Below are positions 1 to 64,000 of a stretch of DNA of 64,000 nt, in pieces. The DNA lies in assembly GCA_035688805.1 (NCBI GenBank), contig DASSMQ010000006.1, positions 15,012 to 79,011 on the forward strand. The letters are read 5' to 3'. The position numbers were made by a program, and so were the translations under genes. Numbering within the stretch: the first letter of the stretch is position 1; every line of letters starts with the position of its first letter. The notes beneath the pieces were generated by a model. The model worked only from the letters and a program-made list of their open reading frames with translations. It searched no databases and was not told the DNA's origin. This DNA is from Candidatus Limnocylindrales bacterium (GTDB lineage: Bacteria > Chloroflexota > Limnocylindria > Limnocylindrales > CSP1-4).

Positions 1-678
1 GCCAGCCATGCCATCGTCAAGGGCCGGATCACGGAGCGTGGCGCGCTGCTGCTCGCGGCGATCGCCTTTGCGTCAGCCGTGGCGATCGGCCTCTACCTCG
101 TCTGGCTCCGGGGGCCGGCCATCGTCGGCCTCGGCATCCTCGGGCTCATCGGTGGCTGGGGCTACACCGCGCCACCGCTCCAGTACAAGAATCGAGGCCT
201 GGGCGTGCCGCTCGTGTTCCTGCTCATGGGCCCGCTGATGGTCGGCGGGGCGTATTTCGCGGTCAGCGGCACCTGGTCGCTCACGGCGATCGTGCTGTCG
301 ATCCCGGTCGGGCTGTTGGTCGCCGCCATCCTGCATGGCAACGAGTGGCGCGATATCCGCGAGGACACTCGGGCCGGCATCACGACCCTGTCGTCCCGTA
401 TAGGGCGACGCTGGGCGCACGACGGGTATGTGGCCCTGGTGCTCGGCGCGTACGTCGTCCTCGCCCTGTCGGTCATCGCCCGGGTGCTCCCGGCCCCGAC
501 GATGCTGGCCATCCTGTCGCTGCCCTTCCTCGCCCAGGTGATCCGGTCCGCCGAGCTCGGTGCGACCGGACAGGCCCGGGCCATCGCCATGATCGATCTG
601 CAGACTGCCCGGCTCCACCTCGCCTTCGGGTCGCTGCTGGTCGTCGGGCTGGTGCTGTCCCGGGCCATCGGTGGCTGA
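1..678 (+). CDS. menA: 3' part of a UbiA-family polyprenyltransferase, MenA-like (1,4-dihydroxy-2-naphthoate polyprenyltransferase); the 5' end lies outside the window
   Basis: Frame 1 is open from nt 1 into ORF 79..678. It is a multi-TM protein with the motif GWGYTAPPLQYKNRGLGVPLVFLLMGPLMVGGAYF, typical of the MenA/UbiA C-terminal half. Confidence 0.6.
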   Translation, partial: ASHAIVKGRITERGALLLAAIAFASAVAIGLYLVWLRGPAIVGLGILGLIGGWGYTAPPLQYKNRGLGVPLVFLLMGPLMVGGAYFAVSGTWSLTAIVLSIPVGLLVAAILHGNEWRDIREDTRAGITTLSSRIGRRWAHDGYVALVLGAYVVLALSVIARVLPAPTMLAILSLPFLAQVIRSAELGATGQARAIAMIDLQTARLHLAFGSLLVVGLVLSRAIGG

Positions 679-1348
679 TCGATCCGAAGCGGGCCGGGAC
701 GCCTCGCCCGGGACGGTCGCGCTCGGGCTGCTGGCGGCCCAGGTCGCGTTCGCGGCCACATTCCGCGGACCGCGCCATCGATTCTGGCAGCGGATGACCA
801 TGACCGGGCTGGGGCTGGGTGCCCTGGCGTTGGCGACCAGCGGCACTGCCCGCGCGACCCGTATCGGCGCTCGCGACATCGCGCTCGGCCTCGCCTCGGC
901 GGGGACCCTGTACGCGACGTTCAAGGCCGGCGATGTGTTCGCGCGTCGGTTCGTCCCGGGTGGGGACGCCCAGATCCGCGACATCTACACGCTGCGGACG
1001 CTCCGCCCGAAGGGCGAGATCGCGACGCGGCTGGCGACCGTCATCGGGCCCGCTGAGGAGCTGTTCTGGCGCGGTCTCGTCGCCGATGTGCTCATGACCC
1101 GTTACGGCCGATGGCGCGGGGCAGCGCTGGCGGCCGCAGCGTACGGCGGCGTCCACATCATCACCGGCAACTTCACGCTGTTCGGCGCGGCGGGTATCGC
1201 CGGCGCGCACTGGTGCGCCCTGTACGCGGCCGGGGTCCCGCTCGGGGCGCTGATCGTCAGCCACGTCGCCTGGGATGTCTGGATCTTCCTGCTCCAGCCG
1301 ACCGGCGAGATCGAGCCCATCCGACCCCTGGCGGCCGCGACGGCGTAG
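671..1348 (+). CDS. CPBP-family intramembrane metalloprotease (CAAX protease-like)
   Basis: ORF 671..1348 is a multi-TM protein with the EELFWRG motif (EExxxR) and downstream His/Trp motifs characteristic of the CPBP/Abi family. Confidence 0.65.
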   Translation: MADRSEAGRDASPGTVALGLLAAQVAFAATFRGPRHRFWQRMTMTGLGLGALALATSGTARATRIGARDIALGLASAGTLYATFKAGDVFARRFVPGGDAQIRDIYTLRTLRPKGEIATRLATVIGPAEELFWRGLVADVLMTRYGRWRGAALAAAAYGGVHIITGNFTLFGAAGIAGAHWCALYAAGVPLGALIVSHVAWDVWIFLLQPTGEIEPIRPLAAATA

Positions 1349-1391
1349 TCGCCCGCGTTGGTGGGCGGCGCGGTCGGGCGCGGCGACTGCG

Positions 1392-2162
1392 TCAGTCGAG
1401 CCGGACGACCCGGCCGCGGACCGCCCAGGCTCGAGCCGGGATCACGAACGCACCACTCGGAAGCCGTTCGCGAAGGCGTTCGCGCAGCGCGACGCGTCGT
1501 TCGGGATCCAGGCGCACCGTGTAGGCACCCGCCGGACCGACGCCGCGCGTGAAGGGCTCCCACCATTCCGCGAAGCTCGGGTGCTCGAGGTCGGCGACGA
1601 ACGTCACCTCGATGACGTTCTCCAGCCCGGCCTCCATGAAGAGTGCGGCCAGCTGGCCGGCACGGGCGCCCGGCAGCTCGGATTCGTCGGCGACACCGGG
1701 ATCGAGCTCGCGTGCCACGGTCCAGAAGAGGCCGAGCGGACCCAGTCCGCCGGCATGGTCCCAGACGCTCGCGGCAAGGACCCCGTCTGGACGCGTGACA
1801 CGGGCCATCTCCGCGAGGCCCGCGATCGGGTCCGGCATGAAATGGACGACGAGCTGGGCGAGGGCCGCGTCGAAGGCCGCGTCCGGGAACGGCAACGCGT
1901 CGGCCGATGCCTGCCGGACGTCCACGCCCGGGTTCCGCGCTCGCGCAGCCTCGACGAACGGCGCAGACGGGTCGACTGCGGCGACCGACGCCTCGCCGAG
2001 CCGCGTCACCAGCTCGCCCGTGAGCGCCCCCGGGCCACAGCCCACGTCGATGACGCGCTGACCCGGCGCGACGCCGGCGAGATCGGCCAGTTGCGGCGAC
2101 AGCAGCCGCGAATAGCGGCCCATGAACGCGTCATAGGCATCGGCGGCGACGTCGAAACTCAT
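1392..2162 (-). CDS. class I SAM-dependent methyltransferase
   Basis: ORF 1392..2162 carries the VIDVGCGPGALT glycine-rich SAM-binding motif and has Methyltransf_11-like organisation. Confidence 0.75.
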   Translation of the reverse strand: MSFDVAADAYDAFMGRYSRLLSPQLADLAGVAPGQRVIDVGCGPGALTGELVTRLGEASVAAVDPSAPFVEAARARNPGVDVRQASADALPFPDAAFDAALAQLVVHFMPDPIAGLAEMARVTRPDGVLAASVWDHAGGLGPLGLFWTVARELDPGVADESELPGARAGQLAALFMEAGLENVIEVTFVADLEHPSFAEWWEPFTRGVGPAGAYTVRLDPERRVALRERLRERLPSGAFVIPARAWAVRGRVVRLD

Positions 2163-2379
2163 CGGGTGAGGGTACGGCGTTGCAGGAAGAGAGATAGCGA
2201 ATACGCGGGTACGTGGACTGAGAGTGCGCCCGACACAGTCCCCGACGATGCATCCATCCGATTCGGGTCGAGCATGCGGGCGCTCCGTCGCCGGAAGCGT
2301 TGGACCCAGCAGCGCCTCGCCGACGCGGTTCGGGTGTCCCGCTCGGTGATCGCGGGAACAGCGCCGGATCGCGCCGCGC

Positions 2380-2463
2380 GAAGCTCGGGCCGCTCGACCG
2401 CTCGGGCCGCGCGAACGCCGGGGCCGCGTGAACGCCCGGCGCCGCGTGAGCCCCCGAGCCGAT
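2380..2463. repeat. GC-rich imperfect tandem direct repeats (~17 bp units, gg(c/g)ccgcg(c/t)gaacgcc-like) immediately downstream of the dnaK stop
   Basis: Direct reading shows gggccgcgcgaacgcc / ggggccgcgtgaacgcc / cggcgccgcgtgagccc, preceded by ctcgggccgc...gctcgggccgc. Confidence 0.4.
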
Positions 2464-2471
2464 GCCCGGGG

Positions 2472-4421
2472 TCAGACCTCCTTGAACTCGCCCTCGACGG
2501 CCTCGTCGCCTTCGGCCGCGCCGGGCTCGCCAGCGCCTTCCGCGCCACCCGCTCCGCCCTCGCCGCCGGCACCATCGCCGGAGCCGTTCGACGGCCCGGC
2601 TTCGGACGCGGACGCCTGGTAGGCGGCCGTCGACACCCGCTGGAGGGTCTCGGCGAGCGCCGTCGCTCCGGTCCGGACCGCGCCGACGTCGGAGCCCTTC
2701 AGGGCCTCGCGGAGCGAGGACACCTGGTTCTCGACCTCGAGCTTGTCCTCGGACGAGACCTTCTCGCCCAGGTCTTTCAGGGTCCGTTCGGCCTGGAACG
2801 TGAGCGCCTCGGCCTGGTTGCGGACCTCGACCTCCTCGCGCCGCTGCTTGTCCTCGTCGGCGTGCTCGGCCGCGTCGCGCACCATCTGGTCGACGGCGTC
2901 CTTCGACAGCATCGACGAGGCGGTGATCCGGACCTGCTGCTCTTTGCTGGTCGCCCGGTCCTTGGCCTTCACATCGAGGATGCCATTCGCGTCGATGTCG
3001 AACGTGACCTCGATCTGGGGCACGCCCCGTGGAGCCGGCGGGATCCCGTCGAGGATGAACCGGCCGAGGGTCTTGTTGTCCGCCGCGAAGTCGCGCTCGC
3101 CCTGGAGGACGTGGATCTCGACCTGCGACTGCGAGTCGCTGGCGGTCGAGAAGACCTGGGACTTCGAGGTCGGGATGGTCGTGTTCCGCTCGATGAGCTT
3201 GGTCATGACGCCACCGAGCGTTTCGATGCCGAGCGACAGCGGCGTGACGTCGAGCAAGAGGACGTCCTTGACGTCACCCGCCAGGACCCCGGCCTGGATG
3301 GCGGCACCGATGGCCACGACCTCGTCCGGGTTCACGCCCTTGTGCGGCTCCTTGCCGCCGAACATCTTCTTGACCGCCTCGACGACGGCGGGCATCCGGG
3401 TCATGCCACCGACCAGGATCACCTCGTCGATGTCGCCGGGCTTGAGGCCGGCGTCCTTGAGGGCTGCCGACACCGGACCCTCGGTCTTCGACACGAGGTC
3501 GGCGACCAGATCCTCGAGCTTGGCTCGCGAGAGCGAGAGCACGAGGTGTTTCGGGCCGGACGCGTCGGCGGTGACGTAGGGCAGGTTGATCTCGGTCGTC
3601 GCGGTCGAGCTCAGCTCGATCTTGGCCTTCTCGGCGGCCTCCTTGAGCCGCTGGAGCGCCTGCTGGTCCTTGGACAGGTCGATGCCCTGGTCCTTCTTGA
3701 ATTCGGCCAGCAGCCAGTCGATGACGCGCTGGTCGAAGTCGTCGCCACCGAGGTGGGTGTCGCCGTTGGTCGCCTTGACCTCGAAGACGCCCTCACCGAG
3801 TTCGAGGATCGAGATGTCGAACGTGCCGCCACCGAGGTCGTATACGGCGATCTTCTCGTCGTGCTTCTTGTCCAGCCCGTAGGCCAGGGCCGAGGCGGTC
3901 GGCTCGTTGATGATCCGCTTGACGTCGAGGCCGGCGATCCGGCCGGCGTCCTTGGTCGCCTGCCGCTGGGTGTCGTCGAAATAGGCCGGGACCGTGATGA
4001 CGGCCTCCGTGATCTTCTCGCCGAGATACGCCTCCGCGTCGGTCTTGAGCTTCTGGAGGATCATCGCGCTGATCTCGGGCGGCGTGTACGTCTTGCCGTC
4101 GGCCAGCTTGACCGCGACCCCATCGGAGTTGGGGTCCTTCTCCATCTTGTAGGGGACGAGCTCGCGCGAACGCTTCACTTCGGGGTCGTCCCAGCGGCGA
4201 CCCATGAAGCGCTTGATCGAATAGACCGTATTGGTCGGATTGGTGACGGCCTGGCGCTTGGCCAGCTGGCCGACCAATCGCTCGCCCGTCTTGGTGAACG
4301 CGACGACCGACGGAACGGTCCGGCCGCCCTCTGCCGACGCGATGACGGTCGGCTCGCCGCCCTCCATGACGGCGACGACGGAGTTCGTCGTGCCAAGGTC
4401 GATGCCGATGATCTTGCCCAT
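2472..4421 (-). CDS. dnaK: molecular chaperone DnaK (Hsp70)
   Basis: 649 aa. The N-terminus [17 protein letters not shown] and the DLGGGTFD and acidic C-terminal tail give full-length Hsp70 similarity. Confidence 0.97.
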
Positions 4422-4466
4422 GGTGTGTGTTCGCTCCTCGCTCGGGATGGCTCGTTCGGTCGGTGG

Positions 4467-5045
4467 TCAGTCGGGTCGATCGGTGGTGGTCGGTTCAGAC
4501 GCGGCGGCGACGGCCACGAGGGCCGGCCGCAGGACGCGGTCGCGCAGTCGGTAACCACGCCGGACCTGCTCGACGATCTCGCCCTCGGCCCGGCCGCTGC
4601 CGGGGACGTTGGCGATCGCGTCGTGCTCGCGCGGATCGAAGGCGGTGCCGGGTTGCGCGTCGATGGCGCTCACGCCCTCGCTTTCGAGCAGGGTCCGGAG
4701 CTTGCGGTCGATGGCGGCGACGCCGTCGAACCACGGGTCCGTGGCGATGGCGTCGGGTCGCGCGTCGATCGCTCGATCGAAGTCGTCGGCCACGGCGAGC
4801 ACCTTGCGGATCAGGTCCTCGCCGGCCAGGCCGAGGTCGCGCTCGCGCTCCTCGGCGGTGCGTCGCTTGAAGTTGAGGAACTCGGCACGTTCTCGCTGCA
4901 GGGCGCCGAGGTACTCCTCGGCCTCCGTCCGGGCCGCGGCAAGCTCGCCGCGCACCGCCTCGAGATCCGCCAACAGCTTGGTCGGCCGGATGTCGATGTC
5001 CTCGGCGCGCTCCTGGGCGCGGGTCCGGTGTCGCGGTTCAGGCAT
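4467..5045 (-). CDS. grpE: nucleotide exchange factor GrpE
   Basis: 192 aa with a coiled-coil N-terminus and a GrpE C-terminal domain (PREHDAIANVPG). It lies between hrcA and dnaK on the same strand and overlaps the hrcA stop. Confidence 0.9.
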   Translation of the reverse strand: MPEPRHRTRAQERAEDIDIRPTKLLADLEAVRGELAAARTEAEEYLGALQRERAEFLNFKRRTAEERERDLGLAGEDLIRKVLAVADDFDRAIDARPDAIATDPWFDGVAAIDRKLRTLLESEGVSAIDAQPGTAFDPREHDAIANVPGSGRAEGEIVEQVRRGYRLRDRVLRPALVAVAAASEPTTTDRPD

Positions 5046-6108
5046 ACAGGTGGTCCACCAGCTCGTTCAGGAGACCGGACACGAACGTCACCGTGCCGAT
5101 CGCGTGGGGATAGCTCATGCGCGTCGGCCCGAGCACACCGACGACGCCCAGCGCGCGGCCCGGTCGCCCGTACGGGGCGAGCACGAGCGACACGTCGTGC
5201 ATCTCGGCCCGAGCGTTCTCGGCGCCGATCACGACCCGGATCCGACCCGACCCGGCGACGCTGCCGACCAGCTCGCCGAGGTACGCCCGGTTCTCCAGGG
5301 CCGTGAAGACCTGGCGCAGCTTGTCGCTCTGGGCGAACTCGGGCGCCTCCATGACGTTGAGCAGCCCGTCGGAGAAGACCTCCTCGACCGCGGCCGCGTC
5401 GTAATCGCGCAGGATCCGGACGATCCGGTCCCCGACGCGCTGGGCGACGCGCTGCACGGGGTCGGCACGGTCGAAGCGGGCCAGCGTGGCCTCGGCGGCG
5501 GTAGCCGTCGCCTCGAGCAGGTGCTCGTTGAGCATCGCCGCGACCCGGTTGAGGGTGGCTTGATCGACCGCGTCCGTCTCGTCGAGGGTGACCGCCGCCT
5601 GCTTGATGGCACCCTCCCGGAGGACCAGGATGAGGCTGGCCATCCGTTCGTTGACCGCGACGAGGTCGACCCGGCGGATGTGGGCGACCGCGGGCTTGGC
5701 CGGCGTCGCCAGACCCGCCGACCGGGTGAGGCCGGCCAGGGTCGTCGCCGCGAGGCGGAACCAGTGCTCGCTCGCGAATTCGACCTGACCGAACTGGTGG
5801 CGGATCATCAGCTGCTCGACCGGCGGCAGGGGAGAGGCATCGACGATCGATTCGACGTAGAACCGATACCCGGCGTCGGTCGGCATGCGCCCGGCGCTGG
5901 TATGCGGATGGCTCAGCAACCCAGCCATCTCCAGCTCAGCCAGGATGTTGCGGACGGTCGCGCTGGACACGCCGAGGGCGTAGCGCTCGACGAGTGCCAG
6001 ACTGCCGACCGGCTGGGCGGTGGTGACGTATTCCTCGATGACGGCCCGAAGGATCGCCTGAGAGCGGAGGTCCAACGGGCCGAGCGGGCGGCGGATCCGT
6101 CGCGCCAA
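5038..6108 (-). CDS. hrcA: heat-inducible transcription repressor HrcA
   Basis: 356 aa with an N-terminal winged-helix (LSQRAILRAVIEEYVTTAQPVGSLAL...SSATVRNILAELE) typical of HrcA. A CIRCE element lies upstream. Confidence 0.92.
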   Translation of the reverse strand: MARRIRRPLGPLDLRSQAILRAVIEEYVTTAQPVGSLALVERYALGVSSATVRNILAELEMAGLLSHPHTSAGRMPTDAGYRFYVESIVDASPLPPVEQLMIRHQFGQVEFASEHWFRLAATTLAGLTRSAGLATPAKPAVAHIRRVDLVAVNERMASLILVLREGAIKQAAVTLDETDAVDQATLNRVAAMLNEHLLEATATAAEATLARFDRADPVQRVAQRVGDRIVRILRDYDAAAVEEVFSDGLLNVMEAPEFAQSDKLRQVFTALENRAYLGELVGSVAGSGRIRVVIGAENARAEMHDVSLVLAPYGRPGRALGVVGVLGPTRMSYPHAIGTVTFVSGLLNELVDHLYA

Positions 6109-6127
6109 ACTCGTTCTCCGGTGGTAG

Positions 6128-6154
6128 TTAGCACTCGATGGGTGAGAGTGCTAA
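6128..6154. promoter_or_regulatory. CIRCE operator (HrcA binding site) upstream of hrcA
   Basis: TTAGCACTC-gatgggtga-GAGTGCTAA is a perfect 9-N9-9 inverted repeat matching the CIRCE consensus. It sits 20 to 46 nt upstream of the hrcA start. Confidence 0.85.
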
Positions 6155-6221
6155 CGGGTCGGGAGGCATCGTAGCAGTCGCCGGTCGGGAGTGTCAACGC
6201 GTGGTCGGCGTCGCGGAGCTC

Positions 6222-7454
6222 CTAGACGAGGCGCTGGAACAACTCGTTGGAGAGCAGCCGTCCACGAGTGGTCAGCACGACGCGCTCCTGTGGCGTCACC
6301 GAGAGCAGCCCAGCGGCGAGCGCCCAGCCGAACGCGTCGGCCAGGGGCGCTTCGTGGGCCGTCGCCAAGGCCACCCCGGTGTCGAGACGCAGCCCGAGGA
6401 TGACGGCCTCAGCCGCGGCGGTCACCGGATCCAGCCGATCGACGCCGCCCGGCGGGAGCGACGGGGTCGAGCCGGCGAGGGCGGCCACGTATCGGTCCAG
6501 CCGCGCCGCGGTCCATCGCCGTGTCTCGCCATCGAATGCATGGGCGCCCGGACCGACCGCCTCGTGCGGCTGCCGCTGCCAGTACACCAGGTTGTGGCGG
6601 CTCTCGTGGCCGGCCTTCGCCCAGTTCGAGATCTCGTACCCGCGGTAGCCGGCCTCGCCGAGCGCGATGGATGCGGCGTGGTATTGGGCCGCAGCCCGGT
6701 CCTCGTCCTGTCCCGGCCTGACCGCGTCGCGCCAGCGGCGCGCACCCTTGGTCGTCGGCAGGTGGTCGCCATCGAGGCCCGTGAGGCCCTCGGCGTCGGG
6801 GTCGTCGAGGGTCAGGGCGTAGAGCGACAGGTGATCCGGTTCGAGCGCCAGCGCCCGGTCGAGCGTCGCCAGCCACGTGGCGAGGTCACTGTCCGGGATG
6901 TCGTATAGCAGATCGACGTTGATCGAGCCGATGCCCGCCGCGCGCGCCGCCGCGACCGCGTCGGCCACGTGGCGCGATCGATGGCGTCGGCCGAGCTTGC
7001 GCAGCTCCGTGTCGTCGAACGACTGGGCCCCGAACGAGAGCCGCGTGACGCCCGCCCGGCGGAGGGCCGCGGGATCGCCACGCTCATCCGGCCCGGGGTT
7101 CGCCTCGGCCGTGATCTCGGCACCGTCGGCGATTCCGAACCGGTCACGGATCCGGCTCAGCAGTCGTTCGATCGAGGCGGCCGGCAGCAGCGTCGGCGTG
7201 CCGCCACCGAGGTACACGCTCGCGAGTGCCGGCCGACCGTCATCTCCCGGGGCCCCGAACGCCTGGTCCAGGGCGTCGGCTCGCAACTCGATCTCGACGA
7301 GGAGCGCATCCAGGAACTGCCCGATCCGGTTGCGCGGGCCACGGGCCGCCGATCCGGCGATCACCACGAAATCGCAGTACGGACACAGCGAGACGCAGAA
7401 CGGGATGTGGACGTAGAGGGCGACCGGGGGGTCGGCGGCCATCGGCCGAGCCAT
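6222..7454 (-). CDS. hemW: radical SAM heme chaperone HemW (HemN-like, oxygen-independent coproporphyrinogen III oxidase family)
   Basis: The YVHIPFCVSLCPYCDF radical-SAM CxxxCxxC motif follows an internal Met (MARPMAAD..). ORF 6222..7658 is trimmed to that Met. The lepA-hemW-hrcA order resembles Firmicutes. Confidence 0.82.
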   Translation of the reverse strand: MARPMAADPPVALYVHIPFCVSLCPYCDFVVIAGSAARGPRNRIGQFLDALLVEIELRADALDQAFGAPGDDGRPALASVYLGGGTPTLLPAASIERLLSRIRDRFGIADGAEITAEANPGPDERGDPAALRRAGVTRLSFGAQSFDDTELRKLGRRHRSRHVADAVAAARAAGIGSINVDLLYDIPDSDLATWLATLDRALALEPDHLSLYALTLDDPDAEGLTGLDGDHLPTTKGARRWRDAVRPGQDEDRAAAQYHAASIALGEAGYRGYEISNWAKAGHESRHNLVYWQRQPHEAVGPGAHAFDGETRRWTAARLDRYVAALAGSTPSLPPGGVDRLDPVTAAAEAVILGLRLDTGVALATAHEAPLADAFGWALAAGLLSVTPQERVVLTTRGRLLSNELFQRLV

Positions 7455-7456
7455 CG

Positions 7457-8176
7457 TCAGCGGTCCCGCTGAGCGGACTCCCGACTCCCGATGACCCGCC
7501 AGCCATCCGGCGGCCGACGCCGTCGGTCGATCTCTTCGACCTCGCGTCCCTTCGGCAGGGTCTGGCCGGTGTGGCCCGTACAGAGGAAGACGGCGAACCG
7601 GGTGGCCGCGTGCCCCAGGAAGGCCGCCGCGATGCCGCCGGTGATCGCCGTCAGCCAACCGGCGATGAGCCCGATCGCCAGCGTCAGGACCAGCAGATAT
7701 CGATCACGACCGGGCGCCCCGAGCCGGGTGGACAGGGCGTAGAGCAGGGCCTGGACCACGTTCGCGAGGTTCGGGTCGAGGCCCACGGTCAGCATCATCC
7801 CGAACAGCGCGCCGCGGAACGTGGCCTCGTCGACGAACGCGGTCGCCGTCGAGTTGAGCAATGCGCCCGGGTACGAGGCCATGTCCGGGAACCGGATCCG
7901 CTGGTAGCGCAGGGTCGCGAACGCGATGGCCTGGGCGATGCCCAGCCCGGCGAAGATCAGGCCGCCGAATACCGCCCCCAGCCGATCGCCGGTCCCGAGG
8001 TACAGCTGGGTCGTCGAGTGGGGGTGGATGTAGGCGATCGCGATCACGAGCGCCGCCCCGAGCGCGTACCAGGCGATCCGCCGGCGGACCCGCGGCCGCT
8101 CGCCGTCTCGGGTGCTCTCGTAGTACTCGGCGGTCCCGAACCGCTCGGCATCGAGGCGCAGCAGGATCAGGAGCAT
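7457..8176 (-). CDS. CPBP-family-like integral membrane protein; the start is uncertain
   Basis: ORF 7457..8371 is multi-TM with the DEATFRG motif (EExxxR-like). Its 5' part would overlap the lepA 3' end, so I trimmed it to the internal Met (MLLILL). Confidence 0.5.
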   Translation of the reverse strand: MLLILLRLDAERFGTAEYYESTRDGERPRVRRRIAWYALGAALVIAIAYIHPHSTTQLYLGTGDRLGAVFGGLIFAGLGIAQAIAFATLRYQRIRFPDMASYPGALLNSTATAFVDEATFRGALFGMMLTVGLDPNLANVVQALLYALSTRLGAPGRDRYLLVLTLAIGLIAGWLTAITGGIAAAFLGHAATRFAVFLCTGHTGQTLPKGREVEEIDRRRRPPDGWRVIGSRESAQRDR

Positions 8177-8232
8177 CACGAGACCGACGACGATCCAGCC
8201 GCGGGACAGGTCGAACAGGCCCTGCACGCCCG

Positions 8233-10044
8233 TCAACCCTCGTCCATGCGCAACATCGCCAGGAAGGCCTCCTGCGGGATCTCGACCGACCCCACCCGCT
8301 TCATCCGCTGCTTCCCCTCTTTCTGCTTCTCGAGGAGCTTGCGCTTGCGGGTGATGTCGCCACCGTAACACTTGGCCAGCACGTTCTTGCGCATCGCGCG
8401 GACCGTTTCGCGGGCGATCACGTTGCTGCCGATCGCAGCCTGGATCGGGATCTCGAACATCTGGCGCGGGATCAGCTGCTTGAGTCGCTCGGCGAGCGCC
8501 CGGCCGGTCGACGGGGCGCGGTCACGGTGCACGATGATGCTGAGCGCGTCGACGGGTTCGCCGTTCACCAGGATGTCGACCTTGGCGAGCTCGGCCGGTC
8601 GATAGCCGAGCTCCTCGTAGTCCATCGACGCGTAGCCCTGGCTGCGACTCTTGAGCTGGTCGAAGTAGTCGACGATCAGCTCGGCCAGAGGCATCTCGAA
8701 ATGGAGCACGACGCGGGTAGGGTCGAGGTACTCCATGTCGATGAACTCCCCGCGCCGGTTGGTCGAGAGCTCCATCAGCGCGCCGATGTACTGGCTGGGA
8801 CTGACGACGCTGAGGCTGACCCACGGCTCATCGATGGACTCGATCTCGGACGGACCGGGTAGACGGGCCGGGTTATCGACTACCACCAGGCCCCGGCCGT
8901 GCTGGAGGTGGACGTGGTATTCGACCGACGGGGCCGAGGCGATGAGGTCGAGACCGAACTCGCGCTCGAGGCGTTCCTGGACGATCTCCATGTGGAGCAG
9001 CCCGAGGAACCCGCACCGGAACCCGAACCCGAGGGCCACCGAACTCTCCGGCTCGAACGTGAAGCTCGCATCGTTGAGGTGGAGCTTGTCGAGTGCCTCC
9101 CGCAATTCGGGGTAGTCCTCGCCGCTGACCGGGTAGATGCCGGCGAAGACGAGGCTCTTGGCGGCCTGGTAGCCGGGCAGTGGCTGGGCCGCCGGCCGTG
9201 CCTGGGTCGTGACCGTATCGCCGACCTGGGCCTCGCGCACGTTCTTGAGCCCCGTCGCGACGTAGCCGACCTCCCCGGCGGTCAGCTGGCGGACCGGGAC
9301 GAGCTGGGGTCGGAAGACGCCGAGCTCGAGGGGCTCGGCGACCGCGCCACTGGCCATCAACCGGATCGGATCGTTGGCACGCAGGGTGCCCTGGGCGAGC
9401 CGGACGTAGACGATCACGCCCTTGTAGGCGTCGTAGTGGCTGTCGAAGATCAGGCCCTGGACCGGTGCCGCCGGGTCACCCTTCGGGGCGGGGATGCGCT
9501 CGACGACCGCCTCGAGGATGTCGATGACGCCGGTGCCGTCCTTGGCGCTCGCCAGGATGACCTCCTCGCGCGGGATGGCCAGGACGGTCTCCAGCTCCTC
9601 GATGATGGTGTCGGGATCGGCCGACGGCAGGTCGATCTTGTTGAGCACCGGGATCAGCGTGAGGTTCTCGCGCAGGGCCAGGTGGACGTTGGCCAGGGTC
9701 TGGGCCTCGATGCCCTGGGTCGCGTCGACGACGAGGATAGCGCCCTCACACGCCTGCAGGCTGTGGCTGACCTCGTAGGCGAAGTCGACGTGTCCCGGGG
9801 TGTCGATCAGGTTGAGGCCGTAAGTAAGACCGTCGCGGGCGGTGTACTCGAGGCGCACGGCGCGGGCCTTGATCGTGATGCCCTTCTCGCGCTCGAGATC
9901 CATCGAGTCGAGCACTTGGCTGGTCATCTGCCGGGCGTCGATCGTGTGGGTCAGCTCGAGCAACCGGTCCGCCAGCGTCGACTTGCCGTGATCGATGTGG
10001 GCGATGATCGAGAAGTTGCGCAGGCGCTCCTGGGGGATGGTCAC
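8233..10044 (-). CDS. lepA: elongation factor 4 (LepA)
   Basis: 603 aa. The N-terminus [22 protein letters not shown] is a GTPase G1 motif, and there is full-length LepA similarity including the C-terminal domain. Confidence 0.97.
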
Positions 10045-10324
10045 GAGGCGGGAGTGTAGCGGGCGCGGAGCCGCCGACTACTCGTGTGCCTACGGCAGGA
10101 CCGCCATCGTCGCTTCGCGTGGAGTCGTGAGAGGACTGCCATCCGGCATTGGTCGGCAGGTATCTTCAGGCCTGGTTTCCGTAGGACGTACCCAAGAGCG
10201 ATCTGACGTGGAGCGACCATTCCGAGTCACGCGGCGAATACACCCAAAGAAGCTCGTTCCTGGCTCCACGCCACCGGCGACCTGACTCTCGCGGCGCCGC
10301 TTCGCAGGGGCAACCCCCCGAGGA

Positions 10325-11044
10325 TCAGGCCGGTTCGGCCGCGGGCTCCGATCCGGGTCCGATCGATGCCCCGAGCCAGATGGTCCAGAGCGGCACGAGC
10401 ACGCCCGACACGATCACGAGAAGGTACAGGCCGAGGTCGCCACCGACCTGCAGCACGCCCACGAGGACCGTCGCGACCAGCCCGATCGCCGTCACCCACG
10501 AGACGATGCTCCATGCCGCCGGCAGCCGTGCCCGGAAGGCGGCGTCGACGGCGAGGATGCCGATCGCGGCCAGGATGGCGGCTGCGTTGACCAGCCAGTT
10601 CTTCGCGCCCTCCAGCAGCATCTGTCCCCAGATCTGGCTGACGATCTCCGTCTCCTTGAAGCCGCAGTCGCAGTACGCGAGGTCGATCGTCACCTGCGTC
10701 GCGCCGATCAGGATGAGCTGGCCGACGGCGCCGAGGATGCCCCCGACCGCCAGACCCACGGCGATCGCGGTGCGCCTCGTATCCGTGGGTGCAAGCAGAG
10801 CGGCGAGCGCAACGCCAAGACCGGCGAGGGCGACGAAGCCGATGCCGAAGCTCATGTTGTTCAGGAAGAAGATCGGCCAGATCGCGACACGGTAGCCCTG
10901 CACCGCGAGGCGCTGCTCCACCATGTTCGACGCGCCCGTGTCAGGCGGCGTCGCGTAGAGGTTCAGGATGTCCACGAGTTGGAACGCCGTCCCGATCAGG
11001 AACAGGACACCTACGGCCCAGGCCAGCCACCGAACTGCCCTCAT
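10325..11044 (-). CDS. hypothetical multi-TM membrane protein (DUF4386-like)
   Basis: ORF 10325..11077. A GAGGAGGG RBS sits 11 nt upstream of the second ATG (MRAVRW), so I used that start. The protein is hydrophobic throughout. Confidence 0.5.
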   Translation of the reverse strand: MRAVRWLAWAVGVLFLIGTAFQLVDILNLYATPPDTGASNMVEQRLAVQGYRVAIWPIFFLNNMSFGIGFVALAGLGVALAALLAPTDTRRTAIAVGLAVGGILGAVGQLILIGATQVTIDLAYCDCGFKETEIVSQIWGQMLLEGAKNWLVNAAAILAAIGILAVDAAFRARLPAAWSIVSWVTAIGLVATVLVGVLQVGGDLGLYLLVIVSGVLVPLWTIWLGASIGPGSEPAAEPA

Positions 11045-11196
11045 CTGCACGTCGCCCTCCTCGAAGTGTCCGGACACCGGCGATTGTAGGGGCGCGTCGG
11101 CTGCATCTCGCCACCATCTGCTACCATCCGTCGTCGCGCCGCCGCCCTCGCGCCGCGCGAACCCGATCAGATCCCACGCACGTGAGGTTCTCCCCC

Positions 11197-11847
11197 TTGG
11201 CCAAGACGCCCCGCACCTGGACCGGCGCGCGGACCCCGTCGGGACTCAAGCGCGTCCGGCAGGCGAATAGCCGCCACGAGGTGCTTGGTCCGCGTCGGAG
11301 TGCCGCCAAGACCTTCGTCGCCAAGGCCGTCAGCGCCGCCGCCTCCACCGATGCCGAGGCAGCCACCGCCGCACTGACCGAGGCGCTGTCGGCGCTCGAT
11401 CGAGCCGCCAAGGCGGGCGCGATCCACCCGAACGCGGCCGCCCGACGCAAGTCGCGGCTGACCCGCAAGGTCAACGCCGCGGTCGGTGGGACGGGCGTCC
11501 AGGCCGGCGGCCGGGTCGCCAAGCAGACCGGCAAGGCCGCCGCGGCCAAGGCCGCCAAGGCGCGCATCGCCGCCGGCAAGTCGACCAAGGCCAAGGGCGC
11601 TCAGACGGCCGCCGGCAAGGCGCGCGCCGCGCTGTCGAAGACGGCTCGGGCAGAAGCCGCCGCGGCGAAGGCCGCCCAGGCGTCCTCAGCAGAGACCCCC
11701 GCGCCCGCGGCCGTGAAGCCGGCGCGGCCGGCCGCGAAGGCCACGGCCACCAAGAAGCCGACCACCGCCAAGGCAGGCGCCACGAAGGCGGCGTCGAGGT
11801 CGACGGCGACGAAGTCCGCGACCGCTCGGAAGACCACCAAGAGCTAA
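11197..11847 (+). CDS. rpsT: 30S ribosomal protein S20 with a ~130-aa Lys/Ala-rich histone-H1-like C-terminal extension
   Basis: A GAGG RBS is followed by a TTG start. The core GLKRVRQANSRHEV..RRSAAKTFVAKAV...LDRAAKAGAIHPNAAARRKSRLTRKVNAA matches S20. The tail is KAAAAKAAKARIAAGKSTKAKGAQTAAGKARAALSK... Confidence 0.8.
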   Translation: MAKTPRTWTGARTPSGLKRVRQANSRHEVLGPRRSAAKTFVAKAVSAAASTDAEAATAALTEALSALDRAAKAGAIHPNAAARRKSRLTRKVNAAVGGTGVQAGGRVAKQTGKAAAAKAAKARIAAGKSTKAKGAQTAAGKARAALSKTARAEAAAAKAAQASSAETPAPAAVKPARPAAKATATKKPTTAKAGATKAASRSTATKSATARKTTKS

Positions 11848-11889
11848 GTGGACGGGGTCCGGCGACGGGCCCCTCTCGGTACCGTCGAC

Positions 11890-11911
11890 CGCCCCGGCAC
11901 CAGCCGGGGCG
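11890..11911. terminator. bidirectional hairpin between the convergent rpsT and lipoprotein genes
   Basis: cgccccggc-acca-gccggggcg is a 9-bp GC stem with a 4-nt loop. There is no U-tract, which is common in high-GC genomes. Confidence 0.4.
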
Positions 11912-11926
11912 TCGTCATGCCGCCCC

Positions 11927-12729
11927 CTACTGGAAGCACCACCCCCGCGCTTCGAGGGCTTTTCGCTCGAGATCGGACAGGGCGATCACGAACGCCGTCT
12001 GGTCGAATGCCTTGTACAGCTCGAAGCGCCGTCCCGGGCTGGCGATGAGGGCGTCGATCGGGGCGAGGATGCCGGGATCGATCCAATCCTCGAGGTAGGC
12101 CGGGTGGAGCTCGTGGACGCCGTCCGCGAGGCTGAACCTGACCGTGACCGGACCCTTCGACCCAGCCCATGTCTCGGTGATGTCACCCGGATCGAACGCC
12201 CCGCCCGAGATCTCGCTCCAGGCGGCCAGGGTCTGGACGTACACCTCGTTCTCCGGGGCGACGTCCGCCTCGAGGTCCTGCCACCAGACGCGGGCGTGGT
12301 CCTGCTGAGCGACGGCGAGGTCGAGCATGGCGGGCGGGAGCTCGACGGACCCGCTCGGGTCGCTCGCGGCAGTCTGGCCGGACCCATCTCCGGCGCTGCC
12401 CCAGGTCTCGGCGATACCGTCCTTGACGTAGGCCGTCAGGTCGGCCTCCGAGAGCTCGGCCTGATCCGCGAAAAGGCCGATCGCCCGCAGGTCGGCTACG
12501 CGTTGGGCGATCGTGGCGTCGGTCGCCGGCGGCAGCGGGTCGGCGTCGCAGGCCGCGCTGGCGACATTCGTCGGTCGGGGCACGTCGACACGGGTCGAGC
12601 CGAGCCCGGGCACGTCGACGAACTCACCCGAGCCGACGCCGCCCGTCGGCGGAGCCGCACACGCGGCGGCGAGGACGCCGGCGACGAGGCTGGCCGCGAT
12701 CGCCGCGACCGCCGCGCGGAGACGCCCGC

Positions 12730-12733
<4 letters not shown>
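11927..12733 (-). CDS. secreted protein, probable lipoprotein
   Basis: Signal peptide MSGRLRAAVAAIAASLVAGVLAAAC. The start ATG overlaps the upstream gene's stop (ATGA). Confidence 0.55.
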
Positions 12734-17035
<4,302 letters not shown>

Positions 17036-17042
17036 ACATGGG

Positions 17043-17067
17043 AAGGCCCCGCCATCGGCGGGGCCTT
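17043..17067 (-). terminator. hairpin downstream of the small zinc-ribbon gene
   Basis: aaggccccgcc-atc-ggcggggcctt is an 11-bp stem with a 3-nt loop. Confidence 0.4.
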
Positions 17068-17089
17068 CGGTCGCGTCAGAGGACGGGCT

Positions 17090-17230
17090 TCAGCCGCCGA
17101 TCTTGAAGACCTTGTTGCCGCAGATCGGACAGGTGCCCTGCAGGGCGGGCTTGCCGTTCTTCATCGTGATCCGCTGGGCGTTCTGGACTTCCACTTTTCG
17201 CTTGTCCTTGACGCAGTAGGCCTCAGCCAT
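17090..17230 (-). CDS. 46-aa zinc-ribbon protein of a family conserved in Actinobacteria (DUF5679-like; family name from memory)
   Basis: Not in the ORF track because it is under 60 aa. A GGAGGAG RBS sits 6 nt before the ATG. It encodes MAEAYCVKDKRKVEVQNAQRITMKNGKPALQGTCPICGNKVFKIGG with a C..C..CPxCG motif. Confidence 0.7.
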   Translation of the reverse strand: MAEAYCVKDKRKVEVQNAQRITMKNGKPALQGTCPICGNKVFKIGG

Positions 17231-17299
17231 CTGGGCTCCTCCTCGTTCGATCGAGCGTCACGGGAACCTTTGTCCCGCATCCGCTCCTTGGGTGTCGCG

Positions 17300-18166
17300 C
17301 TAGGTGGTCCACAGCGACGGCCGCCAGCGGTCCGTCGCGGCAGTCCGCTTCTGGGCATCGATCGTCGCCAATACGAGCAGGCTCTCGAGACCAGTCGCCA
17401 CGCACGCTGCCTCGGCAGCGTCCTTGGCCGATCCCTCGACGAACTCGCCGGTCGTCCGGTTCGCGTAGACCGCGCAGACGACCCCGGCCCGTGCGCCGGC
17501 GAGCGATGCGAACACCAGCAGTGCCGATGCCTCCATCTCGAAGTTCATGACGCGCTGGCGCGCCATGGTCTCCGCGAGGTCAGGGTAGCGGATGGGCAAC
17601 TGGGGGATCGGGCGTCCCTGCGCACCGAAGAACCCCGGCGCCGTCGCCGTCACCCCGACGTGATACCGGTAGCCGAGCCGCTCCGCCGCCTCGATGAGGG
17701 CCATCGTCGCCTCGAGATCGGCGACCGCGGGATACCCATCGTGGACGTACCAGCTCGTCGTCGTCTCGAGCCGCACCGCTCCGGTCGTGATGACCAGGTC
17801 ACCCAGGGCCATCTCCGGCTGGAGCGCGCCGCACGAGCCGACCCGGATGAAGGTCGGACGATGCGTGATCGCCAGGATCTCGGCCACGGCGATCTCGACG
17901 TTGTCCGTGCCGATGCCGGTCGACACGACCGACACCCGCTGTCCTCGATACGTGCCGGTCGCCGATGCGAACTCCCGGTGTCGGTGCTCGAGCTCGACGG
18001 AATCGAAGCGCGAGGCGATCCGTGTCGTTCGGTCCTGGTCCCCGGGGAGGAGGATGTACTCGGCCAGGTCTCCCGGTCCGAGTCCGATGTGGTACTGCCG
18101 TTCCCCGTCGGGGATCGCTATGCGGCGATCTCGCGGGCTTTCGACGCGGGTATCCGCGTTCGGCAA
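17300..18166 (-). CDS. nucleoside phosphorylase (PNP/UDP family, uridine-phosphorylase-like)
   Basis: 288 aa. The motifs VLLPGDQDR, STGIGTDN and FEMEASAL are typical of PNP_UDP_1 family enzymes. Confidence 0.8.
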   Translation of the reverse strand: MPNADTRVESPRDRRIAIPDGERQYHIGLGPGDLAEYILLPGDQDRTTRIASRFDSVELEHRHREFASATGTYRGQRVSVVSTGIGTDNVEIAVAEILAITHRPTFIRVGSCGALQPEMALGDLVITTGAVRLETTTSWYVHDGYPAVADLEATMALIEAAERLGYRYHVGVTATAPGFFGAQGRPIPQLPIRYPDLAETMARQRVMNFEMEASALLVFASLAGARAGVVCAVYANRTTGEFVEGSAKDAAEAACVATGLESLLVLATIDAQKRTAATDRWRPSLWTT

Positions 18167-18293
18167 GACCTCTCCTCGTGCACGTAGCGTGCTTCGCGGG
18201 CGCGAAACTCGGGCGAGGATAGTCCGCTGATTCTGCGAGCGTCAAGCACGCTCGCGCACGCTTGACGCCCGCACGACGCCTGTTCAGCCGCGC

Positions 18294-21200
18294 TCAGCCC
18301 CCGTTCACCGTCCGGCCAACGCCCTCCGGCGGTCGTGCCCGCCCGCCGATCGACGCCAGGCGGGTCGCGACGCGGGCCGCCACCAGCCGTCGCGCATGGC
18401 GCCGCCGCAGGGTGGCGGCGACCACCGACAAGGCACCGACCCCGGTCAACCCGAGCAGGCTCGCGCCGGCACCCGGCAGGAGTCCCGGGTCCGCCCCGAA
18501 CCCCGCCACCTGCATCTCGGGCGCGGAGCGCTCGCCCGTCGTGCCGATGGCGGCGGTGCCAGCCTCCGGTGAGCTGGCGGGCGTCGGGTTTCCCAGCCCG
18601 TCCAGGCCGCTGCCGAGGACGATCGTCGAGGGGTCGTCGACCACGACGACCGTCTGGCCGTCCTCGTCGCGACGCACTCGGCCGACGACGTTGATGGCGT
18701 CGCGTGGCTCGATCAGCCCGAGCCAGCCGGCGGCCTCCCCGGTCAGGACGATCGACCCGACGGACGTGCCGTCGTCCAGTCGGAAGCCGGTGGGCCGCAG
18801 CTCCACCACCAACCCGCCGACCCGCACGGTCGCGCCGAGAAGCGCCTCCAGGTCGGCCAGGTCGGCATCGGCCACGGTCCGACCGACACCCGGGGCTCCC
18901 GATGACAGGACCGGACCCTCGGTCGAGGTCACGGCGACGCCGCTGTCACCCCCGGAGCGACGATCGCTCGCCCGCGGCACGCTCGTCACGTGCACGTCCG
19001 CCGAGCCCCTCGGCAGCACCGCTGGCCGTCGGTCCGTCGCACTCGGATAGGCCGGGCGGACGATCCCGACGATCTCGGCGGTCCCGCCGGCGCCGAGCAC
19101 CGTGCTGGGAATCGCGGCACCGGGCTGGCCGATCACGACGAGGGACTGCGCGCCGCTGATCACCTCCGCGCGCCAGCGGTCGCCGAGCTTGTGGACCGCA
19201 TCGACCCGGCCCGCGATCGATACGAGGCGCCACGTATGCGCGGCCCCGAGGGCGCCGGCCACGCGGAGTGGCGCCGGGATCGATGCCGAGCCGAGGCGGT
19301 CGAGGCTGGTCGCCCGCAGGCGCGGAGCGCCGTAGGCCGATCCGATCCGGCCGACCGCCCGGATCCTCGACCCGACCCCCGGGGCCGACGCGGTCTTGGG
19401 CACGAGCACTTCGATCGCGCCACTCGGGTCCTGGACGACGATCCGTCGGCCCGTCGAATCGAGCAAGGTGGCCGGCGCGGTCACGACCGCCTCGATCGCG
19501 ACATCGCGATCGGTGACCCGCCGGGCGGCCGCGATGGATAGCACGGTCGGAGTGCCGCCGGTCGTGGTCGATCCATTCGGCTTGGGCTTCGGGGTCGGCG
19601 TCGGGGCGTGACTCGGTGACGGGGTCGGCGTCGGCGCAGGAACCGTGAGCACGACGTCTGCAGGATCCCGGGCCCAGATCCGATAGCCGTCCGGCTGGTC
19701 CTTCTTCGACGCGCGCTGGCCCGCGATGCCGGTGACCCGGTACCGGGCCCATAGGTCGAAGGCCGAGGTCCCCAGCCCGCTCGAAGCGTCGGTCATCACC
19801 CGGACTCGCGTGCCGTCCGAGGTCTCGATCGTGACCGTGATGTCGTTGCTCGTCGACTTCACCGGCCGGACGACCACGAGACCGTCGAAGCGGACGAGCT
19901 TCGCCTCGGACGACTCGTCCGGACCACTCGGGGGAACGACCGCCGGCTCCGGCAGGACGCCAACGCCCTCGACGTGCAGGTCGCTGGCGAGGGGTCGGAT
20001 CTCGGTCTGCCCGTACGGATCGGCGAGCGGACCACGGACCCACACGACCTGGCCACGACTGGGTGCCGGCAGCTCGGCGGGGAGTCGCACGATCAGCGCG
20101 CCGGTCGCATCCTGGACCGGGAACAAGGCAGGCGTCCCCACCCGGCCGGGCTCGGCCGTGACGACGCCACGGATCGCGACGCTCGTGCCGACCGGCATCG
20201 TCCGGGCCGTCCCGATGGCCATCGCTTCGGCGGGCGGCGCCGACGTGGCGGTCGGGGTCGGGATCGGGGTCGGGGTTACGGTCGGGGTCGCGGTCATGTC
20301 GGCAGTCGGCGTGGGCTCGGGCGTCGCGGTAGGGTCCTCGGTCGGCGTGGTAGATGGGGCCGAGGTCGGGGAAGGCGCAGGCGTCGACGTCGGCACGGGG
20401 GTCGAGGTCGGCAGGGCGAGCTGCAGGTCGCCCGGCGCCGTGACATAGAGCCGATAGCCGCCGGTGCCGGTCCCGGAGCTGTCGCGCTGCCCGAGCGGGC
20501 CGACCGCGGTGACCATGGTCCCTTGCGAAACAGGCCTGCCCGCAACGGCCGTCGGCGTGACGACCACCCGGACGGGTCCGGAACCGTCGTCGATCGAGAA
20601 GGCCGTCCCGTCGGCGAGGGCCTCGTCGGCGCCCGTGACCGAACCCTGCGCCTCGAGCCGAGTACCTTCGAGCAGCTCGGTTGCGCCGCCGGTCGTCGTG
20701 CCGAGGGCTGGCGGGACACCAGGGTTGCCATCAACCATCACCGCACCCTGGGTGATGCGCAGCGTTCGCTGGGCATAGCGAGAATCGACCTCGCCGTGCA
20801 CGTGGATGGCAGTACCCGCAGCGATCGGGTCGACCACCACCGCGTCAAGGTAGAGGGCGATCCCACCGGTCGCGTCCTGGACGAAGGCAGTCCGACCGGC
20901 CTCGAGCGCGCCGAGGTCCGTGGTCAGGACGCCTGAGATCGTGACGACGGATCCATCGGGCAAGGCGCGGGCGGCAACGATGGACGTCGTGGGCGGAGGC
21001 GTCGGCGTCGGTGCCGGGGAGACGGTCGGGACTGGCGTGGGCTCCGGCGTGGGCGGCATGGTCGGCTCCGGCGTGGGCGGCACGGTCGGCTCCGGCGTTG
21101 GCGCCGGGGTGGGCGGCACGGTCGGCTCCGGCGTGGGCGGCACGGTCGGCTCCGGCGTCGGCGCCGGGCTGGGCGGCGCGGTCGGCTCGGGCATCGGCGC

Positions 21201-21965
21201 CGGGGTGGGCTCGATCGTCGGCACCGGCGACGCAGTCGGACCGGGGGTGGCCGTCGCCGTCGGACTGGGCGACAGCGTCGGCACGGCGGTCGGCGTGGCC
21301 GTCGGCGTCGGGCTCGGGCTCGCGACGGGGGCAGGGATCGGCGGTGACGCTACATCCTGCGGTCCCGGCGTCGCCGACACGAACCAATCAGCGCCATTGG
21401 CGTTCGTGTCGATGGCGTTGCCGAGGACTCCACCAGGGCGCCGTTCGAGGCTGGATCCCGCGGGTGGCGCGGCAGCCGCCGTCCCCTCGACGAAGGCGTT
21501 GGTCGCATCACCCCAGCCGATCGCGTCGATCACCGAACCACCGACCACGCGCAGCGCGACCGACCCTCCGGTCGCGGCGAAACCGCCCGAGTACGTCGCA
21601 TCGCCGAACCCGACGTAGGAGCCAGCGCCATTGACGATGAGCGTCCGCTGTCCGGGACCAAGGATCGTCGACGTCGACCAGGTCGCCTTGCGCGTGACCG
21701 TCGAGCCGGTCGACGTCGCGTACACGACCTCGAGCCCGACCAGATCGGCAGGACCCGTACCCTGATTGGCGATCTCGACGAACTCGTCCGATGCGCTCGA
21801 GCCGCCGGTCTGGATCTCCGACACGACGAGCGTGGATACCGGCCACGCGGCCGACGCCGCGAGTGCGACGTCCCCCAGCCGTGCGCTGTGTGTGGGTCCG
21901 CTCGACAGGCAGACGGCGACGACGAGGGCGAGCGCGGTGGTCCCCGCGCGCCGGGCGCGTTGCAT
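18294..21965 (-). CDS. large surface-anchored protein with an N-terminal lamin-tail domain (LTD), Pro/Thr-rich linkers and a C-terminal TM anchor
   Basis: 1223 aa with a signal peptide. ISEIQTGGSSASDEFVEIANQGTGPADLVGLEV is the LTD signature. Three PT-rich linkers are present. The C-terminus LLGLTGVGALSVVAATLRRRHARR is a TM segment plus a basic stop-transfer. Confidence 0.8.
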   Translation of the reverse strand: MQRARRAGTTALALVVAVCLSSGPTHSARLGDVALAASAAWPVSTLVVSEIQTGGSSASDEFVEIANQGTGPADLVGLEVVYATSTGSTVTRKATWSTSTILGPGQRTLIVNGAGSYVGFGDATYSGGFAATGGSVALRVVGGSVIDAIGWGDATNAFVEGTAAAAPPAGSSLERRPGGVLGNAIDTNANGADWFVSATPGPQDVASPPIPAPVASPSPTPTATPTAVPTLSPSPTATATPGPTASPVPTIEPTPAPMPEPTAPPSPAPTPEPTVPPTPEPTVPPTPAPTPEPTVPPTPEPTMPPTPEPTPVPTVSPAPTPTPPPTTSIVAARALPDGSVVTISGVLTTDLGALEAGRTAFVQDATGGIALYLDAVVVDPIAAGTAIHVHGEVDSRYAQRTLRITQGAVMVDGNPGVPPALGTTTGGATELLEGTRLEAQGSVTGADEALADGTAFSIDDGSGPVRVVVTPTAVAGRPVSQGTMVTAVGPLGQRDSSGTGTGGYRLYVTAPGDLQLALPTSTPVPTSTPAPSPTSAPSTTPTEDPTATPEPTPTADMTATPTVTPTPIPTPTATSAPPAEAMAIGTARTMPVGTSVAIRGVVTAEPGRVGTPALFPVQDATGALIVRLPAELPAPSRGQVVWVRGPLADPYGQTEIRPLASDLHVEGVGVLPEPAVVPPSGPDESSEAKLVRFDGLVVVRPVKSTSNDITVTIETSDGTRVRVMTDASSGLGTSAFDLWARYRVTGIAGQRASKKDQPDGYRIWARDPADVVLTVPAPTPTPSPSHAPTPTPKPKPNGSTTTGGTPTVLSIAAARRVTDRDVAIEAVVTAPATLLDSTGRRIVVQDPSGAIEVLVPKTASAPGVGSRIRAVGRIGSAYGAPRLRATSLDRLGSASIPAPLRVAGALGAAHTWRLVSIAGRVDAVHKLGDRWRAEVISGAQSLVVIGQPGAAIPSTVLGAGGTAEIVGIVRPAYPSATDRRPAVLPRGSADVHVTSVPRASDRRSGGDSGVAVTSTEGPVLSSGAPGVGRTVADADLADLEALLGATVRVGGLVVELRPTGFRLDDGTSVGSIVLTGEAAGWLGLIEPRDAINVVGRVRRDEDGQTVVVVDDPSTIVLGSGLDGLGNPTPASSPEAGTAAIGTTGERSAPEMQVAGFGADPGLLPGAGASLLGLTGVGALSVVAATLRRRHARRLVAARVATRLASIGGRARPPEGVGRTVNGG
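21040..21200. repeat. tandem 24-bp repeats encoding (PTPEPTVP)n in the LTD protein linker
   Basis: ggctccggcgtgggcggcacggtc repeats about six times. The same repeat appears in the antisense ORFs as VGSGVGGTVGSGVG. Confidence 0.7.
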
Positions 21966-22143
21966 GGGTGTCCTCCCGGCGGGGACGAGCGGACGGCGGC
22001 GCGACGGGATTGATAGCAGGGGCCGCCCATCTCGGCCTCGCCGCCAGGTTCACTCGCGCTGCACGCAGGCTGCACGCACGCTTCGCTCCGGATCTCCTCG
22101 TATCGCATGGAGCCGGATGGCGCCTGTGCGCCGTTCGACTACG

Positions 22144-22926
22144 ATGACCGGCAACCCGCACGTCCATGCAGGACCGTCACCAGGAGACGCCGTGGCCCGC
22201 GCCAAGAGGACCGCCAGGGCAGAAGCCCGTCGCCGCTACCGAGCGGACCAGCCAGCATCGGTCGAGACGCCGCTCGCCGACGACCCGCCCGACCCTCGCC
22301 CGCGGGACCGGACCGTCGCCCGAGCGACGCCTGCGCCGACCGGTCGGCGCAGCTTCGCCGGGGCCTTCCGTGATGCGTTCCGACCGCTTGACCTGCGCGG
22401 CGACCTGCAGGCGCTGCCGCGGATCGCGCTACGAACGAACGCCCTCTGGATCCCGGTGGCGTTGACCCTGCTCAGCCTTGTGCTGTTCCTTGTCATCCGG
22501 CCGGAGGGCCGCACGGACATCCTGGCTGTCGTGACGATCTTCCTGTTCCAGTACTTCATCGTGACGCCGGCCATCGGGGGCGTGTTCATCGCCGGGTTCC
22601 TGGCTCCCCGAGCGAGCTGGCTGCTGGGCGGGATCGTCGGCCTGGTGTCGGCCGCCTGCTACTCGTTCCTGGTGATCGGCGGGTTCATGAAGGTCGCGCC
22701 GACAGCGACCAGTCAGAACCTGGTCCAGGAGGTGACGCTGGCGGCCTTCGTGATGTCGCCGCTCGTCGGGGCGGTCTTCGCCTCGGCGGCAGCGTGGTAT
22801 CGCCGGTTCCTCCAGCTGTCCAACCCGAACCGGGGACGCTCGCGACCGTCGGCGTCGGAGGCGGGACGCCGACCGGACGGTCGAACCCGGGCTGGGGGGA
22901 ACCAGAAGGCGAGCGCGCGCCGCTAG
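22144..22926 (+). CDS. hypothetical membrane protein (4 to 5 TM)
   Basis: ORF 21766..22926 is trimmed to the first ATG beyond the overlap with the LTD protein. The hydrophobic core is LWIPVALTLLSLVLFLVI... Confidence 0.45.
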   Translation: MTGNPHVHAGPSPGDAVARAKRTARAEARRRYRADQPASVETPLADDPPDPRPRDRTVARATPAPTGRRSFAGAFRDAFRPLDLRGDLQALPRIALRTNALWIPVALTLLSLVLFLVIRPEGRTDILAVVTIFLFQYFIVTPAIGGVFIAGFLAPRASWLLGGIVGLVSAACYSFLVIGGFMKVAPTATSQNLVQEVTLAAFVMSPLVGAVFASAAAWYRRFLQLSNPNRGRSRPSASEAGRRPDGRTRAGGNQKASARR

Positions 22927-22968
22927 CCAGCGTTGCGCTCCGTCGAAGACGGCCCACGACGGAGCCGG

Positions 22969-25900
22969 CTAGCCGAGCCGACGCATGCCGGCATGCCCGA
23001 GCTGTCGGACCCCACCAGGTTGCTCCGGCCCGCCGACCGTGGCGACCACCTCGGGGAGTGGCTTGATGTCGCGAGCGACGAGGTTGACGACCTTGCCTTC
23101 GCGCTGGAGCTCACCATCGACCAGCAGCAGGGCGTGCCGGCGGACCACGCCGCGTAACCGTTCCCAGACGTTCGGCCAGAGGGTCACATTCACCATCCCG
23201 GTCTCGTCCTCGAGCGCCAGGAAGACCGTGCCCTTGGCGGTCATCGGATGCTGCCGGGTGACGACTAGTCCTCCCACCCGGACCCGGCCCGGCCGCCGAT
23301 CGGCCAGTGACGCATTCGGCACCGCCCCGAGTCGATCGAGCGCGGTCCGGAAGAGCCCGACCACCTGCCGGCGGGCATCGACCCCCAGTACCGCATAGGC
23401 GTCACCGACCCGCTCGGACTCGGTGATCGCCGGCAGGTCGGGCGCATCGGTCGCCGGGAGTCGGAGATCCAGCGGCCGGCCCGCTGCCGCGTGCCGCTTG
23501 CCGGCGGCCCGCCCGAGGGCACGGACCGTCCGGCCATCCATCCGACCGCGTGACGCCCCGGCCACCTCGCGCAACTGCCAGAGCAGCTCCCGCCGTGGCC
23601 GGTCCAACGAGTCCATCGCGCCGCTGCGGATGAGTCGCTCGAGCACCTCCTCGGGCAGGCCCGTCCGTTCGACCACGTCGACCAGGTTCCGATACGGGCC
23701 GCGGGCCCGCTCGGCATCGAGCGCTGCCTGGTGCTGCTCCCCGATGCCCTTCACCAGGCCGAGCCCGAGCCGGACCGCCCAGCCGGCGGTCACCGCCGGC
23801 GTCCAGCGCTCCCGCGACGACGCGGAGGGAACGATGCACGCGGAGGAGACGACCGGGTCGGGCTGTGCGTCTGGGCCGATCCACTCGGTCGTCGTCGCGT
23901 AGCACGACGCGTTGACGTCCACGGGCAGCACCGCTACCCCGTGGCGCTTCGTGTCGTTGACCAGGACCTCGACCGGATAGAAGCCCATCGGCTGGGCATT
24001 GATCAGCCCGACCAGGAACTGGGCGGGGTAGAACAGCTTGAGGAAGGCCGACTCGTAGGCGGTCCGGGCGAAGGCCGCCGCGTGCGACTTGGCGAACCCG
24101 AAACTGGCGAACGCGGCGACCTGGCGAAACAGCTCCTCGGCGGTCTCGAGCTCGAGCCCGGGCTGGCGCAGCGCCCCGTCGACGAACCGGTGATGGAGCT
24201 TCTCCATCTCGCGCGATGAACGCCAGGTCCCCATCGCTCGCCGGAAGCCATCCGATTCGGCCGGGCTGAACCCGGCCACCTCGATGGCGATGCGCATGAC
24301 CTGCTCCTGGTAGAGGATCACTCCGAGCGTGTCCTTCAGCACGGGCTCCAGGCTGGGGTGCAGGTAGACGACCGGCTCGAGGCCCTGCTTGCGGCGCAGG
24401 TACGGGTGGACGGCGTTGCCCTGGATCGGCCCGGGTCGGATGATCGCCACCTCGACCACCAGGTCATCGAGCCTGCCCGGCCGCGACTTGGGGAGCGTCT
24501 GCATCTGTGCCCGGCTCTCGACCTGGAAGACGCCCACCGTGTCGGCCGCCTGGAGCATCGCGAAGACCTCGGGCACGTCCTCGGGCAGGCGGTCGAGATC
24601 GAGGCAGACCGCACAGTCATGCTCGATGAGCTGCAGGGTCTCGTCCATCGCGGCGAGCATCCCGAGACCGAGCAGGTCGAGCTTGATGAGCTTGAGCGTC
24701 TCGACGTCGCGCTTGTCGAACTGGACGACCACCCGGTCGGGCATCGTGGCCCGCTCGAGCGGGGCGAGGTCGATGAGGGGGGCGGCCGTGACGAGCATGC
24801 CGCCGCTATGGATGCTGAGGTGACGCGGGAACCCGTCGATCCGGGCGCAGAACTCGAGCCAGCGCTCCCAGTGGGAGAGGCCGACCGTCGAGCCGCCACG
24901 GGCCTGCGGCGGTGGCTCGGGCACGATGCGGGCGACCGAGCTCGCATTCGCTGGGGTCGGCGGGGGATCCCACATGATCGGCCTGCCGAGACGATCGGTC
25001 TTCCGTGGTGGCGGCAGGGTCATGCCGCTCTCCGGATCGACCGGGACGGGTCCCTGGCCCAGCGGGGGTGTGCCATAGCCCGTCCCCCGCCCGGCTCGCA
25101 GCCAGGCCACGCTCGCCGGCGTGTCGCCCGGTCCGCCCTCGTCGTCGGACGGCCCGCGGCGGATCGTCGTGACCGGTGCGAGCGGGTCCTCGCGGAACGC
25201 GGCATCACCACGCTCCGTGGCATTGCCCTCCTCGGTGGTCGATTCCCGGAGCCAGGCGAACGGACGCGGCGCGTCCGGGTCCACCGGGGTCCGCGGCTGC
25301 TTCCACGGTGGCACCTTCCCGATCAGGGGCAGCCGCTTGTTCAACTGGCCCATGCCATCGACCAGCCCGTGCGCCTCCGCCTGTTCGGCCGCGCCGGCCT
25401 CCGGTGGCAGGCCCTCCCCGGATCGTCGGAAGAACTCGGCGAACCCGCCGTCGGCCTCGAGGTCGCGCCGGACCATGACCGAGTCGTACGTCTCGAGCGC
25501 CTTCGCGACCCGATCTACCAGGGGCCGCGGGAAGCCGAGCGCATAGCCCACCTCGCGCACCGCCGAACGCGCCCGGTAGGTGACAAGGTTGCAGACCATC
25601 CCCGTGTGCTCCGGCCCGTAGCGTCGGTAGATGTACTGGATGACCTCCTCGCGCCGAGCCGAGCTGAAGTCGATGTCGACGTCCGGGTACGTCGTCCGAC
25701 CCGGATTGATGAACCGCTCGAACAGGAGGTCGTGGGCGATCGGCTCGACGCGGCTGATCCCGAGGGTGTACGACACGATCGAACTGGTCGCGCTCCCCCG
25801 ACCCTGGGCCGGGATGCCCTGCTCCCTCGCGAAGCGCATCAGGTCCCAGCAGATGAGGAAGAACTCGGCAAGGCCGGCTCGCTCGATGACGTCGAGTTCA

Positions 25901-27072
25901 TGGGCGAGCCGCTTGACCACCGCCGAGGTCAACGGGTGATAGCGCCGCCGTGCGCCGGTCCAGCACAGCTCGGAGAGATGAGAGAACGGTGTCTCACCCT
26001 CAGGGACCGGGAAGCCCGGGAACCGGTACTGCTCGAACCCGAGATCGACCGAGCACGATGCCGCGATCTCGACCGAGTTGGCGATCCCCTCGCGCCAGGC
26101 ACGGGCAGCACTCGACTCGAGCGAGTCGCCGAGCGTTGCCAGCGCCTCGCCCGATTTCAGGAAGGACTCGCCGTCCGGCCGACGCAGATCGGCCAGCGTG
26201 TCGAGCGTCCGGCCGTGTCGGATGGCGGTCAGCACGTCGTGGAACTCGCGGTCGTCGGCCGTCGCGTAATGGACGTCGTTGGTGACCACGACGGGCAGGC
26301 CGAGCTCGATCGCCAGCGCGGCCGATTCGGCGACCAGCCAGTCGTCGTCGGGCAGGAGATGGTGCGACAGCTCGATGAAGAACCCGCTCGTCGACGGGCC
26401 ATCGCCGCGGCCGAAGAGCGTCGCATAGCGCTCGGCGACAGCGCGCGCGCCGGCCCGATCGCCGACCCGCAGGCGTCGCGCGATCTCCCCCTCGCGACAA
26501 GCCGACAGCGCGACCAGGCCATCGTGATCAGCCTCGAGCAGGTCGTGCGTGATGCGCGGCATCGCCTTGGTCCCGGCCAGGTTGGCGTGCGACACCAGGC
26601 GACTCAGGCTGCGCCAGCCGGCAGGGGTCCGGGCGAGGAGCACGAGGTGTGGGCCGCGGGCCCGGTCCCCGACCCCGCGCACATCTTCCTTGACCAGGTC
26701 GCGGTGACCGGGCAGACGGGCGCGATCGGGTCGCGGCCGCACGGGCCGGCCGTCGGTGATCGTCGGCTCGACGGCCGGAGACTCGCCCTGCCGGCGGCGT
26801 GGCCGGCGGCGAGACGGGACCACCACCCGGCCGGGATCGGGCACGGCCGTATCGATCAGGTCGATCTCGGTCCCGACGACGCCAGGGAGGCCAGCCTCCT
26901 CGGCGGCACTCATGAACCGGACGGCGCCGTACAGCCCGTTCCGATCCGTCGCAGCGAGGGCGGTCAGCCCCAGGGCGACGGCCCGCTCGACCAGGTCGTC
27001 CGGCGGCGAGGCGCCATCGAGGAACGAGAAGTTGGTGTGGGCGTGGAGTTCGGCGTATGGGATGGTCGCCAC
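22969..27072 (-). CDS. dnaE2: error-prone DNA polymerase DnaE2 (ImuC) with lineage-specific Pro-rich insertions
   Basis: 1367 aa with a GTG start. The PHP-domain N-terminus is ATIPYAELHAHTNFSFLDGAS and the Pol III alpha core is ...GFPRHLSIHSGGMLVT... There is about 130 aa of extra low-complexity sequence before the GFPRHL motif. Confidence 0.92.
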   Translation of the reverse strand: MATIPYAELHAHTNFSFLDGASPPDDLVERAVALGLTALAATDRNGLYGAVRFMSAAEEAGLPGVVGTEIDLIDTAVPDPGRVVVPSRRRPRRRQGESPAVEPTITDGRPVRPRPDRARLPGHRDLVKEDVRGVGDRARGPHLVLLARTPAGWRSLSRLVSHANLAGTKAMPRITHDLLEADHDGLVALSACREGEIARRLRVGDRAGARAVAERYATLFGRGDGPSTSGFFIELSHHLLPDDDWLVAESAALAIELGLPVVVTNDVHYATADDREFHDVLTAIRHGRTLDTLADLRRPDGESFLKSGEALATLGDSLESSAARAWREGIANSVEIAASCSVDLGFEQYRFPGFPVPEGETPFSHLSELCWTGARRRYHPLTSAVVKRLAHELDVIERAGLAEFFLICWDLMRFAREQGIPAQGRGSATSSIVSYTLGISRVEPIAHDLLFERFINPGRTTYPDVDIDFSSARREEVIQYIYRRYGPEHTGMVCNLVTYRARSAVREVGYALGFPRPLVDRVAKALETYDSVMVRRDLEADGGFAEFFRRSGEGLPPEAGAAEQAEAHGLVDGMGQLNKRLPLIGKVPPWKQPRTPVDPDAPRPFAWLRESTTEEGNATERGDAAFREDPLAPVTTIRRGPSDDEGGPGDTPASVAWLRAGRGTGYGTPPLGQGPVPVDPESGMTLPPPRKTDRLGRPIMWDPPPTPANASSVARIVPEPPPQARGGSTVGLSHWERWLEFCARIDGFPRHLSIHSGGMLVTAAPLIDLAPLERATMPDRVVVQFDKRDVETLKLIKLDLLGLGMLAAMDETLQLIEHDCAVCLDLDRLPEDVPEVFAMLQAADTVGVFQVESRAQMQTLPKSRPGRLDDLVVEVAIIRPGPIQGNAVHPYLRRKQGLEPVVYLHPSLEPVLKDTLGVILYQEQVMRIAIEVAGFSPAESDGFRRAMGTWRSSREMEKLHHRFVDGALRQPGLELETAEELFRQVAAFASFGFAKSHAAAFARTAYESAFLKLFYPAQFLVGLINAQPMGFYPVEVLVNDTKRHGVAVLPVDVNASCYATTTEWIGPDAQPDPVVSSACIVPSASSRERWTPAVTAGWAVRLGLGLVKGIGEQHQAALDAERARGPYRNLVDVVERTGLPEEVLERLIRSGAMDSLDRPRRELLWQLREVAGASRGRMDGRTVRALGRAAGKRHAAAGRPLDLRLPATDAPDLPAITESERVGDAYAVLGVDARRQVVGLFRTALDRLGAVPNASLADRRPGRVRVGGLVVTRQHPMTAKGTVFLALEDETGMVNVTLWPNVWERLRGVVRRHALLLVDGELQREGKVVNLVARDIKPLPEVVATVGGPEQPGGVRQLGHAGMRRLG

Positions 27073-27113
27073 GGCTGCTCCGGTCGGTGGCCGGTCGGAT
27101 CGGGGCGGACAGT

Positions 27114-27131
27114 ATAGAACGCATGTTCTAT
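27114..27131. promoter_or_regulatory. LexA SOS box (Gram-positive Cheo type, GAAC-N4-GTTC) between the divergent dnaE2 and GH18-like genes
   Basis: atAGAACgcatGTTCTat is a perfect palindrome. It lies about 40 to 60 nt upstream of the dnaE2 start and about 56 nt upstream of the GH18-like gene. Confidence 0.75.
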
Positions 27132-27186
27132 CAGGGGAAGCCCACCCATCCGCAGGACCAATGAGGGGCTGGACGACCGCAACTCG

Positions 27187-28725
27187 ATGGGCTTACCTGA
27201 CCGGGTGCGATCGACCCGTCACCGTCGCCATGCCGCCTGGTCTCGCCTCGTCCTCACCCTGACCGCCGCGGTCACGCTCTTGGCCGGGATCGCGGGCCCG
27301 ATCCCCGCTGTCCGGGCCGCGGACATCCGACCGCGGATCACCGGGATCGCGCCCCTGACCCACGAGGTCTACGGGTATCTCCCCTACTGGCGCCTGGATG
27401 CCGGCACGGTCGACCGGCTGCACTACGACCTCGTGTCGACCATCGCGTTCTTCGGCCTCGGGATCCTCGGGACGGGGGCGATCGACACGTCCTGGATCGG
27501 CTATCGGGCGTACATCGGCGACGACGCGGCGGCGGTCACCAATGCCGCCCACGACCACGGGGTTCGGGTCGTTCCCACGTTCCAGCTGTTCGATTCGGCG
27601 ACCGGCGCGCCCAAGATGACGGCGTTCCTCGGCAGTCGGTCGGCGCAGGACCGGTTCATCGGCGAGGCGCTCGACCTCATGGCCGCACGGAGCGCCGACG
27701 GTGCCGGGCTCGACTTCGAACCGGTCGGCGCCCTGGCCGCGCGCGCCTCGGAGTACGTCGCCTTCGTGGCCCGGTTCCGGGGCGCGATGAAGGCCCGCTT
27801 CCCGGGAGCCACGCTGGTGACCGCGACCTCGGCTGGGGCGACCCAGGAGCTCGTCCAGGGTGTCGCCCCATACGTCGATCATCAGATGGTGATGACCTAC
27901 AACTACCGCTCCTCCGGCTCGACGATCGCCGGCGCGGTTGCCCCGCTCGATCACGCGACGAGGAACGTCAAGAAGCACATCACCCGGATGCTGGGCTGGG
28001 TGCCGGCACGCTCCTTGCTGCTCGGCGAGCCCTATTACGGATACGACTGGCCGGTCACCAGCGCCATCCCGAACGCGACGGTCCAGTCGGACAAGTCGAC
28101 CTATGGCCCCGTCCGGAGCGTCACCTACGCCAGTGCCCGCGATTTCCTGGCCGCGCACCCGAGTGTCGTCCGGCGCTACGACTCTCTCGAGGGGAGCGCC
28201 TTCTACTGGTACTACGACAGCACGAAGCGGACCTACCGCGAAGCCTATTTCGACGATGAGCGGAGCCTCGCCGCGAAGGACGACTACGCGATCGCCACCG
28301 GCCTTGGCGGGATCGGCATCTGGACGCTCGACAACGACCGCGGCTACCGGCAGCTGTGGGACGTCCTCCGTTCGAAGTTCTACGCCCCGGTCCTGAGCAT
28401 GTCGGTCCGGGCGTCGGTCAGCGACCTGACCCGGGTATCCGGGGTCGTGTCCGTGGTCGTCCATGCCGGAGCCACGAATACGGGGACCGTGCCGCTGACC
28501 GGATCGCTGCGCTGGGCGATCCGCGACCCAGGTGGCCGAGTCGTGGCCAGCGGTCATTGGCCGACCACCGTCGTCTACCCTGGCCGGAGCACGAGTCACG
28601 CCGTCCGTGCCGCCCTCGGGCTGGCCACCTCCCTGCCAGCCGGCACCTACCACCTTCGGGTGCGGTTCGTGACGTCGACGAAGGCCTACGGGCCGCCGGA
28701 CGTGGCCTTCCGCCAGCCGTACTGA
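27187..28725 (+). CDS. secreted glycoside hydrolase family 18-like protein (chitinase-like; the catalytic motif is degenerate, DGAGLDFE)
   Basis: 512 aa with signal peptide ...LTAAVTLLAGIAGPIPAVRAA. It has a GH18 (beta/alpha)8 barrel with a DxxxxDxE motif, then a C-terminal beta-rich domain. Confidence 0.75.
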   Translation: MGLPDRVRSTRHRRHAAWSRLVLTLTAAVTLLAGIAGPIPAVRAADIRPRITGIAPLTHEVYGYLPYWRLDAGTVDRLHYDLVSTIAFFGLGILGTGAIDTSWIGYRAYIGDDAAAVTNAAHDHGVRVVPTFQLFDSATGAPKMTAFLGSRSAQDRFIGEALDLMAARSADGAGLDFEPVGALAARASEYVAFVARFRGAMKARFPGATLVTATSAGATQELVQGVAPYVDHQMVMTYNYRSSGSTIAGAVAPLDHATRNVKKHITRMLGWVPARSLLLGEPYYGYDWPVTSAIPNATVQSDKSTYGPVRSVTYASARDFLAAHPSVVRRYDSLEGSAFYWYYDSTKRTYREAYFDDERSLAAKDDYAIATGLGGIGIWTLDNDRGYRQLWDVLRSKFYAPVLSMSVRASVSDLTRVSGVVSVVVHAGATNTGTVPLTGSLRWAIRDPGGRVVASGHWPTTVVYPGRSTSHAVRAALGLATSLPAGTYHLRVRFVTSTKAYGPPDVAFRQPY

Positions 28726-28800
28726 CGGGCCCTCCCACGACGGGACCATCGATCCCGCCCACCCGTGCAACAACTCGCCGCGCTCCGGCGTCTCTTGGCC

Positions 28801-28944
28801 ATGCACGCTCCCAGCCACCTCGATCGCCCGCTTCGACCGGCCGCTGCGGCCGCGTTCCGGACGGCCCTCGCGGTGGTGGTGGCGTCGCTGCTGATCCTCG
28901 TCGTCCTCCCCGCGATGCTCGCGGTCCAGGCGACGACGATCTAG
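28801..28944 (+). CDS. candidate 47-aa single-TM peptide
   Basis: It is an ATG..TAG ORF encoding MHAPSHLDRPLRPAAAAAFRTALAVVVASLLILVVLPAMLAVQATTI. The ORF track misses it, and there is no clear RBS. Confidence 0.3.
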   Translation: MHAPSHLDRPLRPAAAAAFRTALAVVVASLLILVVLPAMLAVQATTI

Positions 28945-29050
28945 CACCAACCGACGTCTCGGCGCCTGGGGGCTCGGGACGATCGTCGGCGATCGACTGC
29001 GATAGCCGATCCGCCGACCTGCCGGATCGCTGGTGAGCGAGGATCCGGCC

Positions 29051-29083
29051 ACAGGACCCCGTCGCTGGGGGCGACGGGGTCCT
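29051..29083 (+). terminator. strong hairpin (14-bp perfect GC-rich stem) downstream of the GH18-like gene and peptide 1
   Basis: caggaccccgtcgc-tgggg-gcgacggggtcctg. Confidence 0.5.
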
Positions 29084-29130
29084 GTCACGTCCGGGGGCCG
29101 ATCGGCCCGCAGCCCGTAGACTCATCCGAC

Positions 29131-29670
29131 ATGACATCGCGAACCCGCCGCCTCCTGATGACGATCGTGACGATGGCACTTCTGGGCGGGTGTGGCGGCA
29201 CGTCGCCCGGCAGCCCCGGACCGTCGACTGCCGCGACGGCGACCGCGGCCGCTTCGACGCCGGCCGGGGGACCGAGCACCAGCGCATCGGCCGAACCGAC
29301 CGCCACGACCCCGCGTGCCGGTCCCGCGGTGGGTCAGACCGACACCGACTGGGGCCGGATCTGGGACGCCGTCCCGACCGATTTCCCGCGGTTCCCAGGA
29401 TCGAAGGTCGCCGATGACACGGGCGAGGCGCCGGTCAGCGCCCGGTTCGCGGTCGACGGCGGCGATCCCAAGGCGATGGCCGCCTGGATGCAGTCGGCGA
29501 TGGAGACGGCCGCGTACAGTACGGAGGGCCTCAACGGGCCCCTCGAGGATGGCAGCATGGTCCTCGAATCGGTCGGGGATGGCGGCTGTCGCATCCAGAC
29601 GACGATCGCCCCGCTCGGCGGGACGGTCTTCGTGACGATCCGGTACGGCGCCGCCTGCCCGCTGCACTGA
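29131..29670 (+). CDS. lipoprotein (lipobox LLGGC) with a low-complexity Ala/Thr/Pro linker
   Basis: 179 aa starting MTSRTRRLLMTIVTMALLGGCGG. Confidence 0.65.
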   Translation: MTSRTRRLLMTIVTMALLGGCGGTSPGSPGPSTAATATAAASTPAGGPSTSASAEPTATTPRAGPAVGQTDTDWGRIWDAVPTDFPRFPGSKVADDTGEAPVSARFAVDGGDPKAMAAWMQSAMETAAYSTEGLNGPLEDGSMVLESVGDGGCRIQTTIAPLGGTVFVTIRYGAACPLH

Positions 29671-29691
29671 CCACAGGAGCATCGATCGCGC

Positions 29692-29799
29692 ATGCAGCCC
29701 CGCTCCACCGACTTCCTTGGTGCCGCGCTCCTGGCCATCGTCCTGATCGGGCTGGTGGTGATCCTGTTCGTCGGCAATATCCCGGCGGCCACCGCCTGA
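29692..29799 (+). CDS. candidate 35-aa single-TM peptide
   Basis: An AGGAGC RBS sits about 14 nt upstream. It encodes MQPRSTDFLGAALLAIVLIGLVVILFVGNIPAATA and is paralogous to the next peptide. Confidence 0.4.
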   Translation: MQPRSTDFLGAALLAIVLIGLVVILFVGNIPAATA

Positions 29800-29904
29800 A
29801 TCCGGTAGCTGCGCGCGGTTCTCGTCGCGCGTTGTGCTCGCCCCGCCGCTATGCTGTGGCTGGATCGACCGGGACTTCGGTCCGGACAGGGGGAACGCCG
29901 CTCC

Positions 29905-30009
29905 ATGCAATCGGCACGACCGCGTGATCTGGGTGTCCTCGTCCTCGCGATGGGGGTCCTGCTCGTTCTGTTCGTGGTGAGCCTGACGCTCGGGTCGCCG
30001 TTGCGCTGA
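29905..30009 (+). CDS. candidate 34-aa single-TM peptide
   Basis: An AGGGGGA RBS lies upstream. It encodes MQSARPRDLGVLVLAMGVLLVLFVVSLTLGSPLR. Confidence 0.4.
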   Translation: MQSARPRDLGVLVLAMGVLLVLFVVSLTLGSPLR

Positions 30010-30028
30010 GTCCGGTCCGGCACGGACG

Positions 30029-30277
30029 TCAGTCGTACAGACGTTCGATATGCCAGGTGCCGGCGATCCGGTCGAGATAGACGAGCGCGAGCCAGCGTTC
30101 GCCCACGACCTTCGCGTACTCGCGGGCGATCGGATCGCGCCACCACGACTCATCGACCCGCCAGCGGTTGCACACCTCGACCGCCTCGCGACGCCCGTTC
30201 CAGCGGATGGCGATGAGCCGTCCATCGCCATCGAGCTCGACGTCGATGCGCGGATGCTCGCGCAGGAGGCGGGTCAT
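30029..30277 (-). CDS. 82-aa conserved hypothetical protein translationally coupled to imuB (an alternative start at 30286 gives MAGMTR..)
   Basis: Its ATG overlaps the imuB TGA (ATGA). It encodes MTRLLREHPRIDVELDGDGRLIAIRWNGRREAVEVCNRWRVDESWWRDPIAREYAKVVGERWLALVYLDRIAGTWHIERLYD. Confidence 0.5.
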   Translation of the reverse strand: MTRLLREHPRIDVELDGDGRLIAIRWNGRREAVEVCNRWRVDESWWRDPIAREYAKVVGERWLALVYLDRIAGTWHIERLYD

Positions 30278-31548
30278 GCCGGCCATCCGTCGCGCCCGTC
30301 GTCGGCGAGCCCGACTGAGCGCCACGCCCAGCGTGCTTCCGCCAGCGGCGCCTCCGGGTCGGTGATGGCGACCCGGCGGATGCGATCCTCCCCGTAGGTC
30401 AGCGCCAGCCTCGCCAGCTGCCACCCGAGTCGGGCCGTCCGGGCGGCCTGGGGCACGAACAACGGCAGTTGTTGGCCCGCCGCCGGGGTCGTGCCGCGCA
30501 GTTCCAGGTCGATCCGCTGGACCGCTGCCGGCGGCGGCTGGCGCTCGAGGCGCGCGAACAGCAGACGCTCGACGGCTTCGGGGTCCGCGGTGGGTTCCGG
30601 GAAGCGCTGCTCGACCTCCATCCGCGGCGACGTACCGACCGGCGCGAACGCAAGGTCCAGTTCCAGCGTCAGCACTGCCCGATCCGCGGCGAGCCCTCGA
30701 CCGGTGAGCTGGGCGGCCAGCGCCGCCACTAGGCGATGGAGGACGAACCGGAGCGGCTCGAGCTCCTCGACCGGGGGTTCGATGGGCAGGGCGAGGGCCA
30801 GGCGCTCGGTCGCGTGGCGAGCCCCGAACGGCTCGGTCTCCTCGCCTCGAGCACGAGCATGGAGCCGCGCGCCCTCCTCGCCGAACCGGGCGATCAGCGC
30901 GGATCGCGGGAGGACCGCCACCGCGCCGATCCGACGCAGTCCGAAGCGGGTCAGGCGTGCCCGGACATCGGGGTCGGTGGTGAGCAGCCCGGACGGACGG
31001 TCGGCCAGGAACGCCGCCTCACCCCCGGGTGGGACGATGATCGGACCGTCCGGGGTGGCGGCCAGCGCCGCGACCGAGGCGGCGAACCGGGTGCCGGCGA
31101 TCCCGGCGCGCGGTGACGGCTCCCCGGGGAGGGCGCCTCGCAGCGCCGCACCGGCCCGCTCGATCAGTCGGGGCTCGGCCCCCCACAGCGGCTCGAGCCC
31201 ATCGATCCCGACCTCGAAGAACCCGAATGAGGCCGCCGATGGGTCGCTGGTCCCGGCCAGGCTCGGGCTGGATCGCCCGAGCGCCTCGAACACGGCCTCG
31301 GCAGCTCCCCGATCCGCATCGGGATCGGGGTCGATGAAGGTCGCCTCAGGGACGAGTCGGTGGGCGCTCCCGAGCGGCATCCCGCGTCGGACGCCGAGCG
31401 CCCGAGCTGTCGGATCGGCGTCGAGGACCGGACCCGGATCCCAGGGTCGCCCGCCCAGCACGAGCGGGCCGGTCGGGAAGGGCTCGGAGCGTCGAGCCCG
31501 GGCCAGGTGGAGCGGCAGGTGCGGCACGAACAGGTGCAGACGTCGCAT
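30274..31548 (-). CDS. imuB: ImuB, the Y-family polymerase-like mutasome subunit
   Basis: ORF 30274..32127 is trimmed to the Met of MRRLHLFVPHLPLHLA, which is the typical ImuB/DinB-like N-terminus. Downstream are the motifs ..LGVRRGMPL.. and ..AIAGTRFAASVAA. Confidence 0.78.
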   Translation of the reverse strand: MRRLHLFVPHLPLHLARARRSEPFPTGPLVLGGRPWDPGPVLDADPTARALGVRRGMPLGSAHRLVPEATFIDPDPDADRGAAEAVFEALGRSSPSLAGTSDPSAASFGFFEVGIDGLEPLWGAEPRLIERAGAALRGALPGEPSPRAGIAGTRFAASVAALAATPDGPIIVPPGGEAAFLADRPSGLLTTDPDVRARLTRFGLRRIGAVAVLPRSALIARFGEEGARLHARARGEETEPFGARHATERLALALPIEPPVEELEPLRFVLHRLVAALAAQLTGRGLAADRAVLTLELDLAFAPVGTSPRMEVEQRFPEPTADPEAVERLLFARLERQPPPAAVQRIDLELRGTTPAAGQQLPLFVPQAARTARLGWQLARLALTYGEDRIRRVAITDPEAPLAEARWAWRSVGLADDGRDGWPA

Positions 31549-32719
31549 GGTCGGTCTCGCGATCGGGGGCCTCATGAACGGGGGCGTGGACGGGAGGCGG
31601 CGGAGCGGCCGACAGCCGGAGGTCGACCGGATCGGCCCAGCGGGTGGGTTCCTTGCTTCCCGCGTACGAGCTTGCAGGCACGGCAAGTACCACGGGCGAG
31701 GACCGCGTACGGGCCTCATCTCCGAGCGATCCCTTGCCTTCGGGGCAAGGAACGGCGGCGATGGCCCGGCTATCGGTCGACGGCACCTCATCACTTGCGA
31801 GGACCGCAAGTTCCACGACCATCTCGCCTGGCCGTGCAGCGGTACTTGCCGTGGAGGCAAGCCCTTGCGCCGCGGGCACGTCGAGCGCGTCGAACAGGAG
31901 GGCGTCGTCGGCGAGGCACGCATCGCGCTCACCGCCCTCCGCGTAGAGGATCCGCAGGATGGCTCGGCGTCCCGGCGGACCGTGGCGGTTGTGGGCGACG
32001 AGCGCCTCGGTCCGCTGCCCGACGACGTCCCGGCCGAGACGGACCCAGGACCGCCGAGCGAGCTCCAGCCGGATGCCGGTCGATTGGTCGACCGCGGTCG
32101 TGAGGCCACCGCCCGACCCGGGCGCATCGAGGATCAGGAGCAGCGTCTCCGCCCGCCGGGCGAGAGCGGCGAGTCGATGGAGGCGATCGGCGATCTTCGC
32201 CGGCGTGTCGGTCCTGGCCAGACGGCCACCGGGCAGGTCGATGACGAGCAGGTCGACCGAGCGGCCGGCCAGCAGGCTGCCGGCGATGCCCAGGCCCTCG
32301 TCCAGGCTGGCCGGGGTGATGACCACGAGCCATTCGAGCCGGATGCCGCGGCTGACGGCTTCGACCGGGTCGAAGCTGCGCGACAGGTCCAGCCACGCCA
32401 CGACCGAGCCCTGGGCCTGGGCCTCCGCGGCGACCCGCAGGCTGAGGGTCGTCCGCCCGCTCGAGCCTTCCCCCCGGATCGCGACGCTGGCCGAGGTCGG
32501 CAACCCGCCCGGTCCGAGGATCGCGTCGAGGGCGGCGAAGCCGGTGTGGATGATCCGGTCGGCGGGCCGTGGGTCGGCGGAGGGTGACGGTCCCGGCATC
32601 TCTGTGGGGACCGGTGCCGGAGCCAGGGCCAGGGCGCCGACCACGCTCGGAGCTGCAGCACCCCAGCGGGCCCGGAGGCCCGCGACGGCGGCATCCACAT
32701 CACCCCGACCGGTCGACAT
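31346..32719 (-). CDS. imuA: ImuA (RecA-fold, SulA/ImuA' family). The core is about the first 255 aa. The 3' 200 codons are low-complexity, run through a hairpin-repeat cluster and overlap imuB, so the true stop is uncertain.
   Basis: The RecA-like core reads TGFAALDAILGPGGLPTSASVAIRGEGSSGRTTLSLRVAAEAQAQGSVVAWLDL. A LexA box lies 15 to 30 nt upstream. There is no in-frame stop until 31346. Confidence 0.7.
   Translation of the reverse strand: MSTGRGDVDAAVAGLRARWGAAAPSVVGALALAPAPVPTEMPGPSPSADPRPADRIIHTGFAALDAILGPGGLPTSASVAIRGEGSSGRTTLSLRVAAEAQAQGSVVAWLDLSRSFDPVEAVSRGIRLEWLVVITPASLDEGLGIAGSLLAGRSVDLLVIDLPGGRLARTDTPAKIADRLHRLAALARRAETLLLILDAPGSGGGLTTAVDQSTGIRLELARRSWVRLGRDVVGQRTEALVAHNRHGPPGRRAILRILYAEGGERDACLADDALLFDALDVPAAQGLASTASTAARPGEMVVELAVLASDEVPSTDSRAIAAVPCPEGKGSLGDEARTRSSPVVLAVPASSYAGSKEPTRWADPVDLRLSAAPPPPVHAPVHEAPDRETDHATSAPVRAAPAAPPGPGSTLRALPDRPARAGRATLGSGSGPRRRSDSSGARRPTRDAARERPPTRP
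31664..31861. repeat. cluster of four short hairpins sharing a CTTGC(C)/(G)GCAAG stem at roughly 55 to 60-bp spacing
   Basis: The hairpins are gtacgagCTTGCaggcacgGCAAGtac, cCTTGCCttcggGGCAAGg, aCTTGCgaggaccGCAAGt and CTTGCCgtggaGGCAAG, followed by gcaagcccttgc. The flanking spacers share cctcatc and gaggaccgc. Confidence 0.5.
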
Positions 32720-32732
32720 CGGACGTCGATAG

Positions 32733-32748
32733 TAGAACAGATGTTCTA
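32733..32748. promoter_or_regulatory. LexA SOS box (GAAC-N4-GTTC) upstream of imuA, in the intergenic region shared with the divergent response regulator
   Basis: tAGAACagatGTTCTa is a perfect palindrome, 15 to 30 nt upstream of the imuA ATG. Confidence 0.75.
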
Positions 32749-32816
32749 GTCAGGCAAGCCGTTTCCGTCACCCGATCGACACGAGCGATGGCTAGCCTCG
32801 GCCTACCATGCTGCCG

Positions 32817-33566
32817 ATGCCGACCTCGACCTCCGACCCCGCGGTCCCGACCGCGCCGATCCTCGTCGTCGACGACGACGCGAAGATCGTCCGGCTCGTG
32901 CGGACCTACCTCGAACGGGACGGGTTCTCGGTCGTGACCGCCGCCGACGGCCCGGCCGCGCTCGCCGCGATCGAGGCCCATGCGCCCGCCCTCGTCGTGC
33001 TGGACCTGATGCTCCCCGAACTGGACGGGCGGGCCGTCATCCGGGCCGTCCGCCGCGACGACGAGGCCGGCCGCACGCCGATCCTCGTCCTGTCCGCGCG
33101 TAGCTCGACCATCGACCGGATCGCCGGACTCGAGGATGGGGCCGACGACTACCTGCCCAAGCCGTTCTCACCCGCCGAGCTCGTGCTCCGGGTGAAGTCG
33201 ATCCTGCGCCGTGCGGCGCCGGCCGGGGCAGGCCTGGCGGATGCCCGACGACCATCGACTCCGCTGCTCCGCCACGCCGATCTCACCGTCGACCCGTCCC
33301 GCCACGAGGTCCGCCGCGGCGACGCGGCCATCGACCTCACCCGGGTCGAGTTCAAGCTGCTGTCGACGATCCTGGCGGCGGATGGCCGCGTCCTGTCGCG
33401 CGACCAGCTGCTCGACGCCGTGTACGGCCACGAGGCGGCCGACGTCCTCGACCGGACCATCGACGTGCATGTCCGCCGATTGCGCGACAAGCTCGACGAT
33501 GACCCGGAAGCGCCGCGCTATGTCCAGACCGTGCGCGGCATCGGGTATCGCGCCGCCCGGACGTGA
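32817..33566 (+). CDS. OmpR/PhoB-family response regulator
   Basis: It has a receiver domain (ILVVDDD...LDLMLPELDG...DDYLPKPF) and a winged-helix C-terminus (...IDVHVRRLRDKL...VRGIGYR). Confidence 0.9.
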   Translation: MPTSTSDPAVPTAPILVVDDDAKIVRLVRTYLERDGFSVVTAADGPAALAAIEAHAPALVVLDLMLPELDGRAVIRAVRRDDEAGRTPILVLSARSSTIDRIAGLEDGADDYLPKPFSPAELVLRVKSILRRAAPAGAGLADARRPSTPLLRHADLTVDPSRHEVRRGDAAIDLTRVEFKLLSTILAADGRVLSRDQLLDAVYGHEAADVLDRTIDVHVRRLRDKLDDDPEAPRYVQTVRGIGYRAART

Positions 33567-34627
33567 TCGGTCGAGGTATCGCCGCACGCATCGCCCTGGC
33601 GGCCATCGCGAGCGCCGCGGTCGGCCTGGTCATCCTCGCCATCGGTGTGGCCGTGGTCGGTGGCGGGGTCTTCACCGAGTTGATGATGAAGGCCGGCGAC
33701 TCGGCCGAGCACGCTCGACGGATGTACGACGACTCGGTGGTCACGGTCGTGGTCGCGGCCTCCGCCCTGGCCGTGCTGGCGAGCCTCGGTCTAGCCGTCG
33801 CCCTCGCCCGGATGCTGGCCCGGCCGCTCGACGAGATCAGTGGCGCCGCTCGACGGATCGCCGACGGTGACTACGCGGCCCGCGTCCCGCGCGAGGGGCC
33901 CGAGGAGCTGGCCAGCCTGGCCGACTCATTCAACCAGATGGCCGCTTCGCTCGAGCGTCAGGAGCAGATGCGGCGCGACTTCATCGCCAACGCAGCCCAT
34001 GAGCTACGGACGCCGTTGACCAATCTGCAGGGCTACCTCGAAGCGCTGCGCGACGGCGTCATCGTGGCCGATGCCGCGACCTACGAGTCGCTCCACGAGG
34101 AGGCCGATCGCCTCGTCCGCCTGTCGCGCTCGCTCGACGCGCTCGCGGAGGGCGACGCCGACACGAGCCCGGCGACACGCATCGAGCTCGATCTCGCGGC
34201 TGCGATCCGCTCAGCGATCGACCTCGCCGCGCCGGCGATCGAACGCGCCGGGCTGCGCCTGGAGACCGGCCTTCCCCCCTCGCTGCCGGCCCGGGCGGAT
34301 CCAGACCGGGTCGCCCAGGTCCTCGCCAACCTCCTCTCGAACGCCATCCGGTACACGGCACGCGGCGGCCTGGTCACGGTCCGCGCCGAACGGCGTCCAG
34401 CCGATGTCCTGGTCTCGGTGACGAATACCGGCGACTCGATCCCGGCCGACGACCTCGATCGGGTATTCGAGCGGTTCTACCGGGTCGAGAAGTCACGCGA
34501 TCGCGCTCGGGGAGGCGCCGGCATCGGGCTGGCCATCGTGAAGCAGCTGGTCGAATCGGGCGGCGGTCGAGTCGGCGCCGAATCGGCTGAAGGTCAGACG
34601 CGCTTCTGGTTCAGCATCCCGGCCTGA
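33563..34627 (+). CDS. sensor histidine kinase (2 TM, HAMP, HisKA, HATPase_c)
   Basis: It has the H-box ANAAHELRTPL, the N-box LLSNAIRYT and the G-boxes GGAGIGLAIVKQL. Its start overlaps the response regulator's stop. Confidence 0.9.
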   Translation: MIGRGIAARIALAAIASAAVGLVILAIGVAVVGGGVFTELMMKAGDSAEHARRMYDDSVVTVVVAASALAVLASLGLAVALARMLARPLDEISGAARRIADGDYAARVPREGPEELASLADSFNQMAASLERQEQMRRDFIANAAHELRTPLTNLQGYLEALRDGVIVADAATYESLHEEADRLVRLSRSLDALAEGDADTSPATRIELDLAAAIRSAIDLAAPAIERAGLRLETGLPPSLPARADPDRVAQVLANLLSNAIRYTARGGLVTVRAERRPADVLVSVTNTGDSIPADDLDRVFERFYRVEKSRDRARGGAGIGLAIVKQLVESGGGRVGAESAEGQTRFWFSIPA

Positions 34628-34637
34628 TCCAGTCTGT

Positions 34638-35528
34638 CTACGGGAGCGCGATCGCGACCAACCCGACGAACACGCCGGCGAGGCCGACCCACTGGATCGG
34701 CCGCAGGCGTTCGCCGAGCAGGGCCACGGCGACGATGATCGTGACCGTCGGCCCGAACGATGAGGCCAGGCCGACGAGCCACGTCTCGGCGTGTTCGAGC
34801 CCGTAGGCGAACGAGGCGAGGCCCACGACATCGAGCAGCCCCGCGAGCGCGATCGCGCCGAACGTACGAGCGTGCGCGCCACCCGTTCCTTCAAGGGCCG
34901 GACCGGCGTGGCCGCGCAGGACCGTCGACGCCACCACCAGCACGACGGTCGACAGCAGCGCGTTGGCGGTGCGCGACACGAGCACGACCTCCAGCCATGG
35001 CGCGCGGTCGATGACGATGTCGCTGCCGATACTCATCGACGCGAACAGGACGAGGGCGACGACCGCGAAGACCACCCCCGGACTCGCAAACCGTGTCCCA
35101 CGCAACCCTTGGTCGAATGCCACACCCGTCATCACGACGCCGATCGTCGCCACGGCAGCGCCCACCCCCTGCAGCGGGGTCAGCGTCTCGCCCCGGACCA
35201 CGACCGCCAGCACGACCGTCAGGCCCCCATAAGCCGCGACCATCCCGCTGACGACGGCGATCGGCCCGATCCGAAGGCCGGTGAAATAGGACAGGTAGGC
35301 GCCGGCGCCGGCCAGGCCGACCAGGGCACCGCCGACGAGGACGAAGGGGTCCCCTGAGATCGTGGTCCCGGTCGCGATCGCCGCGATCCACACGAAGACC
35401 GCCCCGACGACCTGCATCCCAGCGGTCACCACCAGGCTGCCGACCCGTCGGCTGGCCAGCGCGGAGAAGAGATCGAGCGTGCCCCACGACAGGGCCGCAC
35501 CGAGCCCGGTGAGCAGGCCAAGCGGCAT
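34638..35528 (-). CDS. DMT-superfamily (EamA-like) transporter
   Basis: 296 aa with 10 predicted TM segments and a duplicated EamA architecture. Confidence 0.8.
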   Translation of the reverse strand: MPLGLLTGLGAALSWGTLDLFSALASRRVGSLVVTAGMQVVGAVFVWIAAIATGTTISGDPFVLVGGALVGLAGAGAYLSYFTGLRIGPIAVVSGMVAAYGGLTVVLAVVVRGETLTPLQGVGAAVATIGVVMTGVAFDQGLRGTRFASPGVVFAVVALVLFASMSIGSDIVIDRAPWLEVVLVSRTANALLSTVVLVVASTVLRGHAGPALEGTGGAHARTFGAIALAGLLDVVGLASFAYGLEHAETWLVGLASSFGPTVTIIVAVALLGERLRPIQWVGLAGVFVGLVAIALP

Positions 35529-35646
35529 CGGCGGAGCCTACGGTCCAACGGTCGAGCGGCCACCGTGGTCCCGTCGGCCGGGACGCGCCGTCGCCGGCCG
35601 CGGCGGCCGGTCGGGCGGGAAGCCCGTGCTACACTCGCTCGCCCGT

Positions 35647-35722
35647 GGGGATGTAGCTCAGCTGGGAGAGCACCGCGTTCGCATCGCGGGGGTCAGGGGT
35701 TCGAGTCCCCTCATCTCCACCA
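35647..35722 (+). tRNA. tRNA-Ala (anticodon CGC), with CCA encoded
   Basis: GGGGATGTAGCTCAGCTGGGAGAGCACCGCGTTCGCATCGCGGGGGTCAGGGGTTCGAGTCCCCTCATCTCCACCA folds as a cloverleaf. It has the G3:U70 Ala identity pair and anticodon loop TTCGCAT. Confidence 0.9.
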
Positions 35723-35748
35723 TCCCGATCGGAGGGGTCCCCACGTCC

Positions 35749-36105
35749 GTCGTCGCGGCGATCCTGGTCGCGCTCGTCGCGCTGATCCACGCCTACATCC
35801 TCGTGCTCGAGATGTTCCTGTGGCGCACGCCTCGCGGTCGGCAGGCATTCGGGACGACCGCCGAGCAGGCCGAGACGATGGCGACGCTCGCGGCCAACCA
35901 GGGGCTGTACAACGGGTTCCTCGCCGCCGGTCTGGCCCTGAGCCTCGTCCTGCCCGAGCCGAGCGCCCTGGTCCTGAAGGTCTTCCTGCTGGCGTGCGTG
36001 GTGATCGCGGGTCTCTATGGCGCCGCGACCGTGTCGCGCCGGATCGTCCTCGTGCAGGCCTTGCCGGCCGCGCTGGCGTTGGGGGCCGTGCTGCTAGCAC
36101 GCTGA
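35749..36105 (+). CDS. DUF1304-family small membrane protein (start codon unresolved)
   Basis: The ORF frame runs through the tRNA, so I trimmed it. A GGAGG RBS lies at about 35731. The conserved N-terminus reads ..VVAAILVALVALIHAYILVLEMFLWRTPRGRQAFG. Confidence 0.5.
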   Translation, partial: VVAAILVALVALIHAYILVLEMFLWRTPRGRQAFGTTAEQAETMATLAANQGLYNGFLAAGLALSLVLPEPSALVLKVFLLACVVIAGLYGAATVSRRIVLVQALPAALALGAVLLAR

Positions 36106-36240
36106 CGCGCGATCGACCTTGGAGGATCCGCCTCCGGCGGTGCCGGGCCTCGTGGCGCTGACGAGTGGTCGCTGGTTCGTGCAGCGGTCGTGCAGTCGTC
36201 GATACGCCTCGGGTGAGCGCTCGCCGTCAGCATCGACGCC

Positions 36241-36957
36241 ATGAAGTCGACCAAGATCGCCAGGCAGGAACGGCGCGCCCGTCGCGTCTCGAAACGCCAC
36301 CACCGAGATCCGGGCCTCCGGCTGACGCCGCTCGGCGCGGGCACGTTCGAACCGGGCCTCAAGAAGGCCATCCTGGCTGCCTTCCGGGGATTCGACCCGA
36401 CCGGTCCCTGGTCCGAGATGGCGCCACGCATCGTGCCCGTCCTCAAGCGTCGCCGCCATCCGTTCCCGGCGGAGGCGACACCGCTGCACATCAACGTCCC
36501 GCCCGGGGTCTGGACCGGTTTCGGGATCGACCTCGGGCCGGCCTTCTCGCACGTGACTCGCGCGCTCGTCGATGGCTGGGGGATCGACGACGCCACGCTT
36601 CTGGCGACCGCGTTGGACAACCTGGCCGCCCTGGCCAGGTCGGAGACGCCGGTGATCGAACGTCTCGATCTCGATGGCGTCGGCGTCACGGCCATCCAGG
36701 GTCAGGGTTGGGGCTCGTCGCTCATCCTCGCCCCGGACCTGCTGCGGCGCATCCTCGGGCCTGGACCGCGCGTGTTATTGGCGCCGGTCCGCAACACGTT
36801 GCTCGCGCTGCCTGACGACGTTGACCCCGACCTGACGGTCGATCTCTGGGCTGCGATCGCCGCCGGCGCGCACGATGAGCTCGACGTCGACCCGCTGCGC
36901 TGGACCGGGTCGACCGTGACGATGCTTGGCGGGCGAGCGCTCGGCCTGCCAAATTGA
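36241..36957 (+). CDS. hypothetical protein (basic N-terminus, no recognisable domain)
   Basis: ORF 36241..36957, 238 aa. Confidence 0.45.
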   Translation: MKSTKIARQERRARRVSKRHHRDPGLRLTPLGAGTFEPGLKKAILAAFRGFDPTGPWSEMAPRIVPVLKRRRHPFPAEATPLHINVPPGVWTGFGIDLGPAFSHVTRALVDGWGIDDATLLATALDNLAALARSETPVIERLDLDGVGVTAIQGQGWGSSLILAPDLLRRILGPGPRVLLAPVRNTLLALPDDVDPDLTVDLWAAIAAGAHDELDVDPLRWTGSTVTMLGGRALGLPN

Positions 36958-36963
36958 GACGTC

Positions 36964-37743
36964 CTAGCGGCGCGTCGCGGCGATCAGCCTGACCTGCCAA
37001 TCCGTGACGACCGGTCCGGAACCCCACGTCGCCTCGACCCGGCTCCGGAACGCGTCGCGATACCGCTCGACCACCTCCGTGGACCAGACGGTCGGCGCCC
37101 CGAAGCTCGATCGGTAGGCCAGGTACGCCTCCACGTCGTCGTGGCTGACCTCGAAGCTGCGTGTCTGGGTCTCGATCTCGTGGAACCCGGCCCGGCGGAG
37201 ACGCTGGAGCAACGTCGCGACGGGCACGGCCGGGTACGGACCGATGCCGGCGTCACGGCGGGCGGCGTTCAGCAGCGTCAGCTCCCCGTACTCCAGGCCC
37301 CAGATCGCCGCCACGAGCCGGCCGCCCGGGCGCAGCACCCGAGCCGCCTCACGGATCGTTGCGGGGGCGTCGAGCAGCGGCGTGAATTGCGACAGGAGCA
37401 TGTCGAAGCGGCCATCGTGAAACGGCAGTCGCGCCAGGTCGGCCTCCTGGAACGCCACGCCAGCCCGCCGCCGGGCCGGAGCGGCGGCCGGCACGACCCG
37501 TCGGGCGACCGCCAACATGCCGGCGGACACGTCCGTCGCGGTGAGGCGGCCTCGGGCTCCGAGATGCGCGACGACGTGCCGCGAGAGCCCGCCCGTCCCT
37601 GCTCCCACCTCCAGGATGTCGGCGTCCTCCCGCGGGTCGGCGAACGCCGCGAGCGCCTCCGCGACGACGCGGAATTTGGGGACGATCCAGCGCTCGTACG
37701 ACTCGGCGACCGGGTCGTACTGGCTGACGGTCGGGGCGCTCAT
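36964..37743 (-). CDS. class I SAM-dependent methyltransferase (UbiE/COQ5-like)
   Basis: ORF 36964..38097 is trimmed to the Met of MSAPTVSQYDP, whose ATG overlaps the upstream TGA. Motif I reads ILEVGAGTGGLS. Confidence 0.75.
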   Translation of the reverse strand: MSAPTVSQYDPVAESYERWIVPKFRVVAEALAAFADPREDADILEVGAGTGGLSRHVVAHLGARGRLTATDVSAGMLAVARRVVPAAAPARRRAGVAFQEADLARLPFHDGRFDMLLSQFTPLLDAPATIREAARVLRPGGRLVAAIWGLEYGELTLLNAARRDAGIGPYPAVPVATLLQRLRRAGFHEIETQTRSFEVSHDDVEAYLAYRSSFGAPTVWSTEVVERYRDAFRSRVEATWGSGPVVTDWQVRLIAATRR

Positions 37744-38558
37744 GCGCTGAGCGTCGTGCTGGGCGGGTCGAGCGCGCCGTGCAATTCCGTGGCGTGATCG
37801 TGGAGCCAGCGCCGCCAGGCACGATGGTCCGACCGGTGGTGCGCGACGAGTGACCAGAACCGCGGTCCGTGCCCGAAGACTCGCAGATGCGCCAGTTCGT
37901 GGACGACGACCGTCTCCAGCGCCTCGGGGGGCGCGAGGATCAGCCGCCACGAGAAGGACAGGCGTCCGCTGCGGGCTGCGCTCCCCCAGCGCGTCCGGGG
38001 ATCGCGCAGGGCGATGCCGGCGGGAATGACGCCCATCCTCGGAGCGTGCTCGGCCACCGCGGTGTGGACGGCATCGCTCGCCCGGTCGCGCAGCCACCGC
38101 TCGAGGATGACGCCCTCGGGCCGCCGGTCGGCAGGCACTCGATGGATGACGAGCTCATCGTCGATGGCCACGACATCGGAGCGCCGGATGCCCGACACGG
38201 CCGGCACGACCCGGATCGACTGCCATCGACCCTGGAACAGGATCGAGCCGCCGTCGACCGGTCCGCCCCGCCGTGCGAGCGCCGCCAGTACCTCGGTCTG
38301 GCGTCGCAGATGGCGACGCAGCCACGCTTCCCGTTCGCCAAGGAACGCGGTCGCCCGTCGCTCCCCATCGAGTCGCCCGGTGCGCGTGGCCGGCAGGGTC
38401 ACGACGACGCCCCGCTCCGGATGGATCACGACTCGCAGGCTTCGGGCGCGCGGCGAGTGGCGGAGTGTGAAGGGCAGCGGGCCACCCGGGAGGTGCGCGA
38501 CCGCCGCGATCTCGGTCACGCCCGCCCGGCGCGCGCGGGTCGGCGATGGTGCGCTCAC
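37740..38558 (-). CDS. M48-family / YgjP-like (DUF45) zinc metallopeptidase
   Basis: It carries the HELAHL HExxH motif near the C-terminus and has YgjP-like organisation. Its start overlaps the D-aminoacylase stop. Confidence 0.75.
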   Translation of the reverse strand: MSAPSPTRARRAGVTEIAAVAHLPGGPLPFTLRHSPRARSLRVVIHPERGVVVTLPATRTGRLDGERRATAFLGEREAWLRRHLRRQTEVLAALARRGGPVDGGSILFQGRWQSIRVVPAVSGIRRSDVVAIDDELVIHRVPADRRPEGVILERWLRDRASDAVHTAVAEHAPRMGVIPAGIALRDPRTRWGSAARSGRLSFSWRLILAPPEALETVVVHELAHLRVFGHGPRFWSLVAHHRSDHRAWRRWLHDHATELHGALDPPSTTLSA

Positions 38559-40240
38559 GAGCGGTGACGCAGGAGCCGACCCGTTCGAACCCCCGTCTCG
38601 CGCCCAGCCCGGACCGCCAGGCGGCCGTTGACGACGACGTGCGGGATCCCCACCGGATAGCGAGCCGGATCGTCGTACGTGGCAGCGTCGACCACCGTCG
38701 CCGGGTCGAACGCGACGAGGTCAGCGAACGCACCCTCGCGGACGACCCCCCGATCCCGGAGCCCGAGCCGTGCGGCCGGCACACTCGTCAGCTTCGCGAT
38801 CGCCGTCTCCAGCGCGAGCGTCTCCCGGTCGCGTACGTAGGTCCCGAGGACCCGCGCGGTCGAACCGTAGGTGCGCGGATGCGGTCGTCCGGAATCCAGG
38901 ATCGGATGGCCGGGTCGCCGGCCGGCCGCGTCGGTGCACACCGCGATCCATGGGACGGCCATGATCGCCTCGACGTCCGGATCGGCCATGCAGTCGATGA
39001 CGACGTCCACGTCCAGCCGATCGTCGATCAGCGCGTCGACCGCGAGGTCCCCCGGGTCCGCCCCCATCTCGGCACCGAGATCGGCGAGTGATCGTCCCTC
39101 CCAGTCTGGATGGCCCGCCGCCGCCGAGATGCGGATGCCCGACCAACCGGGGTCACGCACGACGTTCGGCCAGCTCGAGATGCCCCGCGCCATCTCGGCC
39201 ATCGCCAGATCACGGACCTCATGATCAGCCAGTGCGGCGACGCACCCTTCGATCCCAAGACCCAGCAGCGCCGGCGGCAGGATGACCGCGAGCGTCGTCG
39301 ATGCCGCGGTGTAGGGGTACTGGTCCGCGGCGACGTCCAGTCCCTCGGACCGGGCCGTCTCGAGCACGGCGATGGCGTCCCCCGCCCGGCCCCAGACTGC
39401 CCGCGAGGCGCACTTCAGGTGGGACACCTGCAGCCGCGGGTCCGCCACCCCGCCATCGCGGGCGGCGCGAACGGTTCCGATCGCCTCGGCCAGCGCGCCG
39501 AACAGCCCGTCGGCTTCATCGCGGAGGTGGGTCGCGTAGAGGCCATCACGTCGCGTAGCGGACGTCACGAGCGCCTCGACCTCCGATGCGTCGGCGTGGA
39601 GGCCAGGTGCGTAGATGAGCCCACTCGACAGACCGAGGGCGCCAGCATCCATCGCCGAGTCGACCTCGCGGACCATGGCATGTCGCTCCAGATCGGTCGC
39701 CCGGCGCGCCTCGGAGCCCATCACAGACGCGCGGACCGTGCCATGCCCGATGAGGCTCGCGACATTGATGCCGAGGGGCGTCGACTCGACCGCATCAAGG
39801 TACTCGGCGAAGGTGCGCCAGCGCGCGACGAGGCCGTTCGGACGCAGAGCCAGCTCGACGATCTCTCGGCCGAGGTCACTGATCGGTGCCAGCGAATCGC
39901 CACAATTCCCGGACAGCTGCGTCGTGAACCCCTGGTGCAGATGACTGGCCAGGCCGCCGTCGACGAAGAGCGTGCCGTCGGAGTGGCCGTGCGGGTCGAT
40001 GAACCCGGGTGTCACGGCCAGGCCCGCTGCGTCGATGGTTTCGGCGACGGCCGCATCCTCCACGGCCCGCAGGTCGCCGACCGCCAGGATCCGATCGCCC
40101 AGGACGCCGACATCGGCGCGCCGCCCGATGCTGCCGGTGCCATCGATGACGGTCCCGCCACGGATCAACAGGTCGAACTCGGTCACCCGGGGATGATGCC
40201 ATCCGCGACTCCGGACGCGGCCGTGACTCGGGAGCGTCAC
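38555..40240 (-). CDS. N-acyl-D-amino-acid deacylase (D-aminoacylase family amidohydrolase)
   Basis: 561 aa. It has the DLLIRGGTVIDGTG and PGFIDPHGHSD metal-binding motifs of the Amidohydro_3 family. Confidence 0.85.
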   Translation of the reverse strand: MTLPSHGRVRSRGWHHPRVTEFDLLIRGGTVIDGTGSIGRRADVGVLGDRILAVGDLRAVEDAAVAETIDAAGLAVTPGFIDPHGHSDGTLFVDGGLASHLHQGFTTQLSGNCGDSLAPISDLGREIVELALRPNGLVARWRTFAEYLDAVESTPLGINVASLIGHGTVRASVMGSEARRATDLERHAMVREVDSAMDAGALGLSSGLIYAPGLHADASEVEALVTSATRRDGLYATHLRDEADGLFGALAEAIGTVRAARDGGVADPRLQVSHLKCASRAVWGRAGDAIAVLETARSEGLDVAADQYPYTAASTTLAVILPPALLGLGIEGCVAALADHEVRDLAMAEMARGISSWPNVVRDPGWSGIRISAAAGHPDWEGRSLADLGAEMGADPGDLAVDALIDDRLDVDVVIDCMADPDVEAIMAVPWIAVCTDAAGRRPGHPILDSGRPHPRTYGSTARVLGTYVRDRETLALETAIAKLTSVPAARLGLRDRGVVREGAFADLVAFDPATVVDAATYDDPARYPVGIPHVVVNGRLAVRAGRETGVRTGRLLRHRS

Positions 40241-40268
40241 AGGTCATTTGGTACACTGCCCGTCCCGT

Positions 40269-40341
40269 GGGGCTATAGCTCAGCTGGAAGAGCACCTGCA
40301 TGGCATGCAGGGGGTCCGGGGTTCGAATCCCCGTAGCTCCA
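40269..40341 (+). tRNA. tRNA-Ala (anticodon GGC), CCA not encoded
   Basis: GGGGCTATAGCTCAGCTGGAAGAGCACCTGCATGGCATGCAGGGGGTCCGGGGTTCGAATCCCCGTAGCTCCA has the G3:U70 pair and anticodon loop ATGGCAT. Confidence 0.9.
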
Positions 40342-40426
40342 CTAGACCGACGAGACCGCCGATCCTCACCCCTCGCCGACGGCGGGGGGTGATGCGTATG
40401 GGCGGCCCGATCAGAGGCCCGCCGTC

Positions 40427-43006
40427 GTGACCGACACCGCCGACACCACCGAGACCGCAGACAGGACCCCGGGTCGAACGAGGGTCGAACGCTACGACCC
40501 GACTGCCATCGAGCCGCGCTGGCAGGCTCGCTGGGCGGAGCTCGGCCTGCATGACACTGACCTGCAGGAGACGTCCCGGCCGAAGTACTACCTGCTGACG
40601 ATGTACCCGTATCCATCCGGGGACCTGCACATCGGGCACTGGTACATCGTGACGCCGAGTGACGCGCTGGCTCGCTTCCGGCGGATGCACGGCTACAACG
40701 TGTTCTTCCCCATCGGCTTCGATGCATTCGGGTTGCCCGCGGAGAACGCCGCGATCAAGAACGGCGGCCACCCGTTCACCTGGACGATGAAGAACATCGA
40801 GAACATGCGCCGCCAGTTCCGAACGATGGGTGCGACGTTCAGCTGGAAACACGAGGTCGTCACCGCCGACCCGGCCTACTACCGCTGGAACCAGTGGCTG
40901 TTCCTGCGCTTCCTGGAGCGCGGCCTGGCCTACCGCCAGCGCTCGGCGGTCGACTGGTGCCCGAACGACGGCACGCTGGCTCGCGAGCAGGTCGAGGGGC
41001 CGGAGCGCCGATGCTGGCGCTGCGGCGAGCTGGTCGAGAAGCGCGACCTGGATCAGTGGTACCTGAAGACGACGGCCTACGCGGACGAGCTGCTGTCGTT
41101 CGACGGCATCGATTGGCCTGAGCCGATCAAGATCCAGCAGACCAACTGGATCGGTCGATCCGAGGGCGCGCAGATCGATTTCGAGACGGCCCCGACCGAT
41201 CACCACGAGGGCGGCGCGTCCATCCGCGTCTTCACGACCCGACCCGACACCCTGTTCGGCGCCACGTTCATGGTCCTGGCGCCCGAGCACCCGCTCGTGA
41301 CGGAGCTGACCGCGCCCGGGCGCCGCGCCGAGGTCGATGCGTACGTGGCCCAGGCCCGGCGCCGCACCGAGATCGATCGCTTGTCGACCGATCGCGAGAA
41401 GACCGGGGTAGCGATCGGGGCCGACGCGATCAACCCGGTCAACGGCGAGCGGATCCCGATCTTCATCGCGGACTACGTGCTGGCCGGCTACGGCACGGGC
41501 GCGATCATGGCCGTGCCCGCACATGACGAGCGCGATTTCGCGTTGGCCACGGCCTTCGGGCTGCCGATCCGGCGGGTCGTCGCGGCACCCGGTACCGAGG
41601 CCGGCGATCCGATGTCCGATGCCTATGTCGCCCATGCGGCCGACGAGCGGCTGGTCAACAGCGGTCGCTACGACGGCATGGGCGCGGACGATGGTGGGCG
41701 CGCCATCGTGGCGGCCCTGGCCGAGCGTGGCGCCGCCGAACCGACGGTCACCTACCGTCTTCGCGACTGGCTGATCAGCCGCCAGCGCTACTGGGGGACG
41801 CCGATCCCGGTCATCTACTGCGAGCGCGACGGCATCGTCCCGGTCCCGGACGAGGACCTGCCGGTCCTGTTACCCGAGACGGTCGACTACCGCGGCCGTG
41901 GCGACAATCCGCTGAACCACGATGCGGCGTTCCTGCGGGTCACGTGTCCACGCTGTGGTGAGGCGGCGCGGCGCGAGACCGACACGATGGACACCTTCGT
42001 CGACTCATCGTGGTACTGGTTCCGCTACCTGTCGCCGGACCGGACCGACGGGCCGGTGGATCGAGCCATGACCGACGCGTGGACCCCGGTCGACCAGTAC
42101 ACGGGCGGCGCCGAGCACGCCGTCATGCACCTGCTGTATGCCCGCTTCTGGACGAAGGCGATGCGGGACTGCGGCCTGATCGGCGAGGACGAGCCGTTCC
42201 GCCGGCTGTTCAACCAGGGCCAGATCCTGGGCGCCGACGGCGAGCGCATGTCGAAGTCGCGTGGCAATGTGGAGGACCCCGATGAGCTGGTCGGCCGGTT
42301 CGGGGCGGACACGGTCCGGCTGTTCCTGATGTTCATGGGTCCGTGGGACCAGGGCGGCCCGTGGAGCCCAACGGGCATCGGCGGGGTCCACCGTTTCCTG
42401 AATCGGGTCTGGACGCTGGCGCTCGATCCGCACGGACGTGAGCACGGCGACCCCGACGCTGGGCACCTGCCGGTCGGCGAATCGGCAGCGGACGCCGCGG
42501 CCGCCATCCGGGCTGCCGCGCATCGCACGCTGCGCGACGTGACCGAGGACTACGACGGGTTCCGGTTCAACACGATGGTCGCCAAGCTGATGGAGCTCGC
42601 GAACACCCTCTATCGCTATCGCGGGACCGAGGCGGCCGGCGACACCGAGTGGGACGAGGCCATCCGCTTGCTGCTGCTGATGCTGGCCCCGGCCGCACCG
42701 CACATCACCGAGGAGATCTGGTCGAGGCAGGCGACCGGCGCGGGCCGTCCCTGGACCTCGATCCACGAGGAGTCGTGGCCGATCGTCGATGAACGGGCCA
42801 TCGCCGTCTCGGTCCATGAGATCCCGGTGCAGATCAACGGCAAGCTCCGCGACCGCGTGGTCGTGGCGACCGGCGCCGACCAGGCGACGATCGAGGCCGC
42901 GGTCCTGGCCAGCCCGAAGGTCCAGGCGGCATTGGCCGGCCGGACGCCGGACCGGATCATCCACGCCGGCGGCAAGCTCGTGAACCTGGTCGTTCGCGGC
43001 GCCTGA
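40427..43006 (+). CDS. leuS: leucine--tRNA ligase
   Basis: 859 aa with a GTG start. It has the HIGH-region motif YPSGDLHIGHW, the KMSKS motif and full-length LeuS similarity. Confidence 0.97.
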   Translation: MTDTADTTETADRTPGRTRVERYDPTAIEPRWQARWAELGLHDTDLQETSRPKYYLLTMYPYPSGDLHIGHWYIVTPSDALARFRRMHGYNVFFPIGFDAFGLPAENAAIKNGGHPFTWTMKNIENMRRQFRTMGATFSWKHEVVTADPAYYRWNQWLFLRFLERGLAYRQRSAVDWCPNDGTLAREQVEGPERRCWRCGELVEKRDLDQWYLKTTAYADELLSFDGIDWPEPIKIQQTNWIGRSEGAQIDFETAPTDHHEGGASIRVFTTRPDTLFGATFMVLAPEHPLVTELTAPGRRAEVDAYVAQARRRTEIDRLSTDREKTGVAIGADAINPVNGERIPIFIADYVLAGYGTGAIMAVPAHDERDFALATAFGLPIRRVVAAPGTEAGDPMSDAYVAHAADERLVNSGRYDGMGADDGGRAIVAALAERGAAEPTVTYRLRDWLISRQRYWGTPIPVIYCERDGIVPVPDEDLPVLLPETVDYRGRGDNPLNHDAAFLRVTCPRCGEAARRETDTMDTFVDSSWYWFRYLSPDRTDGPVDRAMTDAWTPVDQYTGGAEHAVMHLLYARFWTKAMRDCGLIGEDEPFRRLFNQGQILGADGERMSKSRGNVEDPDELVGRFGADTVRLFLMFMGPWDQGGPWSPTGIGGVHRFLNRVWTLALDPHGREHGDPDAGHLPVGESAADAAAAIRAAAHRTLRDVTEDYDGFRFNTMVAKLMELANTLYRYRGTEAAGDTEWDEAIRLLLLMLAPAAPHITEEIWSRQATGAGRPWTSIHEESWPIVDERAIAVSVHEIPVQINGKLRDRVVVATGADQATIEAAVLASPKVQAALAGRTPDRIIHAGGKLVNLVVRGA

Positions 43007-43021
43007 TCTTCGGGCGTCGGG

Positions 43022-43702
43022 TCAGTCGAGCAGCGGCTCGCCGACAGCGGCGGCCGGGGCGACCGTCTTCGATCTGGCCCGATGGCGCGCCGCTTTGGCC
43101 CGATTGCCGCAGGTCGCCATGTCGCACCAGCGCCGACGCACCGTCCGCGAGGTGTCGTAGAAGACCCATCGGCAGCGGTCGTTGTCGCACACCTTGATGC
43201 GCTCTGGCTGACCGGCCGTCAGCTCCGTCACGAGGGGGTCGCACAGCCGGGCAAGGGCGTCATCGACCGGGTCCCCGACATGGCGGTGATCGACCGCGAC
43301 GCAGCCGTCGGACGAGGGCACGAGCTCGATGACCTGGCGGGCGTGCAGGGCCCGATTGACCGTATCGAGCGCCCCTTCACGCGGGGGTCGATGGTCGACG
43401 ATGGCGTCGGCCACTTCGCGGAGGGCGCCCCGGACCGAATGGATCCGGGCGAGATCACGGGTCGCCCCGCCCGGGTCGACGTCGGCCTGCACGCGCAGGC
43501 GATCAGCGCCCTCGCCGTGGATCACGCCGCGCTCCACGAACCAGGTCAAGGCCGCGTCGAGGGTCGGTAATCCCTCGACCGGGAGACCGTTCTCGAGGTC
43601 GTCGGTGTTCAGGAAATCGAAGGTGTCCTCGATCCGCACCTCATGGGCGTGGTGACCGCGGTCGGGATACAGGATGGTCGGCGTCGTCATGTCGATAACC
43701 AC
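43022..43702 (-). CDS. CGNR zinc-finger domain protein (ABATE N-domain plus C-terminal CGNR; putative regulator)
   Basis: The C-terminus reads RIKVCDNDRCRWVFYDTSRTVRRRWCDMATCGNRAKAARHR. It has a GTG start. Confidence 0.8.
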   Translation of the reverse strand: MVIDMTTPTILYPDRGHHAHEVRIEDTFDFLNTDDLENGLPVEGLPTLDAALTWFVERGVIHGEGADRLRVQADVDPGGATRDLARIHSVRGALREVADAIVDHRPPREGALDTVNRALHARQVIELVPSSDGCVAVDHRHVGDPVDDALARLCDPLVTELTAGQPERIKVCDNDRCRWVFYDTSRTVRRRWCDMATCGNRAKAARHRARSKTVAPAAAVGEPLLD

Positions 43703-43712
43703 TTTAGACCTG

Positions 43713-43741
43713 TTGACAGGTTACGCGCAAGAGGGTACAGT
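43713..43741 (+). promoter_or_regulatory. sigma70-type promoter (TTGACA-17 nt-TACAGT) driving the small-peptide/lectin locus; it overlaps the CGNR gene's 5' end
   Basis: This is a near-consensus -35/-10 with 17-nt spacing in a locally AT-rich stretch. A 10-bp direct repeat GACAGGTTAC occurs at 43715 and at 43768. Confidence 0.5.
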
Positions 43742-43798
43742 TCACGAGTAACCGATAAGACACCAAAGACAGGTTACAAGACTCACAGGAGGCCGACC

Positions 43799-43915
43799 AT
43801 GGAAACCATCATCTTGCTCCTGGTCATGGTCATCGGTTTCGCCACCCTCGGCCTGGCCTCCATCCGATTCGGAACGGACTCCCGGGACCGATTGCCCGAC
43901 AGCCACGTCCGTTGA
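43799..43915 (+). CDS. 38-aa single-TM peptide
   Basis: An AGGAGG RBS sits 6 nt before the ATG. It encodes METIILLLVMVIGFATLGLASIRFGTDSRDRLPDSHVR. Confidence 0.5.
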   Translation: METIILLLVMVIGFATLGLASIRFGTDSRDRLPDSHVR

Positions 43916-43941
43916 GTCGATCACCAACCCCGGAGGTTCCT

Positions 43942-44178
43942 GTGCATTCCTATTACGCCCTTCTCGCCCTTGATCTCGCGAACGATCGCGTGCAGGCGGC
44001 CGAGCACGAGCGGCTGGCCTCGCTGGCCCGCTCCGGTCGTCCGGCTCGACCCTCGATCGTGCGACGCGGCCTGGCGCATGGCACGGCTGCGATCAGCCGC
44101 ACCGCCGCGGCTGCGACCCGTCGACTCGACGATTGCGTCGCGGACGATCTCGGTCGGAGCCTGGCCCTAGCGGACTAG
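43942..44178 (+). CDS. hypothetical 78-aa protein
   Basis: A GGAGG RBS sits 6 nt before a GTG. It is in frame with ORF 43912..44178, which overlaps the peptide's stop. It encodes VHSYYALLALDLANDRVQAAEHERLASLARSG... Confidence 0.4.
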   Translation: MHSYYALLALDLANDRVQAAEHERLASLARSGRPARPSIVRRGLAHGTAAISRTAAAATRRLDDCVADDLGRSLALAD

Positions 44179-44270
44179 CCTCTCCGCCGAACCGACGAAC
44201 GACCGAGCGCCTGCCCTTCCGGCAGGCGCTCTTCGATTCCCGGTGCCGCGACACGCTAGGCTGGTCGACC

Positions 44271-44684
44271 ATGACCACTGACCTCCGCTCCCCGTCGACG
44301 TGCGCGGTGTCGTGGGGCCCGCACCGGATCGACCTCTTCACCGTCAGCGACGACCGCCACCTCGTCCATCGAGCCTTCCGGGACGGTCAGTGGTCAGAGG
44401 AGACGGACCTCGGCGGGCGGTTGGCGTCGGCGCCCGCCGCGACGGCCTGGGCCGTCGACCAGCTCGAAGTCTTCGCGATCCTCGACGACGGCCAGCTCTG
44501 GAACCGGTTCTGGGACGGGACGTCATGGCACGACTGGGAATCGATGGGCGGGGAGTTGACCGGGACGCCGACGGCGTCGTCCTGGGGTGCGGACCGGATC
44601 GACGTGTTTGCCCCGGGCCGGGACGGACGGGTGTGGCATCGCTGGTGGGACGGCGTTCGCTGGGTCGATTGGGAGCAGCTCTGA
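44271..44684 (+). CDS. three-repeat AAL/RSL-type fucose-lectin-like (tectonin-like beta-propeller blade) protein
   Basis: 137 aa with three ~45-aa repeats: WGPHRIDLFTVSDDRHLVHRAFRDGQW, WAVDQLEVFAILDDGQLWNRFWDGTSW and WGADRIDVFAPGRDGRVWHRWWDGVRW. Confidence 0.6.
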   Translation: MTTDLRSPSTCAVSWGPHRIDLFTVSDDRHLVHRAFRDGQWSEETDLGGRLASAPAATAWAVDQLEVFAILDDGQLWNRFWDGTSWHDWESMGGELTGTPTASSWGADRIDVFAPGRDGRVWHRWWDGVRWVDWEQL

Positions 44685-44765
44685 TCTCCCGCGCCGATGG
44701 CGCCAGATAAGTCGCAGCTAAGCGCTCGTCCGTAAGGTCCGCCCAGACGTCTCGCCGCGTCGGAA

Positions 44766-45569
44766 GTGCCCCCGACCTTGGCGAGACGTCAGACTCCCTG
44801 GCGCTCCCGGGTCGGTCCGCCCGCCGCGGAGGCGTCCTTGGAACCGACCGCGAGCCCACCTTGGCGCGTGCTCGACACGACGCCTGTCGACACCACGCCA
44901 GGGAGCACGCCCACCGCCACGTCCGGTGATCCGGCACGTCCCTCCGGTGCGATCGCCGTCAGGGTCGGCATCATCGCCGCGGCCACGATCGCGATCGCGG
45001 CCATCGCGATCGTGCTGGCCGGCACGACCGATGGGGGGACGGTCCGGGTCGATGGCGACTCGGTCGGTGGCACCGAAGCCACGGCGGATCTCGGGCAGCC
45101 GGGCTCGAGCGGCGCGAACCTGTCCAACGCCCTGGTCGTCGAGATCGTGGGGGCGGTGGCCAAGCCCGGTGTCTATCGCCTGGAGCGTGGGGCCCGCGTC
45201 GGCGACCTGCTCCGCGCCGCCGGCGGATACGGCCCGCGGGTCGATACCGCGCGGTTGGCGTCGGAACTCAACCTCGCGGCCGAACTGACCGACGGCGGCC
45301 ACATCCGCATCCCGTCCCGAGACGATCCCGCAGGAACGGCTGGGCCCCATGACGCGTCCGGCGGCGCATCGGCCGGCGCACTCGTCGACCTGAACCGGGC
45401 GACCCAGGCCGGATTGGAGGCACTCCCTGGGGTCGGGCCGGCGACGGCGACCAAGATCATCACCGCCCGCGAGGAAGCACCGTTCACGTCCGTCGACGAA
45501 CTGCGGTCGCGCGGCATCCTGGGCGAGAAGACGTTCGCCAAGCTGCGCGACCTGGTCACCGCGGGTTGA
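44766..45569 (+). CDS. comEA: competence protein ComEA (SLBB domain plus helix-hairpin-helix)
   Basis: It has a TM anchor, then SLBB (VVEIVGAVAKPGVYRLERGARVGDLL) and HhH (LNRATQAGLEALPGVGPATATKII) domains. Confidence 0.8.
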   Translation: MPPTLARRQTPWRSRVGPPAAEASLEPTASPPWRVLDTTPVDTTPGSTPTATSGDPARPSGAIAVRVGIIAAATIAIAAIAIVLAGTTDGGTVRVDGDSVGGTEATADLGQPGSSGANLSNALVVEIVGAVAKPGVYRLERGARVGDLLRAAGGYGPRVDTARLASELNLAAELTDGGHIRIPSRDDPAGTAGPHDASGGASAGALVDLNRATQAGLEALPGVGPATATKIITAREEAPFTSVDELRSRGILGEKTFAKLRDLVTAG

Positions 45570-48331
45570 TGCCACGCAGCGGCTGGCTGGCGATCGGGGC
45601 GGTCGCAGCGGCGCTCGCGGTCCTGCAGCACGATGCGCGACTCATCTGGGCGGCGGTCGCCGGCGCGGTCGTCGCTGGCGCCATCGCGGTCGGCTGGTTC
45701 CGGTCGGGTCGAGCGCCGCTCGCGGCCATCGCGGTCGGCAGCTCGCTGATCGTCCTCCGGGCGACCGTCGTCGCCCCGCCGCCGGCGCCAGATGGTGCGC
45801 CCGAGGGCGCGGGGCCGTGGACGATGGTCGTGGAGTCCGTATCGTCACCGCGCGACGGCGACCAGGTCGCCACGTTGCGGACGGTCGAGGGCAGGACCGA
45901 CGGGTTTCGTCTCGCGGCCACGCTGCCCAGGTACCCGCCAGTCGAACCGGGCGACATCGTCGACGTCGAGGGCCATGCTCGAGCGAGGCCCGACAGTGCG
46001 TTCGGGCGGTACCTGGAGCGGCTCGGAGCCTGGGGAACCCTCGATGCGCGTGGACTCAGGGTCCACGATCGGCCGGTCGATGCGGGGCGGGTCCTCGAGG
46101 CGGCGCGGCGTGATGCTGGCGATGCCCTGACCCGCGTCCTTCCCGAGCCCGAGGCCGGTCTGGCGGCCGGCATCCTCATCGGCCTGCGCGACCGGGTCGA
46201 CCGCGCGGTCGCCTCCGCCTTCACGACGGCGGGCGTGAGTCACGTCGTCGCCATCTCAGGCTGGAACATCGCCATCGTGGCGGCAGCCATCGCGGCCGTG
46301 TCCGGGCGCATCGGGCGACGACGACGAGCCATCGTGACCAGCCTGGCCATCGTCGCCTACATCGTGTTCGCCGGCGCCTCGCCCTCGGTGTTGCGTGCGG
46401 GTGCGATGGCCGGGGTCGTCCTCGTTGCGCGGGAGAGCGGGCGGGCGAGTCGGGCCGCGGCCGCCCTCGGCTGGGCCGTCGTCCTGCTCCTGTTGGCCGA
46501 TCCGTCGCTGGTCGGCGACGCTGGCTTCCAGCTGTCGAGTCTGGCTACAGCTGGGCTGATCGCGTGGGCGACACCGCTGTCCGAGCGGCTGGGATCGCTC
46601 GGCGGCGGCCGGATGCCGCGCTGGCTGGCCGAGAGCCTCGGGGTCTCACTCGCGGCCCAGGTCGCGACGCTGCCGCTGGTGCTGGCGGCGTTCGGCCGGC
46701 TCGCGATCATCGCGCCCGCGGTCAACCTCGCGGTCGTGCCCTTGGTCGCGCCCGCCATGGCGGCTGGGGTCGTGGCGCTGGCCGGCGGGATCCTCGTTGG
46801 CCTCGGTGCGCCGGGTGCGGTGGGGTCGATGCTTGCGGCGCCAGCGTGGGTCGCGCTGCGGCTGATCATCGCCGTGGTCGACGCGGCAGCGGCGGTCCCA
46901 TTCGCGAGCATCGCCGTGGGCCCGTCTCTCGGCACCACCTCCGGCCTCGCCTGCGCTGGCGTCGTCGGCCTGGCGATGGCCTGGCGGCGTCACCGGAGTG
47001 CGCAGCCATCTCGCCCAGCCCAGCCGACGACGAAAGCCGCCGCCTCGACCGCCGCCCGACCGGCGCGGAGGGCCACCACGCCGATGCCGCTGCGGCTCGC
47101 GACGATCGGCCTGGTCACGACCCTGGTGGTCGCCGGAGCGGTCGTCGTCACCCGGCGCGAGGCCGTCGCGCGAGTCACGGTGCTCGATGTCGGGCAGGGC
47201 GACGCGATCCTTGTCGAGGGCTCGCGTGGGGGACGCGTGCTGGTCGACGGTGGGCCGGATCCCGACCGGCTGCTCATCGAGCTCGATCGGCGCCTGCCGC
47301 CATGGGACCGTAGGATCGACCTGGTAGTCCTGTCCCATCCCCACGAGGATCACGTCGCCGGCCTGGCCATGCTGCTGGGTCGATATCGCATCGGCCGCGT
47401 CCTCGAGCCCGGGATGCGCGGCCCGGGACCGGGGTACACGGCCTGGTCCCGGGCGCTCGCCAGGGTCGGTGCGCCCCATCGGGGCTCGGTCTTCGCCGGC
47501 GATCGACTGCGCGTCGATGAGGTCGATCTCCGTGTCCTGTGGCCGATCCGTGGCCAGGTCCCGGCCGAACCACCCGATACGGGCACGGGCATCAACAACG
47601 TCTCGATCGTGCTCCTCGGTACGGTAGCCGGCCGGCGATTCCTGCTGGCCGGTGACGTCGAACAGGACATCGACCCGCGGCTGCTGGCCGAGGGCCTCCC
47701 CCACGTCGACCTGCTGAAGGTCGCCCACCACGGCAGTCGGACCGCCACGACCGAGCCGTTCGTCGAAGCGGTCCGGCCTCGGGTCGCGATCGCCTCCGCG
47801 GGCACGGGCAACCCGTACGGTCACCCGGCGCGGTCGACGCTCGATCGGCTGGCGGCGGCCGGCGCGCGTGTCTACCGGACCGACCGCGACGGATCGGTGG
47901 CGGTCACTTTCGATGCGGGCGGGATGCGTGTTCGAACCGAGTCGGATCGCCCCGCCCAGCGACCCCCAGCGCCGACGCCGGGGCCGCGCGTGCTCCTCGC
48001 GACGTCGATCGGTCCGCGGCGGTCGTTCGCGTGCGCGATCCCCGTGGTCCCCGATGCGGCCCAGGCGTCCGAGCCGGCGCCGATCCCACCGCGCCCGACC
48101 ACGGCAGGGCCCCCGCCGGTCGGCCCCGGGCCCTCCGTCAGCCTCTTGTACCATCGGCCCGATGACCGGCCGCCCCGACCGCCCGCTCAGCCCGTTGCTG
48201 TATGTCTGGGGCGACGACGAGCTGACCGCCGAGCGAACGGTCGGCCGGTTCGCGGTCGCCATGGCCGATGCCGCCGGCGGCCCGCTCGAGCGGTGGGATC
48301 TCCGGTCGCAGCTGGCGACCGCGACGGCTGA
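45569..48331 (+). CDS. comEC: DNA internalisation competence protein ComEC/Rec2 (DUF4131, competence domain, MBL domain). The 3' end is uncertain because the last ~170 nt overlap holA.
   Basis: It is multi-TM and has the metallo-beta-lactamase motif LVLSHPHEDHVAGL. The ATG overlaps the comEA stop. Confidence 0.85.
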   Translation: MPRSGWLAIGAVAAALAVLQHDARLIWAAVAGAVVAGAIAVGWFRSGRAPLAAIAVGSSLIVLRATVVAPPPAPDGAPEGAGPWTMVVESVSSPRDGDQVATLRTVEGRTDGFRLAATLPRYPPVEPGDIVDVEGHARARPDSAFGRYLERLGAWGTLDARGLRVHDRPVDAGRVLEAARRDAGDALTRVLPEPEAGLAAGILIGLRDRVDRAVASAFTTAGVSHVVAISGWNIAIVAAAIAAVSGRIGRRRRAIVTSLAIVAYIVFAGASPSVLRAGAMAGVVLVARESGRASRAAAALGWAVVLLLLADPSLVGDAGFQLSSLATAGLIAWATPLSERLGSLGGGRMPRWLAESLGVSLAAQVATLPLVLAAFGRLAIIAPAVNLAVVPLVAPAMAAGVVALAGGILVGLGAPGAVGSMLAAPAWVALRLIIAVVDAAAAVPFASIAVGPSLGTTSGLACAGVVGLAMAWRRHRSAQPSRPAQPTTKAAASTAARPARRATTPMPLRLATIGLVTTLVVAGAVVVTRREAVARVTVLDVGQGDAILVEGSRGGRVLVDGGPDPDRLLIELDRRLPPWDRRIDLVVLSHPHEDHVAGLAMLLGRYRIGRVLEPGMRGPGPGYTAWSRALARVGAPHRGSVFAGDRLRVDEVDLRVLWPIRGQVPAEPPDTGTGINNVSIVLLGTVAGRRFLLAGDVEQDIDPRLLAEGLPHVDLLKVAHHGSRTATTEPFVEAVRPRVAIASAGTGNPYGHPARSTLDRLAAAGARVYRTDRDGSVAVTFDAGGMRVRTESDRPAQRPPAPTPGPRVLLATSIGPRRSFACAIPVVPDAAQASEPAPIPPRPTTAGPPPVGPGPSVSLLYHRPDDRPPRPPAQPVAVCLGRRRADRRANGRPVRGRHGRCRRRPARAVGSPVAAGDRDG

Positions 48332-49277
48332 CGCGGCCCAGCTCTACGAGCGGCTCGCCACGCCGGCGATGTTCGGCGGCGGGACCCTCGCGGTCGTGAC
48401 CGAGCCGTGGGCCCTGGTGCGGCGCAACGACACCCGCGATCGGGTCGTCGACGCCATCGCTCTCATCGCCATGGGCAACGCGCTTGCCGTCGTGGAGTCG
48501 GCGAAACCCGGCGCCAAGGGTCCGGCCGTCAAGCGGCTGGCGGAGGCGATCGCGGCGGCTGGCGGCCAGGTCCGCGGAGCCGCCGGGCCGCGCCCGACCG
48601 CGCTGGCGGCCTGGATCGCCGACGAGGCTCGCGATCGCGGCCTGCGGCTCGCCACGGGCGCCGCTCGCGAGCTCGCGGATCGGCTGGGCGCACGGGTGAC
48701 CGAAGGCGACGTGGACCGTCGCTTCCTGAGTCGCGTCGCGGCGGGGGAGCTCGACAAGCTCGCCCTTCGCCATGGCGTGGATGGTGAGGCGATCACGGCC
48801 GACGATGTGCGGGCCCTGGTGGCCGAGACCGCGCCGTCATCCATGTGGGCGATCACCGACGCGATCGCGGAGCGTCGGGTCGACGCGGCATCGACTGCTC
48901 TCGATCATGCCCTGGATACGACGCCCGAGCCCGTCATCCTGGCGGTCATCCATCGACGCCTGGTCGAGCTCATCGGGCTCGCCGATCGGCTGGCAGCCGG
49001 CGCGACGCTGCCGGATGCGGCTCGCGCGATCGGCGTGACCAACGAGTTCCGGGCGAAGACCCTGGCCGGACAGGCGCGACGGTGGACGGTCGACGAGTTG
49101 GCCGGCGCCCTGACCGGCTTGCTCGAACTCGATGCGATGGTCAAAGGCGTCGCAGGCTCGGAACTCGACCCGGCGCAGCGGCGCCTGGCGTTCCTGCTGT
49201 GGGTCGGCGACCACGCCACGTCGTCGGGGCGTCCACCGGTCGCCATGGGACCGGGACGGCGGGTCGGCCCCGGCTGA
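48162..49277 (+). CDS. holA: DNA polymerase III subunit delta
   Basis: ORF 47868..49277 is trimmed to the Met of MTGRPDRPLSPLLYVWGDDE. The HolA N-terminal fold is present, and the comEA-comEC-holA order is conserved. Confidence 0.78.
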   Translation: MTGRPDRPLSPLLYVWGDDELTAERTVGRFAVAMADAAGGPLERWDLRSQLATATADAAQLYERLATPAMFGGGTLAVVTEPWALVRRNDTRDRVVDAIALIAMGNALAVVESAKPGAKGPAVKRLAEAIAAAGGQVRGAAGPRPTALAAWIADEARDRGLRLATGAARELADRLGARVTEGDVDRRFLSRVAAGELDKLALRHGVDGEAITADDVRALVAETAPSSMWAITDAIAERRVDAASTALDHALDTTPEPVILAVIHRRLVELIGLADRLAAGATLPDAARAIGVTNEFRAKTLAGQARRWTVDELAGALTGLLELDAMVKGVAGSELDPAQRRLAFLLWVGDHATSSGRPPVAMGPGRRVGPG

Positions 49278-49306
49278 CCCCGGGACCGACGACCGCGCTC
49301 AGACCG

Positions 49307-49561
49307 TCAGTCGGCGGACGACCAGGCCTGTTCCTGGACGACGAGATCGCTCTCGATGGCGAAGACGCAGCGGCCCTCGCCGAGATCGAGCAACTCGATC
49401 AGATCAGGGTCGATGTACAACTGCGAGCAGTCCTCGCACAGGCCGCCCGGGATGCCGAAGCACAGCCGCTCGCTCCGGTCGGGCAACCGGAACGTCGTGT
49501 CGAACCGGGTCGTGATGAGCCGGTGACCGCAGGCGGGGCAGCGATCGTGCGAGGTGGACAT
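49307..49561 (-). CDS. hypothetical zinc-ribbon protein (CPACG...CEDC)
   Basis: ORF 84 aa, immediately downstream of rsfS. Confidence 0.4.
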   Translation of the reverse strand: MSTSHDRCPACGHRLITTRFDTTFRLPDRSERLCFGIPGGLCEDCSQLYIDPDLIELLDLGEGRCVFAIESDLVVQEQAWSSAD

Positions 49562-49628
49562 GCCGCGATGCTGTCATCAGCATCCCGAGGCACCCATGAC
49601 CCGTCCGTACCCCGCGCTCTGGTACGCC

Positions 49629-50063
49629 TTACTGCACCCGAAGGATCGTCTTGGCGTCCGACCAGTGCTTCTCGAGGCCGTAATAGTCGCGTTCGGGCGG
49701 GGTGAAGATGTGGACGATCACCGAACCGAAGTCGATCAGGACCCAGTGCGATGCGGCCGTCCCTTCGCGACCGATCGGTCGCACCCGGTCGTCGCGCAGG
49801 GAGGAGACGATGCCATCGGCGATGGCCTCGAGCTGCCGCTCGGAACCGCCGGAGCAGATCACGAAGTAGTCGGCGAGGGTCGTCAGCGGGCCGAGCTCGA
49901 GGAGGACGATATCGGCCGCCTTCTTGTCTTCCGCCAGCTCGACGACCCGACGGGCCAGGTCGAGCGCTGCACGTTCGTCCATGGGTGCGGGCGCCCGGAC
50001 GTCGCGACGGGGTAGCCCGTCGGCACTCGGGGCGATGGCGTTCGGCAGCGCGGGTTCGGTCAC
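49629..50063 (-). CDS. rsfS: ribosome silencing factor RsfS (Iojap)
   Basis: It has the LLELGPLTTLADYFVICSGGSERQLEAIAD motif. The GTG start overlaps the nadD stop (GTGA). An alternative Met start lies at 49982. Confidence 0.8.
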   Translation of the reverse strand: MTEPALPNAIAPSADGLPRRDVRAPAPMDERAALDLARRVVELAEDKKAADIVLLELGPLTTLADYFVICSGGSERQLEAIADGIVSSLRDDRVRPIGREGTAASHWVLIDFGSVIVHIFTPPERDYYGLEKHWSDAKTILRVQ

Positions 50064-50707
50064 GATCGATGGTCCCTCCGTGGATCCTGATACAGGCCAT
50101 GGTCGCCGATATACGTCGCGACCGCATCCGGAACGAGATAGCGAACGGAACGTCCTGCGGCGGCGCGATCGCGGATCTCCGATGCCGACAGCCGCATCCG
50201 CGGCCCGTCCAGGAACCCGATCGCGGCCGGCGCCCTGGGAAAGCGGGCGGCGATGAGGCCCTCATCCGCGTCGGGATAGCCGTCGCGCGGCACGACGATC
50301 ACGTCGGCGAGCTCGAGGATCCGCGCCGGGTCGCGCCACGTCGGCAGTTCCGCGTAGGACTCGGCCGAAAGGATCAAGGCCAGCGGCTCATCCGGTTCGC
50401 GCGCCCGCAGCGCTGCGAGCGTGTCGACGGTGTATGAGGGTCCGTCGCGATCGATCTCGATCCGACTCATCTCGAATGCCGCGTTGCCGGCGATCGCGGC
50501 CTGGACCATGGCGAGCCGATCCTCGGCCGCGGTGATGGAGACGCCGGGCTTGTGGGGAGGTCGCGCGGCGACCACGAACAGCACCCGCCGCAACGCGAAG
50601 GCGTCGCGGGCCGCCTCGGCGATGGCCAGGTGAGCGAGATGGATCGGGTCGAACGTCCCGCCGAAGACCCCGGTCGCGCCCCGGAGACGTCGTGGGTCCC
50701 GCTTCAC
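50060..50707 (-). CDS. nadD: nicotinate-nucleotide adenylyltransferase
   Basis: It has the GVFGGTFDPIHLAHL (H/T)xGH motif. The GTG start overlaps the obgE stop (GTGA). Confidence 0.88.
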   Translation of the reverse strand: MKRDPRRLRGATGVFGGTFDPIHLAHLAIAEAARDAFALRRVLFVVAARPPHKPGVSITAAEDRLAMVQAAIAGNAAFEMSRIEIDRDGPSYTVDTLAALRAREPDEPLALILSAESYAELPTWRDPARILELADVIVVPRDGYPDADEGLIAARFPRAPAAIGFLDGPRMRLSASEIRDRAAAGRSVRYLVPDAVATYIGDHGLYQDPRRDHRS

Positions 50708-51999
50708 CGCTGCTCCCAGGGCTGCGCCTCCCACTCCAGCTCGGTGGCACCGATGCGGACGAGGTCGCCGGCCGCGACGCCGGCCCGACGCAGTTCCACG
50801 TCGATGCCGAGGCGAGCCAGGTCGCGCTGGAAGCGCTCGGCCGATTCCTCGATCTCGAAGTCGGTCTGGGCGGCGATGCGCTCGATGCGCTTGCCGCGGA
50901 CCCGGAACGCGCCGTCCTCGTCGCGCTCCACGAGGAAGCCATCGCCCATGGCGTCGATGCGGTGGACGACGACGCCGGACGGCTCGGGTGGTTCAGCGAG
51001 CTCCTCCGCCGTGGGGAGCAGGCCGGCGACGTGGGCCCGGAACGTGGCGAGGCCCTCCCCGGTCGAGGCGGCGATGGCGACCGCATCGCGACCCTCTGCT
51101 CGCCGCGCGCGGGCGAATGCCGGCCAGGCGGCCTGGGCCGCCGGGAGGTCGACCTTGTTGAAGGCGATGAGGGTCGGCTTTTCGAGGAGCGCCGGATCGT
51201 GGGCGTGCAGCTCGTCTCGGATGACGTCGTAGTCCCATTGCGGATCGCGCGCTGCGCCGTCGACGACGTGGACCAGGACCCGGGTCCGCTCGACGTGGCG
51301 CAGGAAGGCATGGCCGAGGCCAGCCCCGGTCGACGCTCCCTCGATCAGACCGGGTACGTCGGCGATGGTCGGGCGGCGTTCGTCATCCTCGCCCAGCTCC
51401 ATCACCCCCAGGTTCGGCTCGAGGGTCGTGAACGGATAGTCGGCGATCTTGGGCTGGGCCGCCGTGACCGCGGCGAGGAGCGTCGATTTGCCCGCGTTCG
51501 GCAGCCCGACCAGACCGATATCGGCGATCAGCCGAAGCTCGAGGCGGAGCCAGCGCTCCTCGCCGGGCTCGCCCTTCTGAGCATGGCGCGGCGCCTGGTG
51601 GGTGGCGGTCTTGAAATGGGTATTGCCGAGGCCACCCCGGCCGCCCCGAGCCACCATCGCGTGCTGGCCCACGGCCACAAGATCGGCCAGCAGCTCGCCA
51701 CTCCCGTCGTCGATGACGGCGGTCCCCGGCGGCACCTCGAGGATCAGGTCATCGCCGGACGCCCCGTGCCGCCGGGACCGCGTGCCACGACCGCCGGGGG
51801 TGGCTTTGAAATGGTGCCGGTACTGGAAGTCACGGAGCGTGGTCTGACCTGGATCGACGCGCAGATGGACCGACCCACCGCGGCCACCGTCACCCCCGTC
51901 GGGGCCGCCGCGAGGGACGTGCGCCTCGCGACGGAACGTCGCCGCGCCGTTGCCGCCATCGCCGGCGCGGACCCAGATCTTCACGCGGTCGAGGAACAT
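50704..51999 (-). CDS. obgE: GTPase ObgE/CgtA with a C-terminal OCT domain
   Basis: 431 aa. It has the Obg fold N-terminus FLDRVKIWVRAGDGGNG, the G-domain motifs GLPNAGKST and DVPGLIEGA, and an Obg_CT. Confidence 0.95.
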   Translation of the reverse strand: MFLDRVKIWVRAGDGGNGAATFRREAHVPRGGPDGGDGGRGGSVHLRVDPGQTTLRDFQYRHHFKATPGGRGTRSRRHGASGDDLILEVPPGTAVIDDGSGELLADLVAVGQHAMVARGGRGGLGNTHFKTATHQAPRHAQKGEPGEERWLRLELRLIADIGLVGLPNAGKSTLLAAVTAAQPKIADYPFTTLEPNLGVMELGEDDERRPTIADVPGLIEGASTGAGLGHAFLRHVERTRVLVHVVDGAARDPQWDYDVIRDELHAHDPALLEKPTLIAFNKVDLPAAQAAWPAFARARRAEGRDAVAIAASTGEGLATFRAHVAGLLPTAEELAEPPEPSGVVVHRIDAMGDGFLVERDEDGAFRVRGKRIERIAAQTDFEIEESAERFQRDLARLGIDVELRRAGVAAGDLVRIGATELEWEAQPWEQR

Positions 52000-52056
52000 C
52001 GCGGCATTCTCGCACGGCGTCCGGGCGGGCCCGGACCGGCATCTCGCGCGGTTCGC

Positions 52057-53289
52057 CTAGAGATAGGCGAGCGGATTGACCCTCGTGCCGCCGTCCCATA
52101 CCCGCCCGCGCCAGACCTCGAAGTGGAGGTGCGAGCCGGTCGCGTTGCCGGTCGCGCCCATCCGGCCGACGCGCTGGCCGCGACTCACCGTCTGTCCCCG
52201 CCCGACCGAGACGCTCGACATGTGGTTGTACGTCGTGTACAGGTTCGATCCGTGGGAGATCCAGACCTGGTACCCACCGCCGTTGTCTTTCCAGCCGGCG
52301 AAGATCACCGTGCCGGAGGCGGCTGCCCAGATCGGATCGCCGGTGTTGCCGTCGATGTCGATGGCGTAATGGCCGTAATGGAAGTACTGGCTGATATGCC
52401 GGCTGGTGGTCGGCCACATGAGCCGGCCGCCGGTGTAGGTCCGCGGTTGCTGGACCGAGCTGCCACCGGAGACCCGAGTCGACCGGCTCACCACTCGTGG
52501 TGCGGACGTCGCTCGTGGGCGCGCCTTGGGCTCCGCGATCCGGGCGCCACGAGCGCCGGGGAGCATCAGGACCTGGCCGACGACGAGGTTCCGGTCGGTG
52601 AGCCCGTTCGTGGCCAGGATGTCGTCAGCGGTGACCTCATAGCGGGCCGCGATCGCATCGAGGGTGTCGGCGGCCGTGACCTCGATGACCAGGCCGTTGA
52701 CCGGCGGGATGCGCAACTGCTGGCCGACGACGAGCCGATCCTTGGACTTGAGCTTGTTCGCCCACCACAGGGTCATCATCGAAACCTTGAACTTGCGCGC
52801 GATCGTGGCAAGCGTGTCGCCCGACCGGACCTTGTACTGGCGCATGAGGTCGCTGCCGTCCGGCACCGCGGTATCGACCGCGACGGGCTTCAGGAGCGTG
52901 CCATCAGCAAGGAAGGGGCCGAAGACCACCGGCGCGCGCTGGGCGGCGAGGACGGCTTCTGCCGGCATGCCGACCGGTTCGGCGACGTCGATGCCGTAGG
53001 CCTTGCGGACCGCGATCTCGCTCGGGTCCGGGCCCACATAGGCCGACGTGTCGATGTAGTCCTCTTGCACGGAGCCGACGTCGCTCCCGTCGCCGGAAGC
53101 GCCGATCGTCAGGCGCGGAGACAGGCCGTCGCCGGATGTGCCGCCGGTCGCTCCCGAGGATCGGACTGGGGTGACGCTCAGGAACGACGCACCGAGGACG
53201 ATCCCCGCGACGGCGACGGCGACCAGGCGCTCATGGCCGAGCTCTCGCGCGATCCGTCGGATGGGGATCGTTCGCAACGCGTGGCGCAT
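52057..53289 (-). CDS. M23-family metallopeptidase with two LysM domains and an N-terminal signal anchor
   Basis: The LysM repeats are YKVRSGDTLATIARKF and VTAADTLDAIAARYEV. The M23 domain is HYAIDIDGNTGDPIWAAASGTV...HLHFEV. ORF 52057..53682 is trimmed to MRHALRT; alternative starts at 53427 and 53439 are possible. Confidence 0.82.
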   Translation of the reverse strand: MRHALRTIPIRRIARELGHERLVAVAVAGIVLGASFLSVTPVRSSGATGGTSGDGLSPRLTIGASGDGSDVGSVQEDYIDTSAYVGPDPSEIAVRKAYGIDVAEPVGMPAEAVLAAQRAPVVFGPFLADGTLLKPVAVDTAVPDGSDLMRQYKVRSGDTLATIARKFKVSMMTLWWANKLKSKDRLVVGQQLRIPPVNGLVIEVTAADTLDAIAARYEVTADDILATNGLTDRNLVVGQVLMLPGARGARIAEPKARPRATSAPRVVSRSTRVSGGSSVQQPRTYTGGRLMWPTTSRHISQYFHYGHYAIDIDGNTGDPIWAAASGTVIFAGWKDNGGGYQVWISHGSNLYTTYNHMSSVSVGRGQTVSRGQRVGRMGATGNATGSHLHFEVWRGRVWDGGTRVNPLAYL

Positions 53290-53734
53290 GCCTGCGATCG
53301 TCGGCAGGGTCAGGCGCCGGGAACGGCGGATCGGATGCGCGAAGCGGCGTGCGCCCGGAGTCTGTCGAGGACCTGACGACACGATGCCTCGAACGGTCAC
53401 CCGTCGGGGGACGGGGAGCGAGGCCATGGTCGGGTCCATATGAGGTCGGCGCAGTCGTCCGAGGACGCGCTGGACGCCGACCGACGCGTTCAGCAATACG
53501 GTCTCCTGGCGTGAGGACGAGCCCGGGCGCGTGGGGGGAAAGCGCGGGGATGGGGGTGGTGGGCCCGTCCGGGGTCGCGGTATCGAGGCTGGGGGTTCTC
53601 GCTTCGCGGCCGCGTCCGACATCTCGTCGGGCTTACGACATCGGGCGAAACCTACCACGCACCTTGCACCTGTGGCAAACACGGGGTCCGTGAACGCACG
53701 ATATCCGGTGCGTGAACGAGACGGCCGTGTGGGA

Positions 53735-55135
53735 TCAGGCCTCCAGGTTCTTGGTCAGCGACGCCAGGAACTCGGCATTCGACTGGGACTTCGAAAGGCG
53801 ATTGAGCAGGATCTCGATGCCTTCGTTCGGGCCGACCGCCGAGAGCATCCGGCGCATGGTCCAGACCATCTTGAGCGTGCCTTCTTCGAGCAGCAGCTCT
53901 TCGCGGCGTGTGCCGGAGCGCTGCACGTCGATCGACGGGAAGATCCGCTTCTCGGCCAGCTTCCGGTCGAGGATGAGTTCGGAGTTGCCGGTCCCCTTGA
54001 ATTCCTCGTAGATCACGTCATCCATGCGCGAGCCGGTGTCGACCAGACACGTGCCGATGATCGTCAGGGAGCCGCCCTCCTCGATGTTGCGCGCAGCACC
54101 GAAGAAGCGCTTCGGTGGGTAGAGCGCGATCGGGTCGAGGCCGCCCGAGAGCGTGCGCCCGCTCGGCGGCAGCGCGAGGTTGTACGCGCGCGCCAGGCGC
54201 GTGATCGAGTCGAGCAGGATCACCACGTCGCGCCCTGTCTCGACCTGGCGCTTGGCGATCTCGAGCGCCATCTCGGCCACATGCGTGTGGTTCTCGGTCG
54301 GCTCGTCGAAGGTCGAGCTGATGACCTCGCCCTTGACGCTCCGGCGCATGTCCGTGACTTCCTCGGGCCGCTCGCCGATGAGCGCGACCATGAGCAGGAT
54401 CTCGGGATAGTTCGCGCTGACCCCGTTGGCGATCTGCTTGAGCAGCATCGTCTTGCCGGCCTTCGGCGGGCTCACGATCAGTGCGCGCTGCCCCTTGCCA
54501 AGCGGGTTGACCAGATTGATCAACCGCTGACTGAGGTTCTTGGGGTCCGTCTCGAGGTTGATGAGTTCGTCGGGGTGGACCGGGGTCAGGTCGTTGAAGA
54601 CGGGCCGCCGCCGGGCCGTATCGGTGTCGACGCCGTTGACGCTGTCGACCCGGAGCATGCCCCAGTACTTTTCCGCCTCGCGCGGCGCGCGGACGGCGCC
54701 CGAGATCCGGTCGCCGATGCGCAGTCCGAACCGACGCACCTGGCTCGAGCTGACGTAGACGTCCTCGGGGCTCGGCAGCAGGCCATGGCGGCGCATGAAG
54801 CCGAAGCCCTCATCGACGATGTCGAGGATGCCACTCGCGTACGCGTGGCCGGCGTTCTCGGTCTGACGCTGCAGGATGCGGTCGACCAGATCGTCCTTGC
54901 GCTCGCCGGATCCGGTGTCGAGCTCGAGGTCGCGGCCGATCTGGCGAAGTTCGGTGACGCTCATCTCGCGCAGGTCGCTGATGTCGAGATCGTTCCGCTC
55001 GCGTGCGGCTTCGAGCTCCTGCTGCTCCTCGTACTCGGTGACGGGGGCACGGAACGTTGACTGGCCGCGCCGACGCGGACGTCGGTTGCGGGAACGCTGG
55101 TCTTGGCCGGGGCCGGGCATCTGGATTGGGGTCAC
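53735..55135 (-). CDS. rho: transcription termination factor Rho
   Basis: 466 aa. It has an Arg-rich N-terminus, an RNA-binding domain and a RecA-like ATPase ([15 protein letters not shown]). It is followed by a ~340-nt upstream leader. Confidence 0.97.
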
Positions 55136-55474
55136 CTACGCGTGCGTGGCGGGTCGGACTCGCATAGCCTGGGCTGCGGTCCGGGTCGCTGGGGCCCGAA
55201 GCGGGTGTGCGCGCGGAATCGCTGCCGCTGCGCGGGACCGGTCGGGATGTGCGGAGCATAGCCCCGGCCGGAATCGGCGTCAATGCGGGTGGCCAGTACC
55301 TCCGTCCCTCTCGGCCCACGTTCGCCGATGTCGGAGCCGGTCGCCTGCGGCACGGCTCGTCGGCACTGGCCCGCTCGATGCGCCACGGACCGGTCCTCGC
55401 CATCGACGCTCGTCTCGGCCACGATAGGCGGGCGCGATCTCGACCCATCCCGCGAACCGCAGGAGCCACCACGC

Positions 55475-55900
55475 ATGCGAACCAACCTGACGATCGACGA
55501 TCTCGGTGGACTCCTCGATCAACCACTCATCGCGGTCCTGGCCACCCGGCGACAGGACGACACGGTCATGCTCTCGCCGGTCTGGTTCGAGTGGTTCGAG
55601 GGTGGGATCAACATCTGGGTCCCGACGATCGAGGGTGGCAAGGTCGCCCACGTCCGACGCGACCCGCGGGTGACCGTCGTCGTGGCCAACCAGGCCTGGC
55701 CATACAAGGGCTTCGAGCTGCGCGGCGAGGCCACGGTCTCGACGGACCCCGATGCCTTCTACGGGACGCTGGGCCGCACGGGCTTGCGCTACAGCGGTCC
55801 CGAGGCCGCCGAGCGGATGGTCCGCGAGTACGCACCCGGCGCCGTCATCCGACTCGAGCCGGGGACGATCCGGGCGTGGGACTACGAAGACGAGGCCTGA
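55475..55900 (+). CDS. pyridoxamine 5'-phosphate oxidase family protein (PPOX class, probably F420/FMN-binding split barrel)
   Basis: An AGGAG RBS sits 9 nt before the ATG. It has the split-barrel motifs ...IAVLATRRQDDTVMLSPVWFEW... Confidence 0.7.
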   Translation: MRTNLTIDDLGGLLDQPLIAVLATRRQDDTVMLSPVWFEWFEGGINIWVPTIEGGKVAHVRRDPRVTVVVANQAWPYKGFELRGEATVSTDPDAFYGTLGRTGLRYSGPEAAERMVREYAPGAVIRLEPGTIRAWDYEDEA

Positions 55901-55980
55901 ACAACGGCGCGCTCCACGACATGTCGTGACCGCTCGAATGAGCGCTTGCCACCCACATGCGCAACGACTAGGGTCATCGG

Positions 55981-56964
55981 GTGGCTCCCGTCCAGCGTCC
56001 GGTCCTCGCACTCCAGGTCGCGCGGCTCTTCTTCGACCGGCGGATGACGCGCATCGAGATCGCCGCCCAGCTCGGGATCTCGCGCTTCCGCGTCGCTCGA
56101 CTGCTCGACGGCGCCCTCGCTGACGGTCTCGTCCGCGTCGAGTACCGCGATCTGCCGATCGAGGACCGCGACGTCGCCAGACGGCTCGAGGACCGGTTCG
56201 GACTCGGCCTGTGCGCGGTAGCGGCCGACGGTCCGAGCCCGACCGCCGGCGCGGTCGCGGAACTCGCGGGCTCGCTGCTCGATGGGCTCATCGGCCAGGA
56301 CGAGACCGTCGGTATCGCGTGGGGCTCGACGCTGGCGGCCGTGGTCGCCGCGGTGCCACCGCGCCACGATCCGTCGATCCGGGTGGTCCAGCTCGCCGGG
56401 TCCTCCAGCCGGCTGGTCGGAGGGCGCGATGCCGGGGAACTGACTCGGGCCCTGGCCGCGCGACTCGGTGCTGCTCACCATGCGATCTACGCCCCGGCCG
56501 TGGTCGACTCCGCCATCGTCCGCGAGGCACTCGTCCGGGCGCCCGAGGTCGCCGACGCGGTGGGTCGGTTCGACGACATCAGCCTGGCGGTCGTCGGCAT
56601 CGGGGTGATCCCCGCGGACGGGGTCACACCCGCGTCATCGCTGATTCGATCCGGAGCGCTCGATGCGGCGGACATCCGACGGATGGTCGACCTCGGCGCG
56701 GTCGGCGAGCTCGTGGTCCATCCGTTCGATCTCGACGGCCGATTCGTCGACGCGGCGCTGGCGGCTCGCGCGATCGCCATCGACATCGATCGGCTGCGAG
56801 CGATCGGCCGCGTCGTCGCGGTCGCATGGGGAGTCGACAAGGCGACGGCCATCCGGGGTGCCCTGCGGTCGGGCGTCGTGGACATGCTGGTGACGGACGC
56901 TCGGACCGCCGCGGCCGTCCTCGAGGTCGATGATCAGCTCCGCTCGGCGACCCTCGATGGCTGA
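55981..56964 (+). CDS. SorC/DeoR-family sugar-binding transcriptional regulator
   Basis: It has an N-terminal HTH (MTRIEIAAQLGISRFRVARLL) and a SorC sugar-binding domain (VGIAWGSTL...). Confidence 0.8.
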   Translation: MAPVQRPVLALQVARLFFDRRMTRIEIAAQLGISRFRVARLLDGALADGLVRVEYRDLPIEDRDVARRLEDRFGLGLCAVAADGPSPTAGAVAELAGSLLDGLIGQDETVGIAWGSTLAAVVAAVPPRHDPSIRVVQLAGSSSRLVGGRDAGELTRALAARLGAAHHAIYAPAVVDSAIVREALVRAPEVADAVGRFDDISLAVVGIGVIPADGVTPASSLIRSGALDAADIRRMVDLGAVGELVVHPFDLDGRFVDAALAARAIAIDIDRLRAIGRVVAVAWGVDKATAIRGALRSGVVDMLVTDARTAAAVLEVDDQLRSATLDG

Positions 56965-57757
56965 CCGACTCCGGGGACGGACGCTGCTCGTGACCGGCTC
57001 CACGGGCATCGCGGCCGCGACCGCCGTGCGCGCGGCGACCGAGGGCGCCCGAGTGTTCGTGATCTCGCGCGCAGCAGATCACGCAGCAGCGCTCGCCGAC
57101 CGTGTCGCAGGTGGGTGGGCCGCGGCCGATCTGACCGATGAGTCGGCCGTCGATGCCGCGGTTCGCGCTGCCATGGATCATCTCGGCCGGATCGACGCCG
57201 CCTTTTCGGCGGCCGGCGGGAGCGGCCGTCGATTCGGCGACGGTCCGATCCACGAGCTCACAGCTGCGGCGTGGGAGGCAACGGCCGGCTTGAACCTCCG
57301 AACCCAGGTCCTCGTCTGCGGCCGGGTCATCCGCGCGATGCGCGAGCAAGCGCTCGACGCGGACGGCGGTCGCGGATCCCTCCTGCTCCTCGGTAGCGTG
57401 ACGGCGACCGCACCCGTGCCCGAGTGGTTCGGGACCCACGCCTATGCGACCGCCAAGGGGGCACTGACCGCCCTGATGACCTCGCTCGCAGCGACCTACA
57501 TCGCGGACCGGATCCGGGTGAACCTCCTCGTGCCCTCGCTGACCGCGACGCCGATGGCGGCGCGAGCCGCTGCCGACGCGCGGATCCTCGCCTATGCCGC
57601 CCGCAAGCAGCCGCTGGCGGGGCCGATGCTCGACCCCGACGAGGTGGCCAAGGCGGCGCTCTTCTTCCTGTCCGACGAGTCGCGGGCCGTCACCGGCCAG
57701 TCGCTGGCCGTCGATGGTGGCTGGTCCATCGTGTCGACCGGCGCGGAGCTGACGTGA
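56957..57757 (+). CDS. SDR-family oxidoreductase
   Basis: It has the TGSTGIAAATA Rossmann motif and the catalytic YATAK. The ATG overlaps the regulator's stop. Confidence 0.85.
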   Translation: MADRLRGRTLLVTGSTGIAAATAVRAATEGARVFVISRAADHAAALADRVAGGWAAADLTDESAVDAAVRAAMDHLGRIDAAFSAAGGSGRRFGDGPIHELTAAAWEATAGLNLRTQVLVCGRVIRAMREQALDADGGRGSLLLLGSVTATAPVPEWFGTHAYATAKGALTALMTSLAATYIADRIRVNLLVPSLTATPMAARAAADARILAYAARKQPLAGPMLDPDEVAKAALFFLSDESRAVTGQSLAVDGGWSIVSTGAELT

Positions 57758-59103
57758 CCAGCGATCGATGGCCGCTCATCGCCGATGTCGACGTGGGCAT
57801 CGTGGGCGGTGGCTCGGCGGGGTCCACTGCCGCGATCGCTGCGGCCCGGCAGGGCGCGTCGGTCCTGCTTATCGATCGACTGCCCTTCCTGGGCGGCACG
57901 AGCACGGCGGTCCTCGACACGTTCTACGGCTTCGTCACCCCCGGTGAGCGGCCGCGCAAGGTGGTCGGCGGCGTGGCCGACGAGATCGTCGCCGGCCTGC
58001 GCCGACTCGGGCCGGTCGTCGAGCGACCCAACACGTACGGCGCGGGGACCGGGATCACCTATCTACCGGATCACCTGAAGGTGGTGTGGGAGGACGCGGT
58101 GGCCGGTTCCGGATCCCGGGTCCTGCTGCATGCGATGCTCCAGGAGGCGGACGTCGCCGACGGCCGGGTCCGGTCGGTCCTGGTCGCGACCCGCGGCGGC
58201 CTCGTGCGGATCCGCGCGCGGGTGTTCATCGATGCGTCCGGCGACGCCGACCTATGCGCCGCCGCCAACCTTGGCTACGAGATCGCCGGCGCCGTCGAGC
58301 CCGCCCAGACGCTGACGACCACGTTCCGGATGACCAACGTGGACCTCGAACGGCGACGAACAGTGTCGAAGGCCGATCTCCATGCGCGCATGGCCGACGC
58401 TGCGGCAAGCGGCGACTACGACCTGCCGCGGCGGGATGGCAGCGACCACGTCACGCCGATCGACGGCGTCATGGCGACGGTCATGACTCGCCTCGCGTCG
58501 ACGCGCGCGGGGCTCGACGGGCACTTGGTCGACGTCACCGATCCATGGTTCCTGACCGAGGTGGAGATGGCGGGACGCCGCCAGGTGCTCGACTATGTCC
58601 GCTTCCTGCGCGATCGCGTCCCGGGCTATGAGGACGCCTCGCTGGTCGGGGTCGGAACCCAGATCGGGGTGCGCGAGACACGGCGGGTCTTCGGGGATGC
58701 GCGCCTCACGGGCGACGACGTCCTCGCTGCCCGCCAGTTCGACGATCAGATCGGCCTGTGCGGCGCCCCGATCGAGGACCACCATCCCGGCAGTGACACG
58801 GCCTGGCGCTACCTGCCCGAGGGCCGGGCCGTGGGGATCCCGTATCGAGCGTTGGTCGTGCGCGACGCGGCGAACGTCCTCGTCGCGGGCCGCTGCTTCA
58901 GCGCGACCCACGAGGCGCATGCCGCGGTCCGCTCGATGGCCCAGTGCATGGCGATGGGCCAGGCGGCCGGGACGGCCGCCGCGATCGCGGTCGGCGATGG
59001 CGTCGACCCGCGCGAGATCGACGCGACCGCGCTGCGCGACGCGCTTCGGCGCGATGGCGCCGTCGTCGACCTCGATCGGGCGCCGGCATGGGTGGCGGCA
59101 TGA
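57754..59103 (+). CDS. FAD-dependent oxidoreductase (FAD_oxidored/PF12831-like)
   Basis: The GTG start overlaps the SDR TGA (GTGA). It has the dinucleotide motif VGIVGGGSAGSTAAIAAARQG. Confidence 0.8.
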   Translation: MTSDRWPLIADVDVGIVGGGSAGSTAAIAAARQGASVLLIDRLPFLGGTSTAVLDTFYGFVTPGERPRKVVGGVADEIVAGLRRLGPVVERPNTYGAGTGITYLPDHLKVVWEDAVAGSGSRVLLHAMLQEADVADGRVRSVLVATRGGLVRIRARVFIDASGDADLCAAANLGYEIAGAVEPAQTLTTTFRMTNVDLERRRTVSKADLHARMADAAASGDYDLPRRDGSDHVTPIDGVMATVMTRLASTRAGLDGHLVDVTDPWFLTEVEMAGRRQVLDYVRFLRDRVPGYEDASLVGVGTQIGVRETRRVFGDARLTGDDVLAARQFDDQIGLCGAPIEDHHPGSDTAWRYLPEGRAVGIPYRALVVRDAANVLVAGRCFSATHEAHAAVRSMAQCMAMGQAAGTAAAIAVGDGVDPREIDATALRDALRRDGAVVDLDRAPAWVAA

Positions 59104-60083
59104 CGGCCGCGCGGTTCGTTCGAACCGTGCTCGGCGATATCGACCCGGTCGAGCTCGGGGTGACGTACGCCCACGAGCACCTGGTCATCGACGGCGGCCG
59201 CCCCGTTCTGATGGAACCCGACTTCGATCTCGCCGACGTCGACGCGATGGTCGCCGAGGTCGGCGCGGCCGTCGATCTCGGGCTGGGCGCGGTCGTCGAC
59301 GCGATGCCCTGCGATGCCGGTCGCAATGCCGCCAAGCTCGCGGAGATCTCGCGGCGCACCGGCGTGCAGGTCATCGCATCGACGGGATTGCACCACGAGC
59401 GCTACTACGGACCCGCCCATTGGTCGCATCGGATCGACGTCGAGGAGCTGGCCGACTTGTTCGTGGCCGACATCGAGATGGGCATCGACGCCAACGACTA
59501 CTCGGGTCCCGTCGTCCACCGGATGGCCCACCGCGCCGGCGTCATCAAGGTGGCCGGATCCGCGGGCGGCCTGTCCGACCGGGACCGACCGGTCTTCGAG
59601 GCGGCGGCGGCGGCACATCACCGCACGGGCGCCCCGATCCTGACCCACTGCGAGGGTGGGACCGGCGCCCTCGAGCAGGTGGCCTACCTGCTCGACCGGG
59701 GAGTCGAACCGGATGGCCTCGCCCTGAGCCACGTCGACAAGGTCCTTGACCGCGGCTATCACCGCGACCTGCTGGCCACCGGCGCGACGGCCGAGTACGA
59801 CGGCAGCTTCCGCTGGGGCGACGCACCGAACGGGACGCTCCAGTTGCTCGAGTGGATGACCGAGGACGGCCTCTCGGATCGGATCGTCCTCGGCATGGAC
59901 GCCGCGCGACGGGGCTACTACGCGGTGTACGGTGGGACACCGGGCCTGCGCTGGCTGCTCGACGGCTTCTCGTCGGCGATGGATGCGCGCGGCCTCGGAC
60001 CAGAGCTGCGGCACCGCTGGTTCGTCGAGGTCCCGGCCCGCGTCTTCTCGTTCGGCGCTGTCGATGGAGGGCCTACTGCATGA
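59100..60083 (+). CDS. phosphotriesterase-family (PTE/PHP-like) metal-dependent hydrolase; possible lactonase
   Basis: The ATG overlaps the upstream TGA (ATGA). It has the HEHL metal-binding start and a (beta/alpha)8 amidohydrolase-superfamily PTE signature. Confidence 0.82.
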   Translation: MTAARFVRTVLGDIDPVELGVTYAHEHLVIDGGRPVLMEPDFDLADVDAMVAEVGAAVDLGLGAVVDAMPCDAGRNAAKLAEISRRTGVQVIASTGLHHERYYGPAHWSHRIDVEELADLFVADIEMGIDANDYSGPVVHRMAHRAGVIKVAGSAGGLSDRDRPVFEAAAAAHHRTGAPILTHCEGGTGALEQVAYLLDRGVEPDGLALSHVDKVLDRGYHRDLLATGATAEYDGSFRWGDAPNGTLQLLEWMTEDGLSDRIVLGMDAARRGYYAVYGGTPGLRWLLDGFSSAMDARGLGPELRHRWFVEVPARVFSFGAVDGGPTA

Positions 60084-61135
60084 CCGATGGGCTGCGCACC
60101 AGCGTCGTCGGATCGCACGCCCGACCGTCCTGGTTCGTCGCCGGGATCGCCGCCGCGGAACGCGGGGAATTCGGGCCGGCCGACCTCGCCGAGATGCTCG
60201 ACGACGGGGTGGACCTCGCGATCCGCGACCAGGAGGATGCGGGTATCGACCTGGTCAGCGACGGGGAGATGCGCCGTGCCGGATTCTTCACCGCCGAGTT
60301 CTACCTGCGGATCAGCGGCGTCCGGGCCCTGCCAGCGGACCGCCGACTCGGCGCCGGTGGCCACGACCAGCAGCATCGGTTCGAGGTCCTCGAGCCGATC
60401 GCCGCGCCCGACGGCCTCGGCGTGGTCGCCGAGTACCGCTACGCCGCGACTCGCGCGCATCGGCCGCTGAAGGTGACCATCCCCGGTCCGTACACGCTTT
60501 CTGGTCGGTTGCGCACCGGTCCCGGCGAGGTCTACCGCGACCGGGAGGCCGCCGCCGAGGCATTCGTGCCGATCCTGCGGGACGAGCTCCAGGCGCTGGT
60601 CGCTGCGGGCGCGCAGCACATCCAGATCGATGACCCGTCGCCGGCGATCCACCCGGATGCCCCGTCGGATGTGGCCGGGTTGTTCAACGCCGCCGTCGAG
60701 CCCGTGGTCGGTCGGGTCAGGCTGGGGGCGCACCTGTGCTTCGGCAACTACCTCGGACGGCCACTCGCACGGCGCACCTACCGGCCCGTGATGCGGGCCA
60801 TGCTCGAATTCCGCGTCGACGAGCTCGTCCTGGAGTTCGCCAATCGGGAGATGGCCGAGGTCGAGCTGCTCGGGGAGATCGCCTCGGCCGGGCGCGACGT
60901 CGCCGCGGGGATCGTCGATGTCAAGAACTACCACCTCGAGACGCCCGACGAGGTCGCCGAGCGTGCGGACGCGGTCCTCGCCGCGGGCGTTCCGGCTGAG
61001 CGGCTCAGCCTCGTCCCAGACTGTGGGTTCAGCCAGACGGCTCGCTGGGCGACCGTCGCCAAGCTTCGCGCACTCGTCGCCGGCCGCGACCTGGTCGCCG
61101 GTCGCGTCGGTCGACAGGAGGGATCGCATGGATAG
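60080..61135 (+). CDS. cobalamin-independent methionine synthase (MetE C-terminal domain / UroD-like) family protein
   Basis: ATGA overlap with the upstream stop. It is 351 aa, of similar size to the MetE catalytic domain and with a similar charged/hydrophobic pattern. Confidence 0.7.
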
Positions 61136-62327
61136 CCACCGCATCTCGCTACTCGGCACCGGGCTGATCGGTGACTTCTACACCTCGACGCTGCACGGCC
61201 AGCGCGGTCGCGACCGGGTCGAGGTCGTGTATTCGCGCAGCGACGCCCGAACGGCGGCGTTCAAGAAGCGCTGGGATATCCCGGTCGCCACGACCGACAT
61301 CGACGCGGCCATCGAGCATCCCGACACCGACGTCGTGGTGGTCGCCTTGCCCAACTTCCTGCACGTCGACGCGGTCGAGCGGGTCGCCCGCGCGGGGAAG
61401 GCCGTCCTGTGCACCAAGCCACTCGGTCGGACCGCCGACGAGGCGCGCCGGATGCTCGAGGCGGTCGAGTCGGCCGGCGTGTTCGGCGGCTACCTCGAGG
61501 ACCTGGTCTACACGCCAAAGACGCTCAAGGCGGCCGCCGCTGTGGCCGGGGGTGCCGTCGGCGAGGTGACGTGGGTCCGCTCGCGCGAGGCCCATCCGGG
61601 CCCGCACTCGGCCTGGTTCTGGGATGGCCGTCTGACCGGTGGCGGCGCGATCATCGACCTGGGCTGTCATTGCATCGAGATCATCCGGACCTTCGTCGGC
61701 AAGGGCGATCGGCCGGTCGACGTGATGTGCCACACCGACACCCTGGTCCACCCGATCAGCGACGAGGACAACGCCGTCGCGCTCATCCGATTCGAATCGG
61801 GCGCTGTCGGCCAGTTCGAGGTCAGCTGGACGTTCCGGGGCGGCATGGACCTACGCGACGAGGTCGCCGGCACCCACGGCACGATCTGGTTGAACCATTT
61901 CCTGCGGACCGGCTTCGAGATGTTCACGGCCGGCGGCGCCGGGGGCTACGTGGCCGAGAAGGCGGAGACCGAAGCGGGCTGGCTGTTCCCCGTCGGCGAC
62001 GAGACCGCCGAGCTCGGCTACGTCGACATGTTCAGCGACATGTTCCGCGCGATGGAGACGGGCAACGACCCCCGTGAGACCTTCTACGACGGCTACGTCG
62101 TGAACGCGGTCATGGATGCCTGCTACCGGTCGGCGGCGAGCGGCAACTGGGCCCCGGTCGACCTCGAGTGGCGCGGCGGCACGACCGCGCGCATCGCGTC
62201 GACACCGGAACGGTACGAGGGCCAGGTCGTCATCAAGCGCGAGATGCTGCCCGACGGCCGGCACAAGCTGATCCTCAAGGACGAGGCGACCGGCGACTTC
62301 AGCGATCGCGTGGTGGCGGCAGGCTGA
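61128..62327 (+). CDS. Gfo/Idh/MocA-family oxidoreductase
   Basis: The ATG overlaps the upstream stop (ATGGATAG). It has an N-terminal Rossmann motif ([13 protein letters not shown]) and a C-terminal GFO_IDH_MocA_C domain. Confidence 0.85.
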
Positions 62328-62343
62328 CGGCCCGCCGCCCGCG

Positions 62344-63639
62344 TCAGCCGGTCGGGGCGAGCCGCAGCGCCGGTGCCGCGGCCGGGTGACCGGCCTCGAG
62401 CCAGCGGCCGATCGACTCGCGCGCGAACAGCTGGTCAACGACCATCGCCGACGCGCCGATGACGCCGGCGAGGCCGCCGAGCGACGAGTGGGCGATGCGC
62501 AGGTCCCGCGTCGCCAGAGGCAACGATCGGCGCTCGACCGTCTGGCGGATCGCGGCGATGAACGACTCCGGGCTATTCGCGACGCCGCCGCCGATCACGA
62601 TCAGCGACGGGTTGAAGAAGTTCACGACGCTCGCCAGCATCGACCCGACCCGGCGGCCGGCCGTGTCGAGCATGGCCGCCGCCACGGGGTCGCCGAAGGA
62701 TGCGGCTCGCGCGACGTCCTCGGCCGTGACCTGGCCGGTCCGGTCGAGGGCCCCGGCCAGACGCACGCTGCGACCCTCCCGGGCGGCGAGTTCGCCCGCT
62801 CGCCCCAGAGCGCCACCACCGGCATATGCCTCGAGGCACCCGACGTTCCCACACCGGCAGACGACCGAGGGGTCGTCCGAGACGCCGATATGGCCGACGT
62901 CCCCGGCACTGCCCTGGGCGCCGCGATGGAGGCGACCGTCGGAGATGATCCCGGCCCCGATCCCGGTCCCGACCTTGATGACGACCACGTTGTCGTGGCC
63001 CGACGCGACCCCGGATCGCCATTCCCCGAGGGCCAGCAGGTTGACGTCGTTGTCGACCCAGACCGGCGCCGCGTAGCGCTCTTCGAAGCGCTCCCGGATC
63101 GGGTAGCCGTCCCAGCCGGGCATGATCGGCGGGGAGATCGGTCGACCGGACCCGAACTCGACGGGACCTGGGACACCCACACCGACCCCCCACAGCCGAC
63201 CCGGCACGTCCTTGGCGGTCGCCAGGAGCAGCGCGAACAGGGCGTCGACGCGATCAAGGCACGCCTCGGGGCCGTCCTCGATGCGGGCCGGCTCGTCATG
63301 ATGGCCGAGGATCCGGCCGTCGAGCGTGGTCAGGGCGACGTCGATGCTGGTCGCACCGAGATCGGCGACGAGCACGTGCCCGGCCGTCGCCTTGAACGCC
63401 AGCTGGCGGGGCGGGCGTCCGCCGGTGCTGGGCCCGACGGGGCCTTCGCTGATCAGGCCCCGGTCGAGCAACTCGCCGACCCGACGCGCGACGATCGCGC
63501 GACCGAGCCCCGTCCGCTCGACGAGCTCCGAGCGCGACCGAGACCGCCCCAGGCGGATCTCATCCAGGACCGTGACCAAGTCGTCGAGCACTTCGTCCGG
63601 TAGCGCCGGCGCGGTAGGCGTCGGCAGGTCCTCGTCCAC
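62344..63639 (-). CDS. ROK-family transcriptional regulator (N-terminal wHTH plus ROK sugar-kinase-like domain)
   Basis: The HTH reads ELVERTGLGRAIVARRVGELLDRGLI. The ROK zinc motif is CRCGNVGCLE. The start is placed at the GTG (VDEDLP); ORF 62344..63690. Confidence 0.8.
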   Translation of the reverse strand: MDEDLPTPTAPALPDEVLDDLVTVLDEIRLGRSRSRSELVERTGLGRAIVARRVGELLDRGLISEGPVGPSTGGRPPRQLAFKATAGHVLVADLGATSIDVALTTLDGRILGHHDEPARIEDGPEACLDRVDALFALLLATAKDVPGRLWGVGVGVPGPVEFGSGRPISPPIMPGWDGYPIRERFEERYAAPVWVDNDVNLLALGEWRSGVASGHDNVVVIKVGTGIGAGIISDGRLHRGAQGSAGDVGHIGVSDDPSVVCRCGNVGCLEAYAGGGALGRAGELAAREGRSVRLAGALDRTGQVTAEDVARAASFGDPVAAAMLDTAGRRVGSMLASVVNFFNPSLIVIGGGVANSPESFIAAIRQTVERRSLPLATRDLRIAHSSLGGLAGVIGASAMVVDQLFARESIGRWLEAGHPAAAPALRLAPTG

Positions 63640-63764
63640 GCCGCGATGATACCCACCGACCCTTGTCACGACCACTTTTGCACTTGACACGTCAAAGTAC
63701 GATCGCTCTAGCAGCGAGGATCGTGCGGCGCGCGCAACACGAGGCGCCGCATCGGGTCGCGCAG

Positions 63765-63789
63765 ACCATCTAGACTGTCTAGACCATCA
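63765..63789. promoter_or_regulatory. operator-like direct repeats (GACCATC ... TCTAGAC x2) in the ROK / Gfo-Idh-MocA intergenic region
   Basis: gaccaTCTAGActgTCTAGAccatc contains two XbaI-type palindromic cores and flanking GACCATC direct repeats. It lies about 40 nt upstream of the downstream gene's RBS. Confidence 0.3.
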
Positions 63790-63824
63790 CGGCTCGGCGC
63801 CAGGCAGGAGGAGGCCAGACGCCA

Positions 63825-64000
63825 TTGGCGAATCTCGCGTCCGTCGGCGCCGCCGTCATCGGGACCGGCTTCATCGGCACGGTCCACGTCGAGGCGTTGC
63901 GTCGCATCGGGGTCCAGGTCCGCGGTGTGCTCGGCAGTACCCCGGAGCGTGGCGCGGCACGAGCCGACGATCTCGGGGTGGCCACGGCCTACCGAGACCT
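63825..64000 (+). CDS. Gfo/Idh/MocA-family oxidoreductase, 5' part (continues beyond the window)
   Basis: A GGAGGAGG RBS sits 10 nt before a TTG. It encodes LANLASVGAAVIGTGFIGTVHVEALRRIGVQVRGVLGST... Confidence 0.65.
   Translation, partial: MANLASVGAAVIGTGFIGTVHVEALRRIGVQVRGVLGSTPERGAARADDLGVATAYRD

Follow-up and report, generated by a model that had tools for sequence, protein, structure and literature searches.

A predicted split SOS mutagenesis cassette with two LexA-type operators around envelope genes in an uncultured Limnocylindria bacterium

Introduction

In Mycobacterium tuberculosis and other Actinobacteria, imuA'-imuB and dnaE2 lie at separate promoters, each with a GAAC-N4-GTTC LexA box, according to the part of PMC3901139 that cites Erill et al. 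2006. Other described cassettes are of the Kyrpidia tusciae type, polY-imuB-C-dnaE2, or of the Deinococcus deserti type, lexA-imuY-(243-bp ORF)-imuC (PMC6511836, PMC3765255, PMC3901139), and the ImuB-C domain was defined in PMC3765255 and PMC6511836. In both Firmicutes and Actinobacteria, LexA has GAAC-N4-GTTC as its established motif, and Chloroflexi LexA uses a variant of it (PMC4951493, which cites Fernandez de Henestrosa 2002 on Chloroflexi). YneA, SosA, DivS and ChiZ/Rv2719c are SOS-induced membrane or cell-wall division inhibitors encoded divergently from lexA, and hydrolase activity was reported for ChiZ (PMC6851548). Promoters of ECF sigma factors are described as having AAC in the −35 element, CGTC in the −10 element and a 16-nt spacer (PMC3426412).

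The original prediction for the locus described here took canonical cassettes to be contiguous, which overlooks the well-known split cassette of Actinobacteria, and regarded the combination with SOS-controlled envelope proteins as apparently new. Split cassettes with LexA control of both parts are textbook in M. tuberculosis (PMC3901139, citing Erill 2006), and there are good descriptions of SOS-induced envelope proteins whose genes diverge from an SOS gene (YneA, SosA, ChiZ and DivS; PMC6851548).

Results

The window, i.e., the whole 64-kb stretch of DNA that was analysed, belongs to an uncultured soil bacterium of Ca. Limnocylindria (Chloroflexota); taxon and synteny were based on 79 genome loci. 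A cassette of four genes was present (imuA', imuB, imuB-C and dnaE2), with approximately 3 kb of plus-strand envelope genes between dnaE2 and the imuA-imuB unit, in agreement with the predicted interval. With tblastn, all Limnocylindria showed the order imuA, imuB and p82, followed by dnaE2 after a gap that contained genes on the opposite strand. The locus is interpreted as an SOS mutagenesis cassette in two parts, both of which have a Cheo-type (GAAC-N4-GTTC) operator of their own; the comparative support for this is very solid.

The gene dnaE2 (imuC; 22969-27072, minus strand) encoded a C-family DNA polymerase of the error-prone kind (1367 aa). The protein reached 1047 bits with the NCBIfam model NF004225 ('error-prone DNA polymerase', cutoff 939) and contained the Pfam domains PHP, DNA_pol3_alpha, finger, HHH_6 and OB. 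A low-complexity insertion of about 190 aa (residues ~545-735) split its tblastn matches. The imuA'-like gene (31346-32719, minus strand) encoded a RecA-fold protein of 457 aa and overlapped imuB by 203 nt; it matched Pfam RecA with 85.6 bits and NCBIfam ImuA with just 26.8 bits (cutoff 150). The Y-family-like imuB (30274-31548, minus strand; 424 aa) matched Pfam IMS (35 bits, cutoff 23.2) and IMS_C and was without an ImuB-C domain. Its N-terminus read LHLFVPHLPL at the position of the catalytic DxD, where active Y-family enzymes have IIHVDGDAFF, and the protein is read as an inactive Y-family scaffold whose C-terminal domain is missing. The original prediction had listed a GH18-like protein, a lipoprotein and three transmembrane peptides in the interval, all of which were found, but had missed a fourth mutasome gene, p82 (30029-30277, minus strand; 82 aa), the ATG of which overlapped the imuB stop codon (ATGA). 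p82 was 59-89% identical across all Limnocylindria loci (tblastn), aligned with the C-terminal end of the fused ImuB encoded in two other loci (L046, L059) and had the motif W..WW...Y...G.W..E..YD in common with acidimicrobial ImuB tails. These alignments identify p82 as a stand-alone ImuB-C domain and a member of the mutasome.

As predicted, perfect GAAC-N4-GTTC palindromes were present upstream of dnaE2 and imuA, with exactly two copies in the window (27117-27128 and 32735-32746). The 12-mer was not significant alone, with 0.61 matches expected and at least two copies in 12 of 100 shuffles. Both copies extended to the 16-mer TAGAAC-N4-GTTCTA (27115-27130 and 32733-32748), which had no further match in the window even with two mismatches; 0.09 matches were expected, and 0 of 100 shuffles gave two copies. 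Each box filled the spacer of a sigma-70-type promoter on the minus strand. The dnaE2 promoter-operator (27111-27139) consisted of a −35 element TTCCCC (27134-27139), the box TAGAACATGCGTTCTA (27115-27130) and a −10 element TATACT (27111-27116), with the box 42-45 nt 5' of the dnaE2 GTG. The imuA promoter-operator (32729-32757) consisted of a −35 element TTGCCT (32752-32757), the box TAGAACATCTGTTCTA (32733-32748) and a −10 element TACTAT (32729-32734); the box lay 13-15 nt 5' of the imuA ATG, which followed the −10 element after 9 nt and had a leaderless appearance. The design cTTGAC-N3-TAGAAC-N4-GTTC-TAnnAT was kept in at least 24 relatives, and GAAC and GTTC were invariant at both promoters across 27 genomes. 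In the clade of the window, the dnaE2 −35 element was poor (TTCCCC).

The number of boxes followed the contiguity of the cassette. A separate 5' box of dnaE2 was found in 24/24 related loci with an interrupted cassette, which bears out the predicted split mutasome with one Cheo-type box for each part, and likewise in four metagenome contigs (L206-L209). In the synteny comparison proposed with the prediction, two contiguous relatives (L023, L026) had the imuA box only, and the same was true of the outgroups from Dormibacterota and Eremiobacterota (L040, L041, L044, L045, L046). Separately split cassettes in Dormibacterota (L053) and Acidimicrobiia (L052, L055) again had two boxes.

A metagenome scan with the same promoter-operator design returned 120 loci. 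In 13 of these, a lexA homologue was the first ORF downstream, and in about 9 this place was taken by imuA/imuB or a Y-family polymerase. The design was also found 5' of lexA in contigs L213-L216. A lexA gene was not seen in the window or any retrieved Limnocylindria locus with an approximate LexA query sequence, and LexA is the putative binding protein of the two boxes.

The first gene of the interval (27187-28725, plus strand) encoded a GH18 protein resembling YdhD/YaaH in type, either secreted or anchored in the membrane, with 512 aa, or 506 aa if the start is the GTG at 27205. Its GH18 domain scored 80 bits in Pfam (cutoff 29.6; 2.6e-22), and its best matches in the PDB were YdhD (3cz8; 1.3e-13), followed by YaaH and SleL. 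A candidate promoter (27170-27198, plus strand) of the form TGGACG-N17-TTACCT was placed 6 nt before the GTG at 27205. The corresponding motif TGGAC[AG]-N17-18-TT[AC]C[CT]T, defined post hoc from six related loci, was confined within 647 kb to the position 5' of GH18 in these same sequences (the window, L010, L013 and L206-208); its candidate −10 element (TTACCT/TTCCTT) was without the usual A at −11.

Downstream, sp47 (28801-28944, plus strand) encoded a tail-anchored single-TM peptide of 47 aa with the family motif LLILVxLPAxLAxQA, for which Pfam and NCBIfam gave no match. An ECF-sigma-type promoter (28767-28793, plus strand; GCAACA-N16-CGTCT) ended 7 nt before the sp47 ATG, which implies a leaderless mRNA. 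The motif was matched once in the window (0.07 expected), 1.6 kb from the dnaE2 box. Related loci had 28 matches, and at 23 of these an sp47-family peptide of 38-48 aa started 7 nt (range 2-10) after the match; the motif was generalised to G[AC]AAC[AC]-N16-CGTC[AT], also written GMAACA-N16-CGTCT in about 23 genomes. Depending on the locus, the LexA box and the ECF motif were separated by 14 to 69 nt or by >1.5 kb. On the 3' side of sp47, a terminator-like hairpin without a T run (29051-29085, plus strand) had a perfect G+C-rich stem of 15 bp and a 5-nt loop. The remaining plus-strand genes encoded a lipoprotein of 179 aa (29131-29670; lipobox LLGGC) with a C-terminal domain of DcrB/Mog1/PsbP-like fold and two paralogous single-TM peptides of 35 aa (29692-29799) and 34 aa (29905-30009; motif RPRDLGxLxL), the latter being kept in L010, L012, L013, L017-L019 and L021.

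Discussion

With the gene identities and the positions and conservation of the operators established, we consider it probable that the locus is a split SOS mutasome with two LexA-type operators and that the intervening envelope genes are passengers under their own control. The ancestral form would have been a single operon with a single LexA operator. An opposite-strand envelope block would have come between imuB-C and dnaE2 in this lineage and broken the operon, so that dnaE2 would be driven by its own promoter. This promoter has the design of the imuA promoter, with the operator in the −35/−10 spacer and, in both, the TA flank of the operator doubling as the start of the −10 hexamer. From established LexA biology, LexA bound at both promoters would occlude RNA polymerase, and RecA-stimulated cleavage of LexA upon DNA damage would release both units together, so that all four parts of the mutasome would appear simultaneously. 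The resident passengers would be separately controlled: sp47 would be expressed as a leaderless mRNA from the ECF-sigma-type promoter, ending at the hairpin, and for the YdhD/YaaH-like GH18 wall hydrolase a separate promoter is probable, with a −35 element 40-45 nt beyond the operator, which would place LexA at about −85 from the predicted GH18 start site.

The whole 3-kb block had originally been proposed to share the dnaE2 box, which would then serve a bidirectional promoter. In such a model LexA would also repress GH18, read-through would bring the peptides and the lipoprotein under the same control, and the response to damage would be wall remodelling or a division block. We regard this as unlikely. 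The dnaE2-GH18 intergenic region is 114 bp long, with 56-58 nt (predicted as ~56 nt) between the box and the start codon of GH18, GH18 orthologues (46-78% protein identity) were directly divergent from dnaE2 across a short intergenic region in 11/11 sampled loci, and SOS-controlled envelope proteins in divergent orientation to an SOS gene, the hydrolase-like ChiZ among them, are a precedent (PMC6851548). However, the operator is built asymmetrically into the dnaE2 promoter: a TAnnnT −10 element abutted the box toward dnaE2 in 26/27 genomes and toward the divergent gene in 3/27. The ECF-type promoter of sp47 and the hairpin that follows it also argue against shared control, as do the conserved bipartite element that may be the GH18 promoter and the lack of a second box or half-site near GH18. 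GH18 is moreover dispensable, having been lost in eight loci (L011, L012, L014-L017, L021, L069) that retained the dnaE2 box.

The fidelity of GH18 to dnaE2 and of the lipoprotein to the gap could mean functional coupling rather than mere inheritance. The functional link between block and mutasome might then run through something else than LexA, such as an envelope-stress ECF sigma factor or transcription-coupled supercoiling between back-to-back promoters, with selection keeping the block in the gap. In all sampled contexts, members of the lipoprotein and sp47 families occurred between imuB-C and dnaE2 and nowhere else. TetR, DUF4260, PhoX-like and HAD genes came and went in the same gap among relatives. 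Such coupling is nonetheless rather improbable, since vertical inheritance alone gives strict synteny within one class, the gap genes of basal Limnocylindria (L009, L024, L027, L029, L042) were unrelated to the block, and the DcrB-like fold of the lipoprotein and the wall-hydrolase type of GH18 give no hint of DNA metabolism. That the palindromes are chance matches or operators of another regulator, which the 12-mer statistics and the lack of a lexA match in the window with the approximate query would permit, is scarcely credible in view of the rarity of the 16-mer, the conservation of the box at the two promoters across 27 genomes, its relation to cassette contiguity, the same design ahead of lexA in environmental contigs and the established LexA motif (PMC4951493).

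Under the split mutasome with separately controlled passengers, the sp47 promoter agrees with the ECF description in its −35 element, −10 element and spacer; unlike in ECF systems, no cognate sigma or anti-sigma gene was found at the locus with a crude test. GH18 has its best matches among solved structures in Bacillus YdhD and YaaH (SleL) and keeps the catalytic D-x-E as GLDFE. Unlike them, it is without LysM repeats, carries a signal or anchor sequence at its N-terminus, extends by about 110 aa at its C-terminus and has Gly in place of the second Asp of DxxDxDxE (DGAGLDFE). To our knowledge, sporulation is not known in the window organism, in contrast to the Bacillus hosts. As with YneA, SosA, DivS and ChiZ, small single-TM or wall-acting proteins adjoin and diverge from a LexA-controlled gene; this gene is dnaE2 instead of lexA, the proteins are without a LysM domain (Pfam), sp47 is under an ECF-type promoter, and the promoter anatomy speaks against LexA control of the envelope genes. 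With the K. tusciae and D. deserti cassettes, the window has in common a small ImuB-C gene between a Y-family-like gene and dnaE2, but these cassettes are reportedly without imuA, whereas the window has a RecA-fold imuA'-like gene.

By its gene content and promoters, the arrangement corresponds to the LexA-type split mutasome known in M. tuberculosis. Compared with that type, the parts are just 3 kb apart with the ancestral order and strand kept, ImuB-C is a separate gene, the boxes are flanked by TA rather than having the form TCGAAC...GTTCGA, and the host belongs to an uncultured class of Chloroflexota. Both have two promoters with a GAAC-N4-GTTC box at each, a RecA-fold ImuA' and a predicted catalytically dead ImuB.

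Composition of the mutasome cassette

The dnaE2 gene (22969–27072, minus strand) encoded a protein of 1367 aa that matched the NCBIfam model 'error-prone DNA polymerase' (NF004225) with 1047 bits (cutoff 939). Residues ~545–735 of this protein formed a Pro/Gly/Ala/Arg-rich low-complexity insertion of ~190 aa, which interrupted the DNA_pol3_alpha domain. Actinobacterial DnaE2 had no such insertion, and the gene length varied between ~1250 and ~1655 aa among the relatives. The imuA-like gene (31346–32719, minus strand) encoded a protein of RecA fold (85.6 bits against Pfam RecA), which scored 26.8 bits against the NCBIfam ImuA_translesion model (cutoff 150). In its RecA fold and imuA position, it resembled actinobacterial ImuA'. 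A low-complexity stretch of ~100 aa (residues 278–377) was missing in L012 (L-numbers denote related or metagenome loci fetched for comparison). The imuB-like gene (30274–31548, minus strand) was located 3' of imuA', and the two ORFs overlapped by 203 nt in different reading frames (31346–31548). ImuB matched Pfam IMS and IMS_C above their cutoffs and scored far below the cutoff of every DinB equivalog model. Its N-terminus (LHLFVPHLPL) was devoid of the DxD motif, i.e. the protein had a Y-family fold without the catalytic residues.

The imuB stop codon was overlapped (ATGA) by an ORF of 82 aa (30029–30277, minus strand), which was found at every Limnocylindria locus with 59–89% identity. None of the Pfam and NCBIfam models matched its product. 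The ORF was similar to the C-termini of long fused ImuB proteins (E = 1e-7 for L046 of the Eremiobacterota, 9e-5 for L059), with conservation of the C-terminal Trp, and the tails of acidimicrobial ImuB proteins carried the same W..WW...Y...G.W..E..YD pattern. Based on these similarities, we assign the ORF as a stand-alone ImuB-C domain. This domain was defined by Aravind et al. (PMC3765255), and some dnaE2 operons are known to encode it separately (PMC6511836). In Deinococcus deserti, a 243-bp ORF is located between imuY and imuC (PMC3901139), and the 82-aa ORF is probably its counterpart. ImuB-C was separate in Limnocylindria and Dormibacterota and fused to ImuB in Eremiobacterota and Acidimicrobiia. 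With the ORF identified as ImuB-C, the cassette of the window is imuA'-imuB(deltaC)-imuB-C, followed by a gap and dnaE2.

LexA-type operators and promoters of imuA and dnaE2

Both perfect GAAC-N4-GTTC palindromes of the original prediction were present, one 5' of dnaE2 (27117–27128) and one 5' of imuA (32735–32746), and its coordinates and distances were correct on recheck. They were the only two matches in the window. As a 12-mer, the motif was weak evidence (0.61 matches expected; two or more matches in 12 of 100 shuffles). Both boxes extended to the 16-mer TAGAAC-N4-GTTCTA, of which they were the sole matches even at two mismatches (0.09 expected; 0 of 100 shuffles). The imuA ATG followed its box after 13–15 nt and the dnaE2 GTG after 42–45 nt. 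Across 27 genomes, GAAC and GTTC did not vary at either promoter.

An automated sigma-70 and terminator scan returned no match in 26900–33000. Since its thresholds miss weak -35 elements, promoters were read from upstream regions aligned on the box. The imuA promoter followed the pattern cTTGAC-N3-TAGAAC-N4-GTTC-TAnnAT, with the operator in the spacer and its TA flank starting the -10 element. The dnaE2 promoter was built alike, except that its -35 element was weaker. At both genes, the box thus overlapped core promoter elements. In the window, the imuA promoter comprised a -35 element TTGCCT (32752–32757), the box (32733–32748) and a -10 element TACTAT (32729–32734), and the dnaE2 promoter comprised TTCCCC (27134–27139), the box (27115–27130) and TATACT (27111–27116). 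Among the aligned relatives, the imuA start codon lay 6–13 nt after the -10 element, which points to an mRNA with little or no leader. The hexamer adjoining the dnaE2 box fitted TAnnnT on the dnaE2 side in 26 of 27 genomes and on the other side in three; by this asymmetry, the operator can be assigned to a one-directional promoter.

In 10 of 27 genomes, both boxes had the same N4 spacer (0 of 20000 permutations); the flanks were not significantly more alike within genomes (p = 0.075). A recent duplication of the imuA promoter is only a candidate source of the dnaE2 promoter.

An OmpR/MtrA-like two-component pair was divergent from imuA (response regulator 32808–33566, histidine kinase 33563–34627). 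The imuA box was 61 nt from the response-regulator ATG, in an intergenic region (32720–32807) with the same geometry as that between dnaE2 and the gene divergent from it. The pairing with imuA recurred in L009, L010, L012, L015, L019, L024, L034, L037, L069 and L210.

The protein binding the boxes

In Firmicutes and Actinobacteria, LexA recognises GAAC-N4-GTTC, and variants of this motif occur in Chloroflexi (PMC4951493). Searches of the window and the fetched loci with tblastn and approximate E. coli LexA and RecA queries found no lexA and matched only the RecA-fold gene imuA'. A metagenome scan for TTGAC-N2-4-TAGAAC-N4-GTTCTA yielded 120 loci, at which the first downstream ORF was a lexA homologue in 13 cases, imuA/imuB-like in five, a Y-family polymerase in four and recA-like in one. 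The lexA-linked sites were mostly at 40–64% G+C and therefore belong to lineages other than Limnocylindria. A search for LexA homologues likewise found lexA genes (L213–L216) behind the same promoter-operator design in other lineages, at 56–64% G+C. Taken together, the protein binding the boxes is very probably LexA.

The lexA genes of L213–L216 (56–61% G+C) formed operons with an FtsK/SpoIIIE-like ATPase and a 125-aa ORF, preceded by a TTGACA-N3-AGAAC-N4-GTTCTATAAT design. Two overlapping boxes each were located ahead of the operons of L215 and L216, and the L215 operon additionally had a faint DUF6504 match. The most frequent gene directly downstream in the metagenome scan encoded an uncharacterised multi-TM protein of 230–300 aa (at least 23 of 120 loci: L095, L105, L106, L108, L118, L122, L123, L128, L130, L134, L137, L146, L151, L158, L161, L163, L171, L172, L175, L177, L183, L194 and L201). 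It contained the motif LLAFEIFNYSTTDFALxDLLGDLxFxGxRWATILAIAFCGIDFAGIARLF, had no Pfam match and came from a lineage at 43–63% G+C. Possibly, this is a membrane protein that belongs to the SOS regulon of that lineage and has so far gone unrecognised.

Box number and cassette state in relatives

A DnaE2 scan with one genome per species gave 79 loci. The close relatives (61–86% DnaE2 identity) were all metagenome-assembled genomes (MAGs) labelled Chloroflexota / Ca. Limnocylindria, and the next tier (~45%) consisted of Dormibacterota, Eremiobacterota, Binatia and Acidimicrobiia. All Limnocylindria loci shared the order and strand of imuA, imuB, imuB-C and dnaE2. Boxes were compared in the 26 loci that held both imuB-C and the dnaE2 start. 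In 24 of these, the cassette was interrupted by 0.75–7 kb of opposite-strand genes, and in every one of the 24, dnaE2 was closely preceded by a second box. The remaining two (L023 and L026) were contiguous, with gaps of 17–23 nt, and had the imuA box only. Dormibacterota and Eremiobacterota with a contiguous cassette (L040, L041, L044, L045 and L046) likewise had no box other than that of imuA. Among the Acidimicrobiia, L052 and L055 were split and had two boxes each, and L053, split between imuB and imuB-C, had one box before imuA and another before imuB-C-dnaE2. Four further metagenome contigs (L206–L209) showed the second box as in the split loci. The split SOS-type mutasome with a box at each part, as originally proposed, was thus borne out by the window and its relatives.

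A neighbour-joining tree of DnaE2 required two events whether the contiguous state of L023 and L026 was ancestral or re-fused; it was distorted by the frameshifted MAG sequences L013, L018, L024 and L037. The dnaE2 frames of these four held 3–16 internal stops, probably assembly frameshifts.

Genes and origin of the intervening block

The genes between dnaE2 and imuB-C were on the plus strand. The first (27187–28725) encoded a GH18 protein (Pfam GH18, 80.4 bits, cutoff 29.6) with a signal-peptide-like N-terminus, nearest to Bacillus YdhD and YaaH/SleL. Compared with the catalytic motif DxxDxDxE, its DGAGLDFE kept D-x-E and had Gly in place of the second Asp. It was followed by sp47, a gene for a 47-aa single-TM peptide (28801–28944), and a lipoprotein gene (29131–29670). 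The same interval encoded another two TM peptides, one of 35 aa and one of 34 aa. These look like envelope-type proteins, none of which suggests DNA metabolism. The small peptides had no LysM or other Pfam domain, and a comparison of the block with Rfam gave no RNA family. On the other side of dnaE2, a downstream gene (18294–21965, minus strand; syntenic in L206–L209) encoded a product of 1223 aa that contained a lamin-tail domain and OB/BOF folds.

Gap content varied across loci. Basal Limnocylindria (L009, L024, L027, L029 and L042) had unrelated membrane-protein genes, and the crown group had sp47, the lipoprotein and the 34/35-aa peptides, with sporadic insertions of TetR, DUF4260, DUF4386, PhoX-like and HAD genes. 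Among the loci sampled, GH18 occurred only in the window, L007, L010, L013, L018, L019, L033 and L206–L209. Identical GH18 proteins were encoded on soil metagenome contigs with unchanged gene order. Since GH18 identities dropped in parallel with those of DnaE2, the distribution fits vertical descent with repeated loss, e.g. in L012, the nearest relative of the window. An origin from a mobile element was rejected: G+C was flat across the region (~0.70–0.71), the block and its immediate neighbours had no integrase or transposase, and no tRNA gene was located within or directly beside the block. The neighbouring genes were housekeeping genes, e.g. pgk and gap.

Predicted promoters within the block

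The motif G[AC]AAC[AC]-N16-CGTC[AT] occurred once in the window (GCAACA-N16-CGTCT, 28767–28793; 0.07 expected) and 28 times in the related loci (~0.7 Mb). Almost all of these were inside the mutasome gap and oriented against dnaE2, and 23 ended 7 nt (range 2–10) before the start of a 38–48-aa peptide of the sp47 family. The motif at this position before a tail-anchored peptide (LLILVxLPAxLAxQA) was conserved in ~23 Limnocylindria genomes. Across these genomes, both blocks of the DNA motif were conserved and the spacer sequence was not, and the distance to the start codon shifted the reading frame, which argues for a DNA signal rather than coding conservation. Promoters of ECF sigma factors have AAC in the -35 element, CGT(C) in the -10 element and a spacer of 16 ± 1 nt (PMC3426412), an architecture that the sp47 upstream motif fits. 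Given the 7-nt gap to the start codon, the sp47 mRNA is predicted to be leaderless. No ECF sigma gene was detected in the window by tblastn with an approximate E. coli RpoE query, and no sigma or anti-sigma gene was near the sp47 promoter. A perfect 15-bp hairpin was located 3' of sp47 (29051–29085).

For GH18, six related loci shared TGGAC[AG]-N17-18-TT[AC]C[CT]T, followed after 5–6 nt by a start codon (ATG or GTG). The copy of this candidate promoter in the window spanned 27170–27198, with GTG at 27205. The pattern, which was defined post hoc and has an atypical -10 element, occurred nowhere else in 647 kb. It was located 40–45 nt beyond the LexA box. If this is the GH18 promoter, the box centre would lie near -85, outside the usual reach of an occlusion repressor. 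No second box was found near GH18. A further conserved element, GGGAC[CG]AA-N9-10-CTGGAC, was located between the LexA box and GH18 in the window (27153–27175), L010, L013 and L206–L208, and its 3' half was the candidate GH18 -35 element. In-frame translation of this element gave a conserved stretch, 'TNGxLD'. An N-terminal extension of GH18 was rejected for lack of a canonical start codon 5' of this stretch in the window or L206, and the stretch is better read as a DNA element.

Regulation of the block

We favour the reading that the block genes are transcribed from their own promoters, independently of LexA. The original prediction was that GH18 and the small peptides share the dnaE2 box as part of a damage-induced envelope programme. 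Direct control of GH18 by LexA would suit the short GH18-dnaE2 intergenic region (114 bp) and the directly divergent orientation of the two genes in 11 of 11 orthologues sampled. Among the contexts sampled, no member of the lipoprotein or sp47 families was seen outside the mutasome gap, and there is precedent in the SOS-induced single-TM division inhibitors that are divergent from lexA in many bacteria, among which ChiZ has been reported as a wall hydrolase (PMC6851548, PMC6051672). However, the dnaE2 operator is asymmetric, the block has its own predicted promoters and a hairpin, and GH18 was lost repeatedly while the dnaE2 box was kept. The sequence evidence does not support the envelope programme, and direct LexA control of GH18 is unlikely.

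A broader version would make GH18, sp47 and the lipoprotein a division or envelope module held beside dnaE2 across the class through SOS-coupled expression. LexA might act on GH18 from about -85, or activity of the derepressed dnaE2 promoter might stimulate the back-to-back GH18 promoter. Such a module would represent the Chloroflexota equivalent of YneA/ChiZ, linked to the mutasome rather than to lexA. We consider it quite unlikely.

A member of the SOS-induced membrane division inhibitors (YneA, SosA, ChiZ, DivS and SidA) would be expected to have a LexA operator across its own promoter, and a single TM helix followed by an extracellular C-terminal part, often with LysM. The predicted sp47 promoter was not overlapped by the box, and the TM helix of sp47 was at the extreme C-terminus.

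Coupling of the block to the mutasome by a route other than LexA is very improbable. It is extremely unlikely that the small peptides share the dnaE2 box. In the window, 1.6 kb separates this box from the ECF-type promoter of sp47 (>1.5 kb in loci with GH18, a variable 14–69 nt in loci without).

Significance and comparison with known systems

Candidatus Limnocylindria is an abundant class in soil and freshwater without cultured members. SOS genes of this class were not mentioned in the literature searched. The locus encodes a split mutasome of the LexA type with ImuB-C as a separate protein, and it extends the LexA-controlled imuA'-imuB-imuB-C/dnaE2 mutasome to this uncultured class of Chloroflexota. 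The relatives provide a natural experiment, with an operator copy at dnaE2 wherever the cassette is interrupted and none where it is contiguous. A dependence of box number on cassette state has been described for this cassette in general. The pattern lends support to an older claim, according to which all cassette parts are kept under LexA by selection. A conserved ECF-type promoter predicted for a leaderless membrane peptide of ~40 aa is a side product of the analysis. The current understanding of SOS regulation is unchanged by the locus, but the clean comparative pattern of boxes merits mention in surveys of SOS regulons. The split cassette with a box at each part corresponds to the arrangement in Mycobacterium tuberculosis, in which, according to PMC3901139 (citing Erill et al. 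2006), imuA'-imuB and dnaE2 are at separate loci and both are controlled by LexA.

Follow-up and report, generated by a model that had tools for sequence, protein, structure and literature searches.

A 64,000-nucleotide stretch of DNA from Candidatus Limnocylindrales (the window, here and below, is this whole stretch) carries three very small open reading frames between two LexA boxes, which raises the question of whether they are genes at all and, if they are, whether they answer to DNA damage. The frames and their translations are exactly as given in the preliminary description of the locus: pep47 (47 amino acids; 28801-28944), pep35 (35 amino acids; 29692-29799), and pep34 (34 amino acids; 29905-30009), all on the plus strand. 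Each peptide has one strong hydrophobic segment (19-residue Kyte-Doolittle mean of 2.9-3.2) followed by a C-terminal tail of 5-8 residues, and the charge on the N-terminal side of the segment is +1 in pep47 and pep34 and zero in pep35. The topology we infer places the N-terminus inside and the short C-terminal tail outside. Searches of Pfam with the three peptides and with two neighboring gene products, a lipoprotein and the 85-residue orf85, returned no family at or above threshold, and hence no toxin family, in keeping with the earlier statement that the peptides have no sequence similarity to TisB or other type I toxins.

Spurious frames abound in high-GC genomes, and 51 open reading frames of at least 25 amino acids overlap positions 27000-32000 here, which is the starting point for reading these three as chance frames or as sequence conserved at the nucleotide level only. 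Against this, a scan of all 194 start-to-stop frames of 30-60 amino acids, in six frames across the whole window, found exactly three that reached the cut-off for a transmembrane-grade segment (Kyte-Doolittle value of at least 2.2), and these are pep47, pep35, and pep34; as the sole such frames among 194, they place the hydrophobic feature far from chance. Composition is of the coding type in all three (GC3 of 0.77-0.90 and GC2 of 0.43-0.50). Homologues were recovered by tblastn at the same syntenic position with E-values down to 1e-16, and the frames are kept as frames in about 90 related Limnocylindria loci, with fixed starts and stops, Shine-Dalgarno (SD) sites conserved for pep35 and pep34, and substitutions that follow codon periodicity; frame-breaking indels were seen only in L021 and L057. 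These observations bear out the earlier argument that the hydrophobic stretches were selected rather than produced by chance. The chance reading is effectively refuted and retains next to no probability: pep47, pep35, and pep34 are each a genuine, conserved gene that encodes a single-pass membrane peptide.

A syntenic, in-frame homologue is present for pep34 in 43 genome loci, for pep47 in 41, and for pep35 in 7-8. The peptides are single-copy and their synteny is fixed throughout the class, across a span over which GH18 is 45-69% and DnaE2 62-84% identical. Raw pN/pS is 0.39 for pep34 and 0.57-0.62 for pep35 and pep47, the latter values indicating moderate constraint only, and one contig of 99.4% identity (L209) carries the peptides and the RNA described below without a single substitution and therefore adds no dN/dS information. 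In protein databases, pep34 is represented by more than 800 clusters and pep47 by more than 1,100, all of them “hypothetical” and without a Pfam family, and a pep34 search of 1.84 billion representatives matched 109 clusters, all small proteins. As far as sampled, the peptide families are restricted to the Chloroflexota class Limnocylindria. Small single-pass membrane proteins are already known as a kind, but these families are uncharacterised and new.

Both LexA boxes are perfect. The first, GAACGCATGTTC (core TATAGAACGCATGTTCTATC; 27117-27128), has the form GAAC-N4-GTTC and lies in the divergent intergenic region between dnaE2 and GH18, where it is the dnaE2 operator, and the second, GAACAGATGTTC (32735-32746), lies upstream of imuA. 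Nearly every one of 58 related loci has exactly two boxes, one 12-60 nt before dnaE2 and the other about 16 nt before imuA, and none of the 58 has a box upstream of any peptide or in the peptide module. The position of the peptides between two LexA boxes was thus correctly noted, but the boxes are the operators of the two minus-strand operons on either side, one each, and the SOS link left for the peptides is positional only. A near-LexA box at 30035-30046, GTACAGACGTTC, falls inside the final codons of orf85, lacks conservation among the few relatives seen, and was set aside as a coding coincidence.

The module lies inside a split imuA-imuB-orf85/dnaE2 mutasome cassette and runs opposite to it, between dnaE2 and imuB, in all loci but one, a count that covers about 60 genome loci, 8 further contigs, and 30 metagenome contigs. 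In the exception, L045, the lipoprotein, the RNA, and a pep35-like gene stand away from any dnaE2 or imuB. Five loci (L030, L035, L037, L043, and L059) have kept the mutasome cassette and lost all three peptides. The wider neighborhood, with a response regulator, a histidine kinase, and EamA, is syntenic as well, so the position of the module may simply be inherited.

The likeness to SOS-induced toxins of the TisB/type I class that was initially proposed is not supported by this comparison, as the boxes serve dnaE2 and imuA-imuB, the module has none, and the peptides are single-copy and class-wide. In its full form, the proposal would make these genes type I toxin-antitoxin loci like TisB/IstR, with toxic membrane peptides curbed by antisense RNAs; it can point to short, hydrophobic peptides, to the structured 5' UTR ahead of pep34, and to a convergent orf85 transcript that might supply the antisense RNA. 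Type I toxins, however, are patchy and multicopy, whereas the peptides here are single-copy, hold a fixed synteny, and are under purifying selection; TisB is SOS-induced, whereas the peptides here are without a LexA box; and for the antitoxin RNA that TisB/IstR-1 would call for, the one relevant observation is the stop of the convergent orf85, 19 nt from that of pep34. As the conserved SD sites are, moreover, strong and exposed, and Pfam shows no likeness to known toxin families, we consider toxin-antitoxin loci highly improbable.

A consensus scan of 26900-30500 for sigma-70 promoters and intrinsic terminators returned no sites, and the organism evidently uses other signals, namely ECF-type motifs, TAnnnT-only hexamers, and terminators without a U-tract. 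Ahead of pep47 lies GCAAC-N17-CGTCTC (28767-28794, plus strand), which ends 6 nt before the ATG and occurs once in the 64-kb window, compared with an average of 0.6 in shuffled sequence. In about 50 loci, G[AC]AAC-N17-CGTCTC is found once after GH18, and its spacing to the pep47 ATG is invariant. The hallmark of ECF promoters is AAC at -35 and CGTC at -10 (PMC5758882), and, judged by the consensus from that source, the region upstream of pep47 has both, conserved among orthologues and with a gap within the 16-17 nt expected. The motif thus looks like an ECF-sigma promoter, while it could in principle be bound by another factor; a search for an ECF sigma gene near the module, by tblastn with E. 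coli RpoE as the query, found nothing in the window at E <= 1.

The product of pep47 is a tail-anchored-like single-pass peptide whose homologues, in 41 loci, begin about 90 nt past the GH18 stop; of 36 loci, 35 start with ATG, and there is no SD. A purine-rich ribosome-binding site had been assigned to each of the three frames; this stands for pep35 (AGGAG, 29675-29679) and pep34 (GGGGGAA, 29889-29895) but not for pep47, whose upstream sequence (cgtctcttggccATG) contains no SD. A promoter motif that ends 6 nt before the ATG, with no ribosome-binding site, suggests a leaderless mRNA, from which pep47 is probably translated. A longer, 59-residue reading from a GTG at 28765 was rejected, as the extension is not conserved, overlaps the promoter motif, and contains stops in relatives, including one inside the upstream motif in L019 that excludes it.

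Right after pep47 lies a conserved structured RNA of about 140 nt (28955-29095, plus strand), defined by a covariance model, covariation, and minimum free energy (MFE) folds, with four hairpins whose loops are UGGG, GCGAU-type, GUGAG, and UGGG. The covariance model scores 117.7 bits at this position and detects the RNA in 59 further loci, a single copy in each. The RNA was also found on 30 metagenome contigs by RNA pattern alone; of 80 loci checked after the pattern search, 50, or roughly two thirds, were false matches, which the covariance model filtered out. In the alignment, 88% of paired cells can pair compared with about 40% in slid controls, double changes occur at 38 of the 51 base pairs, and when the sequences are folded singly by MFE, 36 of 45 form these same hairpins. 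RNAalifold, run on a MAFFT alignment, proposed a long-range pairing of two invariant segments, which was rejected because the single-sequence folds and the covariation back four local hairpins. As a cmscan of 26500-33000 against Rfam gave no match at E <= 1, this is a new RNA, supported by covariation and absent from Rfam. Its last, GC-rich hairpin is probably a terminator.

The pep47 frame and the RNA are both conserved, contiguous, and 3' of one promoter motif, an arrangement that suggests that the pep47 transcript includes the RNA as its 3' domain. The RNA is also present without the pep47 frame in at least 13 species, which would make the frame an add-on to the RNA, and the pep47 stop lies 10 nt before hairpin P1 (28944 vs 28955), so that a terminating ribosome would melt P1. 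Both points favor a reading in which pep47 is mainly a cis-acting leader frame whose translation remodels the downstream RNA, the peptide itself being unimportant. This is distinctly unlikely given that amino acids are conserved beyond the frame: residues R20, I32, and P37 vary hardly or not at all, LILVxLPAVLxxQA is a recurring consensus, the second codon position is better conserved than the other two, and the more than 1,100 clusters have a common architecture. SgrS/SgrT, RNAIII/delta-haemolysin, SR1/SR1P, and AzuCR are dual-function RNAs that encode a small protein. The pep47 unit resembles them in that one short putative transcript would join a small frame to a conserved RNA domain that relatives also have without the frame; unlike dual-function RNAs with regulatory activity, however, the RNA here could be merely a structured 3' UTR plus terminator.

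Downstream on the same strand is the lipoprotein gene (29131-29670), whose 179-residue product has a lipobox, a low-complexity linker, and a globular domain of about 110 residues with a DcrB/PsbP-like fold. Its identity to DcrB, an enterobacterial inner-membrane lipoprotein with a Mog1/PsbP-like fold, is only 7%, a likeness at the level of the fold, and because many envelope lipoproteins (LppA, LpqN, BamC) have this fold, it is not specific to DcrB. A -10-like hexamer on the plus strand, TAGACT (29117-29122), stands 8 nt before the lipoprotein ATG as the putative promoter of a leaderless lipoprotein-pep35 transcript, and 19 of 32 loci carry a TAnnnT hexamer 5-8 nt ahead of the lipoprotein start codon. 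The single-pass peptide pep35 begins 21 nt past the lipoprotein stop; it is directly 3' of the lipoprotein in 7 genome loci and 5 metagenome contigs, with a weak match in L045, and the SD AGGAG precedes it in every locus or contig that carries it. Its paralogy with pep34, previously called clear, is at most suggested by the profile-profile comparison (P = 4.8e-4, probability 32%), while the two peptides do have an R-P/x-R-D-x-G motif in common and L046 has an intermediate sequence.

The third peptide, pep34, has an upstream region of its own (29850-29904, plus strand) with a -10-like TATGCT (29850-29855), a 5'-UTR hairpin, and its SD. The consensus cTAtgCT and the hairpin are found upstream of pep34 in 43 loci, and in at least 13 loci or species the hexamer belongs to a complete G[ACT]AAC-N17-CGTCT motif; in this window there is TATGCT only, with no AAC -35 element. 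Conservation extends to the SD (GGGGGAGG), which lies 6-12 nt ahead of the start, and the starts it leads are ATG in 20 cases, GTG in 20, and TTG in 2, in contrast to the almost uniform ATG of pep47, which has no SD. The peptide itself (MQxxRPRDxG, a transmembrane segment, then GxPxR) occupies the same position in 43 genome loci, is 32-35 residues long in 41 of them, and has mismatches by codon position of 0.30/0.125/0.50. A 52-residue reading from an ATG at 29851 was rejected, as the extension is not conserved, meets stops in relatives, and overlaps the promoter motif; sub-threshold Pfam matches, to DUF2970 and BrkB, were obtained for this reading only. Convergent with pep34, across a gap of 19 nt, is orf85 (30029-30286, minus strand), a conserved 85-residue gene at the end of the imuA-imuB operon that is 73-88% identical across about 55 loci. 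In about 20 loci the stops of the two genes are 3-51 nt apart, and their transcripts must therefore overlap at the 3' ends.

This overlap is one of several grounds for seeing the peptides as SOS-linked small membrane effectors, induced by DNA damage either through read-through from the LexA-controlled dnaE2/GH18 region or through interference from convergent imuA-imuB-orf85 transcription. Very small, single-pass membrane proteins that inhibit division upon DNA damage include SidA (29 amino acids) and DidA of Caulobacter, YneA of B. subtilis, and SosA of S. aureus (PMC6051672, PMC4211646), and small proteins with a single transmembrane segment are the common SOS division inhibitors (PMC6051672). 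Like them, the peptides here are very small and single-pass and their genes adjoin SOS genes, between dnaE2 and imuB everywhere but in L045; there is no sequence similarity. No terminator was found between GH18 and pep47, and the dnaE2 LexA box stands in the intergenic region that also borders GH18, so SOS-controlled read-through could occur; in loci lacking GH18, a LexA box lies 25-80 nt upstream of the pep47 promoter. The promoters of SidA, YneA, and SosA are controlled by LexA, however (DidA is SOS-independent), whereas the peptide promoters here are of the ECF or TAnnnT type: they are conserved, non-LexA motifs of the peptides' own, and in no locus does a LexA box overlap or follow the -35 of a peptide promoter. 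With the cassette kept without peptides in five loci, the lipoprotein, RNA, and pep35-like gene away from it in L045, and the wider neighborhood syntenic, we regard damage-induced effectors as unlikely, with a small but appreciable chance of being right.

We favor, with fair though far from complete confidence, a plus-strand module for the cell envelope, made of three transcription units that supply small membrane proteins and not LexA-controlled toxins. In unit 1, an ECF-sigma-type promoter would fire 6-8 nt upstream of the pep47 ATG, or at it, and yield a leaderless mRNA with the four-hairpin RNA of about 140 nt as its 3' part, terminated by the last hairpin; in some species, this promoter would drive the RNA alone. 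Unit 2 would be the leaderless DcrB-like lipoprotein gene followed by pep35 with its own SD, and unit 3 would be pep34 with its own promoter, 5'-UTR hairpin, and strong SD. The most likely role of the peptides would be as small membrane modulators or partners of the lipoprotein in an envelope-stress (ECF) response. The ECF envelope-stress regulons of B. subtilis (sigma-W/M/X/V) and E. coli (sigma-E) have the same AAC at -35, CGTC at -10, and 17-nt gap (PMC5758882), and their cargo likewise comprises small membrane proteins, a lipoprotein, and a small structured RNA, such as the E. coli sigma-E sRNAs MicA, RybB, and MicL. Unlike in those regulons, the first gene here would be leaderless and the host is a member of the Chloroflexota.

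The strict embedding in the mutasome cassette hints at a DNA-damage link that the envelope model leaves unexplained. A more elaborate scheme can also be drawn up: an ECF-controlled dual-function RNA, antisense inside the SOS mutagenesis operon, would join the leaderless mRNA of a 41-47-residue membrane peptide to a four-hairpin riboregulator with UGGG tetraloops, alongside two more micro-membrane-proteins and the DcrB-like lipoprotein, and convergent transcription or RNA-RNA interplay would link envelope stress with ImuA-ImuB-DnaE2 mutasome expression, in one direction or the other. We hold this to be rather unlikely. For the envelope module that we prefer, the question it raises is why it is locked inside a damage-inducible mutagenesis cassette.

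Proteins of fewer than 50 residues are routinely missed or left unannotated, and the three described here are conserved across an abundant class of uncultured soil and freshwater bacteria. Their module carries clear regulatory signals (an ECF-type promoter, starts that appear leaderless, and a new RNA) and offers concrete entry points into envelope-stress signalling in Chloroflexota. The analysis also corrects a tempting mis-annotation of the peptides as SOS toxins, along with spurious names in databases, an example being “tetrahydromethanopterin S-methyltransferase subunit G”.

The three tiny reading frames pep47 (28801-28944), pep35 (29692-29799) and pep34 (29905-30009), all on the + strand of the window, translate exactly as stated in the preliminary description of this DNA, into peptides of 47, 35 and 34 amino acids. 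Of the 194 start-to-stop ORFs of 30-60 amino acids found in the six frames of the 64-kb window, these three are the only ones with a mean Kyte-Doolittle hydropathy of at least 2.2 over 19 residues, and they retain local coding composition (GC3 0.77-0.90, GC2 0.43-0.50) in a window with 70.8% GC. The charge N-terminal to the hydrophobic segment is +1 in pep47 and pep34 and zero in pep35, and the tail behind it is 5-8 residues long; as net-positive charge precedes and a short tail follows the segment, an N-in, C-out single-pass topology is predicted.

A scan with the neighboring GH18 glycosidase yielded 80 related loci from different species, and its relatives place the source of the window in the Chloroflexota class Limnocylindria. 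HMMs built on tblastn-derived alignments matched pep34 in 43 loci, pep47 in 41, and pep35 in seven plus one weak case; all matches were syntenic, with none elsewhere in the ~1.2 Mb searched. The gene order dnaE2(-), GH18, pep47, lipoprotein, [pep35], pep34, orf85, imuB, imuA(-) is kept in about 55 loci. Homologues of pep34 are 32-35 amino acids long in 41 of 43 cases, start with ATG (20), GTG (20) or TTG (2) in a constant start and stop register, and share the consensus MQxxRPRDxGALxLVVGxFLILFVVxLTLGxPxR. Pairwise differences at codon positions 1, 2 and 3 (0.30, 0.125 and 0.50) show coding periodicity in pep34, and raw pN/pS is 0.39 for pep34, 0.57 for pep35 and 0.62 for pep47. With hydropathy outliers, syntenic in-frame conservation and codon periodicity combined, the three ORFs are more than chance and are real, selected genes for single-TM small proteins.

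Among 5.8 billion proteins, profile searches recovered over 800 pep34 clusters and over 1,100 pep47 clusters, all “hypothetical” and without a Pfam domain. A few entries among the pep34 homologues (P0126, P0160, P0199, P0240) carry the name “tetrahydromethanopterin S-methyltransferase subunit G”, which almost certainly arose from a spurious match to a TM helix. When searched against 1.84 billion representatives, the pep34/35 profile hit 109 clusters; as all but one of these are 26-91 amino acids long (the other has 215), the family is a stand-alone micro-protein rather than part of a larger protein. The earlier view that pep34 and pep35 are clearly paralogous is plausible but overstated: hhalign gives P = 4.8e-4 with a probability of 32%, a weak link to which a common RPRDxG motif and a bridging sequence in one related locus (L046) are added.

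A ribosome-binding site had been assigned to each peptide, and this stands for pep34 (GGGGGAGG) and pep35 (AGGAG), whose Shine-Dalgarno sites are conserved, but not for pep47, which lacks one. Upstream of pep47 there is instead an invariant G[AC]AAC-N17-CGTCTC ending 6-7 nt before the ATG (in the window GCAAC-N17-CGTCTC, 28767-28794, + strand, 6 nt). This motif occurs once in the window (0.6 in shuffles) and as a single copy at the same position in about 50 loci. ECF-sigma promoters are typified by “AAC” at -35 and “CGT(C)” at -10 (PMC5758882); no cognate sigma factor was found within the window. An N-terminally extended pep47 ORF was ruled out by a stop codon within the motif region of one relative (L019), so that conservation here is at the nucleotide level. 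The motif-to-ATG geometry implies a leaderless pep47 mRNA, in agreement with the near-exclusive use of ATG (35 of 36 loci). A second motif copy lies 75-90 nt upstream of pep34 in at least 13 species; the window keeps only the -10-like TATGCT there (29850-29855, +), followed by a hairpin and the Shine-Dalgarno site. The lipoprotein gene (29131-29670, +, 179 amino acids) is probably also leaderless with its own promoter, as a TAnnnT hexamer lies 5-8 nt before its ATG or GTG start in 19 of 32 loci (TAGACT in the window, 29117-29122, +, 8 nt before the start). These recurring hexamers suggest that leaderless transcripts are common in the class.

Over the 140 nt that follow the pep47 stop codon (28955-29095, +), both sequence and structure are conserved. 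Independent MFE folds gave the identical four hairpins in 36 of 45 orthologues at about -90 kcal/mol, with the loops UGGG, GCGAU/CGA, GUGAG and UGGG in most relatives (the second is GAUA in the window). A covariance model found exactly one strong copy per locus in the window (117.7 bits) and in 59 further loci, in every case on the + strand. In the model alignment, which was itself fitted to the model, 88% of cells pair compared to ~40% with slid partners, 38 of 51 pairs changed on both sides, and the covariation score is 0.337 versus ~0.06. Compensatory changes extend over about 90 loci in all, and the U-G wobbles are valid on the + strand only. Rfam contains no match at E <= 1 to this new RNA. 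In at least 13 species the promoter leads directly into the RNA with no ORF (~140 nt from the putative transcription start to the last hairpin end), whereas in the window and ~35 others pep47 intervenes and the transcript would be 265-290 nt; in five species the RNA stands alone between GH18 and orf85. As the same 3' domain is also found as an ORF-less RNA, pep47 appears to be the protein-coding portion of a short transcript of ECF type; the 3' domain of this transcript may be regulatory or only a structured terminator. A few species (L062 9112-9143, 9736-9855 and ~12111; L001 ~9388; L044 9512-9653) have additional incomplete copies of the RNA, or of its last hairpin, downstream of the main one, which suggests that the element has duplicated locally.

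The model best supported by these data is a conserved module, inferred to act in the envelope, of three genuine micro-membrane-proteins, a DcrB-like lipoprotein and the RNA. It would be driven by the ECF-type promoter and leaderless starts, and it sits antisense within a split imuA-imuB/dnaE2 cassette. The preliminary observation is essentially right apart from the pep47 ribosome-binding site and the strength of the paralogy. Its reading of the peptides as SOS-induced, TisB-type (type I) toxins is unsupported, as the LexA boxes belong to dnaE2 and imuA and the peptides have their own signals. Perfect boxes (TAGAAC-N4-GTTCTA) number almost always exactly two in each of 58 related loci, with one preceding dnaE2 by 12-60 nt, the other preceding imuA by ~16 nt, and none inside the peptide module. 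In the window they lie at 27117-27128, beside dnaE2 (22969-27072, -), and at 32735-32746, beside the RecA-like imuA (31346-32719, -); the split cassette (22969-32746) thus has a perfect box for dnaE2 and one for imuA-imuB-orf85.

The module lies between dnaE2 and imuB (30274-32127, -) in nearly every context examined: the GH18-selected genomes, contigs found through pep34, and 30 metagenome contigs for which the RNA pattern was the sole search criterion and which the covariance model confirmed. Apart from this constant position, nothing supports a link to DNA damage. Against it, the flanking response regulator, histidine kinase and EamA transporter genes (32808-35528, divergent from imuA) are equally syntenic, in all long contigs examined, and several species have kept the cassette but lost the peptides; inherited gene order is therefore the simpler reading. 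The sole exception in placement is L045 (6959-9389), where GH18, the lipoprotein, a pep35-like ORF (MRLRPMEIVGPLLLMAILTGLLLLLVVASLPRS) and an RNA that matches less strongly (56 bits) adjoin galK (galactokinase), with no mutasome genes at the locus. GH18 (27187-28725, +, in the window) is absent from about half of the metagenome contigs; dnaE2 and pep47 are then directly divergent, with the LexA box 25-80 nt upstream of the ECF -35 element. The opposite-orientation island between the cassette halves is variable, with GH18, DUF4260, TetR and RraB-like genes coming and going.

At the other end, orf85 (30029-30286, -) encodes 85 amino acids, with 73-88% identity across ~55 species and no Pfam family. 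As it always directly follows imuB and overlaps its stop codon, it is probably an uncharacterized third member of the imuA-imuB operon. The stop codons of pep34 and orf85 converge with only 3-51 nt between them in ~20 loci (including L005, L027, L029, L031, L041 and L060), so that the 3' ends of the two transcripts must overlap; in the window (30007-30031) the gap is 19 nt, with a weak hairpin, GTCCG..CGGAC. Finally, the five + strand gene starts (27187, 28801, 29131, 29692 and 29905) share one reading frame (coordinate mod 3 = 1), which is probably a coincidence of ~1 in 81.

Follow-up and report, generated by a model that had tools for sequence, protein, structure and literature searches.

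The cluster of short hairpins at the junction of imuA and imuB in a Limnocylindrales genome is probably one copy of a modular palindromic repeat element, similar in kind to REP/BIME clusters or MITEs, that is scattered through the genomes of this order of soil bacteria. The cluster is an insertion with respect to most relatives and the imuA reading frame is kept across it, even though its composition looks non-coding; homologous arrays occur in several genomic contexts with a patchy distribution and a definite polarity, and the arms of the palindromes are conserved. We found the palindromic repeat family to be undescribed: it has no counterpart in Rfam release 15, and literature searches gave analogies only. 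The window, by which we mean the whole 64-kb stretch of DNA analyzed here, derives from a high-GC member of the Chloroflexota of the order Limnocylindrales, and the closest proteins and loci bear that name.

The palindrome array between imuA and imuB

The imuA gene occupies positions 31346-32719 of the minus strand, with its ATG at 32719, and encodes a protein with a RecA-fold core (residues about 52-274) and, after it, a variable linker. The core is matched by PF00154 (E = 5e-24), and by the NCBIfam ImuA model weakly and far under the cut-off of that model. The imuB gene, encoding a Y-family polymerase-like protein with IMS and IMS_C domains that begins MRRLHLFVPHLPL, lies at 30274-31548 on the same strand with its ATG at 31548, and the open frame of imuA extends 203 nt into it. 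A DnaE-type polymerase gene is found further downstream of imuB at 22969-27072, and a divergently transcribed two-component system lies upstream of imuA. In the imuA promoter region (32729-32757, minus strand) we read from the sequence a -35 element TTGCCT, a LexA box TAGAACATCTGTTCTA at 32733-32748 and a -10 element TACTAT. The box is of the Gram-positive type, sits between the -35 and -10 elements, and takes the same place in all scorable relatives. The hairpins were also considered as LexA (SOS) operators and rejected as such, given that the box of this lineage, GAAC-N4-GTTC, lies upstream of imuA and that the hairpin motif differs from it.

The conserved ImuA core ends near 31898, and the hairpin array falls between this point and the imuB ATG. 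The four hairpins claimed in the earlier note are real, in the form of exact CTTGC-N7-GCAAG 17-mers with a gap of 7 nt in every case and start-to-start spacings of 62, 61 and 51 nt. In mRNA sense these are H1 (31845-31861, GGGCTTGCCTCCACGGCAAGTACC, local fold -11.2 kcal/mol), H2 (31794-31810, ACTTGCGGTCCTCGCAAGT, -9.5 kcal/mol), H3 (31733-31749, TTCCTTGCCCCGAAGGCAAGGGA, -14.4 kcal/mol), which stands in another reading frame than H1, H2 and H4, and H4 (31671-31687, GGTACTTGCCGTGCCTGCAAGC), whose arms are exact though the local hairpin is not the minimum-energy fold. Three of the four exact palindromes form stable local RNA hairpins, with folding energies between -9.5 and -14.4 kcal/mol and z-scores between -2.7 and -3.6. 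The alignment of seven arrays, together with the sequence itself, delineated a degenerate fifth palindrome with 2 mismatches, H5 (31652-31668; in mRNA sense CGTACGCGGGAAGCAAG followed by GAAC), which is collinear with TCCTTGCC..GCAAGAAAC in other copies of the element. At the opposite end a degenerate palindrome with 1 mismatch, CTTGCGCCGCGGGCACG (31864-31880), abuts H1; the separate palindrome gcaagcccttgc of the earlier note is the product of this CTTGCGCCGCGGGCACG copy overlapping the neighboring site.

Such palindromes are strongly over-represented, with 5 matches to CTTGC-N3-11-GCAAG in the 64-kb window versus 0.10 expected, a count that none of 100 shuffles reached. Regarding the sequence between them, the proposed shared spacer motif CGAGGACCG was confirmed, and a second CCTCATC can be read directly from the sequence between hairpins near 31787. 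The other proposed motif, GGGCCTCAT, is indeed repeated, but its second copy (31567-31575) lies outside the array. The suggestion that the region is a degenerate minisatellite did not hold, as Tandem Repeats Finder reported no sequence-level tandem repeat.

Insertion into the imuA tail and its coding character

A comparison of about 80 Limnocylindrales loci bore out the idea of an insertion at the 3' end of imuA: here 349-350 nt separate the end of the core from the imuB ATG, versus 34-100 nt in most relatives. When the window is aligned with the insertion-less loci L001-L004, the flanks align cleanly around an extra block of 300 nt, or 100 codons, at 31598-31897 (minus strand). This block, whose limits are taken from that alignment, corresponds to a single five-hairpin copy of the element in imuA sense. 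In a tree of ImuA cores, loci with long linkers form at least four groups among the insertion-less loci. With the LYAEGG motif as the starting point, the linkers of the scorable loci are 85 to 625 nt long. The frame relation between imuA and imuB is nevertheless kept in 39 of 40 scorable loci, including every long-linker locus, with the imuA stop lying 200-230 nt inside imuB in the frame-keeping loci. L012 alone departs from this; a gene insertion of 2.7 kb occupies the same point there, and the imuB of this locus comes with its own LexA box. This near-universal retention of the frame implies that the 300-nt block is read through as part of ImuA, contrary to the earlier suggestion that the reading frame is non-coding there.

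In composition, though, the block does look non-coding. GC content at the three codon positions is flat in the linker (0.75/0.61/0.72) as against 0.78/0.59/0.88 in the core, and it is likewise flat in most of eight other long linkers. H1, H2 and H4 encode LAxxAS in the imuA frame and H3, in its different frame, encodes PCPEGKG. The same nucleotide motif is similarly read in two frames in other loci, giving VHxxH and CTPCT in L208 and LPxPQ and LAPVAS in L202. Further, the ImuA tail lacks conservation as protein: in relatives whose cores are 88-91% identical, the alignment covers only about 56% of the query. The flat codon-position GC, the unconserved tail and the use of two frames together indicate that the conserved entity is the nucleotide palindrome rather than the peptide. 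An example of the predicted tail peptide of the ImuA insert is GEMVVELAVLASDEVPSTDSR. Long, variable, low-complexity ImuA tails of this sort are best regarded as translated repeat DNA and not as a functional domain, and are unfit for homology or structure inference.

Anatomy, distribution and arm conservation of the element

Across copies the element measures about 300-330 nt and comprises four to six short palindromes with arms CTTGC...GCAAG, free centers and a fixed order. The consensus of the individual modules is ACTTGCC-N5-GGCAAGTAC for H1, CTTGC-N7-GCAAGGA for H2, TCCTTGCC...GCAAGGA for H3, TAC-TTGCC-N5-GGCAAG for H4 and TCTTGCC-N5-GGCAAGAAA for H5, and the order from H1 to H5 is common to all seven aligned arrays. 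With a profile built from these seven arrays, every copy reaches 150-194 bits in one orientation but 22-56 bits in the other, which means that the element has polarity. Searched against the 64-kb window, the profile recovers one copy at 31913-31600 on the minus strand with 180 bits, versus 51 bits on the other strand. Collinear arrays with about 60% nucleotide identity to the window copy are present in the same imuA linker of L026 and L202. An inversion of the array between the window and L026 was considered and rejected, because the two arrays run collinear and degenerate units are found at the ends of the window copy too. L201, whose ImuA core is 94% identical in protein and 88% in nucleotide sequence, carries this array as well, except that one unit is duplicated and two arms have decayed.

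Homologous arrays with the same module order also occur away from imuA, in agreement with the earlier proposal of a small mobile repeat family, although mobility as such is deduced from patchy presence. On the metagenome contig L103 (identical to L210 and L212) an array with four exact sites plus a degenerate one, which agree with the other copies in flanks and order, begins 12 nt past the stop of an XRE-HTH gene and is convergent with rpoD; the RpoD encoded there is 89-90% identical to proteins named Candidatus Limnocylindrales. The 21.7-kb L214, with an RpoD 96% identical to that of L103, carries two arrays 3 kb apart in opposite orientations, at 12787-13100 (plus strand, 185 bits) and 15963-16290 (minus strand, 153 bits). 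The second of these sits between a rhodanese gene and a tRNA gene, a spacer that in L213 (RpoD 98% identical to that of L103) is about 50 nt long and free of the array; no array was found anywhere in L213, L215 and L216, which are loci of 14-22 kb. The resulting array counts are hence 2 in the 21.7 kb of L214, 1 in the 64-kb window and 0 in those three loci. At the copies compared we found no transposase, terminal inverted repeats or target-site duplication: filled and empty sites, whose flanks have diverged, display no clear target duplication, and there are no terminal repeats beyond the internal palindromes. In a metagenome scan for two CTTGC-N7-GCAAG sites, most of the matches listed were repeats of unrelated kinds, among them operators of the CueR/MerR type, tandem repeats and low-GC repeats. 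Among these listed matches none was associated with imuA, and L103 alone was clearly related, with L106 possibly so; the flanking ORFs in L106 had no Pfam match. A scan of viral contigs recovered no copy of the element.

Palindromes with the same core (one being GCGTGCATCAGATGCACGC) are also found around imuA itself. In eight relatives they lie in enlarged intergenic regions upstream of the imuA promoter, in five of these with one palindrome about 45 nt before the imuA LexA box, and palindrome clusters are present in the imuA-imuB linkers of six further relatives. Altogether, arrays upstream of imuA or in the linker occur in about 17 of about 90 Limnocylindrales genomes, and the roughly 440 kb around imuA contain no others. 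At one and the same point of the linker, L023 and its sister locus L026 have different array subtypes, and a profile of variant linker arrays did not detect the arrays upstream of imuA. It is rather unlikely, in our estimate, that the CTTGC-N7-GCAAG family and its TGCATC-N-GATGCA relatives have a real affinity for the SOS mutasome locus. If they did, this might point to a hairpin element that prefers certain sites, or to binding sites or hairpin DNA tied to the expression or action of ImuA-ImuB-DnaE2; such an affinity of the arrays for imuA could count against random insertion of a passenger and in favor of a link to imuA instead. The clustering at the imuA locus may stem from a preferred target, from an imuA-linked function or from a handful of old insertions.

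The arms of the palindromes change about four times more slowly than the remaining element. In two close pairs of arrays they differ at 3/40 and 2/50 positions, versus 80/257 and 87/397 positions in the rest of the insert (Fisher p = 0.001 each), a comparison that is slightly biased in that the arms were defined as intact in the reference sequence. Some arms have decayed in L201 and L202, as would be expected of passenger copies. Over 62 sites from three contexts the common core is TGC-N7-GCA, and one step further out the pair is T:A or G:C, mixed cases being rare and both forms being found within one genome. H4 is preceded by GTAC or TTAC and H1 is followed by GTA(A/C)C; the GTAC/TTAC beside these two modules would be a candidate site of cleavage.

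Origin of the element and its likeness to known systems

The explanation we prefer is that the element landed in what may be the sole part of imuA tolerating extra sequence, namely the linker from the RecA-like core to the short conserved C-terminal stretch that overlaps the imuB start. As the imuA frame would have to hold, only copies with a length that is a multiple of three would survive at this point, and the one in the window would be translated as about 100 extra ImuA residues, which are probably disordered. The element would then represent selfish or mobile DNA that has spread among these genomes and would have no locus-specific job at imuA-imuB. Its arms would be kept because a trans-acting factor recognizes them as DNA hairpins or palindromes, and the model we favor for this factor is a single-strand transposase of the REP/RAYT or IS200/IS605 type.

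Recognition of the arms could also be the work of a dimeric protein that binds double-stranded DNA, with a regulatory or chromosome-organizing role and the imuA locus as one of its targets. Such an array of binding sites would account for the arm-to-arm distance of N7 in every exact site, for the perfect arms of H4 in spite of its inferior local hairpin, and for the G at position +8 in 32 of 36 linker sites, whether paired or not; the palindrome about 45 nt upstream of the LexA box in five relatives and the confinement of related palindromes near imuA to the upstream region and the linker are also consistent with it. We consider it unlikely all the same, in view of the presence or absence of arrays at orthologous sites of close relatives, their placement in unrelated contexts in either orientation and without any gene as a common neighbor, and the t:a and g:c variants of the outer pair within one genome, which are easier to reconcile with pairing than with one half-site consensus. 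The analysis turned up no candidate protein for this role. A peptide-level explanation, under which the repeats are selected as LAxxAS in a functional ImuA linker with the hairpins as a by-product, is extremely improbable and close to refuted. The yield of LAxxAS from three of the four palindromes and the retention of the imuA frame are what it would predict, but H3 lies in another frame, L208 and L202 furnish two-frame cases, and the element is also found in intergenic DNA; the flat codon-position GC and the lack of protein conservation in the tail likewise speak against it.

Two further alternatives place the function in RNA. It is quite improbable that the hairpins act in the imuA-imuB mRNA by stabilizing the imuA segment, pausing ribosomes or tuning imuB translation, and such an action might in any case be a secondary use of the insert. 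The array does lie inside the operon, 120-330 nt upstream of the imuB start codon; three of its hairpins are stable alone, and the mRNA strand of a 246-nt region gives a better fold than its shuffles (z = -3.9; other strand z = -1.9). However, most relatives have the same operon without the array, one intergenic copy is antisense to both of its neighbor genes, and on the mRNA strand A:C mismatches (28) outnumber G:U mismatches (14), so that selection for a hairpin in the imuA transcript is not supported. This mismatch pattern also tells against the structured RNA envisaged in the earlier note, as does the result of the Rfam searches: the whole window at the gathering threshold, and the region together with five loci in sensitive searches, gave chance-level matches only (E above 1). 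A very improbable variant is that the element is a multi-copy gene for a five-hairpin non-coding RNA, of which the imuA copy is an accidental or decayed insertion. Conserved module order and polarity across copies would suit such a gene, and RNAalifold finds pairs with changes on both sides. Against this, the apparent covariation stems largely from interchangeable identical arms, the pairing of H1 with H4 being as good as the local hairpins; centers and spacers vary freely; no Rfam family matches, and the window copy has no promoter or terminator signals. A scan of 31200-32900 found no promoter or terminator sites, with nothing terminator-like on either strand, and an intrinsic terminator was rejected with no GC-rich hairpin plus U-tract in the same interval. 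A transcription attenuator or terminator between imuA and imuB, as once proposed, is thus not upheld: there is no U-tract terminator, most relatives do without the stretch, and the element also occurs in intergenic DNA in either orientation. GGA loops of the CsrA-sponge type were sought by eye in the hairpin loops, with no consistent pattern. We hence see no sign of a switch between imuA and imuB, and the element is more likely passenger DNA; for the imuA-imuB operon itself the finding is mostly negative. Its wider interest lies in a repeat family residing in Limnocylindria, a group without a cultured model, where it might be used to trace genome plasticity and as a way to find the enzyme that moves it.

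Among known repeat systems, CRISPR arrays share with this element partly palindromic repeats and a period of about 50-62 nt. In agreement with the earlier note the array is not a CRISPR: its repeats are 17-21 nt long, shorter than the 23-47 nt of near-identical CRISPR direct repeats, their centers all differ and Tandem Repeats Finder detects no tandem repeat; moreover, the array falls within translated sequence, and the same "spacers" recur collinearly from genome to genome. MITEs and modular repeats, such as pneumococcal BOX, the Neisseria Correia elements and enterobacterial ERIC, are modular sequences of a few hundred nucleotides with strong structure potential. The element resembles BOX, Correia and ERIC in size, modular build, potential for secondary structure, occurrence in many contexts and possible co-transcription with neighboring genes. 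It differs from MITEs in that no terminal inverted repeats or target duplications were seen and in that its modules reiterate one 17-nt palindrome.

REP/BIME clusters of enterobacteria and pseudomonads are mobilized by RAYT, a Y1 HUH transposase, and REP sequences stabilize upstream mRNA segments, pause ribosomes or tune translation inside some E. coli operons. The units of the element answer to the description of a REP unit as a short imperfect hairpin-forming palindrome of about 20-40 nt, and like REP/BIME they have lineage-specific conserved stems with variable loops, form clusters with spacers of tens of nucleotides, and are scattered in intergenic DNA, at gene 3' ends and between operon genes with a patchy distribution between relatives. 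They depart from REP in the absence of GT[AG]G at the foot of the hairpin, where the flanks are GTAC or TTAC, and in being nearly symmetric, so that an alternating orientation is not visible. As a cluster, the element is set apart from REP/BIME by its fixed five-module order and polarity, by the lack of an identified RAYT gene and by the translation of the window copy. Given that no transposase gene, terminal repeats or target duplication was seen and that GT[AG]G is absent, we do not file the element as REP. The Rickettsia palindromic elements (RPE), described as selfish DNA inserted in frame in protein-coding genes, offer the other close parallel: as with RPE, a dispersed palindromic element lies inside an ORF without breaking the frame and lengthens the protein by a peptide segment where this is tolerated. 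Unlike RPE, the element consists of several hairpins in an array and not of a single long palindrome, its sequence is probably unrelated in view of the phylum and GC content, most copies seen so far are intergenic, and its host is a free-living, high-GC member of the Chloroflexota. It thereby provides an example from outside Rickettsia, in a free-living, high-GC lineage, of palindromic repeat DNA surviving in frame inside a gene.

Variant arrays and an insertion in the ImuA linker

A different array subtype from that of the window, which consists of CTTGC-N7-GCAAG palindromes, occupies the ImuA linker (the variable stretch between the RecA-like core and the imuB start) in the related locus L023, at 3720-4070, and in five others (L205, L206, L207, L208 and L209). 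The arms of this variant linker subtype, found in other lineages, take forms such as TTGCATC-N-GATGCA or GTGCA-N5-TGCAC. The L208 linker holds five copies, of which four encode VHxxH and one is in another frame. The sister loci L023 and L026, the latter with an array collinear to that of the window, differ in array subtype. In L012 a 2.7-kb insertion (3700-6433), encoding an ABC-transporter ATPase and two ORFs without a confident Pfam match, lies at exactly the same linker point, which suggests that the linker is a hot spot for insertions. In L012, imuB has gained a LexA box of its own (TAGAACATATGTTCTA) directly 5' of its ATG.

The imuA/imuB overlap and gene order

In the window the imuA frame extends 203 nt beyond the imuB ATG (31346-31548), giving an overlap tail of 67 residues. 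Thirty-nine related loci have this overlap at the corresponding position: in all scorable relatives the frame ends 200-230 nt into imuB. A PVHEAPDRE motif, read in the imuA frame immediately upstream of the imuB start, is also conserved. The overlap has few stop codons because position 1 of the imuA codons falls on the GC-rich position 3 of imuB. Between imuB and the gene for a 1367-aa DnaE-type polymerase (22969-27072, minus strand) lie a 369-aa ORF without a Pfam match (29122-30231, minus strand) and, on the strand opposite to both imuB and the polymerase gene, a GH18 glycosyl hydrolase gene (27187-28725, plus strand). Thus, the imuA-imuB-dnaE2 cassette is interrupted in the window.

The imuA promoter and palindromes upstream of it

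The imuA promoter (32729-32757) displays a Gram-positive-type LexA box, TAGAACATCTGTTCTA, placed between a -35 element, TTGCCT, and a -10 element, TACTAT; the relatives scored have the box at an identical offset. In eight related loci, namely L002 (2626-2830), L003, L006 (2554-2770), L007 (2342-2545), L016, L019 (2656-2836), L022 (2068-2270) and L207 (110-425), the spacer from the response-regulator gene to imuA is 300-450 nt longer and contains several palindromes, which belong to the GCGTGCATCAGATGCACGC and GCGGCATCAGATGCCGC types. One palindrome is located about 45 nt 5' of the LexA box in five genomes (L002, L007, L016, L019 and L207).

Other matches of the motif scan

The metagenome search for two CTTGC-N7-GCAAG sites also recovered ACCTTGCC-N5-GGCAAGGT palindromes in L085 (1018-1087), L090 and L144, situated within divergent promoter-like regions adjoining a gene that looks like a metal-binding one. 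These are unrelated to the window element: they appear to be CueR/MerR-type operators, with the CTTGCC/GGCAAG arms in common by coincidence.

Follow-up and report, generated by a model that had tools for sequence, protein, structure and literature searches.

What does a relative of methionine synthase do in an operon of sugar-type dehydrogenases and a putative lactonase? The question is raised by a locus in the window, which is the whole 64,000-nucleotide stretch of DNA analysed here, from a Limnocylindrales-like Chloroflexota genome. The host is an uncultured soil bacterium of that phylum.

Layout and regulation of the operon

Six genes on the + strand, encoding in order a SorC-family regulator, a short-chain dehydrogenase/reductase (SDR), a PF12831 flavoprotein, a PTE-family hydrolase, a short MetE-like protein and a Gfo/Idh/MocA dehydrogenase (Gfo1), form a single translationally coupled operon. 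The original prediction had described these six reading frames, their coupling and a convergent ROK gene downstream, and all were located as described. Each gene shares 4 or 8 nt with the next: ATGGCTGA for SorC/SDR (56957-56964), GTGA for SDR/flavoprotein (57754-57757), ATGA for flavoprotein/PTE (59100-59103) and again for PTE/MetE-like (60080-60083), and ATGGATAG for MetE-like/Gfo1 (61128-61135). The frames are backed by a third-position GC of 0.85-0.95 and by a codon-usage gene caller. The start sites are backed by the orthologues in the related locus L002, whose N-termini fall at matching residues (e.g., VTRLGGRVVLITG vs MADRLRGRTLLVTG); alternative starts further 5' exist for SDR (56930) and PTE (59088). 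A perfect 14-bp palindrome, CACGACATGTCGTG (55915..55928), lies 53 nt 5' of the SorC start as a candidate operator/promoter-region element. Its exact sequence has no copy in the related loci, and its role is therefore only putative.

Pfam profile searches gave scores well over the gathering score for the SorC, SDR, FAD, PTE, MetE-like, Gfo and ROK proteins, in agreement with the predicted families. None of the seven proteins reaches an NCBIfam equivalog cutoff, and literature searches found no described pathway matching this gene combination, as the view that no named pathway fits had implied. The SorC regulator (327 aa, GTG start, 55981..56964, +; PF04198 Sugar-bind, 187 bits) has the Bacillus-type DeoR model NF053881 as its top curated match (145 bits, cutoff 420), with LsrR at 82 bits. 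The SDR (266 aa, 56957..57757, +; adh_short_C2, 155 bits) carries the YxxxK and Ser motifs and is matched best by the glucose 1-dehydrogenase subfamily among NCBIfam models (131 bits, cutoff 215); we propose that it is a sugar(-phosphate) C1 dehydrogenase producing a lactone. The FAD-dependent flavoprotein (449 aa, 57754..59103, +) begins at a GTG overlapping the SDR stop and matches FAD_oxidored over its full length (363 bits). Its solved relatives cover the dinucleotide-binding N-terminus and none extends beyond it; an AF2 model (pLDDT 71) matches just generic two-domain flavoproteins, with TM of ~0.45. Gfo1, a predicted NAD(P)-dependent sugar dehydrogenase (399 aa, 61128..62327, +; three Gfo domains, 69-101 bits, with GFO_IDH_MocA at 74-101 bits), has inositol 2-dehydrogenase (119 bits) and levoglucosan dehydrogenase (108 bits) as top NCBIfam matches, both far under cutoff, and 6nor, 6jw6 and 6a3f as closest solved relatives.

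A GC-rich inverted repeat, GGCGGCAGGC / GCCCGCCGCC (62315..62339), covers the 16 nt that separate the stop codons of the convergent genes Gfo1 and ROK. It may possibly form a bidirectional terminator hairpin lacking a T-run; a consensus scan found no intrinsic terminator. The ROK-family repressor (62344..63675, -; ROK, 203 bits) has an N-terminal DNA-binding region and a length of ~431-448 aa, its start being ambiguous between 63639, 63669, 63675 and 63690. Residues 52-423 match NagC (169 bits) and Mlc (149 bits), each under cutoff, and the repressor adjoins the PTE-MetE-like pair in two distinct gene arrangements. An operator-like element, AGACCATCTAGAC-T-GTCTAGACCATC (63763..63789), separates the ROK gene from a second Gfo/Idh/MocA gene, Gfo2. 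The element holds a perfect 7+1+7 palindrome, TCTAGAC-T-GTCTAGA (63769-63783), within a direct repeat, AGACCATC, spaced by 18 nt. This palindrome is the repeat behind which a further Gfo gene had been predicted beyond the convergent ROK regulator, and its motif CTAGAC-N-GTCTAG is kept in at least 11 related loci, immediately 5' of a called Gfo2 in seven of them.

Gfo2 is levoglucosan-dehydrogenase-like, starts with TTG after GGAGGAGG and leaves the window (63825..64000, +); its N-terminus is 90% identical to that of the L002 Gfo2. In the relatives L001-L003, Gfo2 heads a ROK-controlled operon of Gfo2, AP_endonuc_2, DeoC, SIS_2 and a sugar ABC transporter, in which DeoC exceeds the TIGR00126 equivalog cutoff (231 vs 117 bits) and SIS_2 that of PRK02947 (250 vs 135 bits). 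The six-gene operon is accompanied by this second one, which is repressed by ROK and serves uptake and processing, with Gfo2, a xylose-isomerase-like TIM barrel, DeoC, SIS_2 and the sugar ABC transporter. The linked transporter, for which the original prediction had proposed a search, is a Peripla_BP_4 ABC system in this operon, which runs from 63825 past the window end.

A conserved core and a widespread cassette

Gene order was compared across 75 species-level related Limnocylindrales-like genomes or loci. The conserved core is SDR-PTE-MetE-like-Gfo. The gene immediately 5' of MetE-like is PTE at 51 of the 75 loci; in 42 of these 51 the two genes share 4 nt, an overlap that is beyond chance in that it recurs in orthologous loci. 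Gfo1 follows the MetE-like gene immediately 3' in 45/75 (overlapping in 18/45), and the SDR is found within six genes of it in 50/75. Gfo1 homologues of 58-73% identity also adjoin MetE-like genes in the metagenome loci L111, L133, L142, L158 and L164. The SorC gene, each time immediately 5' of the SDR, occurs in 13/75 and the flavoprotein in 21/75, and both are therefore accessory; the flavoprotein, present also in the ocean locus L158, always stands between an SDR or SIS_2 gene and PTE. The predicted six-gene module accordingly survives as a co-conserved four-gene core, without SorC and the flavoprotein as fixed members; the refuting outcome named with the prediction, a lack of co-conservation in other genomes, does not apply to this core.

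Arrangements of type A and of type B both keep the association, as do loci L058, L075, L079, L083 and L085, where GntR regulators accompany FGGY, PfkB or ROK kinases. An Eda-type aldolase, missing from the operon studied, is adjacent in 19/75 relatives, and a NagB/Pgl-like gene lies 3' of Gfo1 in four loci. No amino-sugar deacetylase was found in the Limnocylindrales loci.

A second context was found in unrelated bacteria with a GC content of 38-67%: SDR, ROK sugar kinase, SIS_2, MetE-like and a UlaG-like MBL hydrolase, sometimes with Eda. Among 71 metagenome loci, many of them short, the MetE-like gene is adjoined by MBL in 26, SIS_2 in 25, ROK kinase in 17 and SDR in 14. The first gene of this cassette is an SDR homologue (35-48% identity), and the MBL protein is a weak match to L-ascorbate-6-P lactonase. 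Locus L158 merges the two versions (SDR, ROK kinase, SIS_2, FAD, PTE, MetE-like, MBL). Considering that PTE is the neighbour in one context and MBL in the other, a lactonase of either unrelated fold is the constant neighbour of the MetE-like enzyme. Eda/DgoA-type aldolases stand beside the MetE-like gene in 29 loci, the L138 copy exceeding the TIGR01182 cutoff, and HpcH/HpaI aldolases, an unrelated fold for 2-keto-3-deoxy acids, do so in L086 and L096. Edd/IlvD, DgoD and UxuA dehydratases gave no tblastn match (E<=1e-4) in 2.2 Mb around ~165 MetE-like genes, a search with three E. coli queries that is blind to other families such as altronate/GarD-type or DHDPS-like enzymes.

The MetE-like protein is conserved as well as Gfo1 and better than the SDR or PTE proteins among the relatives, and the cluster, near-universal in the order, lies in a neighbourhood of housekeeping genes (Rho, Obg, NadD, RsfS). 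Non-sugar contexts occur too, around some of the relatives with 40-47% identity. Distant members are found after RNase G (L089), with a flavin monooxygenase (L091), or with methylaspartate ammonia-lyase and fumarase (L099, whose clade carries a CE4 deacetylase and the ammonia-lyase). The conservation, the neighbourhood and the non-sugar contexts would suit a housekeeping core methionine synthase functionally unlinked to the surrounding sugar operon. We consider this very improbable, as the linkage to lactonase, SDR and sugar-phosphate genes is kept across at least five gene orders in Chloroflexota and appears also in unrelated lineages with the other lactonase fold, stop and start codons usually overlapping. 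A methionine-type riboswitch is also absent from the window and seven related loci.

Active sites of the proposed lactonase and the MetE-like enzyme

The PTE-family binuclear-metal hydrolase (327 aa, 59100..60083, +; PF02126, 141 bits) aligns at all metal ligands (HxH, Lys, His, His, Asp). The family assignment of the original prediction stands, but within the family the protein is nearest to phospho-furanose lactonases: the closest solved relatives are 3msr/3ovg (1e-48) and 3pnz (1.6e-40), quorum-quenching PTE-like lactonases match at only ~1e-28, and the top curated family is phospho-furanose lactonase NF045706 (179 bits, cutoff 630). Across 52 orthologues, residues K214, R238, W239, R270 and Y273 vary little or not at all. 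Five ligands hold phosphate in MS53_0025, a Mycoplasma enzyme; the pocket retains three of them, with the invariant R238 close by, and has the other two replaced by G240 and D241, position 241 being D or E in 41 of the 52. We propose that this protein acts as a lactonase on a sugar lactone that is anionic and probably phosphorylated.

The MetE-like protein (351 aa, 60080..61135, +; PF01717, 90 bits) is a short 'core' zinc enzyme with one Meth_synt_2 barrel and no folate domain, and it falls under the cutoff of every NCBIfam methionine-synthase model. Its family is small, with 159 representative clusters at E<=1e-30 among 1.84 billion. The top fold match of its AF2 model (pLDDT 90) is MesD (3RPD; 26% identity, TM 0.80). 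In the alignment with 3RPD, residues S12, E63, D184, H218, C220, E252 and C315 fall on that structure's selenomethionine and zinc ligands; all seven are invariant in 66 metagenome homologues and in 16 representatives of alignment A2, apart from S12 and D184, which are nearly so in the latter. Four zinc and three homocysteine ligands have been defined for MetE and MesA-D, and the acidic pair equivalent to E63/D184 holds the alpha-amino group in MetE and MesD (PMC7857596). Also invariant in the 66 homologues are R66, R88, R232, R256, K282, R322 and K328; MesD differs in lacking R256, K282 and R322.

Because this homocysteine site is intact, homocysteine methyl or alkyl transfer by the MetE-like enzyme is possible. 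It might then be a true S-methyl/S-alkyl transferase, a fifth folate-independent 'core' methionine synthase family, with a donor derived from sugar via the neighbouring dehydrogenases and lactonase. The retained ligands and the fold match to MesD with bound selenomethionine argue for this, MesD too obtains its methyl group with the help of redox-linked partners whose genes have yet to be named, and a tight, lasting linkage to oxidoreductases would suit donor generation. We nevertheless regard it as unlikely. Catabolic flux would require stoichiometric homocysteine, identity to MesD is just 26% with all curated methionine-synthase models under cutoff, and the extra invariant Arg/Lys cluster points to a small molecule carrying phosphate as co-substrate. 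In addition, no SAM or B12 riboswitch was found in the window or seven related loci, and no MesX/DUF1852 or corrinoid protein near MetE-like genes in the loci examined. The methyl-sugar and demethylase idea that had been put forward earlier is a special case of such a transferase. No support was found for a methyl-sugar or inositol substrate or for a demethylase role; the gene contexts (ROK, PfkB and FGGY kinases, SIS_2, Eda, DeoC) point to phosphorylated sugars instead. An O-methyl ether is also a poor methyl donor to a zinc thiolate unless activated first.

An intact amino-acid site among sugar enzymes would be accounted for at once if the substrate were a sugar-amino-acid conjugate, such as S-ribosyl-homocysteine, a related 5-thio-pentose thioether or a glycated amino acid. 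The SDR and PTE would oxidise and open the sugar part, and the MetE-like enzyme would grip and free the amino-acid part, one possible mechanism being beta-elimination driven by a 3-keto group, the chemistry of SAH hydrolase and LuxS. Among characterised proteins, the nearest relatives of PTE reportedly hydrolyse 5-substituted pentono-1,4-lactones (Korczynska 2014, Xiang 2012), the best solved relatives of Gfo1/Gfo2 include levoglucosan dehydrogenase, which is a C3 dehydrogenase, and the acidic residue at PTE 241 could bind an amine. Amadori (frl) operons use the same families (SIS, PfkB, AP_endonuc_2, GntR-UTRA). The housekeeping neighbourhood and near-universal occurrence would fit as well, and the fate of S-pentosyl compounds has been called unexplored (PMC6302742). 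This reading, to which we give little credence, is wholly inferential and is disfavoured by the kinases and SIS_2 of the cassette, which favour ordinary sugar phosphates. The PTE pocket cations speak against it too, lying near the position of a C5-O-phosphate and not at the far end of a long homocysteinyl chain. It would also call for a MetE-fold lyase, for which we know of no precedent.

The lactonase neighbour, UlaG-like or phospho-furanose-lactonase-like, would also suit a metal-dependent beta-keto-acid decarboxylase or other C-C/C-O lyase acting directly after it. L-ascorbate-6-P catabolism offers a parallel, where UlaG (lactonase) is followed by UlaD (decarboxylase) and UlaE (AP_endonuc_2 epimerase). 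The adjoining operon keeps an AP_endonuc_2 gene, and cofactor-free uroporphyrinogen decarboxylases, of the same clan as the MetE fold, are the next fold matches. It is, however, improbable that the enzyme acts in this way, which would leave the retained Cys2-His-Glu zinc site and amino-acid triad without a reason; the recurring Eda and HpcH aldolases also suit a 2-keto-3-deoxy product over a decarboxylated ketose.

A proposed Entner-Doudoroff-like route

We propose, with a probability of about 40%, that the locus encodes an oxidative route resembling the Entner-Doudoroff pathway, with a phosphorylated and possibly amino sugar as its substrate and the MetE-like enzyme at the missing dehydratase step; we infer the chemistry. 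A kinase would form the sugar phosphate, which the SDR would oxidise at C1 to a phospho-lactone. PTE, or MBL in other lineages, would open the lactone to a phospho-aldonate, or to a 2-amino-2-deoxy-aldonate in the case of an amino sugar. The MetE-like enzyme would then bind this acid with its alpha-carboxylate and alpha-OH or alpha-NH3+ in the retained 'homocysteine' site, its gamma-oxygen on the zinc and its phosphate tail gripped by the family-specific Arg/Lys cluster. Elimination here would replace the Edd dehydratase or the DgaE ammonia-lyase and yield a 2-keto-3-deoxy-phospho acid for cleavage by an Eda-type aldolase. Intermediates of the pathway would be the signals for SorC and ROK; the scheme gives no step to SIS_2, Gfo1 or the flavoprotein.

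This route is favoured by the coupling, the co-conservation and its survival of rearrangement, the two lactonase folds, the two aldolase folds and the lack of a match to the three canonical dehydratases searched for. The PTE phosphate ligands with R238, and R256, K282 and R322 of the MetE-like enzyme, argue for an anionic substrate. Hints of an amino sugar come from the E63/D184 pair, the NagC-like ROK and GntR/UTRA regulators, the NagB/Pgl-like gene, and the deacetylase and ammonia-lyase of the L099 clade; a PLP-dependent route from glucosaminate-6-P to KDPG is already known (PMC9529869). Against the Entner-Doudoroff-like route, the operon holds neither a kinase nor Eda, which is adjacent in only 19/75 relatives and in a few cassette loci, the family contexts are heterogeneous, the PTE pocket is incompletely conserved, and the Limnocylindrales loci have no deacetylase. 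The seven retained zinc and homocysteine-site residues would read most simply as those of a homocysteine-using enzyme. To our knowledge, no MetE-fold enzyme performs elimination on a sugar acid, and all characterised zinc-containing members of the fold alkylate a thiol.

Whichever chemistry applies, the pairing of a lactonase with a MetE-like enzyme is found in many bacteria and matches no described sugar pathway.

Gene calls, flanks and regulators of the operon

The seven genes between positions 55981 and 63690 of the window, which has a GC content of ~71%, were delimited by third-position GC and a codon-usage gene caller. The operon itself runs on the forward strand and encodes a SorC regulator (55981-56964), an SDR (56957-57757), a PF12831 flavoprotein (57754-59103), a PTE-family protein (59100-60083), a MetE-like protein (60080-61135) and a Gfo/Idh/MocA protein, Gfo1 (61128-62327), while a ROK regulator is encoded on the reverse strand (62344-63675/63690). 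The original prediction described this operon accurately: its five junction strings were all found exactly as quoted, and each gene family that it named holds as a Pfam assignment well over threshold. The gene starts also match the N-termini of orthologues. No NCBIfam equivalog cutoff is passed by any of the seven proteins, and therefore none is a recognised orthologue of a characterised enzyme. An exact-sequence lookup returned no record identical to Gfo1.

Upstream of the operon the genes are of housekeeping type, encoding Obg, an M23/LysM peptidase, Rho and a small F420/PNPOx-like protein. The last of these, at 55475-55900, is an F420-dependent PPOX-class oxidoreductase (TIGR03618, 77.2 bits vs a cutoff of 79), and its gene is kept as the left-hand neighbour of the cluster in ~10 relatives. 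The 205-aa ORF called from 55283 is probably too long a version of this gene, because the orthologues have 141 aa. Farther away, the reverse strand encodes a 1223-aa protein with lamin-tail and OB-fold (BOF, tRNA_anti-codon-like) domains at 18297-21965, adjoining DNA polymerase III alpha, and a gap-pgk-eno glycolytic row at 13317-18166. The latter is preceded by a PNP_UDP_1 gene, uridine-phosphorylase-like, which scores below the cutoff (213 vs 280 bits). The profiled window genes, a set that leaves out several at ~29-38 kb, include no metH, metE, ahcY, luxS or pfs. Neither a kinase nor a KDPG/KDPGal (Eda/DgoA) aldolase is encoded in the window, and a scan of it for sigma-70 and terminator consensus was uninformative at 71% GC.

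The SorC protein matches PF04198 with 187 bits, and the DeoR model aligns to its residues 9-314 with 145 bits against a cutoff of 420. The ROK protein, of ~440 aa, matches ROK with 203 bits; its alignments to the NagC and Mlc models begin at residue 52 and score below cutoff. Downstream of the ROK gene is a perfect palindrome, TCTAGAC-T-GTCTAGA, and the TTG start of the second Gfo gene, Gfo2, comes next (63825); this gene extends past the window end. The palindromic element ATCTAGAC-N-GTCTAGAC (window 63763-63789) is kept in 11 related loci (L004, L007, L011, L016, L017, L020, L024, L028, L033, L035 and L046), in seven of them directly upstream of a called Gfo2, and its window copy lies within an 18-nt-spaced direct repeat, AGACCATC. 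The element probably serves as an operator of the ROK repressor. A second, perfect 14-bp palindrome, CACGACATGTCGTG, is located at 55915-55928 in the 80-nt gap between the PNPOx-like and SorC genes; its exact sequence was not found in the related loci.

Distribution of the cluster in related genomes and metagenomes

The operon is real and conserved, its core being kept across related genomes. By source name the MetE-like homologues belong to Candidatus Limnocylindrales, a Chloroflexota group known from metagenome-assembled genomes (MAGs). Relatives at 94-96% identity share the window's version of the operon, flavoprotein included. At 89-91% identity the order is PNPOx, Eda-type aldolase, SDR, PTE, MetE-like, Gfo1, a 246-aa ORF for which no Pfam match is recorded, and the opposite-strand ROK gene, after which come Gfo2, AP_endonuc_2, DeoC, SIS_2, a Peripla_BP_4 binding protein and ABC transporter genes.

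Scanning the GTDB species, each represented by one genome, with a 7-sequence MetE-like alignment as query gave 80 loci at 62-91% identity. Nearly all are titled as Chloroflexota-type MAGs (Chloroflexia, Limnocylindrales, Thermomicrobiales, Anaerolineae), and one contig, L053, carries a Verrucomicrobiia label. Neighbours were counted in 75 loci by codon-model gene calls followed by clustering. Immediately upstream of the MetE-like gene lies PTE in 51/75 loci, with a 4-nt overlap in 42, and SDR in 12/75; immediately downstream is Gfo1 in 45/75. Within six genes of the MetE-like gene, PTE was found in 52/75 loci, Gfo1 in 51/75, SDR in 50/75, AP_endonuc_2 in 31/75, Gfo2 in 30/75, ROK in 29/75, the flavoprotein in 21/75, Eda in 19/75, DeoC in 18/75 and SorC in 13/75. 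These co-occurrence counts are lower bounds, since assembly frameshifts are likely to explain the PTE gaps in loci from long-read MAGs (L007, L028, L035, L034, L036), where the SDR-to-MetE-like interval has no callable PTE or holds a single fused over-long ORF.

The fullest form of the cluster, Eda, SorC, SDR, FAD, PTE, MetE-like and Gfo1, is present in five loci (L048, L052, L057, L061, L063); in the window, Eda was either lost or never there. In a second arrangement, type B, the ROK gene is co-directional and precedes [FAD-]PTE-MetE-like, with a divergent Gfo2-AP_endonuc_2-ABC operon. More divergent loci (L058, L075, L079, L083, L085) have the same families shuffled, together with GntR/UTRA regulators and FGGY, PfkB or ROK kinases, and a clade at 64-68% identity is reduced to PfkB kinase, SDR and MetE-like. 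The linkage of the MetE-like gene thus survives rearrangement of the gene order. It is noted that in many related genomes (L012, L015, L021, L023, L026, L036 and L066, at ~11000-20000, and also L010, L031, L057 and L060) the cluster adjoins LacI, ABC transporter, GH3, GH51 and CE7 genes, which from their sequences may be read as a putative set for xylo- or arabino-oligosaccharide utilisation. Gfo1 has sometimes moved to the far end of this set.

A metagenome scan seeded with P0128, a MetE-like relative in the 40-47% identity range, gave a further 80 loci. Most of the longer ones hold a cassette of SDR, ROK kinase, SIS_2, MetE-like and MBL-fold hydrolase (for example L124, L127, L129, L131, L134, L138, L144, L148, L152, L154 and L160). 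The kinase is ~300 aa long and without an HTH, the SIS_2 protein is again PRK02947 (240 bits), and the MBL protein has a weak match to L-ascorbate-6-P lactonase (UlaG). Neighbours of the MetE-like gene were counted in 71 metagenome loci, many of which are short: MBL was found in 26, SIS_2 in 25, ROK kinase in 17 and SDR in 14. In L138 and L152 an Eda-type aldolase follows the MBL gene, and the one in L138 passes TIGR01182 (213 bits vs a cutoff of 156). An ocean contig, L158, joins both designs in one locus (SDR, ROK kinase, SIS_2, FAD, PTE, MetE-like, MBL), and in L133 and L142 the MetE-like gene is surrounded by Gfo1 (70-73% identical to the window's), PTE, AP_endonuc_2 and Gfo2. The GC content of the cassette loci ranges from 38 to 67%, and the module is therefore widely distributed; in Bacteroidota-like loci the flanking genes, read from their sequences, resemble aromatic-amino-acid and cell-wall genes. 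Individual MetE-like relatives at 40-47% identity have mixed contexts, so that no generalisation is made past the cassette-linked members.

Two of these contexts should be mentioned. In a marine clade (L099, 1455-8011; also L095, L096, L098, L102) the MetE-like gene is the last of an overlapping operon with class-I fumarase/mesaconase alpha and beta, a methylaspartate-ammonia-lyase homologue, a metallophosphoesterase, a CE4 deacetylase and an MBL hydrolase, and in L096 an HpcH/HpaI lyase follows it. This context is of amino-dicarboxylate type, yet the MBL-MetE-like pair is retained. In L091 (5728-9050) a MetE-like relative of 45% identity lies directly 3' of an FAD_binding_3 flavin monooxygenase gene, with a divergent LysR regulator. 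This flavin monooxygenase neighbour recalls the requirement of MesD for a redox partner.

The MetE-like protein, its probable lactonase partner and the accompanying enzymes

The MetE-like protein has 351 aa, of which residues 7-333 are spanned by PF01717, and matches Meth_synt_1 only below threshold. The AF2 model (pLDDT 90) is a single barrel whose best fold match is MesD (PDB 3RPD; 26% identity, TM 0.80). Price et al. (2021, PMC7857596) take HCEC for zinc and S/E/D for homocysteine as the ligands that define functional core methionine synthases; in E. coli MetE these are H641, C643, E665 and C726 for zinc and S433, E484 and D599 for homocysteine (S22, E73 and D188 in 3RPD). In the MetE-like protein, H218, C220, E252 and C315 align with the zinc ligands of 3RPD and are invariant both in 16 representatives aligned with it and in 66 metagenome homologues. 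S12, E63 and D184 align exactly with the homocysteine ligands of 3RPD, given a 3-residue tag offset. None of the three varies among the 66 metagenome homologues; in the 16 representatives this holds for E63, and S12 and D184 are nearly invariant. The ligand set is identical to that of the MesD/MesX core methionine synthase, which is likewise a single Meth_synt_2 barrel of ~350 aa, and by analogy with MesD the MetE-like protein may depend on redox-type neighbour genes.

The main rival to a sugar-acid function is that the MetE-like protein transfers an alkyl or methyl group to homocysteine, and the intact thiol-type zinc site speaks for it. In a further reading, which we consider unlikely, the protein would be the founder of a fifth family of homocysteine alkyl-/methyl-transferases that need neither folate nor cobalamin, and the donor would be a small phosphorylated sugar-acid derivative from the adjacent dehydrogenase and lactonase steps. 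The protein also differs from MesD. R66, R88, R232, R256, K282, R322, K328 and W18 are also invariant in the 66 metagenome homologues, and the cationic R256, K282 and R322 are missing in MesD, which has Ser, Ala and His at these positions. The neighbours are sugar dehydrogenases, lactonase, kinases and aldolases, and neither MesX/DUF1852 nor a corrinoid Fe-S protein was found in the Pfam-annotated loci or the annotated conserved neighbour families. By sequence the protein falls in none of the four described core families, MesA-MesD, and the cutoffs of curated methionine-synthase models are not reached, the best NCBIfam model being PRK04326 (179 vs 406 bits). Rfam at gathering scores found two tRNAs only in the window and nothing in seven related loci. 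Methionine-linked control is therefore backed by no SAM, B12 or other riboswitch.

The subfamily is small, with 159 representative clusters at E<=1e-30 out of 1.84 billion. Source annotations (homologues P0001-P0120) name its members '5-methyltetrahydropteroyltriglutamate--homocysteine methyltransferase', though the folate-binding domain is missing, or 'cobalamin-independent methionine synthase II family protein'. Systematic mis-annotation of the family is probable, and thousands of proteins under these two names are probably mis-named.

The PTE protein, the most frequent partner encoded directly upstream, matches PF02126 with 141 bits. Its best solved relatives are phospho-sugar lactonases of Mycoplasma (1e-48) and Listeria (1.6e-40), MS53_0025 (PDB 3msr/3ovg) and Lmo2620 (PDB 3pnz) being the best solved or curated ones, and organophosphate hydrolases and quorum-quenching lactonases trail at ~1e-28. 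The metal ligands align to 3msr/3pnz in the motifs HEH, GVIKVAG, THCE, SHVD and GMDAA, among which we take the binuclear-metal ligands to be HxH, the bridging Lys, His, His and Asp, as established for PTE proteins. The cutoff of the phospho-furanose lactonase model NF045706 is not passed (179 vs 630 bits). The phosphate ligands of MS53_0025, reportedly listed by Korczynska in 2014, are presumably K217, K244, Y245, R275 and Y278, a pattern that fits the 3msr sequence at a +2 offset. Three of the five are kept in the PTE protein (K214, R270 and Y273), and G240 and D241 take the places of K244 and Y245; R238, close by, is invariant. Across 52 orthologues there is little or no variation at K214, R238, W239, R270 and Y273. 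From this conservation and the relatives we infer that the substrate is an anionic, most likely phosphorylated, lactone. Homocysteine thiolactone was considered as a PTE substrate and rejected, as the invariant K/R/R/Y pocket from phospho-lactonases argues for an anionic one. Phospho-furanose lactonases of this kind or UlaG act in the L-ascorbate-6-P (Ula) pathway. An AP_endonuc_2 gene is nearby here, like UlaE, but PTS, UlaD and UlaF are all absent, and the partner gene of the window PTE, unlike those of the phospho-furanose lactonases, encodes a MetE-like enzyme.

The SDR is best matched by the glucose 1-dehydrogenase subfamily, under cutoff. Levoglucosan dehydrogenase and inositol dehydrogenase are the nearest types for both Gfo proteins, and the top score of Gfo2 is to the former (176 bits). 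Sequence searches gave the flavoprotein no solved relative, and its AF2 model (pLDDT 71) matches generic two-domain flavoproteins only. In the ROK-side operon of relatives, DeoC is a true deoxyribose-phosphate aldolase by curated cutoff and SIS_2 belongs to the PRK02947 family. The succession of Gfo2 and AP_endonuc_2 resembles levoglucosan and 3-keto-glycoside pathways (Gfo/Idh/MocA 3-dehydrogenase plus xylose-isomerase-like TIM-barrel lyase), and the pairing of DeoC with a SorC protein whose best match is Bacillus DeoR resembles the Bacillus dra/deo system (SorC-type DeoR plus DeoC). However, matches to these systems are below cutoff save for DeoC and SIS_2, the cluster has no nucleoside phosphorylase or deo-type transporter, and the levoglucosan- and deo-like genes sit in the neighbouring ROK-controlled operon, outside the six-gene operon.

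A proposed route of Entner-Doudoroff type and its implications

The MetE-like protein is functionally tied to its neighbours, as its gene is linked to them across many phyla and gene orders, and the stop and start codons usually overlap. The gene on one side encodes a lactone-type hydrolase, which has either the PTE or the unrelated MBL fold. Pyruvate-type 2-keto-3-deoxy-acid aldolases, also of two unrelated folds, are found nearby, Eda/DgoA in 29 loci and HpcH/HpaI in L086 and L096. That the intermediates are phosphorylated is suggested by the kinases, by SIS_2 and by the SorC or GntR-UTRA regulators.

The Entner-Doudoroff pathway (Zwf, Pgl, Edd, Eda) and Salmonella D-glucosaminate catabolism have steps that this set may share, namely oxidation of a phosphorylated sugar at C1, lactone hydrolysis and Eda-type cleavage of a 2-keto-3-deoxy-phospho acid, and Eda/DgoA-type aldolases recur in the MetE-like clusters. 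The families differ, with SDR in place of Zwf and PTE or MBL in place of Pgl, and the MetE-like zinc barrel and SIS_2 are present where the Entner-Doudoroff pathway has Edd/IlvD. A tblastn search of 2.2 Mb (the window and ~165 loci) with E. coli Edd, DgoD and UxuA as queries found no match to an Edd/IlvD, DgoD-type or UxuA-type dehydratase. In Salmonella D-glucosaminate catabolism, the PLP-dependent ammonia-lyase DgaE gives KDPG, on which the aldolase DgaF acts. In contrast, the Pfam-annotated loci and conserved neighbour families contain no PLP-type lyase.

An Entner-Doudoroff-like route would be the simplest scheme, with the MetE-like protein at the elimination step between lactonase and aldolase. 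An aldonate, which is an alpha-hydroxy acid, or a 2-amino-2-deoxy-aldonate such as glucosaminate-6-P, a true alpha-amino acid, could fit the 'homocysteine' pocket. O4 of either acid would then take the place of the homocysteine sulfur, and the phosphate tail would reach the family-specific Arg/Lys cluster. We know of no MetE-fold enzyme for elimination chemistry on sugar acids. Several signs hint at the amino-sugar version of this route: the acidic pair E63/D184, regulators of NagC-like and GntR/UTRA type, four loci with a NagB/Pgl-like gene, the CE4 deacetylase and methylaspartate-ammonia-lyase homologue of the L099 clade, and the known conversion of glucosaminate-6-P to KDPG by a PLP-dependent reaction (PMC9529869). 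The whole scheme, amino-sugar version included, is our inference from gene content and aligned residues.

Other substrates were weighed. The original prediction had suggested an unusual sugar, inositol-like polyol or methylated carbohydrate, with the MetE-like protein as a possible demethylase or methyl-transferase, a reading that nothing found here supports, though it may still apply. Demethylation of methyl-inositol, rhizopine or 4-O-methyl-glucuronate was set aside, there being no supporting genes and the methyl-transfer chemistry being poor. The sole hint of such substrates is that type-B loci adjoin xylo-oligosaccharide genes. Sulfoquinovose was rejected, as TauE genes occur in L086 only and there is no sulfoquinovosidase. 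AI-2 (Lsr) was also rejected, LsrR being only the second-best match and the aldolase a true DeoC, not LsrF.

As in the original prediction, the operon could be matched to no named pathway; nor could it be matched to any paper in the literature searched, in which no description was found of the gene combination, of PF12831, of PF01717 variants or of LuxS-independent routes. We class the operon with sugar catabolism by dehydrogenase, lactonase and aldolase, as a variant of that type, and its distinctive feature is a widely distributed, probably mis-annotated MetE-like family paired with a lactonase. The usual central step of such a pathway is left without a recognisable enzyme, and a MetE-fold zinc protein with an intact 'homocysteine' pocket is present instead. 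This pairing is not confined to one genome but is kept across an abundant, uncultured soil order, and bacteria from marine, freshwater, soil and sludge habitats, with widely differing GC, carry the sister cassette.

Either of two outcomes would be new. In the first, the MetE fold would have been recruited to non-thiol chemistry on phospho-sugar acids, as a cofactor-light substitute for Edd, which is an Fe-S enzyme, or DgaE, which depends on PLP. In the second, methionine synthesis would be wired directly to sugar catabolism: a sugar-catabolic cassette of wide distribution would supply a one-carbon (or alkyl) unit straight to methionine, giving a concrete, testable case of the 'unknown methyl donor' problem of MesD/MesX.
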